NCBI RefSeq assembly: GCF_000341895.1
Contig: NC_020409.1
Span: 2,340,001-2,372,000 of the forward strand
Direction of reading: 5' to 3'
Source of the DNA: Pseudodesulfovibrio piezophilus C1TLV30
GTDB taxonomy: Bacteria > Desulfobacterota > Desulfovibrionia > Desulfovibrionales > Desulfovibrionaceae
DNA: 32,000 bases
This document shows, piece after piece, positions 1 through 32,000 of the stretch (its first letter is position 1; the number at the start of each line of letters is the position of its first letter). The position numbers and the translations under genes were made by a program. The notes beneath the pieces were generated by a model. That model had not been told where the DNA came from and made no database searches. It worked only from the letters and a program-made list of their open reading frames with translations.

Positions 1-20
1 GCAAAATGGTGTCTCGACGA

Positions 21-58
21 AAAGGCCCTGCCGGAATTATCCGGCAGGGCCTTTTACA
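21..58 (-). terminator. Intrinsic terminator after the oxidoreductase operon (possibly bidirectional)
   Basis: Perfect inverted repeat AAAGGCCCTGCCGG (21-34) / CCGGCAGGGCCTTT (41-54) with a 6-nt loop. On the minus-strand transcript the GC-rich stem is followed by TTTTCG. It lies about 20 nt past the stop of the 77-619 CDS. Confidence 0.7.
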
Positions 59-76
59 AGTGTAGGGTTGTCTTGA

Positions 77-619
77 TCAGCTGATTACTTTGGCACCGGC
101 CAGAATTGCTTCTGTGTTGGCGGGAATGAGTTTGTGGTAGCGTTCGGATATCACGTTTTTCAGGGAGTCGATAACTGCCTGAACCGGGAGAATCCGCGTT
201 GCTGCCACATAGGCGCCTATAGCGACCATGTTGGCCATGCGGGTATTACCAAGTTGGTCTGCTATTTCATTGCAGGGGACCGCGTGGCAATCAAGTCGGT
301 CCTGATCAGCCAATTCCATGTCGATCAGTGAGGAATTGATGATATGGACACCGCCGTCAGCAACACGGGGTTGGAATTTATCCAGTGAAGGGCGGTTCAT
401 GGCAATGAGTGATTTCGGGCTGTGGATGATTGGGGAGCCGATATCCTCGTCAGAGAGGACGACAGTGCAGTTGGCTGTTCCGCCGCGCATCTCAGGACCA
501 TAGACGGGAATATAGGTAACATTCAGCCCCTCTTTCATACCGGCGTATGCAAGCAGATTGCCGATGAGCATTACGCCCTGGCCGCCGAATCCGGCGATGA
601 TGGTGTCGATATAGCGCAT
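77..619 (-). CDS. 2-oxoacid:ferredoxin oxidoreductase, gamma subunit (Kor/Oor/Por gamma family)
   Basis: ORF 77..625. [18 protein letters not shown] and [14 protein letters not shown] are typical of gamma subunits. The codon at 625 is GTG, so I prefer the ATG at 619-617, which overlaps the upstream stop as TAATG. Substrate (2-oxoglutarate, pyruvate or other) cannot be called from sequence alone. Confidence 0.85.
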
Positions 620-1389
620 TAGCACACACCTCCTTCCTCGGAGACATCCTTGTATATACCAAGAGGAAAGTAGGGGATCATTTCATTCTGGATTCGTTCA
701 TTTGCCTGAAGTGGCGTCATCTTCCAGTTCGTGGAGCAGCCGGACAAGAGTTCAACAAACCCAAACCCGGTGTTGTTCAACTGGAATTCAAAGGCTTTTT
801 TCAGGTATTTTTTGGATTGGCGAATATTTTTCACACAATCCAGTGAACCACGCGCGGCAAAGGCCACACCGCCCAAAGATGCGATTATTTCGGTCATGCG
901 GATGGGGGCACCTTCATGCGTAGTGCAACGTCCCGCCGGAGTTGTCGTGGTTTTTTGTCCGATCAGGGTCGTGGGAGCCATCTGGCCGCCTGTCATGCCA
1001 TAGACTGTGTTGTTCACAAAGATGACGGACATCTTTTCACCGCGATTGGCAGCGTGCATGATTTCAGCCATGCCGATGGATGCAAGATCACCATCACCTT
1101 GATAGGTGAAGACAAAATGATCGGGACGGGCGCGTTTGACGCCGGTTGCTACAGCCGGAGCGCGCCCGTGGGGTGCCTCCACTGCATCGGCGTTCAGGTA
1201 ATTATACAAAAAGACGGAACAACCGATGGACGTGGTCATCAGTGTTTTTCCTGCCAGATCGAGTTCATCCATGAGTTCGCCGATTAGCCTGTGGGCAATG
1301 CCATGATGGCAACCGGGGCAGTAGTGAGTGGGGCGGTCAATGACGGATTCCGGTTTGTCAAAGACGAGCTTTTCATTCATGTCAGACAT
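619..1389 (-). CDS. 2-oxoacid:ferredoxin oxidoreductase, beta subunit (thiamine-diphosphate binding)
   Basis: ORF 619..1389. Has an N-terminal Cys cluster (CPGCHHG) and the TPP motif GDGDLASIGMAEIMHAANRGEKMSVIFVNNTVYGMTGGQ. Its start abuts the stop of the alpha-subunit gene. Confidence 0.9.
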   Translation of the reverse strand: MSDMNEKLVFDKPESVIDRPTHYCPGCHHGIAHRLIGELMDELDLAGKTLMTTSIGCSVFLYNYLNADAVEAPHGRAPAVATGVKRARPDHFVFTYQGDGDLASIGMAEIMHAANRGEKMSVIFVNNTVYGMTGGQMAPTTLIGQKTTTTPAGRCTTHEGAPIRMTEIIASLGGVAFAARGSLDCVKNIRQSKKYLKKAFEFQLNNTGFGFVELLSGCSTNWKMTPLQANERIQNEMIPYFPLGIYKDVSEEGGVC

Positions 1390-2460
1390 TTATTTCCCCT
1401 CCAGGCATGTGAGGATCGGTGCCTCGAGTTCTTCCGGGGTGGGCAGGTTGCCGGGATAGATGGGGTAGAAGTCGGAGTCGGCAACCGTGCGAATGGCAAG
1501 GCGAACATCATCAACCATCTGACCCAGATTGTGTTCAATTGTCAGGAAACGTTTTCCCTGTTTAGCCAGTGTGAGTAAATCGGCTGACGGGAAGGGATAC
1601 AGGGTGATGGGTCTGAAGAGACCGACCTTTTTCCCTTCCTTGCGGAATTTACGGACAGCGGTTTTGGCAATGCGTCCGATGGAACCGTATGCGCAGATGA
1701 CAATATCGGCGTCCTCGGTTTCGAACTGTTCGGCTTCAGCCAACTCTGTCCATGAATCATATTTTGCCTGGAGATGGCGATTCTGTTCCGCCAGTTCTCC
1801 TTCGGCAAGGAACAGGGATTTGATGAGGCGTTTTTCACGCTGTCCCTTGTGGCCGTCAAGAGCCCACTCTCGTCCGGCTTCCTCGTCCACACCCTCGGGC
1901 GTCCAGGGGATGATGGGTTCTTTCATCTGGCCAAGGATGGCATCTGCCAGCAACAGGACCGGGGTCCGATGCTCGTAGGCAATATCAAAGGCCCGAATGG
2001 TGAGGTCATATGCTTCTTGAACATTGCCGGGAGCAAGGGTGAAGTGGCGGTAATCGCCATGTCCGCCGCCTCGTGTGGATTGGTAATAATCTCCCTGAGC
2101 AGGACCTATGTCACCGAGACCAGGACCACCACGATTGACGTTGATGATCACGGCCGGGACTTCTGAACCAGCCATGTAGGAGATGGCTTCCTGCTTCAGG
2201 GACATGCCCGGACTGGAAGATGATGTCATTGCGCGGATGCCTGCGGCTCCGGCTCCCAACAGCATGTTGGCAGCGGCGACTTCTGATTCAGCCTGAACAA
2301 AGTCACCGCCGGCCTTGATCATCTCGGACGACATGAACTCCGGGATATCATTTTGCGGTGTGATGGGGTAACCGAAAAAACATTTGCATTTGGCAGCCAG
2401 GGCACCACGTGCAATGGCCTCGTTGCCTTTGACGAAAAGACGTTCGGGGTGTTTGCTCAT
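1390..2460 (-). CDS. 2-oxoacid:ferredoxin oxidoreductase, alpha subunit
   Basis: ORF 1390..2511, trimmed to the ATG at 2460 (MSKHPERLFVKGNEA...), 1 nt after the stop of the ferredoxin-subunit gene. GYPITPQNDI and the overall layout are typical of alpha subunits. Confidence 0.9.
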   Translation of the reverse strand: MSKHPERLFVKGNEAIARGALAAKCKCFFGYPITPQNDIPEFMSSEMIKAGGDFVQAESEVAAANMLLGAGAAGIRAMTSSSSPGMSLKQEAISYMAGSEVPAVIINVNRGGPGLGDIGPAQGDYYQSTRGGGHGDYRHFTLAPGNVQEAYDLTIRAFDIAYEHRTPVLLLADAILGQMKEPIIPWTPEGVDEEAGREWALDGHKGQREKRLIKSLFLAEGELAEQNRHLQAKYDSWTELAEAEQFETEDADIVICAYGSIGRIAKTAVRKFRKEGKKVGLFRPITLYPFPSADLLTLAKQGKRFLTIEHNLGQMVDDVRLAIRTVADSDFYPIYPGNLPTPEELEAPILTCLEGK

Positions 2461-2461
2461 T

Positions 2462-2695
2462 TTATTTTCCCCCTTTTTTCTTGGGGGTTTTGTAGACTTT
2501 GATCGCCACATCGGGACAGATCATTGCGCAGGAGGCGCACCCGATACATTTGTCCGCATCAGCCTCGGGAACTTCGGCGACCTTGTAGCCGCTGACGTTG
2601 AACCGATCCGACTGGACAATGATGTCCACAGGGCAGACCGTGGTACAGAGGAGGCATCCTTTGCACCTGTCTTCCTGGACTTCGATTCGAGACAT
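2462..2695 (-). CDS. 2-oxoacid:ferredoxin oxidoreductase, delta subunit (2x[4Fe-4S] ferredoxin)
   Basis: 77-aa ORF with two CxxCxxCxxxCP motifs (CKGCLLCTTVCP, CIGCASCAMICP). GGAG Shine-Dalgarno upstream. First gene of the delta-alpha-beta-gamma operon. Confidence 0.9.
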   Translation of the reverse strand: MSRIEVQEDRCKGCLLCTTVCPVDIIVQSDRFNVSGYKVAEVPEADADKCIGCASCAMICPDVAIKVYKTPKKKGGK

Positions 2696-2737
2696 TCACA
2701 TACTCCAGTGTTGATAATGAAAAGAGAGAGACCTTGT

Positions 2738-3856
2738 TTATCGTATGAGCATCGCGTCACCATAACTGAAGAAGCGGAAGTTATTCTCCAGGGCGCATGC
2801 GTATGCGGAGAAAATCGTTTTTCTTCCAGCAAGAGCCGAGATCATAATGATCAGGGACGATTCTGGCAAATGGAAGTTCGTCAAAATTCCATCAATCACC
2901 TGAAATTGATAGCCTGGAGCGATGAAAATATCGGTTTCACCTCGAAATTCCGTTATTTCGCCACATTCCTGAAACATTCCTTCCAACGTTCGCGCGCTGG
3001 TGGTTCCGATGGAAATGACAGGCCGTCCTTCCTTTTTGGCCTGGCGTATGGCGAGGGCGGTTTTTTTAGGGACTTCAATATATTCCGAGTGCATTGTGTG
3101 GTCGCGGATATCTTCGCATCGAACAGGGCTGAATGTTCCATACCCAACATAGAGGGTGACTTCAGCCCAGCCAAATCCCTTGTCCATGAGAGTTTGGCGA
3201 ATTTTTGGCGTAAAATGCAACCCGGCAGTCGGTGCGGCAACAGACCCTGTTTTGGTTTGGTCTGAATACGTAGTCTGGTAGCGTTCCTTGTCTGCTTCGG
3301 TATCCGGGCGTTTGATATAGGGAGGAAGTGGCAGGTGACCCATTTCCTTAAAGAGAGTGGTCAAGTCACCTTTCCACCGTAACTCTGCCTGCCATCGACC
3401 AAATGGGCCGGGTGTCTCGGTGATGAGGTGAAAATTCTCACTGAATGTTACTTGTGTGTGCGGTTTAGGAGTCTTGGAGGCCCGGAGCAAACCCTCCACA
3501 GTCGCGGTCTGCCATCCGTTTTCCTCTTTTGGTGTTATGAGAGGCAGGGGAGTCAGGAGGAGGAATTCGACCTGGCCACCTGTGGGTTTGTTCCCGAATA
3601 TCCGAGCGGGAATGACACGGGAATTATTGGCTACCAGGAGTGCGCCTTCAGGCAGATATTGAGCGATGTCGACAAAATTCGCCGGGGTCAGGGTGCCGTC
3701 TTTTTTGTCCAGGACCAGCAAACGTGAACCATCCCGCTGCTGCGATGGTTCCTGAGCTATACGGTCTTCCGGCAGGTCATATGAGTAGCTTTGGAGCTGA
3801 AAATCAGGTGGTATTTCCATAAATAGGTATCTTTTGTTTGGTATGTTGTGTGTCAT
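2738..3856 (-). CDS. queA: S-adenosylmethionine:tRNA ribosyltransferase-isomerase
   Basis: 372-aa ORF. The N-terminal YSYDLPEDRIAQEP matches the QueA FELPE.LIA start motif, and the C-terminal FFSYGDAMLI is QueA-like. An alternative start is Met13 (3820). Confidence 0.85.
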   Translation of the reverse strand: MTHNIPNKRYLFMEIPPDFQLQSYSYDLPEDRIAQEPSQQRDGSRLLVLDKKDGTLTPANFVDIAQYLPEGALLVANNSRVIPARIFGNKPTGGQVEFLLLTPLPLITPKEENGWQTATVEGLLRASKTPKPHTQVTFSENFHLITETPGPFGRWQAELRWKGDLTTLFKEMGHLPLPPYIKRPDTEADKERYQTTYSDQTKTGSVAAPTAGLHFTPKIRQTLMDKGFGWAEVTLYVGYGTFSPVRCEDIRDHTMHSEYIEVPKKTALAIRQAKKEGRPVISIGTTSARTLEGMFQECGEITEFRGETDIFIAPGYQFQVIDGILTNFHLPESSLIIMISALAGRKTIFSAYACALENNFRFFSYGDAMLIR

Positions 3857-3977
3857 ACAATACCTTGCAAGGCAAAGGTATATTTTTCTTCATTAGTAAA
3901 AACAGTATGTTATATATATTGATTCTCTAAAGCAGGATTAGGCTTGATATTGGCCGAAATCATGGTATTTCATAGAC

Positions 3978-4658
3978 ATGAATTGGCTTTCCGTGGCTGA
4001 GATAGCCAAACTTACCCGAATCCCTGCACCGACTGCCCGTCGGTATGCTTCTCTATTTAAGGATTTTCTTGGCGGCAAGAAATTAGGACGCGTCACGAAA
4101 TATCCTGATGACTGCGTGACTATTTTTGAAAAGATATCCCGCATGTATGGTGAGGGACGAGTCACTGCCGAGATAGAGGATGCACTGCGGAGCGAATTTC
4201 CACGGACTATTGATGTCGGTCAAGCTGCCAGTCAGGCTCCTGTTCAGTCCAGTGTCGTCTATAACGAGATCACGGATGCTTTTTCCGGTGTGATTGGCAA
4301 AGTTGCTTCGTGTATGGAAGTCATCGCCAATCAAAAGACGATTATTGACAAACAGCAAGATGATATCCAGAAACTCAAGACAGCTTTTGTCCTTCTGGCA
4401 AGAAGCCAGAAGAAAATGAAGGAACTGCCGACCGGAAATGAGATAAATCTCGACGAGATTATGGAGCAGACCAAAGCCCTTGAGCAGAAAGATGCTGAAA
4501 TCGAAGAAATCTCTCTCAAGCTGACTTTTGACACTTCTGATATCAAGGCGAAATTGCAGATTTTGGAATCCGAGTTGGTCCGCTTGCGCAAGGATCGACG
4601 CGAAATGGAAAAGTACCTTCAGGAAAAAATAGAGCGGCTCAGGGGAGCAGCTTCTTAG
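3978..4658 (+). CDS. MerR-like HTH protein with long C-terminal coiled coil (function unknown)
   Basis: The N-terminal LSVAEIAKLTRIPAPTARRYASLF resembles a MerR/HTH_17-type helix-turn-helix. The C-terminal half is heptad-like and rich in charged residues (QQDDIQKLK..., LESELVRLRKDRREMEKYLQEKIERL). Confidence 0.6.
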   Translation: MNWLSVAEIAKLTRIPAPTARRYASLFKDFLGGKKLGRVTKYPDDCVTIFEKISRMYGEGRVTAEIEDALRSEFPRTIDVGQAASQAPVQSSVVYNEITDAFSGVIGKVASCMEVIANQKTIIDKQQDDIQKLKTAFVLLARSQKKMKELPTGNEINLDEIMEQTKALEQKDAEIEEISLKLTFDTSDIKAKLQILESELVRLRKDRREMEKYLQEKIERLRGAAS

Positions 4659-4731
4659 ACTTTTCATTCTGGTTCGCTCCTGATAAGCAAACCATGAATT
4701 CAGAGAAACCGCGAGAACGTTATCGGAGGAT

Positions 4732-5202
4732 ATGATGCAATTATTCGGCAAATTTTTTCTGGCACTTCTGTTGATTGGCCTGTGTGCTGCCTGTACTACC
4801 ACCGGGACCACTGCGGGTAGCACCGATGCTTCAGCCGGTGCGCACGAAGCCCAGTATGAAGAGCCTGATTATTATTATGACTTTGATGATATTTTGATTC
4901 CAAAGGAAATTTCCTATGTACAGGAAGATTCCTACAAGCTTGATAATACGAAATTTCGAGCTGCAATCATGAAGTTCAAAGGGCGTGTCGAGGTTCTTGA
5001 GTTGGTGCAGTATTTTCTCAACAACATGGCGAAAGACAACTGGACCCTGATTTCCAATAATAAAGCCGGAAAGTTGTCAGTCATGAATTTTGAAAAGTTC
5101 AACAAAAGCTGCGTTATCCAGGTTGATGACAGTTTCGGTTCCGCCACGACGACCATCATCGCGGTGGAGGTCAAGGACGCCGGAGTAGAGAAGAGCAAAT
5201 AA
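4732..5202 (+). CDS. Probable lipoprotein / secreted protein, function unknown
   Basis: Signal peptide MMQLFGKFFLALLLIGLCAAC with a lipobox-like LIGLC/AAC. Its stop lies 3 nt before the coaBC start, so it is likely co-transcribed. Confidence 0.6.
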   Translation: MMQLFGKFFLALLLIGLCAACTTTGTTAGSTDASAGAHEAQYEEPDYYYDFDDILIPKEISYVQEDSYKLDNTKFRAAIMKFKGRVEVLELVQYFLNNMAKDNWTLISNNKAGKLSVMNFEKFNKSCVIQVDDSFGSATTTIIAVEVKDAGVEKSK

Positions 5203-5205
5203 CCA

Positions 5206-6432
5206 ATGCAGACGCATTACGGCTTTGCCGGTTTCATGGGCAAGCGTGTTCATCTCGGAGTGACGGGGTCTATCGCTGCGTTCAAGGCTTTGGATATTTT
5301 GCGTGCTTGTCGATCAGCGGACTGTATTGTTTCAGCAACTCTGACTGAATCGGCGGCGCGTTTTATCCAGCCACTCAGTTTTGAGGCCTTGGGTGCTTCT
5401 CCCGTGTACACGGAAATGTTCGCGCCGGAGACGAGTGGTGAGACTGCCTTTGATCACCTGGAGCCAGGGCAGGTGGCTGATGTCATGGTCATTGCTCCGG
5501 CTTCTGCCAATACCATTGCGAAACTGTCCATCGGCCTTGCTGATGAGATGCTTGCCTGTCAGGCGCTCGCATTTGCCGGACCCAAGATCGTCGCCCCGGC
5601 CATGAATCCTCGCATGTGGAAAAATCCCGTGACCCAGCGCAATTGGCAGGCTCTAAAGGATTTTGGCTTTATTTGTATAGAACCGGATTCCGGGAATGTC
5701 GCTTGTGGGGATATTGGAACCGGACGGCTCGCACCTGTCGAAGAGATTGTCACTGCGACGCTCAAAGCTCTCAGTCCGCAAGACCTTGCCGGGAAAAAAG
5801 TTCTCATTACTCTTGGGCCGACTCGTGAATCCTGGGATGCAGTTCGTTTTTGGTCGAATCCTTCCAGTGGCACCATGGGCGCATGTATGGCCATGGCTGC
5901 GCATTTGCGCGGAGCGGAGGTGACTGTCGTTGCCGGTCCGACTGCTCTGGATTTTCCATCGGATATTTCCGTTGTTCCTGTGAATACCGCACTTGAGATG
6001 TACCAGGCTGCCACTGACCTGTGGCCTGATATGGATATAGGCTGTGCCACTGCTGCGGTAGCAGATTTCAGGCCTGTGTCTTTTGGCGAGGGGAAATTCA
6101 AGAAATCCGATTCCCGAGATTCAGGGTTGACCGTGGAATTTCAACCTAATCCCGATATTCTCCAATCCCTTGGGGCACACAAGAATTCTTCGCAGAAGTT
6201 GATAGGCTTTGCGGCAGAAACAGCAGACATCGCACAGGAAGCCGAGCGGAAATTACAATCGAAAAATCTGGATTTGATTGCTGCTAATGACATTTCGAAA
6301 GAAGGGAGCGGATTTGCCGTTCGTACCAATCAGATGTATGTTCTTGACTCACAGGGGCGACGCGAGATGTGGCCTCAATTGAGCAAAACTGAAGTGGCTT
6401 GGCGATTATGGGATCACCTTCTTCTCGATTAA
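5206..6432 (+). CDS. coaBC: Bifunctional phosphopantothenoylcysteine decarboxylase / phosphopantothenate-cysteine ligase
   Basis: The N-terminal flavoprotein domain has GVTGSIAAFK and APASANTIAKL. The C-terminal CoaB domain has LITLGPTRE..D.VRF.SN.SSGTMG and AAVADFRP. At 408 aa the length is typical. Confidence 0.9.
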   Translation: MQTHYGFAGFMGKRVHLGVTGSIAAFKALDILRACRSADCIVSATLTESAARFIQPLSFEALGASPVYTEMFAPETSGETAFDHLEPGQVADVMVIAPASANTIAKLSIGLADEMLACQALAFAGPKIVAPAMNPRMWKNPVTQRNWQALKDFGFICIEPDSGNVACGDIGTGRLAPVEEIVTATLKALSPQDLAGKKVLITLGPTRESWDAVRFWSNPSSGTMGACMAMAAHLRGAEVTVVAGPTALDFPSDISVVPVNTALEMYQAATDLWPDMDIGCATAAVADFRPVSFGEGKFKKSDSRDSGLTVEFQPNPDILQSLGAHKNSSQKLIGFAAETADIAQEAERKLQSKNLDLIAANDISKEGSGFAVRTNQMYVLDSQGRREMWPQLSKTEVAWRLWDHLLLD

Positions 6433-7166
6433 AGACAGCTGAACAGTTTCGACCCTGGGTTGACTCTGGTCTCAAGTATGTACTCGCTCCTCAGGATGCT
6501 GTGCAAACAGCAGGGGCTTCTTTCCATACAGCGGGCATTAAGACACATGGACAACAGGACAGCTCGGTTCGTCATAGTGCAGCTGTGAAGCCAAACGTGT
6601 CTCAAAGCGGCCAAGAGAGCTCTTCCCCTTTTCAAGCCGGTACCCCTGCGAGCCAGGCTTCTTCTCAGCAGTCATCTTTTCCTCCCACTCCCCCTCAGCA
6701 GCCCCAACGTAACACCGTGCAATTCCCAAAACCATGGGATCGCTTTTTGTCTCTCGTCAAGGCTCCTGAGCCGAAAGTGGTCTGCACCTACCTGGAGCTT
6801 GGGCTTGACCTTGACGGTCACTCAGATCCACGACGGAGTAAGGTCCTCAAAAACACTTTGGGCACCCATCTGAAATGGCCACCCGGTACAGCCGCTTTCT
6901 GGCCATGCGCAGCATTGGTCAATGGAGCCTTGCAGCCAAATCCGACACTGTTCTGGAAAGGGTGGGAAATATGGAAGACTCCGTATGTCGCCTGTTTCGG
7001 AACTGAGGCCTTGCAGATCCTGTACCCACAGGCAGCAGCCGGGCAGACTGTCATTCATCTAGAGCATGTGACACTTCTTGTGGTCCCTCCACTTTCCGAA
7101 CTCGTGGGGATGCTTCCTCATGATCAGCAGATTTCAACCGAGTTGCTCGCACAAGTCCGTACTTGA
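6399..7166 (+). CDS. Hypothetical protein with Ser/Gln/Pro-rich low-complexity N-terminal region
   Basis: Long ORF overlapping the coaBC 3' end by about 30 nt. The start is uncertain: in-frame GTGs occur further in, for example before VQFPKPWDRF. The Trp-rich C-terminal 150 aa look like a folded domain. No family recognised. Confidence 0.45.
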   Translation: MAIMGSPSSRLKTAEQFRPWVDSGLKYVLAPQDAVQTAGASFHTAGIKTHGQQDSSVRHSAAVKPNVSQSGQESSSPFQAGTPASQASSQQSSFPPTPPQQPQRNTVQFPKPWDRFLSLVKAPEPKVVCTYLELGLDLDGHSDPRRSKVLKNTLGTHLKWPPGTAAFWPCAALVNGALQPNPTLFWKGWEIWKTPYVACFGTEALQILYPQAAAGQTVIHLEHVTLLVVPPLSELVGMLPHDQQISTELLAQVRT

Positions 7167-7232
7167 TGCTATATTGTGACTGACTTGGGTGTCTGATATT
7201 CGGGAACGCGAGAACAGTAAGGAGAAGTTGAG

Positions 7233-8537
7233 ATGAAAGCATGGTCTGTGGCGATGTTTTTTGTTGTCTCTTTAGTTTTTTTTGCTGTCCCTGCTTCGGC
7301 GCATGAATCCATCTTTCGTGTGTTACAGGTTCGCCTGAACGGCGCCATCAGTCCGGCTCAGGACGATCTACTCTCAGATTCCCTGCGGTATGCAAATGAC
7401 TTGGGCTACGATCTTGTTCTTTTGGTTCTCGATACACCTGGCGGGCTGGGAGATTCGATGCGGTCAATGGTTCAGACAATGCTCAATGCACCGCTTCCTG
7501 TAGCGGTTTGGGTTGGACCTTCAGGTGCGCATGCAGCGTCTGCCGGTGTTTTTTTGGTGGCAGCTTCCAGTGTGGCTGCAATGGCACCGCAGACAACTCT
7601 TGGTGCTGCTTCACCTGTGGGATTGGGCGGTGGGGATATTCCGGGTACCATGGCAAAAAAGATTCAGCAGGATTTTACAAGTCTTGTTCAAAGTGTGGCC
7701 CGTGCCCATGGAAGAAACAGTGAATGGTATGGTCGCTCTGTTACCGAGAGTGCCAGCATTTCCGCTGCGGATGCTTTGCATTTGAAAGTTGTGGAATTTA
7801 TCGCACCTACTGTGGAAACCTTTTTGGACCAGCTCGGTCAGCATGGTCTTTCCTTCAAAGGAAGTGTTCGTCATTTTTCGGCAGAGATTATCTCTGTCAA
7901 AGAGTATGATCCAGGCTTTCGATATCGGTTCCTTTCGTGGTTGTTACATCCACAGATTGCTTATTTACTTCTCATGGCCGGGATCTTGGGTCTGTTTATC
8001 GAACTGACACACCCTGGAACTTTTCTGCCTGGTGTCGTGGGAGGGATATCTCTTGTCCTTGCCTTGTATGCAATGTCTGTTTTGCCGACCAATATCGCCG
8101 GACTTTTACTGATTGGGTTTTCCCTGGTGCTTTTTCTTCTCGAGATCAAAGTGGTCAGTTATGGGATGTTGACTCTTGCCGGACTTGTTTCCATGGTCAT
8201 CGGATCACTGATTCTCTTTCGAGATGAATACGGAACCATTCAAATTCCACTTTCCTCTATCATTTGGGCAGTGCTCAGTGTGGTTCTGGTCTTTGGGAGT
8301 GTTACCTTTCTCGTGCTGCGTTCAAAACGTCAGCAAGGGGCTCTTGGCGAGACCGGTATGGTTGGATTGACTGGGAAAGTCATAGAGTGGGGTGATGGAA
8401 AAGGGAAAATTTTGGTGAGAGGTGAAATTTGGGCCGTTAAGGGGGTAATAGGAGCTTTTAGTCCCTCTGTGGGGGCATATGTCAGAATTGAGTCTATAAA
8501 CGGTTTAACGCTTAAAATTGGGCCTATCAACCGCTAG
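7233..8537 (+). CDS. NfeD-family membrane-bound serine protease (ClpP-class)
   Basis: Signal/anchor sequence. ClpP-like domain with LLVLDTPGG and GPSGAHAASAGVFL, followed by several hydrophobic helices. C-terminal NfeD OB-fold (ILVRGEIWAVKG...VRIESINGLTLKI). AAGGAG Shine-Dalgarno. Sits upstream of an SPFH gene, the canonical pairing. Confidence 0.85.
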   Translation: MKAWSVAMFFVVSLVFFAVPASAHESIFRVLQVRLNGAISPAQDDLLSDSLRYANDLGYDLVLLVLDTPGGLGDSMRSMVQTMLNAPLPVAVWVGPSGAHAASAGVFLVAASSVAAMAPQTTLGAASPVGLGGGDIPGTMAKKIQQDFTSLVQSVARAHGRNSEWYGRSVTESASISAADALHLKVVEFIAPTVETFLDQLGQHGLSFKGSVRHFSAEIISVKEYDPGFRYRFLSWLLHPQIAYLLLMAGILGLFIELTHPGTFLPGVVGGISLVLALYAMSVLPTNIAGLLLIGFSLVLFLLEIKVVSYGMLTLAGLVSMVIGSLILFRDEYGTIQIPLSSIIWAVLSVVLVFGSVTFLVLRSKRQQGALGETGMVGLTGKVIEWGDGKGKILVRGEIWAVKGVIGAFSPSVGAYVRIESINGLTLKIGPINR

Positions 8538-8573
8538 CCCTTGTGGTGCAAGGGTTTCTAGAGAGGATGTATT

Positions 8574-9338
8574 ATGTATATTCCACAAACGATCATTGTT
8601 GTCCTGATTATTGCTTTTCTGGTCTCATCTCTTCGGGTCTTGAATGAATATGAAAGGGGAGTTGTCTTTCGACTCGGCCGTTGTATTGGTTTCAAAGGGC
8701 CGGGGTTGATAATTCTGCTGCCGGTTCTTGATAAGATGGTCAAGGTCTCACTTCGTATCTTGACCCTTGATGTCCCGAATCAGGATGTGATCACGCGGGA
8801 CAATGTCAGTGTGAAGGTGAATGCCGTTGTTTATTTTCGAGTGCTCGATCCCGTTAAATCAATTCTCGAAATAGAGGATTATATGTTCGGGACTTCACAA
8901 CTTGCGCAAACCACCTTGCGTAGCGTATGTGGTGGCGTCGAGCTTGATGATTTATTGTCCCAAAGGGAGAAGATCAACAACGAGATTCAAACTATTCTTG
9001 ATGAACATACTGATCCTTGGGGCATTAAGGTAACCACGGTCGAACTCAAATATATCGATCTTCCCCAGGAGATGCAGCGTGCCATGGCCAAACAGGCCGA
9101 GGCTGAAAGAGAACGTCGCGCCAAGATTATCGGCGCAGAAGGTGAGTTCCAGGCATCGACCAAGTTGTCAGCCGCCGCCGAGATCATCGGCAAGCACCCT
9201 GCGGCTCTCCAACTGCGCTACTTGCAAACCATGAGAGAAATGGCTTCTGAAGGTCAGAGTGCGACGGTAATTCCCATCCCACTCGATATTATGAATGCCC
9301 TCATGCCCCTCAAGGGTACAACCAACAGCAAGGGATAA
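8574..9338 (+). CDS. SPFH/Band-7 (stomatin-like, slipin) protein
   Basis: N-terminal TM helix. [30 protein letters not shown] and [14 protein letters not shown] are typical prokaryotic stomatin motifs. Confidence 0.9.
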
Positions 9339-10355
9339 ATGTTTCAGATGAAGATTCTTGTTACTGGTGCAGCCGGGTTTATCGGCTTTCACCTCTCAAA
9401 GCGGTTCACGGCAGCAGGGCATGAAGTCGTCGGTCTCGACAACTTGGACCCTTATTATGATATTAATTTGAAAAAAGCCCGTTTGGCGATCCTTGAAGAA
9501 AGTTCTTTGTTCAGACATGTGAACATCGATCTTCAGGATGATCAACCGATGAGCGATCTTTTCAAAGAAGAGAAGTTTACACATGTAGTTAATCTGGCTG
9601 CTCAGGCAGGGGTTCGCTACTCTATTGAGAATCCCAAGGCATACATCAATTCGAATATTGTCGGGTTTCTCAATGTGCTTGAAGGATGCAGACACAATGA
9701 GGTGAAGCATCTTGTGTATGCTTCCAGCAGCTCGGTATATGGTATGAACACAACCATGCCGCTGTCTCCTCATGAAGGTGTTGATCACCCCATGAGCCTC
9801 TACGCCGCGACCAAAAAGTCGAGCGAAATGATGGCTCACTCGTATAGCAACCTTTATGATCTTCCCACGACCGGACTGCGGTTTTTTACAGTCTACGGAC
9901 CGTGGGGCAGGCCTGATATGGCGCTTTACCTTTTTACCAAGAACATAATCGAAGAAAAACCGATCAATGTCTTTAACTATGGGAAAATGCGTCGGGACTT
10001 TACCTATGTTGATGATATTGTCGAAGGTATTGTTCGTGTCACCGGGAATATTGCCACTCCCAATCCGGAGTGGAATGGAGTAACGCACGATCCCTGTACC
10101 AGCTCTGTTCCTTACCGTGTCTATAATATTGGTAACAACAGCGTTGTGGAGCTTTCCCGTTATATTGAGGTGATAGAAGAAGTTGTCGGGAAAAAAGCCA
10201 TCTACAATTATATGCCAATGCAACCTGGGGATGTTCCGGCTACGGAAGCAGACGTAGAAGATCTTGTTCGCGACGTCGGTTTTAAGCCTGATACGACTGT
10301 CGAGGTTGGCATCAAAAACTTTGTGGACTGGTATCGGGATTATTACGGTAAATAG
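9339..10355 (+). CDS. NAD-dependent nucleotide-sugar epimerase (UDP-glucuronate 4-epimerase-like)
   Basis: Rossmann motif [16 protein letters not shown], catalytic YAATK (YxxxK), and [15 protein letters not shown], typical of the CapI/WbnF/LpsL group. The start may be the ATG at 9348. Confidence 0.85.
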
Positions 10356-10402
10356 GTGATCATCTGCGATTGATCTGATTTTGATCACGAGATATTCATG
10401 GG

Positions 10403-10440
10403 GAACGGAGCATAAATTTGCTTCGTTCTCTTCTTTTTTT
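10403..10440 (+). terminator. Intrinsic terminator of the epimerase gene
   Basis: Stem GAACGGAGCA (10403-10412) / TGCTTCGTTC (10419-10428) with one G-U pair and a 6-nt loop, followed by TCTTCTTTTTTT. Confidence 0.75.
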
Positions 10441-10510
10441 GCCCTTTTTTACGTATGTACCTTGCTATCAATTTCTTTTCAGCCTACGAACAGATGAACG
10501 CAATTGAAAA

Positions 10511-10526
10511 TGTTTCACGTGAAACA
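10511..10526. promoter_or_regulatory. parS centromere-like site 1
   Basis: Exact match to the 16-bp palindromic parS consensus TGTTTCACGTGAAACA, about 90 nt upstream of parA. Confidence 0.9.
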
Positions 10527-10545
10527 TTCTCATGAGAGTGGTGGA

Positions 10546-10561
10546 TGTTTCACGTGAAACA
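10546..10561. promoter_or_regulatory. parS centromere-like site 2
   Basis: Second exact TGTTTCACGTGAAACA, 35 bp centre-to-centre from site 1 and about 40 nt upstream of the parA start. Confidence 0.9.
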
Positions 10562-10602
10562 TTGTTGTGAACTTCATACTGATGTGAGCAAGTGAGGGTC
10601 CT

Positions 10603-11376
10603 GTGGCAAGAAGAATCGTAGTAGCAAATCAGAAGGGCGGCGTTGGAAAAACCACAACGTCTGTTAATCTGGCTGCGTCGTTGGCAGTGATGGAGAAAAA
10701 GGTGCTTCTGGTTGATTGTGATCCCCAGGGAAATGCTTCCAGCGGGTTGGGATTTTATCCGGGAGACAAACGAGAAAACATTTATACCGTTTTATTTGAA
10801 CCAAAAAACATCAAAAAAGCCATCTATGAAACAGATATTCCGTTTCTCGATATCCTGCCGGGGACACAGGATCTTGTAGGGGCTGAGATAGAATTGGTAG
10901 ATAAATTCGGGCGGGAATACTATATGCGTGATCTCGTGGAACACGCTGATGATGACTATGATTTTATTATTATCGATTGTCCGCCGTCCCTTGGGTTGTT
11001 GACAGTCAATGCGTTGTGTTCAGCGACGGAGTTATTGGTCCCTCTCCAGTGTGAGTATTACGCCCTGGAGGGTATTGCGCAGTTGCTCATGACCTACGAA
11101 CTCGTTCGTAAAAGGTTGAACACAAATCTGGAAATGCTCGGAGTGGTTCTGACCATGTACGATTCAAGGAATCGACTTTCCTGGCAGGTGAAGCATGAAG
11201 TGCGCAAAGCATTTCCTCAGCACCTGTTTGAAACCATCATCCCAAGGAATGTTCGCCTTTCAGAAGCGCCGAGTTTTGGCAAACCAGTAATCAATTATGA
11301 TATAAAGTCGAAGGGGGCAGAGGCATATTTGGCTCTGGCTCAAGAAGTGGTGACAAGCAGTACCGCGCAAAGTTGA
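10603..11376 (+). CDS. parA: Chromosome partitioning ATPase ParA/Soj
   Basis: GTG start preceded by GAGGG. Deviant Walker A box KGGVGKTTT. DCDPQGNAS and IIIDCPPSLG motifs. Confidence 0.92.
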   Translation: MARRIVVANQKGGVGKTTTSVNLAASLAVMEKKVLLVDCDPQGNASSGLGFYPGDKRENIYTVLFEPKNIKKAIYETDIPFLDILPGTQDLVGAEIELVDKFGREYYMRDLVEHADDDYDFIIIDCPPSLGLLTVNALCSATELLVPLQCEYYALEGIAQLLMTYELVRKRLNTNLEMLGVVLTMYDSRNRLSWQVKHEVRKAFPQHLFETIIPRNVRLSEAPSFGKPVINYDIKSKGAEAYLALAQEVVTSSTAQS

Positions 11377-11446
11377 TTGCCTGTGCTCAGAATATGATCA
11401 CCCCTGTTCTGAACAGAGGTGATCATGAAAATAATGGCCTTGAGTG

Positions 11447-11872
11447 TTAGTATCGGGCTTCTTTGCTCGAGTCTTTATCAGGTTGAAAAGGCGTGCATTC
11501 AACTTTGATCTCGTCCTTGAAATGTTTTTTCTGGATCTTTGAATGACAATTGGCACACCTGAAGGCGACAAGCCCGGCAAGGTTTGCTGAGGTGAGGTAG
11601 AATCGGCGGGGTTCATCTGCTGCCCAATCCAGAGTGTCGTTGCCGCAGTGTTCACAGTGAACATTGGTATCGACAGGATAGGAGAAGTCCCAATATTGCT
11701 TGAGAGTCTCCCAGTCGGAGAGAGGTTCCCTTGGGATATCTGATGTCGATTCTTCTTTGACACCAAGGGCGGAAAGGACCTCTTTTCTGACATGAGTCCA
11801 GGCTTCAGCAGTCAGAAGGGCACCTATCAGATTGCCGTCTTTGTCGAAAAGTTCATTAATGTGTTGTGACAT
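11447..11872 (-). CDS. Hypothetical zinc-ribbon protein
   Basis: ORF 11447..11932, trimmed to the ATG at 11872 (MSQHINELF...). Two CxxC pairs (CEHCGN, CANCHS). It lies between parA and parB on the opposite strand. No family recognised. Confidence 0.5.
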   Translation of the reverse strand: MSQHINELFDKDGNLIGALLTAEAWTHVRKEVLSALGVKEESTSDIPREPLSDWETLKQYWDFSYPVDTNVHCEHCGNDTLDWAADEPRRFYLTSANLAGLVAFRCANCHSKIQKKHFKDEIKVECTPFQPDKDSSKEARY

Positions 11873-11965
11873 ACACGCTCCGTGGGTTTTACTCGTTCGG
11901 GGTTTTATAAGCACTTCCACCAGCTTGGGCAAGGGTGCATATCATGAGAAAGAGGAGTGAGGTTT

Positions 11966-12886
11966 ATGGCAATGGGAAATAGAGGCCTTGGTCGTGGATT
12001 GGATGCGCTTTTGGGTGGTGTTCGTGAAGATGAGCAACAAACCTCGGATTCAGCTGAGGTTCGGTCCATTCCGCTTGAAGCTATTACACCGAACCCCTAC
12101 CAGCCAAGGCGGGAGTTTTCGGATGATGGGTTGAATGATCTCTGTGCTTCAATCAAGACACGGGGCGTTCTTCAGCCGATTCTCATCCGTCCTCTTGGTA
12201 ACGGGAAATACGAATTGGTTGCTGGAGAACGACGACTAAGGGCTTCTAAACTTGCTGGGTTGGCTGAAATTCCAACGCTTATTCGGGAAATGACAGACCA
12301 GGAAAGCCTTGCCATTGCTCTGATTGAAAATTTGCAGCGTGAAGATCTCAATTCAGTGGAAGAAGCGCTTGGCTATCAACAGTTGCAAAATCAGTTTGGT
12401 TTGAGCCAGGAAGAATTGGCCAGACAGGTCGGGAAAAGTCGATCTGCTGTAGCAAACTCATTACGACTGCTTAATTTGCCTGAGAAAGTGCAAAAGGGTA
12501 TCCAGCAGGGGAGTGTTTCTGCTGGGCATGGACGGGCCTTGATGGGGATAAGTGATCCTGAAATGCTGGATGAACTACATAAGCGCATCGTCGAAAATGG
12601 CTTGACTGTTCGACAGGCAGAAGCCCAGGTCTCATTTTGGAAACAGAATGGCAGATTGCCTGGAGCAGAAGAGGTTGGACAGAGTCAGGGGGCACCAAAA
12701 GAAAGTAAAGCAAGTGCCAAGGTCATTGATCCGCAGTTGGTTACATTGCAGTCCGCTTTTGCGACTGCGCTTGGGACAAAAGTTAAAGTTTCCGGTTCAA
12801 CGGGCAAAGGCAAGATTACATTGAGCTATGAAAGCGAAGAATCTTTGCGTTTACTGGCAAGCAAGCTTGGTGTCGAGGTAGAGTAA
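11966..12886 (+). CDS. parB: Chromosome partitioning protein ParB/Spo0J
   Basis: AGAGGAG Shine-Dalgarno 8 nt before the ATG at 11966. N-terminal GLGRGLDALL, ParB box VAGERRLRAS, and HTH LSQEELARQVGKSRSAVANSLRLL. Confidence 0.92.
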   Translation: MAMGNRGLGRGLDALLGGVREDEQQTSDSAEVRSIPLEAITPNPYQPRREFSDDGLNDLCASIKTRGVLQPILIRPLGNGKYELVAGERRLRASKLAGLAEIPTLIREMTDQESLAIALIENLQREDLNSVEEALGYQQLQNQFGLSQEELARQVGKSRSAVANSLRLLNLPEKVQKGIQQGSVSAGHGRALMGISDPEMLDELHKRIVENGLTVRQAEAQVSFWKQNGRLPGAEEVGQSQGAPKESKASAKVIDPQLVTLQSAFATALGTKVKVSGSTGKGKITLSYESEESLRLLASKLGVEVE

Positions 12887-13029
12887 GACCAGGCGGTAGG
12901 TTTGGTCTCTTTCTGAGAAAATCATAAGCAGATCGTGAGACAAGACTGTTTTGCATGAGAATATTTTCCCGATCTCAGCTTAACAGACAGACGTGAAATA
13001 TAAATCAGATAAAAGGTCGTTAGGTACAT

Positions 13030-14043
13030 ATGACTCTTGAAAAAATTCATTGCGCCATCGAAAGCCTGAAAGGGCACAAAGTCATGATCATTGGCGATCT
13101 CATGCTCGACCATTACATGATTGGTGGGGTCGATCGTATTTCTCCGGAAGCTCCTGTCCCTGTTGTGCGTGTGGAAAGTGAAACCTCGTTACTCGGAGGG
13201 GCTGGTAATGTCGCTCGAAATATAGCGTCCTTAGGCGGGGAAGCATTGCTCGTGGCGACAGTCGGACATGATGAAGCCGGGGATACGCTTGAAGAACTCT
13301 GCAATGAAGCACAATTGACTACAAAGCTCATTCGTGATCCATCAAGGCCAACTACGAAAAAAACAAGAATCATAGCGAGTAACCAGCAAGTTGTCCGCGT
13401 TGACCAGGAACTTGTCAGGCCACTACAGGATCGGGAATTCGAAGAACTCTTCAAATATCTGCAATCCATCATCAACGACTTTCCTGTCATTATTTTATCG
13501 GACTATGGGAAAGGCTTCATTTGTCGCGAGTTCATTGATCGGTTCATGGATATGATCAAGGAATGTGATCGGCGGCCTCTGGTTCTGGTAGATCCAAAAA
13601 CCGTGAATTACGACCTCTACAAAAACGTTGATCTGCTGACACCCAACACCAAGGAAGCTGGTGAGGGTGCGGGCATTCTCGTGGCTGATCGTGAAACGGT
13701 CATTCGTGCTGGTGAGGCTCTTTTTGAAAGACTTGATTGCAAAAATCTGCTCATCACCATGGGCGGAGATGGAATGGCTTTGTTTGAAGGAACAGAATCT
13801 ATTCGTCATATCCCGACCTTTGCACGAAAGGTTTTTGACGTGACAGGAGCAGGGGATACAGTGATAGCGACGATAGCTTTGGCTCTTTCCGCCGGTATGG
13901 ATCTTTTGACAGCCTGTACTTTGGCAAATTACGCTGCCGGAGTGGTGGTCGGTCAGGTCGGGGCTGCGACAGCATCCTCATCTGATTTGAATGATGCCGT
14001 GGATGAACTGCCGGAACCAGATGTCTCGATCTGGAAAGAATGA
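13030..14043 (+). CDS. hldA: D-glycero-beta-D-manno-heptose-7-phosphate kinase (RfaE domain I type, PfkB family), kinase-only
   Basis: VMIIGDLMLDHY, GGAGNVARN and DVTGAGDTV (PfkB ATP/anion-hole motif). At 337 aa it has no adenylyltransferase domain II, so it is the stand-alone kinase form. Confidence 0.8.
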   Translation: MTLEKIHCAIESLKGHKVMIIGDLMLDHYMIGGVDRISPEAPVPVVRVESETSLLGGAGNVARNIASLGGEALLVATVGHDEAGDTLEELCNEAQLTTKLIRDPSRPTTKKTRIIASNQQVVRVDQELVRPLQDREFEELFKYLQSIINDFPVIILSDYGKGFICREFIDRFMDMIKECDRRPLVLVDPKTVNYDLYKNVDLLTPNTKEAGEGAGILVADRETVIRAGEALFERLDCKNLLITMGGDGMALFEGTESIRHIPTFARKVFDVTGAGDTVIATIALALSAGMDLLTACTLANYAAGVVVGQVGAATASSSDLNDAVDELPEPDVSIWKE

Positions 14044-14137
14044 TGACCATTTGATGGTGAGCATACTACCCCATCTCCTGACAGTTGGCGTTCCACCTCA
14101 TGATCATAGAATTATTGCCTGAAGATTCGGAGCAGCC

Positions 14138-15460
14138 ATGGATATAAAGCAGAATACGATGCATTTTGATACAGAAATAATGTCACTTGGTCATGCCAAA
14201 ATTCCGACTCCTGTCCGCTATTCGCGGTTCGTCGACGAGTCTCAACCGCAGACTTTGATCATGACTTCAGAGGAACTGACTGAACTTGATCACGAAACAT
14301 GCATCATGGAATTCGAAAAGGCCGGTCCGAGAGAAAAGCTTTATTTTGACCCATCAAAAACCAAATGCGCCATTGTGACGTGTGGTGGGCTGTGCCCAGG
14401 GATTAATGATGTAATCAGGGCGATCGTCATCGAAGCCCATTATAACTATGGGATTCGAACTGTTCTGGGAATTCGTAATGGTTTGCGGGGCTTTATCCCG
14501 GAGTATGGCTATGATGTCATGGAGCTGACTCCACAAAGCGTTACCAATATACATCATTTTGGCGGGACAATTCTCGGGTCCTCACGCGGGGTACAAGATC
14601 CTGTCGCTATTGTAGACTCATTGGAACGACTCAACGTCAATATCCTCTTTACCATTGGTGGTGACGGGACTATGCGTGCAGCCAAGAAGATCGTGGAGGA
14701 GATTGACCGCAGGAAACGGAAAATAGCAGTCATCGGAGTCCCAAAAACAATCGACAATGATATCAATTTCATTACTCGGACATTTGGATTTGATACTGCT
14801 GTCGAAAAGGCGACAGAAGCGATTCAGTGTGCCCATGTTGAGGCAACGGGTGTTGATATGGGTATTGGCCTCGTGAAACTCATGGGCCGTGAAGCCGGAT
14901 TCATTGCCGCCCAGGCAACCTTGGCCTTGCAGGAAGTCAATTTCTTGTTGGTCCCTGAGCAGCCTTTTAGTCTCGAAGGTGAAAACGGTTTACTCAAAGC
15001 CATGGAACGGCGACTTCATGAACGAAGACATGCTCTTATCGTTTGTGCGGAAGGGGCAGGGCAGGATCTCATGGCCGACAAAACCGAAAGGGATGAGTCT
15101 GGGAATCCGAAACTCGGCGATATTTGCGGGCTGCTCATTGAACGCATTGGCAGACATTTCTCAAAAAAACATATTGAAACGACCCTTAAATTCATTGATC
15201 CAAGCTATATAATACGGTCCGTACCAGCAAATGCCGGTGATAGAGTTTACTGCGGGTTCCTCGGGCAACAAGCTGTACATGCGGCCATGAGTGGCAAAAC
15301 AGGGATGGTCGTCAGTCACCTCAAATCAAGCATGGTCCATTTACCATTGGACCTGGTGACATTGAAGCGGCGGTCGTTAAACACCAAATCCGACTACTGG
15401 AATACGGTTATGGAATCGACCGGACAGAAGAGCTATTTTTTTCCTATTGATGCCAGGTAG
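14138..15460 (+). CDS. pfkA: 6-phosphofructokinase, long form, predicted ATP-dependent
   Basis: CGGLCPGINDVIRA, TIGGDGT, PKTIDNDI and MGREAGFIA motifs. GGDG rather than GGDD in the phosphoryl-donor motif is the established indicator of ATP dependence over PPi dependence. Confidence 0.85.
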   Translation: MDIKQNTMHFDTEIMSLGHAKIPTPVRYSRFVDESQPQTLIMTSEELTELDHETCIMEFEKAGPREKLYFDPSKTKCAIVTCGGLCPGINDVIRAIVIEAHYNYGIRTVLGIRNGLRGFIPEYGYDVMELTPQSVTNIHHFGGTILGSSRGVQDPVAIVDSLERLNVNILFTIGGDGTMRAAKKIVEEIDRRKRKIAVIGVPKTIDNDINFITRTFGFDTAVEKATEAIQCAHVEATGVDMGIGLVKLMGREAGFIAAQATLALQEVNFLLVPEQPFSLEGENGLLKAMERRLHERRHALIVCAEGAGQDLMADKTERDESGNPKLGDICGLLIERIGRHFSKKHIETTLKFIDPSYIIRSVPANAGDRVYCGFLGQQAVHAAMSGKTGMVVSHLKSSMVHLPLDLVTLKRRSLNTKSDYWNTVMESTGQKSYFFPIDAR

Positions 15461-15470
15461 GGAATAAAAA

Positions 15471-15498
15471 AGGGAACCATTTGGTTCCCTTTTCTTTC
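15471..15498. terminator. Bidirectional intrinsic terminator between convergent pfk and the 15518-15922 gene
   Basis: AGGGAACCA (15471-15479) / TGGTTCCCT (15482-15490) hairpin, flanked by AATAAAAA upstream and TTTCTTTC downstream. Confidence 0.7.
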
Positions 15499-15517
15499 AT
15501 GTCGATGAAAAAGTTTG

Positions 15518-15922
15518 TTATTCATTCGCAGCAAGTCGGCGACGTACCTGTTCGTTGACTTGCCGACTGACACTTTCTTTCTCGGATTCCAGCGCAATGG
15601 CTAACAACTCGAAGAGATCATCATAAGAGAATTCCAGAGAGAGGCTGCCATTGGAAGCGATGCAACTTTCTTCCTGCTCTTCAATCTTGTAGGCGCGGCG
15701 TTCACGAGCATGACCGATTGCGGAAATGATCCCATATGCAAGCTTGCCGTTCTCTTCACGGTAGAGCTTCTCCATGGTTAGCATTCCCGACTTGTCGTCA
15801 AAATACATTTCTTCCCCGATGAGTTGTCCACTCACCGTCATATCTTCCCCGAAATCATTGGGCAGATTGACATTGAGGACGGGGTCTGTACCGTTGCCTC
15901 CGCCTACCATCTTTTTCGACAT
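15518..15922 (-). CDS. Hypothetical acidic protein (134 aa)
   Basis: ORF sits 11 nt downstream of the HTH gene on the same strand, so an operon is likely. No recognisable motif, signal peptide or TM segment. Confidence 0.55.
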   Translation of the reverse strand: MSKKMVGGGNGTDPVLNVNLPNDFGEDMTVSGQLIGEEMYFDDKSGMLTMEKLYREENGKLAYGIISAIGHARERRAYKIEEQEESCIASNGSLSLEFSYDDLFELLAIALESEKESVSRQVNEQVRRRLAANE

Positions 15923-15933
15923 GTTTGCGCTCC

Positions 15934-16224
15934 TTATTCCAAAGGAAGTTTATATTGTTGTGGACCTGATTTTCCCGTGTCCCGAGAAACAGCATCCTGC
16001 CAACCTGAATTTATGAAGTCCAATAACGCTTGTTCTGGAACGCGCCATTGGCTGCCGATCTTTATGGCCCTAATACTCCCGCCAGTGATGAGCCTGTACG
16101 CAGTCCTTTGGTGGACCCGCAGCAGTTCAGCCACTTCGCGCACGGTTAATAACGTGGGGGGCGTAGAAATATCTTTTCTGTCCATAATTTCATAAGCAGT
16201 CTTACATTGATCAACCTTTGACAT
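15934..16224 (-). CDS. Excisionase-family (MerR-superfamily) helix-turn-helix DNA-binding protein
   Basis: LLTVREVAELLRVHQRTAYRLITGGSIRAIKIGSQWRVPEQALLDFI is a textbook excisionase-type HTH_17 motif. The start may be Met14. Confidence 0.75.
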   Translation of the reverse strand: MSKVDQCKTAYEIMDRKDISTPPTLLTVREVAELLRVHQRTAYRLITGGSIRAIKIGSQWRVPEQALLDFINSGWQDAVSRDTGKSGPQQYKLPLE

Positions 16225-16628
16225 AAGCAGTCACTGATTGTCAACAAAGTACAACGTTGTCCTACAGAGTCTAGACATTTTCTATATGTGACATCTTACA
16301 AAACCATTACAAGAGGTTGTTGTTCGTTAGAGAATTGTATATCAGATTTTGCTCTGAAAAATAACGGTGAAAAGAGGCATTTTTTTATTTTTAAGAGTGA
16401 GAAAATCACTCAATGAGTCTAGGAAAAGTCAAAGGAATGTCTCAATGAAATGGGCAAAAAATAGTGGAAATAGGGGATCTGAGGCTTCTTAGTGCAGTGT
16501 GAAGGGAGGAAATCAAAAAAGGATGACAAAGGGAAAGAAGGAAGTATGAAAGAGTGAAAAAAATAAGTTCTGATATACAAGCTCTTAAGCGAGATACAAA
16601 CCTTGAAGTTTCTTGAAGGACGTTAAAG

Positions 16629-17093
16629 TCAGGGATTTGTCAAGACCATGAAAGAGAAGAGAGGGTGTGGAAAGGGATGAGGGGGAACAGGGTCTTCTTC
16701 AATTACATCGCAGAGAATCATAACGAGTTCGGTCTGGTCGTGCTCCAAATGGGTGATTATTTGCTGCATGATTCTTTCGAAATAGCTTCGGTCATTGATC
16801 GAAAGCCCCTTATTGGCGGTTTTCATTAAATCAGAGAGGGCGTTTTCAACCTTGATTTGCAGGGTTTGTCCGGTTGATGTCAGCCTGATAAGGTGTTGCC
16901 GTTTATCATCGGGCTTCAAAGTCCGAAAGATCAAGCCACCTCTTTCCATTCTTTTCAGGGTATTGGAAAGGGTTGCCTGTTCCACCAAAATCTGCTCAGG
17001 CAATTCTTTTTGAGTGATGTTGTCGGTCAGCCAGAGTTGCCTCAGTATCGAGAGATAGCCTGGGTGGACATTGTACACCAGACGCATGGCCAA
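16629..17093 (-). CDS. MarR-family transcriptional regulator
   Basis: Winged-HTH core ITQKELPEQILVEQATLSNTLKRMERGGLIFR...DDKRQHLIRLTSTG. Divergent from the deacetylase gene. Confidence 0.85.
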   Translation of the reverse strand: MAMRLVYNVHPGYLSILRQLWLTDNITQKELPEQILVEQATLSNTLKRMERGGLIFRTLKPDDKRQHLIRLTSTGQTLQIKVENALSDLMKTANKGLSINDRSYFERIMQQIITHLEHDQTELVMILCDVIEEDPVPPHPFPHPLFSFMVLTNP

Positions 17094-17282
17094 ACTTTTT
17101 GTAAAAAGGCGCTGTAATTGCGAAAGTCGCAGAAAGAAAGGGTCGGTATTATCTGTATGAATACTATATTGAATGATGAAAGCGAATAGTGTTCATTCAT
17201 GGAACGCTATGGAATGGGCGTGAGCCTGTCAGTATCAGAGCTGTGCCTTTACGTTGGTATTGGGACGCGATACCATGTTTCC

Positions 17283-18143
17283 ATGAAAATTATAGTGAAT
17301 GGTGATGATGCCGGGCTTCATCCAGCGGTGAATCGGGCTTTGAAAGCGTTAGTGGAAAGAAAAATAATGACCTCGGCATCTCTCACCGGAAATGGTGAAG
17401 CTGTTGAGGAAGCAGCAGAAATAAGGGATATAAGCCTCGGGGTACATCTTGATATCATACGGGGACGACCTGTTCATGATTGGCAGAAGATTCGTTCCCT
17501 TGTTGATGAAAACGGTGCTTTTCTGGGGAGTTCTACTGCTCTCTTTTCCCTGTATGCAGAAGGTCGACTTGAACATGAGCATGTGGAGCGGGAATGGAGA
17601 TCGCAGATTGAAAGAATTCTCGCCCTTGGTGTGCAACCATCACATCTAACCAGTCATGACCATGTGCATGCATGGCCGACATTGACCCGAATGATTGGTG
17701 AGCTTGCCTGTGAATACGGTATAAAATGGGTTAGAAAGCCTGTGGAGTGTGCCGAGATATCACTGTTGGGCAAGCGGCAGGGCCAAACAAAATTCATGAA
17801 TGTCTGCGGGATGTTTGACAGGGAGACAGATGGAGTGAACTGGACAGATGTCTTCTGGGAATTCCCGGAGGAGAGATTGAAAAACACACCGGCCGCTTTC
17901 GTTGCTTTTTTGAAAAAAGCTGGTGTTGGCAAAGGTGCGCCAGTGGTTGAAATAGGGTGTCGCCCTGGGAGTATCCAAGGGGGGGACCCCGTTATTCAGA
18001 AACAATATAAACCAATTCATATCGCTGCTGTCTGGCGGGAAACACTGGCCTCTTTCACTGAAAATAATTGGCTGGATACCTTTCAGTCACTTGGATTGAC
18101 CTTGACAGGTTACGATTGCCTGGAAATGGAAAAAACAGAATAA
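17283..18143 (+). CDS. ChbG/YdjC/HpnK-family carbohydrate deacetylase
   Basis: ORF 17199..18143. Family members begin MK.IVN.DD.G, and MKIIVNGDDAGLHPAVNRA starts at 17283. An HLD motif follows. No clear Shine-Dalgarno, so the start is uncertain (17199 and 17214 are alternatives). Confidence 0.7.
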   Translation: MKIIVNGDDAGLHPAVNRALKALVERKIMTSASLTGNGEAVEEAAEIRDISLGVHLDIIRGRPVHDWQKIRSLVDENGAFLGSSTALFSLYAEGRLEHEHVEREWRSQIERILALGVQPSHLTSHDHVHAWPTLTRMIGELACEYGIKWVRKPVECAEISLLGKRQGQTKFMNVCGMFDRETDGVNWTDVFWEFPEERLKNTPAAFVAFLKKAGVGKGAPVVEIGCRPGSIQGGDPVIQKQYKPIHIAAVWRETLASFTENNWLDTFQSLGLTLTGYDCLEMEKTE

Positions 18144-19102
18144 AACAAAGATTTTTCCAGTGAAGGGGGATGGGATCGCGTAATTGAATTGCTCTCGACT
18201 CAGCTTGCTTCAGGGAAGGGTGGTAATCTGATGGGGACTGACCACAATTGCAACTAATATTTCGTAATAATTGAATTAAAGCATGATAATACAGTGATGT
18301 TGATCAGGAAGATTGAGAGCTGTTTGGTATAAAATTGAAAGAGGACTGGGTGTCTTTATGTTCAATTGTGATCAAGACGTTGGGTTTGAGTAAGCAAGGG
18401 GAATAGTGGACTCTTTCCTGGATGGAATTGAGGTGTTTTTTGATTCGCTTGGTCAATAAAAAGATGCTTCGAATGTCGGTTCAGCCAAATATTCTGCTTC
18501 CCAAAATCGATTCCACCTGTGCCGAGAAGGTTCTTTGATGTAAAAGGGGACAGGCGACTGGATCAGTGGTTTTACCCATGAGTTCTTTTTCAAGGGGCCG
18601 AGTGCTCAGGGTGACTATTTTGACTTGTGACAGTGAGACACTCAAAAGCAGGCGATGAAGTTGGGTATTGCTTCTTCCAAGGTATGCTATTCTTCCGTAA
18701 GTTTTTTTAGGAACCATATCAGGGAAATTTTTTTGTAAGATTTCGCTGAAAATGTTGTGGATAGTTGCCTATTGCTGCTTTGCCTTTTTTTGTACTGTGG
18801 CAGGGAGAGCTCAATAAAGGTGCGTCCAGATACTTTTTTAAGATCATTTCATGAATTAGAGTATTTGAATTTGTTGAGTATTTTGAGATAGTGGCAGCCT
18901 GAAAAAGCGGAGTTGTTGGGATCAGTGTTTCTGAGAAAACCTGTTTTGCTGATATTGGGTGAGTGTTATGGATAAGAATACCATTTCCTTCTTTACTCCA
19001 GAAAGAGGTTTTCTTTTTCTGCTGATTTTTCGAGTGCAAACACGAGGCAGGTTTGAGGGTTGCTGACAGTTGCAGATAATAGAGACAGGCAGAGGTATGA
19101 AT

Positions 19103-19774
19103 ATGAGTGATACTGTCCGAGTGATCATAGCCAGGTACCAAGAGGATATCAGTTGGGCTGATGAACTTGGATATGCTTACACTGTGTATGACAAAAGCGA
19201 CACACCTATACAGGAATCCGTTTCTCTTGAAAACATTGGGCGTGAAAGCCATACCTATCTGGCGCATATTGTCAGGGAATATGACCGGCTAGCTCCGTTG
19301 AATGTCTTTGTGCAAGGGTGGCCGTTTGATCACATTGATGATCAGAAAAAAGGGTCGGTTGGTATGTTGCGGTCCATGATAGAAAGGTCTGTGGATCGCC
19401 ATATTCCGTTCAAAGGGTTTGCCTGGTTCAAGCTGAAGTGTGATCGCCTTGGGCGTCCCCATAATTTGGGGAATCCAGAGAATGAAGGGCGATGGGCCGG
19501 ATGGGGCAATGATATTCCACTCGGTGATATTTTCGAAAAATTGTTCGATGCCAAGTTTCCACGAAATCTGGTCGTTCGTGCTCCCGCCGGGCTGTTTGCC
19601 GTTACTGACGAGCGTATCAGGACGCGGCCTAAAGCCTTTTACGAATATGCATTGAGTCTGATTGAGGCTGATCCGACCGATAGAAAAAACACAGGGCATG
19701 CTTTTGAACGATTGTGGCAGCATATTTTCAATGGCAATACTGCCTGGAACAGGTCGAATTACGAGCACAGCTAA
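19103..19774 (+). CDS. DUF3431-like protein (function unknown)
   Basis: ORF 19070..19774 (TTG). I prefer the ATG at 19103, which is 7 nt after AGAGG. The motif pattern ARYQEDISW ... NIGRESHTYLAHIVREYD ... GLFAVTDERIRTRP ... GHAFERLWQHIFNG matches my memory of the DUF3431 family. Confidence 0.6.
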   Translation: MSDTVRVIIARYQEDISWADELGYAYTVYDKSDTPIQESVSLENIGRESHTYLAHIVREYDRLAPLNVFVQGWPFDHIDDQKKGSVGMLRSMIERSVDRHIPFKGFAWFKLKCDRLGRPHNLGNPENEGRWAGWGNDIPLGDIFEKLFDAKFPRNLVVRAPAGLFAVTDERIRTRPKAFYEYALSLIEADPTDRKNTGHAFERLWQHIFNGNTAWNRSNYEHS

Positions 19775-19830
19775 TACTCGGCCGCTATGAGAATAGACCC
19801 AATGGCATCTGCTTTCCGGAGGATATCCGC

Positions 19831-21054
19831 ATGTCACTTCCCCTGAATCTTCGTATTGCCGTCTCATCCCTGAAAGCCCATAAGTGGCGTGCTATTTTGG
19901 CGATGATGGGGGTGTTTCTCGGTGCCCTGGCTTTCACGGGGGTGCAACACGTCTCATCGATAATGGTTCGACAGGCCGAACTGGAGACCGAAAAACTCGG
20001 CCCGAATCTTTATGTGGTCATGGCCGGGACAATCCGCTTTCGCAGAAGCGGAAGTATCAGGGTGTCCGGTCATACCAGGACATTCACCATGGCCGATGCC
20101 AATGCGATCATCGGCGGAGTCCCTTCCGTGATGGAGGGTGCCCCCTATGTCTCCACCAATATGGAAATGCGTGGTGGCGGAAATGGGGTGACAGCCAAAA
20201 TTATGGCCACCATGCCCAATTATCAGAATATCAGGAGTTTTTACCCGGCATACGGACGATTTTTCAATACGGCTGACGTCGAGAATCGGGCCAAGGTCTG
20301 TGTGCTCGGGCAAAAAATAGCGGAAAGATTGTTTGGCGATGCCCAGAGCGCCATTGGGCAGACTGTGTACCTTTACAGAGCCAGTTTCCGTGTTTTGGGA
20401 GTCATGGAGACGAAAGGGAGGGATATTTCCGGTGAAGACCAGGATGAATATGCCTTTTTGCCGGTCACGACATTTATGCGTCGAGCAAGCAATCAGAATT
20501 GGATCAGCGGTGTTTTTCTCCGTCTTTCGAAAGATGCCGGGCTTGATCAGGTGGCGGCTTCAGCCCGTGCCATCATGCGTGACAGGCATCGTATCTCACA
20601 GGGGGAGGAAGACGATTTCAGCTCCATGTCTCCCCAGGATGCCATCAAACTGCAACGACAGGCCCTTGATCTTATGGTCACACTCGGCGGCATCACGTCG
20701 ACCATTTCCTTTGCCGTCGGTGGCATGGGCATTCTCTCCATCATGATTCTCGTGGTTCGCTCGCGCAGGGTAGAGATCGGTGTGCGCAGAGCTGTGGGGG
20801 GACGTCGTCGTGATATCATCGGACAGTTTCTTTTCGAATCGGGCCTGATGGCCTCTGTCGGAGGGGCTTTCGGTGTCATTATCACCATCATCCTCGTCAT
20901 CGTGGGGTGTTCTCTTGCCGACCTGCCAGTCATTATTGAACCTGGGAGTCTGTTAGTAACCCTCCTTGGTTCCTGTCTCCTCGGCATCGCCGCCGGGGCA
21001 TACCCCGCATGGCAAGCGGCCAATATTGAGATTCTTGATGTTTTGAAACATTAA
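19831..21054 (+). CDS. MacB/FtsX-family ABC transporter permease (no adjacent ATPase)
   Basis: ORF 19714..21054, trimmed to the ATG at 19831, 7 nt after GGAGGA. Layout is an N-terminal TM helix, a large extracytoplasmic domain, and C-terminal TM helices with the FtsX loop motif RRVEIGVRRAVGGRRRDI. Confidence 0.8.
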   Translation: MSLPLNLRIAVSSLKAHKWRAILAMMGVFLGALAFTGVQHVSSIMVRQAELETEKLGPNLYVVMAGTIRFRRSGSIRVSGHTRTFTMADANAIIGGVPSVMEGAPYVSTNMEMRGGGNGVTAKIMATMPNYQNIRSFYPAYGRFFNTADVENRAKVCVLGQKIAERLFGDAQSAIGQTVYLYRASFRVLGVMETKGRDISGEDQDEYAFLPVTTFMRRASNQNWISGVFLRLSKDAGLDQVAASARAIMRDRHRISQGEEDDFSSMSPQDAIKLQRQALDLMVTLGGITSTISFAVGGMGILSIMILVVRSRRVEIGVRRAVGGRRRDIIGQFLFESGLMASVGGAFGVIITIILVIVGCSLADLPVIIEPGSLLVTLLGSCLLGIAAGAYPAWQAANIEILDVLKH

Positions 21055-21301
21055 AAGAGGTATCCTGAGTCTTCTTTGAAGATATATAGCTGGCTATCAG
21101 CTAAGTATATAGTCGGCTGTTTTGTTCTGTATTCTTTTGTATTTCAGGGTATTAAAATAATAGACCCAGAAATGAATATTCGCGTATGGCAAGAAGTAGG
21201 AAGGGAGTTATCAAGGATGAAGTTCTGCCAAGTTCTCTATTGTGCAGTTGAATGACATGAGGGTACACTTAAGGTGAGGGTTAGAAAATAGAGGGAGACG
21301 G

Positions 21302-21898
21302 ATGACAAAGGATATGACGCCCAAAGCCATTCGGGAGGCAGTGATCAAGGCAGCCACCCAATGTTTTGCCGAAAAAGGCATCAAGCGAACCACCTATGCC
21401 CGGCTTGGTGAAGTTTCCGGTGTGGATCCGGTTGCCATCAAGGTTTTGTTTGGCAGCAAGGACCTTCTTGCCATGACCGTCCAGTCTCACGAACTTGAAA
21501 AATTGAAAAGTGATTATCTGACACACGTTCCAGATGCGCAGGCAGATGAAACCATCAAATTCATCATTTGCCATCGGCTTGAATTTTTGGCGCAAAACAG
21601 AGATCGGTCTGTCCTACTCATTAAAAATGCTCTCGCGGCCCGTCAGCCATGGGCGTCCATGCTTGACCATATTCTTTGGGAACTTTCCATCGAATTTGCG
21701 TCGATACTCGAAAAAGGCGTGCGTGAAGGCTCCCTCAGACGCGATTCAAATGTGACAACCGCTGTCCGGGCCATTACCAGTTTTTACATGACCGGCCTGG
21801 TCGTCATCGGCTTCAAGGCTGCCCAATTCGATCCGCAGGTCGTCTGGGAGTTTATCGAACCCCAGCTCAAGCTTGTGCTCGACAGTCTCAGGGCATAG
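21302..21898 (+). CDS. TetR/AcrR-family transcriptional regulator
   Basis: GAGGGAG Shine-Dalgarno. N-terminal HTH AATQCFAEKGIKRTTYARLGEVSGV. About 200 aa and all-helical in composition. TAG stop at 21896-21898. Confidence 0.85.
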   Translation: MTKDMTPKAIREAVIKAATQCFAEKGIKRTTYARLGEVSGVDPVAIKVLFGSKDLLAMTVQSHELEKLKSDYLTHVPDAQADETIKFIICHRLEFLAQNRDRSVLLIKNALAARQPWASMLDHILWELSIEFASILEKGVREGSLRRDSNVTTAVRAITSFYMTGLVVIGFKAAQFDPQVVWEFIEPQLKLVLDSLRA

Positions 21899-21903
21899 CT
21901 TTC

Positions 21904-22076
21904 ACATCACGGACATCACGGACATCACGGACATCACGGACATCACGGACATCACGGACATCACGGACATCACGGACATCACGGACATCACGGACATCAC
22001 GGACATCACGGACATCACGGACATCACGGACATCACGGACATCACGGACATCACGGACATCACGGACATCACGGAC
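21904..22076. repeat. Perfect tandem repeat, 19 x 9 bp (ACATCACGG) plus a 2-nt partial copy
   Basis: Counted directly: units run in phase from 21904 to 22074 with no mismatch. The array begins 5 nt after the tetR stop codon. Confidence 0.98.
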
Positions 22077-22380
22077 TATTCTGGCTATCTCTCATCATGA
22101 GAGGTGCCCTTTCCTGTGCTTGAGTAACTCATGCCTGGCAAAGGTGGCTTCTTCTCTTTGCAGTCCGAATGATGCAGTGCGAGAAACGAAAAAAATTGCG
22201 GAGCAAGGAGCGGAAAGACTCGGTCGGATCGAAGAGTCCCCACGAGAAAGTGTGCATAAAGGAAGGTTCTCTTCGCTTTTATTGATTGTTTTGCATTCTA
22301 GAGTAAGTTGAGAAAAATACTAAAAAATGCGTTTCCGGCTCATTTTAAAAGAGAATTATGCCGAGTTGGACTTGGGAAGA

Positions 22381-22406
22381 TAAAAAAAGCAGGAGAAAGA
22401 CCTGCT
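22381..22406 (-). terminator. Candidate intrinsic terminator of the DUF2087 gene
   Basis: AGCAGG (22388-22393) / CCTGCT (22401-22406) with an A-run at 22382-22388, which gives a U-tract on the minus-strand transcript. A stronger 9-bp GC stem (GGGGAGCCG 22457-22465 / CGGCTCCCC 22474-22482) lies just after the stop, but its U-tract is displaced. Confidence 0.4.
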
Positions 22407-22493
22407 TTTCTTGTAGCTCGTTTTAAGACCGTGGTGGTTTTTGGGGAAAAGGGTGGGGGGAGCCGATGGTCTGCGGCTCCCCGTGAAATGTTC

Positions 22494-23069
22494 TCAGGAG
22501 AGTTGGGAAGGCGTTCCAGGACCCCCACGACGCAGATGCTCGAATACAGCGACGGCTTCTTGGGGGGGGCGCTGCTCCCGGCGTCTGTATTGCCGCCCAT
22601 TTTCTGTCCTTTCAGCCATGTTTCTGTCCACAAGCTCCCGTCGAAGGAGTGCGTGGTCTCCGAACAGATGCCACTGATTCAGGAGAGTGTTGATTTCCGG
22701 TTCTGTCAGGACGGTTTTTGCTGGGATTCTCGACCATATTACCCAGAGGCAGAGGCAGCGGATGCTGTCTTTCTTGGGCCAGCGGATCAATCGATTTTCG
22801 GTATCGAAAAGTCGGGTTGTCTGCGTAATCCTTTTCGGACGGGGCGTCGTGTGAGTCTGCATCGGTTGTGAAGCCTTCTTCGGGCCAGGAGAGTCTGTTG
22901 TCTGCTGTGCCTTCAAGTGCTGAAAGTTGCGATATCCGCCAGCGTTGGCTATCAGGTTGAGCATTGTAACATGGCTGACAGGGGTCTCCTGCGCAGCTAA
23001 ACGGGTCCGTAAGGTCTTTGCGAATGCTGAAAAGTCGCTCACGAAAAAGGGAAGGGGAATTCTGGACAT
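22494..23069 (-). CDS. DUF2087 domain-containing protein
   Basis: ORF 22494..23237, trimmed to Met57 (ATG 23069, MSRIPLPFFVSDFSAFAKTLR...). The N-terminal part (...GYRNFQHLKAQ) and the C-terminal RWPKK......WV..RIP....TEPEIN.LL...H.FGDHALLRRELVD resemble my memory of DUF2087 proteins. Confidence 0.65.
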   Translation of the reverse strand: MSRIPLPFFVSDFSAFAKTLRTRLAAQETPVSHVTMLNLIANAGGYRNFQHLKAQQTTDSPGPKKASQPMQTHTTPRPKRITQTTRLFDTENRLIRWPKKDSIRCLCLWVIWSRIPAKTVLTEPEINTLLNQWHLFGDHALLRRELVDRNMAERTENGRQYRRREQRPPQEAVAVFEHLRRGGPGTPSQLS

Positions 23070-23350
23070 GCTTATCCTCGCTTTCGCGCCTACCATGCAG
23101 TATGGATTGCCGGTGGTCGCCGACTTCCGACCCGGCACGTGGATAAGGTGTCGTATCGTAGAAATGAGTGCAGGTTTAGCTCCCCTTGCGGGGCGGCGAC
23201 GCCTTGGTGAACTGCCGACCAGCTGCAATCTATACAAAATTGTTTTCTTCTCTGCAACACTCGGGAAAGTGCCATTTTTATCCGCGCTTGCGGGCTTTGA
23301 TTTGTCAGGCTAGTCTTCACTCTGAACCCTTCACCAAACAAGGAGCTGCC

Positions 23351-24145
23351 ATGCCCGTTGTTTCAACCGTAACACTGTTGGTCAAGAATCTCGAAAAATC
23401 AGTCAGGTTTTACGAAAAGAGCCTTGGCTATGTGTGGACTCGGGAGAACCTGCTTGTGGGCTTCTATGGGCAATCTCTGCGCCTACAGCAGGTGTCTGAC
23501 GGGCCGACAGGAGGCTGTATGGTCCTGCATGTGGACGTGCCGGACCTCGATGCTGCAGAAACGGCGTTCTTACAAAACGGGGGAGGGCGTAGCAAGTATT
23601 CTGGCGGGAAAACACCACTCTACGTCGGACTTGACGGTGAATTGATCATGCTCCGGCAGCGAGGGTTGCCCAAGGTTCCCGCTCTGAAATTGATCGTGTA
23701 TGACTTCGACGGTGTTTTGACTGATAACCGTGTTTTCGTGGATCAGGCAGGGGGAGAGAGTGTTGCTGCCAACAGGTCGGACGGATTGGGTATTTCCATG
23801 ATCCGAAAACTTGGCATCGAACAGACTCTTCTTTCGACCGAAACAAATCCCGTGGTGTCTGCCCGTGCCGCAAAACTTGATATTTCAGTCATGCAGGCCG
23901 TTACTGACAAGGCGGCAATGCTCACGAAAATGGTTGTTGCCAGAGAAATTGCCTTTGCATCCGTACTATTCATGGGCAATGATATCAACGATCTCGGAGC
24001 CATGACCTTGTGCGGCTTCAAGGTTGCTCCGGCAGACGCGCACCCTTCCGTATGTGCGCTTGCAGATTATGTGACAGAAGCCAGAGGCGGGCACGGGGCG
24101 GTCCGGGAATTGGCCGATGTCATCATGGCTGGTCGCCGTTTTTGA
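23351..24145 (+). CDS. Fusion protein: N-terminal VOC/glyoxalase-like domain + C-terminal KdsC-family HAD phosphatase
   Basis: AAGGAG Shine-Dalgarno directly upstream of the ATG at 23351; the listed ORF start at 23186 is an upstream extension. Residues 1-105 (VTLLVKNLEKSVRFYEKSLGY...) look VOC-like. Residues ~112-264 carry KdsC/YrbI motifs: LIVYDFDGVLTDNRV, NRSDGLGI, GNDINDL, VAPADAHP, YVTEARGGHGAVRE. Confidence 0.75.
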   Translation: MPVVSTVTLLVKNLEKSVRFYEKSLGYVWTRENLLVGFYGQSLRLQQVSDGPTGGCMVLHVDVPDLDAAETAFLQNGGGRSKYSGGKTPLYVGLDGELIMLRQRGLPKVPALKLIVYDFDGVLTDNRVFVDQAGGESVAANRSDGLGISMIRKLGIEQTLLSTETNPVVSARAAKLDISVMQAVTDKAAMLTKMVVAREIAFASVLFMGNDINDLGAMTLCGFKVAPADAHPSVCALADYVTEARGGHGAVRELADVIMAGRRF

Positions 24146-24500
24146 GCAGATGTCGCTTTGCTTGCAAGACGACTCTCCTCACCTTCTTCACATTTTTTCA
24201 AGCACCTGAGACCGTTCATGGGAAGGATCAAATGTCTTCTCACTTTGAAAAGTGAGAGGCTTTGGTTCGATGTGGTGAATATATGAATCGTCACCATATA
24301 ATTATGATGTATTTTAGTAAGTTAAGAGAATCATAAAGTTATCGATCTCTTTTTTTTGATAGTGGCTTGTTGTGGGTGAATAATAAAATCCTTTACTGAG
24401 CATAGCGCTAGGGCGTGGCTGGCTTAAATGTCGACACGCCCTAACTTTTCAGTAATTAGGAAGCTGTCCCCATAATTTCTAGAGAATGGAGCAAGCTCTT

Positions 24501-24773
24501 CTATTTAGATATCGAAAGTTTTATGAGTCCTTCCGCTTCAGCTTCTTTTAAAATATCTAATATTTTCTTATAATATTTAGGTATGGATTCTTCAACAATT
24601 GATGCATTTGTCCAGGAAATATACGTAGGAACATCTATCCATCCTGTTAAACAATCCCACAAAGCATCTAAATTCTCACCATAATAGTCGGGTAGATCTA
24701 GTTTTTTTTTCAATTCCCAGTGGAGCGATTGGATAGATCGCATTTTCTTGCCATTTAATTCAACGCTACTCAT
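24501..24773 (-). CDS. cdiI: Barstar-family RNase inhibitor; CDI immunity protein
   Basis: The 90-aa ORF aligns without gaps to Bacillus barstar as I recall it (NG..RSI..LH..LKK.L.LPDYYGENLDALWDCLTGW ... EAEAEG). About 32 of the first 54 residues are identical, including the equivalents of Tyr29, Asp35 and Asp39. Its ATG overlaps the cdiA stop as ATGA. Confidence 0.9.
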   Translation of the reverse strand: MSSVELNGKKMRSIQSLHWELKKKLDLPDYYGENLDALWDCLTGWIDVPTYISWTNASIVEESIPKYYKKILDILKEAEAEGLIKLSISK

Positions 24774-27700
24774 TTTAATACCTGTTTGAAGGTTTTATAG
24801 TGATCTGTTGTTTTATATACAAGTCCGTCATTTGAGATGACTAGTCGTACTGTTCCTCTATAGCCTCCAGTGTCATTGATATCTGCTTCTATCCAAGTCC
24901 TTCCAGGAGCAGAGGGCAAGAGTCCTTCTTTGTCTTTGAAAACGTCTCCACCGATACTTTTGCCCGGAGCAACATCATGCAGGTTCCCTTTTTTGGGGTT
25001 CCATCCCAGTTTTTTTGCTTCAGCTTTTGTTAAGAAATTGTCAGGAAGCTTACCTTTTTTAACAGCGTATTGGGCAATGTCGTCAACTTTTGTGAGGACG
25101 GTAGCAACATTATCTCCCATCTTCGTACCAAGTCCAGCGATCATCAAGCCGATTTTGGACATGCCGAACTTGGTGAAGACTGCTCCGAGGGGGGCGGCGT
25201 CTACAGCCGTATCTATCAATATTTCGGTACTATAGTATTTTATGGCTTCTTCGTCTTGATCTTGGATTGCTTCTGCGAGCTTGTACGCATTGTACATTTT
25301 GACGCCAGCATCCACGGCTTCACAGGCTCCGTATATGACCAGAACAAGTGGGAGAGCGTTGTTTTCTGCGGCGTTACCGCCGGTCTGGGCTGCAATGTCA
25401 ACATCCCCACCGGCCAAAGCCGCAGCCATGCCTGCTCCAAGGCGGGCTACATTGACACCGTGTCGTTTCAGTTCAGCAATATCCGAGCTTAGCTTATTCA
25501 ACTCCGCCTGGAGTTCTTCTCCAGACAATTTGTCCATGTCTTTTGAGTCTTCAATTCTATTGCTGATCCAAGCACTGACAAATGTGTCGCCAATCAGTTC
25601 GCCAGTTACAGCGCCTATTGCACCGGATGCCCCGTTGCCTCCGGAAGCCAGATCGAGCGCACCACCAAGGGCGGCATGTGCAATGTATTGCGTGGCTTTG
25701 TTGATGTCCTGATCTTTGTAAGCTGTGCCAATCAGGCTTGCCCCTTGTGCCCCCAACGTCGAGACAGCCGCCCCGCGCATGTTTGCGACCAAGTTTTCAC
25801 CGAGGTTTCCGCCGTTGACGGCGGTGCCGACACCTGTGTTGATGCCTGCGTTGATGACATTGTCCTGAAGGCTGTTGGCGAGGTCGGAGTAGAAGAGGTC
25901 GAGTTCGGATGCGCCTTCGCCTGCGGTGGCGATGGAGTCGACGTTTTGGGCAACATCGCTGGCGATACCCGCGCTGATCATGGCCGTGGTCAGGGATTTG
26001 AGTCCTGCCTCGGAGGCGATGGAGGCCAAGCCCTTGCCAAGGTCACCGCCAGCGGCTGCGTTGCCGAGGGCAGTAACGGCTTGGGTGCCGATGGAGGTAA
26101 AGGCCGCTGTGAGAGCGGTACACATGGCAATCTGTGCTGTTGAGGCAGCAGTGGTCGTGCCCGCCACAACCATGGTGGATACGCCGTTCACCATAGCCAT
26201 CTCCATGCCCATGGCCGCCATAGCCAAGCCGGAAGCAGCACCTGCCGTTACAGCTGATGCAATGAGGGAGATGATCAACATACCTCCCGCGCCAAGGCCG
26301 CCGTCGGATTTGCTCCATTGGTCGTGAATTTCCTGGACGGCCTGCCAGTCAACGTCGTCGCGCTCCAGCAGGTCGCCCATCCATTCGAGGCCTTTGGCGT
26401 TGGCGAGGAGTTCGACGTCCTTGCGAACATCGCCGGAGGATTCCTTGAACTCCACGGTGACGCCCTTGGGCGTTGTGATAGTCAGGCTGGCCCCCGGCTC
26501 GATGAGAGTATGGAGTACGGTTTCGTCGATCTTGCCCTTATCCTCGGACGACCAGGTCAGGAAGCCCATATCGGTCTTCACTTTATGTTCAAAAGACTTG
26601 TTCTTGGTCACCAGCATCGCGACCTTGCCTTCTTCGGCTACGATCTCGGTGGTGTCTCCAGATTTGATGCTGGCGGATTGCAGCACGACGTCGTTCTTGG
26701 CGTTCAGAGCCACCTTTTGTCCGGCTTCAAAGACCGGACGATTGTTGGTGGTGTTTTCTTTCTGGACCATGTCCACGGATTCAGCACCCATGAATCCGCC
26801 ACGTTTTTCTTCGACTTTGATCTTATTTTGAATCTGGTTGGTTGTGGCCTGAATGTCCCTTGAGGCAGTGATCGTCACATTCTGGGTGGCCTTGATCTGG
26901 CTTCCCTTGACGATGGCGTTGCCTTCACTGGCGTCGCCCCCAGCCTCAATGCTGACCGAGCCCTTGGCGTTGATGGTCGAGGCTGCGTTGGTCTGGGCCA
27001 GTTGCTCGAATGTGGAGGACTTGCCGCCGCCGAAGAAGCTGCCACCGGCGTCGTCGGCGTGGCTGTAGAGATCTATTTCGTTGGTGGCGGCGGTGATGGC
27101 GACATTGCTGTCGGCCTCGAGGGTTGCATCACCCCCGATGTTTATCTGGCTGCCGTGGAGGGCGATGTCCTTGCCCGCTGTCACGTTCAGGTTGCCATCT
27201 GTCTTGACGGTGCTTGCTTGCTGCCGCGTGATGTTGGTGCGGGAGCTGTAGTTGCCGCCGGATACCGAGGATTGGGTGGCCAGATCGACTGTGGAGACGG
27301 CGACATTCCGGCCTGCGGCCAAAGTGGTGTCGCTGTCGCTTGTCACCTCGCTGCCGAGAACGCCGATGTCCTGGCCGGCTTCGATGGAAAGGGAGCCCGT
27401 GGCTTGAACCTTGCCCTGACTGCCAACGAACTGAGAAGAAGTCTCTTGATTGTTGTTATTCAACACCTGAGCGGCAAATACTACGTCCTTGTCTGCTTTC
27501 AACGCCACAGTTTCACCTGTGATGGTGCCACCTGTATTGCGAATGGAATCAGTTGTCGTCGCCGCGACAGTCTGACCAGAAACCGTGCCGGTGTTGAGGA
27601 AGTTTTCAGCAGTGATGGTCACCTGTGTTTGAGACTGGATCAGACCGTCATTAGACGTATTGCCCGCGGTGTTAATCGCCACGTCCTTACCCATGATGAC

Positions 27701-30295
27701 CGATCCGCCACGGGCAAGCTTTTTGATGCTGTTTGTACCGAGATACACGACAGGAACAAGGGCTTCCTGCCCATTTAATGTTCGCTTCTCCAGCCAGACA
27801 ATGTCTTTGGTCAGCGAAGAAATCTGCTCCTGAGTCAAGGCAATACCGGGAGTGAGGTTCAGGTCACCCTTAATATCAACGGCATTGTCCATGAGTTGTT
27901 TGAACTCTTCGGTATCAGTAGTGCGCTCCTCACTCAAAAAGCGCTTGGCAGCCAATTTCCTGATCTGTTTGGCCACAAGGCGCGTCTCGTAAAAGGCATC
28001 TCCCATGCGCTTATTGGCTTCGTCGTTCGGATCCATTCCGAAACGGGACATCATGTACTCCGAGCCGTAAAAATCATCGAGATCGATCAGGGCCGGGTCG
28101 GTCTCAATGGCGTAATTCTGGGCCGGATTGGTATTGAGATTGAACAGGCCATTGGACGGAAGAAGGTTGGTTTCATCCGTGACAGAGGAAACCTTGCGCT
28201 GCTGTTTGTTAGGGTCCGGCTCCTCGATAACGCCATTACGCTCGGTAATGCCGTTGGTTACTGTGCCGCCAGAGATGCTGACCTTGTTACCTGCGTCCAG
28301 AGTTCCATATTCATTGCCCACGGATGATAAATACTGAACAGTGCCGCCGCCCTTTTTTTCGATAGACGGTGAGCGGTGAGAATGGAAGGCACCGCGTCCC
28401 CAAGTGACATAACGGCGTTCGAACAGTTCATGCCCTATGTTGTTGAAAGATTTGGCGATAATGTTGATATCGCCTGTGGTCGATGAAATAGTGCTGACGC
28501 TGTTGGTACCTGCATCCGTCTCAATGAAAATGGAATTATGCGCTGCTATGGATGCCCCTGCATCTTCGCCCGTGACGGTATCAGTGGCTGTTCGTTCAGA
28601 GAATATTACGCCATTGGTCTGGCCGTAGGCCGCAACAAAATACAGCATTCCTTTCGCCAGCTCTCGCTTGGCGATTCTCAGCGCATTCTTCCCTTGTGAT
28701 GTCAAATAATTCGAATCCTCGGCGAGCTTCAGATCCAGCTCTGCAATATGGGCGGACAAATCTGCTGCTGAAATGACGTCAGGGGTTGTGTCCATTTTCA
28801 GGTGGTGCATGTTGCTCAAAGGGTAAGCCGTCCACCCGGAGGGGCCAGCGTAAGCCCGGCCAACATAGTGCTTGAAAAGCTCATACGTTTTCCAATTGTC
28901 GTCTCCAGCCTGGAATACGCCATCAAGAGTACCGCCTTCGTCGCCTCCTTCAACCAATATAAACTTTGAGTTGCTATTATTGAACGTAGTCGCACGGAAG
29001 ATCAGACCGCCCTCAAGGGATTCGATGGTTCCGGAATCATTCTGCAGGGTCGCCATGCGAGTGCCTGCAGTGGTCCCTTCAAGAACGGCGTTGCCTTTAG
29101 CGAGGATAGTACCTTCGTTGTTGTACAGGGTGTCATCAATGCGGAAGGTCGAAGTGCCGCCGGAGTATATGGTGCCGGTATTGGTGACATTGGTGGCCGT
29201 GATCAGCACCTCGGTATCCGCCGCCATAAGGCGCTGGTTGTCGAGGGTTCCGGTATTCACCTCGATCTTGTTTGCATTGACCAGAGCCGCATCAGTGGGA
29301 TTAACACGGGCCACGGTGACGGTTGGGGCAGACAGTGTGGCGGTTCCGGAGGCTTTGACCGTACCGGAGACATCAATGGAATCCTGCGAGGTCAGGGCCA
29401 ACGTATTGCCCGAGGAGACCTTGTTGGTAATCTGAATCTTGCCGTCAGCCGTCATCTCCAGATGCTGGGTGGACTGCACCAGCCCCTTCGTGTTGACGCC
29501 CACACCGGCCTCGGTTCCCACGAGCTTGATACGGCCCGCGTACATGCCACCAAGGGCGGAGGAATCGATGGAAATGGTGGGCGCAGGAGTGCTGTCCGCT
29601 GTCAGCGTGGTCGTGGTGCCAGAGACCGGATTGTGGCGGTTCTGGCCGGTGATCACACTCAGGCTCTTGGCGTGAATATCGGCGTTGATAGTGGCCACGC
29701 GGGAGACCAGTTCAAAGGCGTCGATGTTGTTGGCGTTGATGCCCGCGCCATGCACGAGGATGTCACCGCTGTGAACATCGAGGCCCACGAAGGTATTGCC
29801 ACTGAACTGCGGCACACCCGTGGTCATGGTGGCTTTGGGCGTGTTGATGAACCCACCACCATTGATGGAAATACCGTTGGGGTTGGACAGGATGTAATTG
29901 GCTGACTGACCGAATATTTCCGTATGCCCCTGAATGGACGAACGCCCGGTCCCGGTGACCTCATTGAGAATGGTGGTGGCTGCCGTGCCCGAGAAATTCG
30001 GGTTCGGAGCCATCGCACCGCCCAATTGAGACACGCCGGGGGCATCGCCGTTGTTGATGATGACACCCGAGCTACCGACATTGAAGTCGGTGAACATGTT
30101 GTGGGACATGCCGTTAGCGCCCGGAGCAGCTATGTTGACCACGTCCACGCCGTTGGGGGCAGTATCCATGGTCGCTTGATTGGCGGCAGGTGCAGCGGCG
30201 TCTGGGGTTATGCCCCCGGCGTGAACCATGGAGGGCGGGCAGAGAATGAGACTGATAAGGAAGGCGATGAAGAGCTGTTTGATGGATTCAAGCAT
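24770..30295 (-). CDS. cdiA: CdiA/TpsA-type filamentous-haemagglutinin-family exoprotein with C-terminal barnase-like RNase toxin
   Basis: 1841 aa. Features in order: a Sec signal peptide (…PPSMVHA/GG); a TPS domain with ILNEVTG and NPNGI; long G/T/N/V/S-rich beta-helix repeats; the FhaB-type conserved core (LPSNGLF, ETDP, DIVWLEKR...VPVVYL); a Gly/Ala-rich pretoxin region ending in AENN; and a barnase-like C-terminus. Confidence 0.92.
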   Translation of the reverse strand: MLESIKQLFIAFLISLILCPPSMVHAGGITPDAAAPAANQATMDTAPNGVDVVNIAAPGANGMSHNMFTDFNVGSSGVIINNGDAPGVSQLGGAMAPNPNFSGTAATTILNEVTGTGRSSIQGHTEIFGQSANYILSNPNGISINGGGFINTPKATMTTGVPQFSGNTFVGLDVHSGDILVHGAGINANNIDAFELVSRVATINADIHAKSLSVITGQNRHNPVSGTTTTLTADSTPAPTISIDSSALGGMYAGRIKLVGTEAGVGVNTKGLVQSTQHLEMTADGKIQITNKVSSGNTLALTSQDSIDVSGTVKASGTATLSAPTVTVARVNPTDAALVNANKIEVNTGTLDNQRLMAADTEVLITATNVTNTGTIYSGGTSTFRIDDTLYNNEGTILAKGNAVLEGTTAGTRMATLQNDSGTIESLEGGLIFRATTFNNSNSKFILVEGGDEGGTLDGVFQAGDDNWKTYELFKHYVGRAYAGPSGWTAYPLSNMHHLKMDTTPDVISAADLSAHIAELDLKLAEDSNYLTSQGKNALRIAKRELAKGMLYFVAAYGQTNGVIFSERTATDTVTGEDAGASIAAHNSIFIETDAGTNSVSTISSTTGDINIIAKSFNNIGHELFERRYVTWGRGAFHSHRSPSIEKKGGGTVQYLSSVGNEYGTLDAGNKVSISGGTVTNGITERNGVIEEPDPNKQQRKVSSVTDETNLLPSNGLFNLNTNPAQNYAIETDPALIDLDDFYGSEYMMSRFGMDPNDEANKRMGDAFYETRLVAKQIRKLAAKRFLSEERTTDTEEFKQLMDNAVDIKGDLNLTPGIALTQEQISSLTKDIVWLEKRTLNGQEALVPVVYLGTNSIKKLARGGSVIMGKDVAINTAGNTSNDGLIQSQTQVTITAENFLNTGTVSGQTVAATTTDSIRNTGGTITGETVALKADKDVVFAAQVLNNNNQETSSQFVGSQGKVQATGSLSIEAGQDIGVLGSEVTSDSDTTLAAGRNVAVSTVDLATQSSVSGGNYSSRTNITRQQASTVKTDGNLNVTAGKDIALHGSQINIGGDATLEADSNVAITAATNEIDLYSHADDAGGSFFGGGKSSTFEQLAQTNAASTINAKGSVSIEAGGDASEGNAIVKGSQIKATQNVTITASRDIQATTNQIQNKIKVEEKRGGFMGAESVDMVQKENTTNNRPVFEAGQKVALNAKNDVVLQSASIKSGDTTEIVAEEGKVAMLVTKNKSFEHKVKTDMGFLTWSSEDKGKIDETVLHTLIEPGASLTITTPKGVTVEFKESSGDVRKDVELLANAKGLEWMGDLLERDDVDWQAVQEIHDQWSKSDGGLGAGGMLIISLIASAVTAGAASGLAMAAMGMEMAMVNGVSTMVVAGTTTAASTAQIAMCTALTAAFTSIGTQAVTALGNAAAGGDLGKGLASIASEAGLKSLTTAMISAGIASDVAQNVDSIATAGEGASELDLFYSDLANSLQDNVINAGINTGVGTAVNGGNLGENLVANMRGAAVSTLGAQGASLIGTAYKDQDINKATQYIAHAALGGALDLASGGNGASGAIGAVTGELIGDTFVSAWISNRIEDSKDMDKLSGEELQAELNKLSSDIAELKRHGVNVARLGAGMAAALAGGDVDIAAQTGGNAAENNALPLVLVIYGACEAVDAGVKMYNAYKLAEAIQDQDEEAIKYYSTEILIDTAVDAAPLGAVFTKFGMSKIGLMIAGLGTKMGDNVATVLTKVDDIAQYAVKKGKLPDNFLTKAEAKKLGWNPKKGNLHDVAPGKSIGGDVFKDKEGLLPSAPGRTWIEADINDTGGYRGTVRLVISNDGLVYKTTDHYKTFKQVLK
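24773..25102 (-). other. Barnase-type (microbial guanyl-specific RNase family) toxin domain of CdiA, residues ~1732-1841
   Basis: KLPDNFLTKAEAKKLGW..KKGNLHDVAPGKSIGGDVF...EG.LP...GRTWIEADIN.TGGYR...R.....D.LVYKTTDHYKTF. Ungapped hand alignment to remembered barnase gives about 57/93 identities. The equivalents of Lys27, Glu73, Arg83, Arg87 and His102 are all present. Confidence 0.88.
25358..25369 (-). other. AENN motif (VENN-variant pretoxin boundary)
   Basis: The reverse complement of 25358-25369 reads GCA GAA AAC AAC = A-E-N-N, in the context GGNAAENNALPLV. This is the position and context of the VENN motif that delimits CdiA-CT domains. Confidence 0.8.
25358..26302 (-). other. Gly/Ala-rich pretoxin region (DUF637 / PT-VENN-like), residues ~1332-1646
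   Basis: GGLGAGGMLIISLIASAVTAGAASGL..., GDLGKGLASIASEAGLKSLTTAMISAG, ALGGALDLASGGNGASGAIGAVTGELIG. The composition and motifs resemble regions preceding VENN in other CdiA/MafB-type proteins. Confidence 0.6.
29396..30217 (-). other. TPS (two-partner secretion / haemagglutination-activity) domain of CdiA, residues ~27-300
   Basis: NGVDVVNIAAPGANGMSHNMFTDFNV, ILNEVTG, and the NPNGI motif encoded at 29870-29884 (verified by reverse translation). Confidence 0.85.
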
Positions 30296-30310
30296 GATGA
30301 TTACTCGCAG

Positions 30311-32000
30311 CTAGAAGGAGTATTTGATGGAGGTGTAAATTTCGATGTCGTCTTTTTGCAAAAAGGCAGGCGCGTCGATGGGACGGGCTACGGCAAAGTC
30401 CATGACCAGTCGTCCACCGCTGGTGCGCATACCGACCACCGCGCCCTGGAGCGAACCGCGCTCCTCCAAATCCTTGGGATCGGATCGAATGACGCCCGTG
30501 TCGTATCCGGCATAAAACTGCATGGTGCCCAACCAGTCGGATGCAGTCGGCGATTTCTTTTTGATATTCGGCAGATTGAGCGTCAGTTCGTTGCGCATGT
30601 ATGCGCCGATATCACCGCTCAGGCTGTCGTCATGAAAGCCCCGGACGGTGTAACGGCTGCCGATGCTGATCTGTTCTGCGCTGTAAAGGGTATGAGGAGC
30701 CCACTGGCCAGTGACGGAGGTATTCCACGAAAGGTTGAGATCCTTGACTTTCAACGGGCGAAAGAAGCTGCCGTTGAACACAAACTTGTTGAACTCATTA
30801 CGCGCGGTATCGAGTGAGGGAGATATATCCCGTTTAGCTCCCAAAAGAGGCAGGCCGTGGCTGTATCCCACCTGTGCGCTTGCTACACCGCCGAGTACTC
30901 GGTGCGTATGTCCGAGGGTGGTCCCAATGGAGGTAAGAACCTGACTGGTAGCGACCAGTCGTCCGCTATTGAAGTAGTTCTGCGTATCCCGATGGGTGAG
31001 GGAGACATTCAGCGATGTTTTGCCGTTCTGATCACGGTGAAGCACACGATCAACGCTCAGGGATGTCGTCGTTGTGTCGCCTTCCGAGGGATAGTTAGCA
31101 CCGCCGCTGGTCACTTCCGTGCGGTATTTATAGTGGCTGAAAGATCCGGAGAAGGTCCAGTAGCCTAGTGGCACCGAGTAGAAGGCGTTGTAGGTGGCGC
31201 TCTTCTGATGCTCATCTGTCAGCCAAGAGTCTGAATCGCCGTTGATGGTGATGTTGAGCAGGTCATTAATGCCAAACAGATTGTCCTTAGCAAGGGCAAG
31301 GACATACTGATTGCGGCCGGTAGAATCCTGCCCCGTGTTATCCAGACCAAATGAGGCGCGCCAGGTCTTTTTACGCTCGTTGGAGACAACAACACGGCTG
31401 GCACCTTGCTCTCCACCAGGAAGCAACTCCATCGATGCATTGTTGGAAGGAAGGCGGTTGATCTGATCAAGCCCCTGTTCAATGTCTCTCAGGTTCAGAT
31501 ACTTTCCGGCCAGTCCTGGAAACGCGCCCTTGATCTCCCGCTGGCTGCCCTGCCCCTCTTTGAATTCGATCCCCTCGACCTTTCCCTCTACAACCATGAT
31601 TACCAGATGTCCGCTGGAGAGATCCTGCTCCGGAATGGCCGCACGGGTGGTGACATATTCCTTTTCCACATAGGCATTGGTGATGTCGTGGACGAGATTA
31701 TTGACGTCGTTAAGCGTCAGGCAACGGCCTATGTATTTGGCAGTAATAGCGTCGATCTCTTTTTGATCGAGAAGGGTTACGCCCGTAATTTCAATGGACT
31801 TGGTCTCCATACATGGAGCATCAGGAGCCGCCTCCGGGATCTCCGACAATCGTAAATCCTCGCCGGTGGGAGCTTTTTGCAGCTCTTCACGATGCTGCCG
31901 CTCCAATTCCAGCCTGCGCTGCTCCTCCTGCCGCTGAAGCTGTTGCTGTTGACGAATGGCGTCGTCGACAGGAGCAGCCCAAGCCATAGGGCAAACAATA
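30311..32000 (-). CDS. cdiB: CdiB/TpsB Omp85-family transporter (ShlB/FhaC/HecB type), 5' end outside the window
   Basis: Has a POTRA-like N-terminal region and a beta-barrel with a C-terminal aromatic terminus (...YTSIKYSF). The frame stays open to the window edge: codons upstream of the listed Met read ...IVCPMAWA/APVDD, the end of a signal peptide. Its stop is 15 nt upstream of the cdiA start. Confidence 0.88.
   Translation of the reverse strand, partial: IVCPMAWAAPVDDAIRQQQQLQRQEEQRRLELERQHREELQKAPTGEDLRLSEIPEAAPDAPCMETKSIEITGVTLLDQKEIDAITAKYIGRCLTLNDVNNLVHDITNAYVEKEYVTTRAAIPEQDLSSGHLVIMVVEGKVEGIEFKEGQGSQREIKGAFPGLAGKYLNLRDIEQGLDQINRLPSNNASMELLPGGEQGASRVVVSNERKKTWRASFGLDNTGQDSTGRNQYVLALAKDNLFGINDLLNITINGDSDSWLTDEHQKSATYNAFYSVPLGYWTFSGSFSHYKYRTEVTSGGANYPSEGDTTTTSLSVDRVLHRDQNGKTSLNVSLTHRDTQNYFNSGRLVATSQVLTSIGTTLGHTHRVLGGVASAQVGYSHGLPLLGAKRDISPSLDTARNEFNKFVFNGSFFRPLKVKDLNLSWNTSVTGQWAPHTLYSAEQISIGSRYTVRGFHDDSLSGDIGAYMRNELTLNLPNIKKKSPTASDWLGTMQFYAGYDTGVIRSDPKDLEERGSLQGAVVGMRTSGGRLVMDFAVARPIDAPAFLQKDDIEIYTSIKYSF

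Follow-up and report, generated by a model that had tools for sequence, protein, structure and literature searches.

Contact-dependent growth inhibition (CDI) loci of Escherichia coli (EC93, EC536, EC869) are arranged in the order cdiB-cdiA-cdiI. Their CdiB is a TpsB transporter with POTRA_2, POTRA_3 and ShlB domains, and their CdiA, of about 3000 aa, carries a TPS domain, beta-helical repeats, DUF637, PT-VENN and a bipartite C-terminal region (CT) that is polymorphic after a (V/A)ENN motif, with the immunity gene immediately 3' of it. A toxin-then-inhibitor gene order is also seen for barnase and barstar of Bacillus amyloliquefaciens (PDB 1BRS, 1A2P, 1A19). Barnase is a non-specific and highly active RNase, and its classical role in Bacillus is that of a nutrient-scavenging extracellular enzyme.

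Tox-Barnase/Imm-Barstar cassettes are present in the 2012 catalogue of polymorphic toxins, where the table of Tox-Barnase delivery gives T2SS, T6SS, T7SS, TcdB/TcaC, MuF and PVC, with T5SS absent (Zhang et al. 2012, PMC3482391), and Rhs-Ribonuclease/Barstar pairs of Salmonella SPI-6 have been listed as well (PMC10469887). For CDI itself, Mercy et al. (2016) list, in their Table 1, CdiA CD58_03750 of Pseudomonas brassicacearum DF41, with a CT described as 'Ribonuclease/ribotoxin (IPR016191)' behind DUF637, together with CdiI CD58_03755, which has a barstar domain; both assignments were made in silico only (PMC4725963). A sequence-only reading of the DNA studied here had proposed that barnase-type CTs are known from catalogues only, with none characterised. 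The absence of a characterised barnase-type CDI pair agrees with a 2022 review, according to which characterised CdiA-CT structures span each BECR subfamily 'apart from barnase' (PMC9086364), but the novelty was overstated, since a CDI ribonuclease/barstar pair is already listed (PMC4725963). The barnase-armed CDI locus is rare, but of a sort already catalogued, and does not represent a new type of system.

The window, by which we mean the whole stretch of 32,000 nucleotides analysed, is chromosomal DNA of Pseudodesulfovibrio, a deep-sea-type sulfate reducer with a QueA that is identical to the P. piezophilus protein. It holds a locus with the gene order, the domains and the bipartite, polymorphic CT given above for E. 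coli (Table 1), which we read as an E. coli-type CDI locus that would deliver barnase and carry barstar immunity, with a probability of roughly 0.85. It departs from the E. coli systems in its host, a strictly anaerobic member of the Thermodesulfobacteriota rather than a beta- or gammaproteobacterium, in its short CdiA of 1841 aa, in an AENN motif followed by an entry segment without a Pfam or PDB match, and in a toxin that is a true barnase. Judged by its description in Mercy et al. (2016), the DF41 CdiA resembles the one studied here in its DUF637 pretoxin region, ribonuclease-superfamily CT and barstar-domain CdiI, and differs in its gammaproteobacterial host and as a class IV Pseudomonas CdiA; it was not among the best 150 representatives in our exhaustive search.

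Table 1. Features of the cdiB-cdiA-cdiI locus (positions in the window).
Feature	Position	Strand	Evidence
cdiB (TpsB/Omp85 transporter)	30311..32000, continuing past 32000	-	Pfam and relatives
cdiA, 1841 aa, complete ORF from ATG to TGA	24770..30295	-	ORF list; Pfam TPS, Fil_haemagg_2, DUF637, Ribonuclease; TIGR01901 adhes_NPXG
CdiA Sec-type signal peptide, ~residues 1-26 (MLESIKQLFIAFLISLILCPPSMVHA/GG)	30218..30295	-	read from translation; putative cleavage site
TPS secretion domain, residues 29-289	29429..30211	-	Pfam PF05860 1.1e-43
CdiA variable central region, ~residues 421-720	28136..29035	-	identity drop vs relatives
DUF637 domain, residues 1394-1562	25610..26116	-	Pfam PF04830 5.1e-36
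PT-VENN pretoxin motif region, residues 1616-1648	25352..25450	-	PF04829
CT N-terminal segment, residues 1647-1729, ~83 residues	25109..25357	-	alignment A1, AlphaFold2, hydropathy
Barnase-type RNase toxin domain, residues 1730-1841, whole mature barnase fold	24773..25108	-	PF00545, phmmer, AlphaFold2
cdiI, 90 aa, barstar-type immunity gene	24501..24773	-	PF01337 5.7e-25, phmmer

As the sequence-only reading had described, the three genes are co-directional on the minus strand, 15 nt separate cdiB from cdiA, and an ATGA overlap joins the end of cdiA to the start of cdiI. The 15-nt gap lies between the TAG stop codon of cdiB and the ATG of cdiA, and the overlap would couple translation of the barstar homologue to that of cdiA. 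CdiB matches POTRA_2 (1.5e-25), POTRA_3 (6.8e-23) and ShlB (6.5e-90), and its frame stays open for as far as complete codons can be read in the window, to base 31999. Its visible N-terminus, IVCPMAWA/APVDDAIRQQQ, aligns to the signal peptide end and mature start of relatives of 602-621 aa, and therefore only the signal peptide, or most of it, is missing. Mature CdiB is thus complete inside the window, which answers the concern that cdiB might be truncated, while its start codon, most of the signal peptide and the promoter lie beyond the edge. With its Omp85/TpsB beta-barrel and two POTRA domains, CdiB would export CdiA via the TPS domain.

The location of the promoter region outside the window leaves room for a locus that is intact but silent or undeployed, in which the resident cassette is kept only for immunity against neighbours with the same toxin. 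Related loci do decay: one metagenome locus (L007) has a 401-aa truncated CdiB and a 599-aa DUF637-ribonuclease remnant without several catalytic equivalents, flanked by transposases. Nevertheless we regard silence as unlikely here, as all three ORFs in the window are full length and free of frameshifts, the catalytic residues are intact and the tight coupling of the genes is preserved. Furthermore, the 3' part of cdiA recurs together with cdiI and the flank in an independent metagenome assembly, at 99.6-99.7% identity.

Profile-HMM searches with Pfam recovered every family expected of the locus (ShlB/POTRA, TPS, Fil_haemagg_2, DUF637, PT-VENN, Ribonuclease and Barstar). The NPNGI and AENN motifs were found where the sequence-only reading had placed them, at 29870-29884 and at 25358-25369 (residues 1643-1646), respectively. 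Fil_haemagg_2 matches at 5e-9, and CdiA would form a beta-helical stalk. In residues 1-420, four related CdiAs are 50-85% identical to the one studied here; in the central region the identity drops to 15-45%, and against the Pseudodesulfovibrio pelocollis protein to 15-17% across residues 481-600. By likeness to E. coli CdiA, we consider this central region a candidate receptor-binding region, which probably binds a receptor on the neighbouring cell. PT-VENN (PF04829), with AENN in place of VENN, exceeded its cut-off of 20.3 bits only when a 136-aa sub-fragment was searched (23.6 bits); the Pfam scan of whole CdiA gave no PT-VENN match at E ≤ 0.01.

The CDI reading is supported most strongly by what follows this motif, because it is precisely from AENN onwards that the CTs of relatives differ. 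With P. pelocollis CdiA the BLASTP match covers residues 1-1633 at 49% identity and stops there. That protein has the same GNAAENNA; behind it lies an unrelated CT with a Colicin/Pyocin DNase domain (9.5e-37), and the small downstream ORF differs from cdiI. With this swap, and with all in-silico tests that were run positive, the earlier CDI assignment holds. At the level of sequence comparison, AENN is shown to be the boundary where the homology of the relatives ends, and the bipartite region after it would be the delivered cargo.

The first part of the CT is predicted to be helical with a hydrophobic start (ALPLVLVIYGACEAV). Its AlphaFold2 model is all-helical at low confidence (pLDDT 42-82), and neither a structural match in the PDB nor a Pfam match was found for it. 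In alignment A1 this segment is common to four proteins whose C-termini are non-barnase (P0123, P0124, P0126, P0127; ~75-90% similar by eye); it is common to other toxins of this CdiA clade. P0122 and P0125 have barnase behind a different segment. According to this alignment, recombination shuffles the putative entry segment and the toxin independently of each other. Based on these conservation patterns we propose the segment as a candidate cytoplasm-entry domain that probably mediates passage through the target inner membrane.

The remainder of the CT is barnase. Pfam Ribonuclease (PF00545) matches residues 1744-1839 at 2.4e-15, and over the C-terminal 109 residues of CdiA the alignment to barnase 1a2p has no gaps, with 62/109 identical (57%; phmmer E 1.3e-38), a better alignment than the sequence-only reading had given (about 57/93). 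The equivalents of K27, D54, E73, R83, R87, H102 and Y103 are all kept, including the Glu/His pair as had been proposed, and only R59 is altered, to K. The AlphaFold2 model of the CT superimposes on barnase (Foldseek 1bsd_A) with a target-normalised TM of 0.94 and an rmsd of 0.9 Å, with pLDDT 85-97 for the domain. The complete domain would degrade RNA in the target cytosol by its Glu73/His102-equivalent acid-base pair. Although it shares the whole mature fold with B. amyloliquefaciens barnase, it is the C-terminal cargo of an 1841-aa type Vb filament and not a Sec-secreted free enzyme, and it would presumably act in the cytosol of another bacterium and not in the medium.

Most of the barnase homologues that we found are enzymes that are either secreted on their own or anchored to the wall (SLH, LysM and PG-binding fusions; two-domain Clostridia proteins), and barnase/barstar pairs without any delivery module exist (PMC3482391). 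One could thus suppose a two-partner-secreted extracellular RNase for nutrient scavenging, with barstar protecting the producer during synthesis only and no cell-to-cell delivery. We consider this very unlikely. DUF637 and PT-VENN precede the toxin, a colicin-type DNase is swapped in at AENN in a relative, the inter-domain segment is common to unrelated toxins, and an orphan cassette is present in another locus. All of these features typify delivered polymorphic toxins rather than scavenging enzymes.

The orphan cassette is in metagenome locus L006, in which cdiB and a 1964-aa cdiA are followed by an orphan DUF637-PT-VENN-barnase ORF and barstar; the orphan and the main cdiA have a 980-bp common segment with 98.8% identity. 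Orphan cdiA-CT/cdiI modules and Neisseria tpsA cassettes are known, and L006 resembles them in that its full cdiA is followed by a 5'-truncated barnase/barstar cassette, the near-identical 980-bp segment being the homology arm. The cassette in the window differs in being in the expressed position, and no orphan module comes after cdiI there. A further locus (L005) has a CdiA end that is 62% identical and an uncalled barstar ORF. Fusions of barnase to Rhs (P0304, P0133) and to PT-TG (P0318, P0328) turned up in our searches as well; Rhs/T6SS and Gram-positive polymorphic toxins have the same cassette as exchangeable cargo but different delivery machinery. GC content steps down from 56% in the cdiA body to 51% in PT, 49% in the entry segment, 41.5% in barnase and 33% in cdiI. 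The low-GC toxin/immunity cassette was probably acquired laterally, and recombination within the conserved pretoxin/entry region would allow it to be exchanged.

The 90-aa protein aligns to barstar without gaps, with 38/82 identical (46%; phmmer E 8.8e-23). The likeness and the Tyr/Asp/Asp residues that had been pointed out (Y29, D35, D39) are borne out by this alignment, in which the equivalents of W38, T42, W44, E76 and E80 are kept as well. The protein would plug the RNase active site with its Asp39-equivalent helix, protecting the producer and its kin. For this locus, toxin activity, delivery and neutralisation by the 90-aa protein are inferred.

CdiA proteins double as adhesins, and some Burkholderia CDI systems reportedly act in contact-dependent signalling or biofilm cohesion. 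Three related metagenomes contain near-identical populations with the locus, as might be expected if kin recognition, signalling or cohesion and not killing were its main role. Nothing in the sequence favours signalling, and a subtle role of this kind is made less likely by the non-specific, highly active nature of barnase; of the explanations weighed here we find it the least probable. For barnase delivery by CDI, the wide distribution of barstar homologues has a consequence, as many potential targets might therefore be naturally immune. Such natural barstar immunity might weaken the competitive value of a barnase system.

Three closely packed genes lie in the order cdiB-cdiA-cdiI at 24501-32000 on the minus strand. 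ORF analysis and reads of the junctions confirmed the layout claimed in the sequence-only reading, with three co-directional genes in which cdiB is upstream and separated from cdiA by a 15-nt gap (TAG ctgcgagtaatcatc ATG), while cdiA and cdiI overlap by ATGA.

Genes of the putative contact-dependent inhibition (CDI) locus and the evidence on which each was called
Feature	Position	Strand	Basis
cdiB, TpsB-type transporter	30311 to window edge	-	ORF and Pfam
cdiA, 1841 aa	24770-30295	-	ORF and Pfam
cdiI, 90 aa	24501-24773	-	ORF and Pfam

The cdiB product matches the Pfam families POTRA_2, POTRA_3 and ShlB (6.5e-90), which places a transporter next to an exoprotein as in CDI loci. The cdiB frame stays open as far as the final codon before the window edge and its start codon lies outside. 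The visible N-terminus (IVCPMAWA/APVDDAIRQQQ) aligns with relatives of 602-621 aa at the point where their signal peptide gives way to the mature protein, so only the signal peptide is absent from the window and the mature part is intact, which partly answers the concern that cdiB might prove disrupted beyond the edge. To recover the missing 5' end, metagenome contigs were searched by exact 40-mer, which gave no match, and a metagenome scan with CdiB recovered only a 62% identical relative (L008) and one fragment (L009).

CdiA combines a TPS domain (1.1e-43) with Fil_haemagg_2 repeats (5e-9) in Pfam, the pairing expected of a CDI exoprotein. The sole addition from NCBIfam was the TPS N-terminal domain TIGR01901 (6.8e-16). 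The NPNGI motif (residues 138-142) and the AENN motif were found exactly where they had been reported, at 29870-29884 and 25358-25369. A DUF637 domain occupies residues 1394-1562 (5.1e-36), and PT-VENN scored 23.6 bits against a curated cut-off of 20.3 when the 136 residues around AENN were scanned alone. The VENN-like motif of this pretoxin region is AENN here and varies among AENN, AEHN and ARNN in relatives. Among five related CdiAs, identity is high over the first 420 residues and falls sharply at ~421-720, a pattern as expected of a receptor-binding region, which would be the role of this stretch. The segment that follows AENN (residues 1647-1729), which we term the entry segment, matched no Pfam family, PT-TG was specifically sought and was absent at E <= 1, and Foldseek against PDB gave no match outside the barnase part.

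The remainder of the C-terminal part after AENN (the CT) is a barnase homologue. Pfam places Ribonuclease (PF00545) at residues 1744-1839 (2.4e-15, 57.3 bits against a cut-off of 24), and phmmer against PDB sequences aligned the last 109 residues of CdiA to barnase and binase without gaps over residues 2-109 (E ~1e-38 to 1e-39). Smith-Waterman alignment gave 62/109 identities to barnase, in line with the gapless similarity noted in the sequence-only reading. In barnase numbering, K27, D54, E73, R83, R87, H102 and Y103 are identical, with K in place of R59, so that the catalytic pair Glu73/His102, whose loss on a proper alignment would have counted against the claim, is kept in the ungapped alignment together with Lys27, Arg83, Arg87 and Tyr103. 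AlphaFold2 modelled the 199 residues that follow AENN with pLDDT 85-97 over the barnase part, and Foldseek superimposed this part on barnase and binase crystal structures with a target-normalised TM of 0.90-0.95 and an rmsd of 0.8-1.0 A, as expected of the alpha+beta fold.

The 90-aa ORF had been called barstar-like, and it is: CdiI matches Barstar (PF01337) at 5.7e-25 (87.6 bits against a cut-off of 23.4), and phmmer aligned it to barstar in PDB without gaps over residues 3-83 of 90 (E 8.8e-23), with 38/82 residues identical by Smith-Waterman. Barstar Y29, D35, W38, D39, T42, W44, E76 and E80 are all identical in CdiI, covering the barnase-binding residues of helix 2 and the loop as well as Glu76 and Glu80. 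Family matches, alignments, residues and the AlphaFold2 fold collectively confirm the barnase/barstar observation far beyond chance. The profile-HMM check proposed earlier for all three proteins likewise returned TPS, Fil_haemagg_2, DUF637, PT-VENN, Ribonuclease, Barstar, POTRA_2 and ShlB.

Relatives of CdiA bear on whether this is a CDI locus. A GTDB genome scan with CdiA peptides found three of them. In the Pseudodesulfovibrio pelocollis locus (L002), CdiA is 49% identical to that of the window over residues 1-1633 and carries the same GNAAENNA; beyond this motif it has a Colicin/Pyocin DNase domain (9.5e-37), and the next ORF, of 82 aa, is unrelated. This switch of CTs is the defining CDI polymorphism at a VENN-like boundary: unrelated toxins sit on related scaffolds, each with its own small ORF downstream. 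Residues 1647-1729 are conserved in four further proteins (P0123, P0124, P0126 and P0127) whose C-termini are non-barnase, and two others (P0122 and P0125) have a barnase 85% and 68% identical to that of the window behind another post-motif segment. As judged from these comparisons, the CdiA CT is bipartite and modular.

Two related barnase-type loci extend this picture. The L006 locus has cdiB and a cdiA of 1964 aa, and downstream of these come an orphan ORF composed of DUF637, PT-VENN and barnase and then a barstar gene. Over 980 bp the orphan matches the 3' part of the main cdiA at 98.8% identity, which makes this stretch a ready putative recombination arm. In L005, a CdiA cut by the contig end and 62% identical precedes an 89-aa barstar ORF that had not been called. 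Within the window, GC content is 56% in the cdiA body, 51% in the pretoxin region, 49% in the entry segment, 41.5% in the barnase part and 33% in cdiI, a stepwise drop that fits a cassette probably acquired laterally from a donor of low GC. The closest stand-alone barnases among the matches listed are 66-72% identical and come from metagenomes, a Lewinellaceae MAG and Paenibacillus. Taken together, the CT polymorphism at AENN, the modular CT and the orphan cassette of L006 bear out the sequence-only reading in calling this a CDI locus, the function of which we infer.

Two other loci were encountered in these comparisons. At 14677-17708 of L004, a related locus, an 877-aa, 5'-truncated haemagglutinin-repeat ORF with a terminal TNT (tuberculosis necrotizing toxin) domain (5.8e-31) lies 3' of a 2255-aa Pseudodesulfovibrio TpsA, and an Imm63 protein comes next. 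This TpsA matches the window CdiA at residues 1-1154 only and has no DUF637 or VENN motif; the TNT ORF and Imm63 gene are by their arrangement a putative orphan-type module. The locus L007 (6695-12247) is a decayed relative with a 401-aa truncated CdiB, a 146-aa barstar-domain ORF and transposases around it, and in its 599-aa DUF637-ribonuclease ORF several equivalents of barnase catalytic residues are missing (K27E, E73T and R83D in the alignment).

A search for orphan cdiA-CT/cdiI modules 3' of cdiI in the window found none, since a convergent HAD-type gene comes next. A scan of 24000-24900 for promoters and terminators gave nothing above chance. By eye, an inverted repeat (TAGGGCGTG...CACGCCCTA, minus strand, 24409-24443) with a 9-bp stem and a ~17-nt loop is visible ~60 nt 3' of the cdiI stop; it lacks a T-run and is absent from the terminator-scan output.

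Outside the locus, the window is ordinary chromosome of a member of the Desulfovibrionaceae (Thermodesulfobacteriota), encoding 2-oxoacid:ferredoxin oxidoreductase subunits, queA, coaBC, nfeD/SPFH, parA/parB and two sugar kinases. QueA is 100% identical to the Pseudodesulfovibrio piezophilus protein, and its next best matches, at 75-77% identity, are from other Pseudodesulfovibrio. A JGI metagenome contig (L001) that begins within cdiA matches window 14389-25928 at 99.6-99.7% identity. Exact protein matches of the cdiI barstar and of a neighbouring 198-aa protein were found only in JGI metagenome contigs 3300009847-49, and the HAD-like neighbour gave no exact match. Directly after the 198-aa ORF (21302-21898), a perfect 9-bp tandem repeat (ACATCACGG x 19.2) occupies 21904-22076; its copy number differs between the window and L001, and the alignment breaks at window 21959/22021. 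Rfam places a COG3860 RNA motif at 23168-23221 (minus strand; 76 bits against a gathering score of 42.5), immediately upstream of a DUF2087/COG3860-type gene (22494-23237, minus strand).

The rarity of the combination was assessed by searching 1.84 billion cluster representatives exhaustively with HMMER, using residues 1394-1841 as query. Among the best 150 matches, DUF637/pretoxin and barnase are combined only in P0121, P0125 and P0150, and a word-indexed search added P0122. These proteins, at least four in number, are all metagenomic and belong to the same CdiA clade as the window, and other long barnase-ending proteins among the matches listed carry Rhs, SLH, PT-TG, LysM, PG-binding or HhH domains. 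The separate search that gave the stand-alone barnases returned a large group of metagenomic proteins of ~275-300 aa (within P0002-P0058, one named Clostridia) with ~200-246 bits over ~50% of its query, which suggests that these proteins may carry two tandem barnase domains.

A 2012 catalogue lists Tox-Barnase/Imm-Barstar delivery via T2SS, T6SS, T7SS, TcdB/TcaC, MuF and PVC, with T5SS not among them (PMC3482391), and Salmonella Rhs-Ribonuclease/Barstar pairs have been catalogued as well (PMC10469887). The view that barnase occurs only in such catalogues and never on a T5SS is rejected, because Table 1 of Mercy et al. 2016 lists in silico one Pseudomonas locus, a P. brassicacearum DF41 CdiA whose CT falls in the ribonuclease superfamily and whose partner CdiI has a barstar domain (PMC4725963). 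According to a 2022 CDI review, characterised CdiA-CT structures resemble each BECR subfamily 'apart from barnase' (PMC9086364); the present locus offers a full-length and apparently intact example of that subfamily, barnase proper. A literature search for CdiA linked to Desulfovibrio-type bacteria found no paper within the library searched. To our knowledge, CDI has so far been experimentally characterised in Beta- and Gammaproteobacteria.

The barnase/barstar interface was compared in three pairs only (window 24501-25108, L005:1-1586 and L006:10001-11588). The window pair has K59/E60 in the toxin and E76/E80 in the barstar-type protein, keeping the canonical K/R59-E76 charge pair. The L005 pair shows a reciprocal charge reversal relative to the window (toxin D59/K60, immunity R76/H80), and the L006 orphan pair has T59/K60 in the toxin and E76/Q80 in barstar together with D35Y and W38R. 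Across these three pairs, the apparent co-variation at the barnase-59/barstar-76 salt bridge hints at specificity diversification. That CdiA-borne barnase/barstar pairs are diversifying their interface toward strain-specific immunity is a tentative reading to which we give low odds. If it is true, the best-studied protein-protein interface in biophysics would become a natural model for evolving cognate specificity in interbacterial warfare, and the window locus would be the first demonstrated case of functional CDI among sulfate-reducing anaerobes outside the Pseudomonadota.

The domains described here are established by homology, and the processes they would carry out are modelled on E. coli CDI. 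CdiB would export CdiA, whose filament, with its variable middle, would make contact with a neighbouring cell. The part after AENN would then be transferred into the neighbour, where the helical and partly hydrophobic entry segment may take the toxin across the inner membrane and the barnase domain would degrade RNA. The co-translated barstar homologue would protect the producer and its kin. By its gene content, the locus is a rare and well-preserved barnase/barstar CDI locus of predicted function, and conceptually it holds nothing new. Because the energetics of folding, unfolding and binding are known in exceptional detail for barnase and barstar, a barnase-armed CdiA would be a convenient tool for studying how a CDI toxin unfolds, translocates and refolds and how tight immunity must be. 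Current understanding is not overturned by this locus; it is a well-supported annotation that is predicted to take CDI to a deep-sea-type sulfate reducer, and its practical appeal lies there and in a barnase/barstar model of CDI.

Follow-up and report, generated by a model that had tools for sequence, protein, structure and literature searches.

A cdiBAI locus with a barnase/barstar cassette and a stepwise fall in GC content in a Pseudodesulfovibrio-like genome

Organization of the cdi locus

The window analyzed here, a DNA stretch of 32,000 nt, belongs to a Pseudodesulfovibrio-like genome (Desulfovibrionaceae) of the sulfate-reducer type. Three of its genes lie in the order cdiB-cdiA-cdiI, all on the minus strand (Table 1), and from this arrangement they are predicted to constitute an ordinary contact-dependent inhibition (CDI) locus using type Vb secretion. 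The initial annotation of the region as cdiBAI was borne out by Pfam domain calls on CdiB, CdiA, and CdiI. The Omp85-family CdiB ORF (GC content 0.544) is placed 15 nt upstream of cdiA. CdiA, 1841 aa in total, matches the TPS domain (1.1e-43), Fil_haemagg_2 (5e-09), and DUF637 (5e-36). A small cognate immunity gene of the Barstar family is located directly 3′ of cdiA, and the two genes overlap in ATGA, the ATG of cdiI running into the stop codon of cdiA. Downstream of cdiI, an AT-rich tail (GC 0.369 over 24298–24500) contains a sole ORF at 24067–24297 on the minus strand, which is without a Pfam match and extends beyond the low end of the low-GC segment into the HAD-hydrolase gene. Flanking direct repeats that would mark an island around the cdi locus were looked for, and none were found.

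Table 1. Features of the cdi locus and its downstream flank (positions in the window).
Feature	Coordinates	Strand	Supporting match or remark
cdiB, outer-membrane two-partner-secretion transporter, 558 aa	30311..31987	-	Pfam ShlB 6.5e-90, POTRA_2, POTRA_3
cdiA stalk, residues 1–1515: signal peptide, TPS domain, hemagglutinin repeats, most of DUF637	25751..30295	-	Pfam
Pre-toxin block, residues 1516–1646: end of DUF637 and PT-VENN domain ending in AENN	25358..25750	-
Post-AENN linker, residues 1647–1731: N-terminal sub-domain of CdiA-CT, putative entry domain	25103..25357	-
Barnase-family RNase toxin domain, residues 1732–1841	24773..25102	-	Pfam Ribonuclease PF00545 2.4e-15
cdiI, barstar-family immunity protein, 90 aa	24501..24773	-	Pfam Barstar (PF01337) 5.7e-25
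AT-rich tail downstream of cdiI, reaching the convergent HAD-hydrolase gene	24146..24500	.	Part of the low-GC segment

The stalk and the pre-toxin block

The closest CdiA is that of Pseudodesulfovibrio sp. zrk46 (P0001), with 67% identity over 97% of the length. Sequences were compared here by pairwise BLASTP and MAFFT alignment. The similarity between the two CdiA proteins is unevenly distributed: residues 1–440 are 93–100% identical, the first 1320 nt of the gene align gaplessly with few mismatches, and residues 1201–1515 are 76% identical. Beyond residue 1515, identity drops to 53% in the pre-toxin block, with a 9-aa gap, and then to 30% in the linker. At the DNA level, the drop is located at ~25715–25730. 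A profile search of genome contigs with residues 1250–1646 gave no matches.

The AENN motif corresponds to CdiA residues 1643–1646 (25358–25369, minus strand), and the PT-VENN domain that it terminates scores 23.9 bits on the isolated segment, against a cutoff of 20.3. In relatives, the motif appears as AENN, AEHN, AQNN, AKNN, or AANN; the last Asn is invariant among seven of them, and several CT types part ways directly after the motif. The nearest CT relatives, however, do not support the motif as the boundary proposed at the outset, since they are 69–80% similar straight across it. For example, the pre-toxin block is 69% identical to that of P0013 with no gaps, and DNA similarity to P0013 (~80%) continues unbroken through AENN to ~25100. 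Likewise, P0356 is 72% identical over 323 residues spanning the pre-toxin block, linker, and barnase.

The barnase toxin and the barstar immunity protein

The initial annotation assigned the CT to the barnase family of RNases and the gene after it to the barstar family of immunity proteins, and both Pfam and PDB matches agree with this. A PDB barnase match runs across the whole toxin domain (E 1e-38), with 57% identity (62/109) to Bacillus amyloliquefaciens barnase. As read by eye from the alignments, the catalytic residues K27, E73, R83, R87, and H102 are all kept, E73 and H102 being the general acid/base pair. CdiI matches a PDB barstar (9e-23) with 46% identity (38/82). Thus, of the ~60% identity estimated earlier for both proteins, the figure for barnase was near and that for barstar was too high. 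The YYGENLDALWDCLTGW stretch of CdiI is identical to that of barstar, covering the barnase-binding helix (Tyr29, Asp35, Trp38, Asp39), and E76 and the EAxAEG motif are also retained.

Among all barnases, the best match reaches 79% at the protein level. The top-ranking ones are the CdiA-borne barnases P0358 and P0356 from metagenomes (79% and 77%), followed by polymorphic-toxin cassettes linked to RHS-repeat or HINT domains (66–68%), while barnases of the Firmicutes Bacillus and Paenibacillus show 55–68%. Ranked by these pairwise identities, the toxin domain is placed in a lineage that would circulate among CdiA and other polymorphic toxins. The nearest named barstar is encoded in another Desulfovibrionaceae genome (62%). 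Between CdiI and the barstars encoded at the related CdiA loci, identity is only 39–51%, and therefore the cassettes are not close copies of one another.

The post-AENN linker

Between AENN and the barnase lies an 85-aa linker, 74% identical to that of P0013. Pfam at E up to 10 offered no credible family for it, it has no structural match, and none of the described entry domains is homologous to it. In a set of 1.84 billion protein representatives, just 11 clusters match the linker, and in them it is joined to at least five different C-terminal domains: barnase, RNase Sa-like, PBECR1-like, and two unassigned ones. The linker is thus a sub-domain that directly follows the motif and pairs with various unrelated toxin domains, and this range of fusions agrees with the published behavior of entry domains (PMC9424206). 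From this position and these fusions, it is probably a cytoplasm-entry domain. A profile search of genome contigs with the CT alignment matched only Bacillus and Paenibacillus barnases and no isolate genome with the linker, so that CdiA-barnase relatives are known only from metagenomes.

Taken together, these features fit a standard cdiBAI locus with a nested, modular 3′ cassette drawn from the circulating barnase lineage, an explanation we regard as quite likely. In such a locus, CdiA would be exported by CdiB, and upon contact with a neighboring cell, the region after AENN would be cut off and delivered. The linker may then take the toxin through the inner membrane of the target, where the barnase domain would degrade RNA, while the producer would be shielded by its co-translated barstar-type CdiI.

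A staircase of GC content

The break in composition claimed from seven 60-nt hand counts is real and far beyond chance. All seven counts proved exact (0.667, 0.633, 0.50, 0.35, 0.483, 0.333, and 0.20), and the log-likelihood ratio of a binomial maximum-likelihood change point is 38.4 over cdiB-cdiA-cdiI and 35.3 over cdiA and cdiI alone. The view that the 3′ end is compositionally foreign also held. Its placement exactly at AENN did not. The change point of total GC is at 25300; its 2-LLR support interval, 25059–25315, does not reach AENN, and the low-GC segment by the same analysis runs from 25300 to 24139. The change point of GC3 is at codon 1515, i.e., at 25750 (support 25621–25771), ~380 nt 5′ of AENN (~130 codons upstream). 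GC content, taken over fixed segments, descends in four steps, from 0.594 in the stalk to 0.534 in the pre-AENN block, 0.488 in the post-AENN linker, 0.413 in the barnase domain, and 0.333 in cdiI, and the smallest of these steps is the one at AENN (−0.046).

The junction visible in GC3 and in the zrk46 comparison is therefore at ~25715–25750 rather than at the motif: relative to the zrk46 allele, the replaced part begins at ~25750, within the conserved DUF637/PT-VENN homology. Exchange can thus begin upstream of the motif, inside conserved pre-toxin homology, and entry and toxin domains recombine independently of each other. The 3′ end would accordingly be read as nested modules (pre-toxin block, entry domain, barnase, and barstar), and the staircase may mirror this layered structure, with the stalk-proximal parts the most host-like as judged from total GC only, and with the toxin, and even more the immunity gene, retaining the AT-richness of a cassette pool whatever the GC content of the host.

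An effect of amino-acid composition only was considered for the drop and rejected: amino-acid content alone is insufficient because GC3 falls most, from 0.74 to 0.26–0.54, reaching 0.26–0.38 at the 3′ end of cdiA.

Part of the fall depends on where it starts. The stalk was originally regarded as the resident high-GC background; at 0.558–0.594, however, it stands above the remaining 24 kb of the window outside the locus (0.485), and against the ~49% background of its genome it counts as GC-rich. It is possible, if doubtful, that the whole cdiBA locus is foreign and that the “collapse” is largely a return of a GC-rich stalk toward the host level. The GC3 of 0.74 in the stalk, its mosaic character both in GC3 (0.74, 0.57, 0.74) and in identity to zrk46, and the linker and pre-toxin values bracketing that of the host are consistent with this. 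Gly/Ala-rich repeats may nevertheless inflate the GC of the stalk, and a search for tRNA genes found none anywhere in the window. Moreover, the barnase domain and cdiI are clearly below the background, so that a real low-GC component remains.

Origin of the low-GC cassette

The low-GC component had been attributed to a recent graft, in which a Bacillus-like barnase-barstar operon from a low-GC Firmicute was joined at AENN to a resident high-GC cdiA and kept its un-ameliorated composition. Some observations fit such an event: GC content is 7 points under the window background in the barnase gene and 15 points under it in the barstar gene, the low GC3 at the 3′ end of cdiA points the same way, the only species-representative matches are Bacillus haynesii, B. 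swezeyi, and B. paralicheniformis (61–64%) and Paenibacillus (55–56%), and one close relative of the cassette (P0122, 68%) resides in an organism of 0.25–0.42 GC. Yet the best protein identities within Firmicutes are those given above (55–68%), DNA similarity to the best cassette compared at that level is ~70%, which is not recent, and the CdiA-borne barnases are closer than any of these. The junction is elsewhere than AENN, and the background into which the operon would have been inserted is not high in GC. The argument from low GC to recency fails as well, since three related CdiA-barnase loci (L006, L007, and L008) show a matching staircase and equally low GC in hosts of 0.62–0.70 GC. Nor is a barnase/barstar pair unusual for a Gram-negative host, as the catalogue of such cassettes spans many phyla, delta-proteobacteria among them (PMC3482391). 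We consider the graft very improbable. With the nearest barnases in CdiA and RHS/HINT cassettes and the nearest named barstar in Desulfovibrionaceae, there is no support for a recent transfer across phyla.

The staircase is also seen in the non-barnase modules of L003 and L004, and an abrupt drop in GC across the CT and immunity genes has been termed characteristic of CDI systems (PMC4725963). An AT-rich toxin tip is the usual mark of swappable cassettes and is no evidence of recent acquisition from Bacillus. A fall in GC close to VENN ought not to be taken for a dated, single-junction transfer.

Low GC might even be no historical trace at all, being kept by selection or mutational bias on toxin/immunity cassettes. 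Conceivable causes are silencing of AT-rich toxin genes or control of their translation rate, residence on AT-biased mobile elements, or a composition of the small proteins rich in Lys, Asn, Ile, and Tyr. Indeed, every toxin/immunity module examined (L003, three in L004, L006, L007, L008, and the orphan barstar in L002) is low in GC for any toxin type or host GC, nearly equal GC is found at loci only 72–79% identical in protein, and GC2 is low too in the CT (0.30–0.44), suggesting that amino-acid content contributes. However, if cassettes were often exchanged horizontally out of a common AT-rich pool, the picture would be identical, and we judge the absence of any historical component to be rather unlikely. 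Tentatively, and as a less probable reading, a stronger proposal may be formulated in two separate parts: that the linker represents a previously undescribed entry-domain family specific to CdiA of Desulfovibrionaceae-like anaerobes, and that the AT-richness of the cassettes, in hosts of 50–70% GC, is actively maintained rather than a scar of transfer. If the linker is such a new family, it would exploit an inner-membrane receptor.

Relation to known systems

The circulating-cassette explanation preferred here leaves the current understanding of CDI unchanged. The locus resembles CDI loci with a two-part CdiA-CT, such as those of E. coli EC3006 and the EC93 type (PMC9424206), in the order cdiB-cdiA-cdiI, in the succession of TPS, hemagglutinin repeats, DUF637, and PT-VENN ending in xENN, in a CT made of an N-terminal sub-domain and a C-terminal nuclease, in an immunity gene that overlaps the cdiA stop, and in lower GC over the CT and immunity gene. 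It differs from them in its short CdiA, in having AENN instead of VENN, in its Desulfovibrionaceae anaerobe host, and in a post-AENN domain that fits no described entry-domain family. CDI is thereby documented in anaerobes of the sulfate-reducer type, a group in which it has received practically no study.

As to the toxin and its inhibitor, the similarity to B. amyloliquefaciens barnase and barstar (PDB 1BRS, 1A2P, 1A19) extends to the catalytic residues, the D35/D39 binding helix, and the gene order of toxin then inhibitor. Unlike Bacillus barnase, a free Sec-secreted enzyme, the domain here is the C-terminus of a secreted filament whose nearest relatives are CdiA-borne, and it would be delivered from cell to cell. 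Tox-Barnase/Imm-Barstar cassettes of polymorphic toxins were described by Zhang et al. in 2012 (PMC3482391), and a CdiI of the barstar type has been reported from Pseudomonas brassicacearum DF41 (PMC4725963). Like these, the present locus has a barnase-clade tip paired specifically with barstar, and the cassettes are recombined onto varied delivery scaffolds and also occur as orphans (L005, L008). The 2012 Tox-Barnase table lists T2SS, T6SS, T7SS, TcdB/TcaC, MuF, and PVC delivery, and T5SS is absent from it (PMC3482391), whereas the present locus and L006, L007, and L008 are T5SS (CdiA) examples. The catalogue of barnase/barstar polymorphic toxins is thus extended to type V.

An orphan barstar gene is found in Desulfovibrio sp. 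Huiquan2017. Three frames upstream of it were examined for a barnase remnant and none was found; an IS1595 transposase adjoins the gene.

Organization of the cdi locus

The three minus-strand genes cdiB, cdiA and cdiI (see table) constitute a well-formed, ordinary contact-dependent inhibition (CDI) locus with a barnase/barstar tip, a kind already known; the presence of CDI in Desulfovibrionaceae is a modest point of interest. Pfam assigns ShlB and POTRA domains to CdiB, TPS, Fil_haemagg_2, DUF637 and Ribonuclease (PF00545) domains to CdiA, with a PT-VENN domain detected when that segment is scanned by itself, and Barstar (PF01337) to the small ORF. In a PDB search, the C-terminal 108 residues of CdiA hit barnase and binase (E ~1e-38), and CdiI matches barstar (E 9e-23). 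The corresponding BLASTP identities are 57% (62/109) for the barnase domain and 46% (38/82) for CdiI. Inspected by eye, the alignments retain barnase's catalytic residues and barstar's binding helix. By analogy with established CDI biology, CdiB would export CdiA to the cell surface, and upon target-cell contact the C-terminal region (CT; linker plus barnase domain) would be delivered and cleaved after AENN; the linker would then mediate passage through the inner membrane, the barnase domain would cleave RNA, and CdiI would bind and block the active site in the producer cell.

Features of the locus and its surroundings, with GC content and protein identity to the CdiA of Pseudodesulfovibrio sp. 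zrk46 (P0001) and to a metagenomic CdiA (P0013)
Feature	Window position	Strand	GC	Identity to zrk46	Identity to P0013	Remarks
cdiB	30311-31987	minus				558 aa
cdiA	24770-30295	minus				1841 aa
CdiA 1-440				93-100%	40-70%	40-aa blocks
CdiA ~441-700	~28200-28970			15-55%		flanks 85-100% to zrk46
CdiA 1201-1515				76%	41%	
Stalk segment	25751-27403		0.594			
Pre-AENN block (1516-1646)	25358-25750		0.534	53%, 9-aa gap	69%, ungapped	
AENN (1643-1646)	25358-25369					
Post-AENN linker (1647-1731)	25100-25357		0.488	30%	74%	
Barnase domain	24773-25099		0.413	no significant match	40% over 58 residues	
cdiI	24501-24773	minus	0.333			90 aa; ATG overlaps cdiA stop codon
Tail downstream of cdiI	24298-24500		0.369			
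9-nt tandem repeat	21904-22076					ACATCACGG, 19.2 copies, 100% matches
Low-GC segment	16000-19000		0.40-0.44			

Other genes of the window, among them those for the VorB subunit of a 2-oxoacid:ferredoxin oxidoreductase and for an RfaE-type heptose kinase, are consistent with an anaerobic Gram-negative bacterium. The same cdiI sequence, with the same gene families downstream, is found on a JGI metagenome contig (L001). This contig stops within cdiA, its position 1 corresponding to window ~25928, ~180 nt 5′ of the junction in GC3 and identity described below, which could reflect strain-level stalk heterogeneity in that metagenome sample.

Composition along the locus

The initial annotation placed an abrupt GC break exactly at AENN. 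Its seven 60-nt GC counts were all reproduced exactly, and a binomial change-point analysis gave a very strong break (LLR 38.4 across the operon, 35.3 within cdiA and cdiI). The total-GC break, however, lies at 25300, and its 2-LLR support interval (25059-25315) excludes the motif; GC3 falls from 0.68 to 0.44 at codon 1515 (window 25750; support 25621-25771), ~130 codons upstream of AENN. These values and the fixed-segment GC contents indicate that the drop is real but is a staircase with its smallest step at AENN. The remainder of the window has a GC content of 0.485. Against this genomic background the stalk is thus enriched in GC, the linker resembles the host, and values distinctly below background are confined to the barnase and cdiI genes.

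The separate low-GC segment of the window contains a YdjC-family gene and small genes of the MarR and HTH_17 types (mapped from L001), and may be another foreign segment. The perfect tandem repeat is flanked by a TetR-like gene on one side and a DUF2087 gene on the other.

Where cdiA alleles part

The closest CdiA is that of zrk46 (67% identity across 97% of the length), and additional relatives occur in Desulfovibrio, Salidesulfovibrio, Oleidesulfovibrio and related genera. DNA similarity to zrk46 drops at ~25715-25730, and that to P0013, whose tip is a different, RNase Sa-like PF00545 domain, is ~80%, runs unbroken across AENN and stops at ~25100. The linker retrieved only 11 clusters from 1.84 billion protein representatives. 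Among these, the metagenomic CdiA P0356 shares 72% identity across 323 residues, continuously through the pre-toxin block, linker and barnase, and P0358 is 76% identical across linker and barnase; the linker is also joined to a PBECR1-like domain, an unassigned domain and the zrk46-type toxin. These segment identities, DNA profiles and linker matches show that the segment replaced relative to the zrk46 allele starts near 25750, inside the conserved DUF637/PT-VENN homology and at the same place as the GC3 break, that AENN marks no discontinuity against the nearest CT relatives, and that linker and toxin domain reassort separately. A junction exactly at AENN is not supported. Family-wide, sequence is kept up to an xxNN motif whose final Asn is invariant, and several CT types part directly after it; the motif therefore retains its usual boundary role across the family. 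Such reassortment is known from published work on the two-part CdiA-CT, made up of a cytoplasm-entry and a toxin domain (PMC9424206). The linker family, rare and unannotated, is of modest interest.

CdiA ~441-700 is a second swapped module, where the receptor-binding region is expected, and falls in a segment of lower GC3 (0.57 vs 0.74). The zrk46 locus (L004, 11874-17505) also harbors orphan cdiA-CT fragments that contain DUF637, together with putative immunity genes, a Y1 transposase and a tip of the Col-Pyo DNase type. Such fragments are absent from the window, where a convergent HAD-hydrolase gene comes after cdiI.

Origin of the barnase/barstar cassette

The low GC, and a similarity to the Bacillus barnase/barstar pair considered unusual for a Gram-negative host, had been read as signs of a recent inter-phylum graft. 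The CdiA-borne barnase domains of P0358 and P0356 are nevertheless nearest to that of the window (79 and 77%), followed by two short metagenomic contigs (P0121 and P0125, 72%), an orphan cdiA-CT/barstar module behind a full-length cdiA (P0365, 68%), a domain with its own barstar downstream of an RHS protein, integrase and IS110 (P0122, 68%) and a PT-HINT fusion (P0124, 66%); genome-encoded homologues of Bacillus, Paenibacillus and Clostridium (139-191 aa ORFs) reach 55-68%. The nearest named relative of CdiI is an orphan barstar of Desulfovibrio sp. Huiquan2017 (62%). Its identity to Bacillus barstars is 40-51% and to the barstars of related CdiA loci 39-51%, so immunity proteins are less conserved there than toxin domains. 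No match approaching the identity expected for recent transfer was found among barnase relatives (best 79%) or named CdiI relatives (best 62%).

Furthermore, three related CdiA-barnase loci show the same staircase in surrounding DNA of 0.62-0.70 GC, with barnase at ~0.37-0.48 and barstar at ~0.27-0.42; the Huiquan2017 barstar has 0.40-0.44 GC in a genome of 0.60. Non-barnase modules at the zrk46 (main and orphan) and P0013 loci have the same sawtooth profile, and a sudden fall in GC over CT and immunity genes has been described as characteristic of CDI systems (PMC4725963). Low GC is thus a lasting trait of the cassette pool, kept up by continual exchange or by selection, and a recent graft from Bacillus is not supported. 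Nor is the view that the pair is unusual for a Gram-negative supported: Tox-Barnase/Imm-Barstar cassettes are catalogued in many phyla, delta-proteobacteria included (PMC3482391).

The Huiquan2017 gene (L002, 9729-10273; JAFMPN010000001.1) has an IS1595 transposase directly upstream, and no barnase remnant was found beside it in any forward frame. In a related metagenomic locus (L007, 1737-6000), a ParDE toxin-antitoxin pair and genes for phage-type integrases lie downstream of CdiA-barnase/barstar, a neighbourhood that suggests a genomic island; its barstar ORF (1317-1586) was missed by the source annotation.
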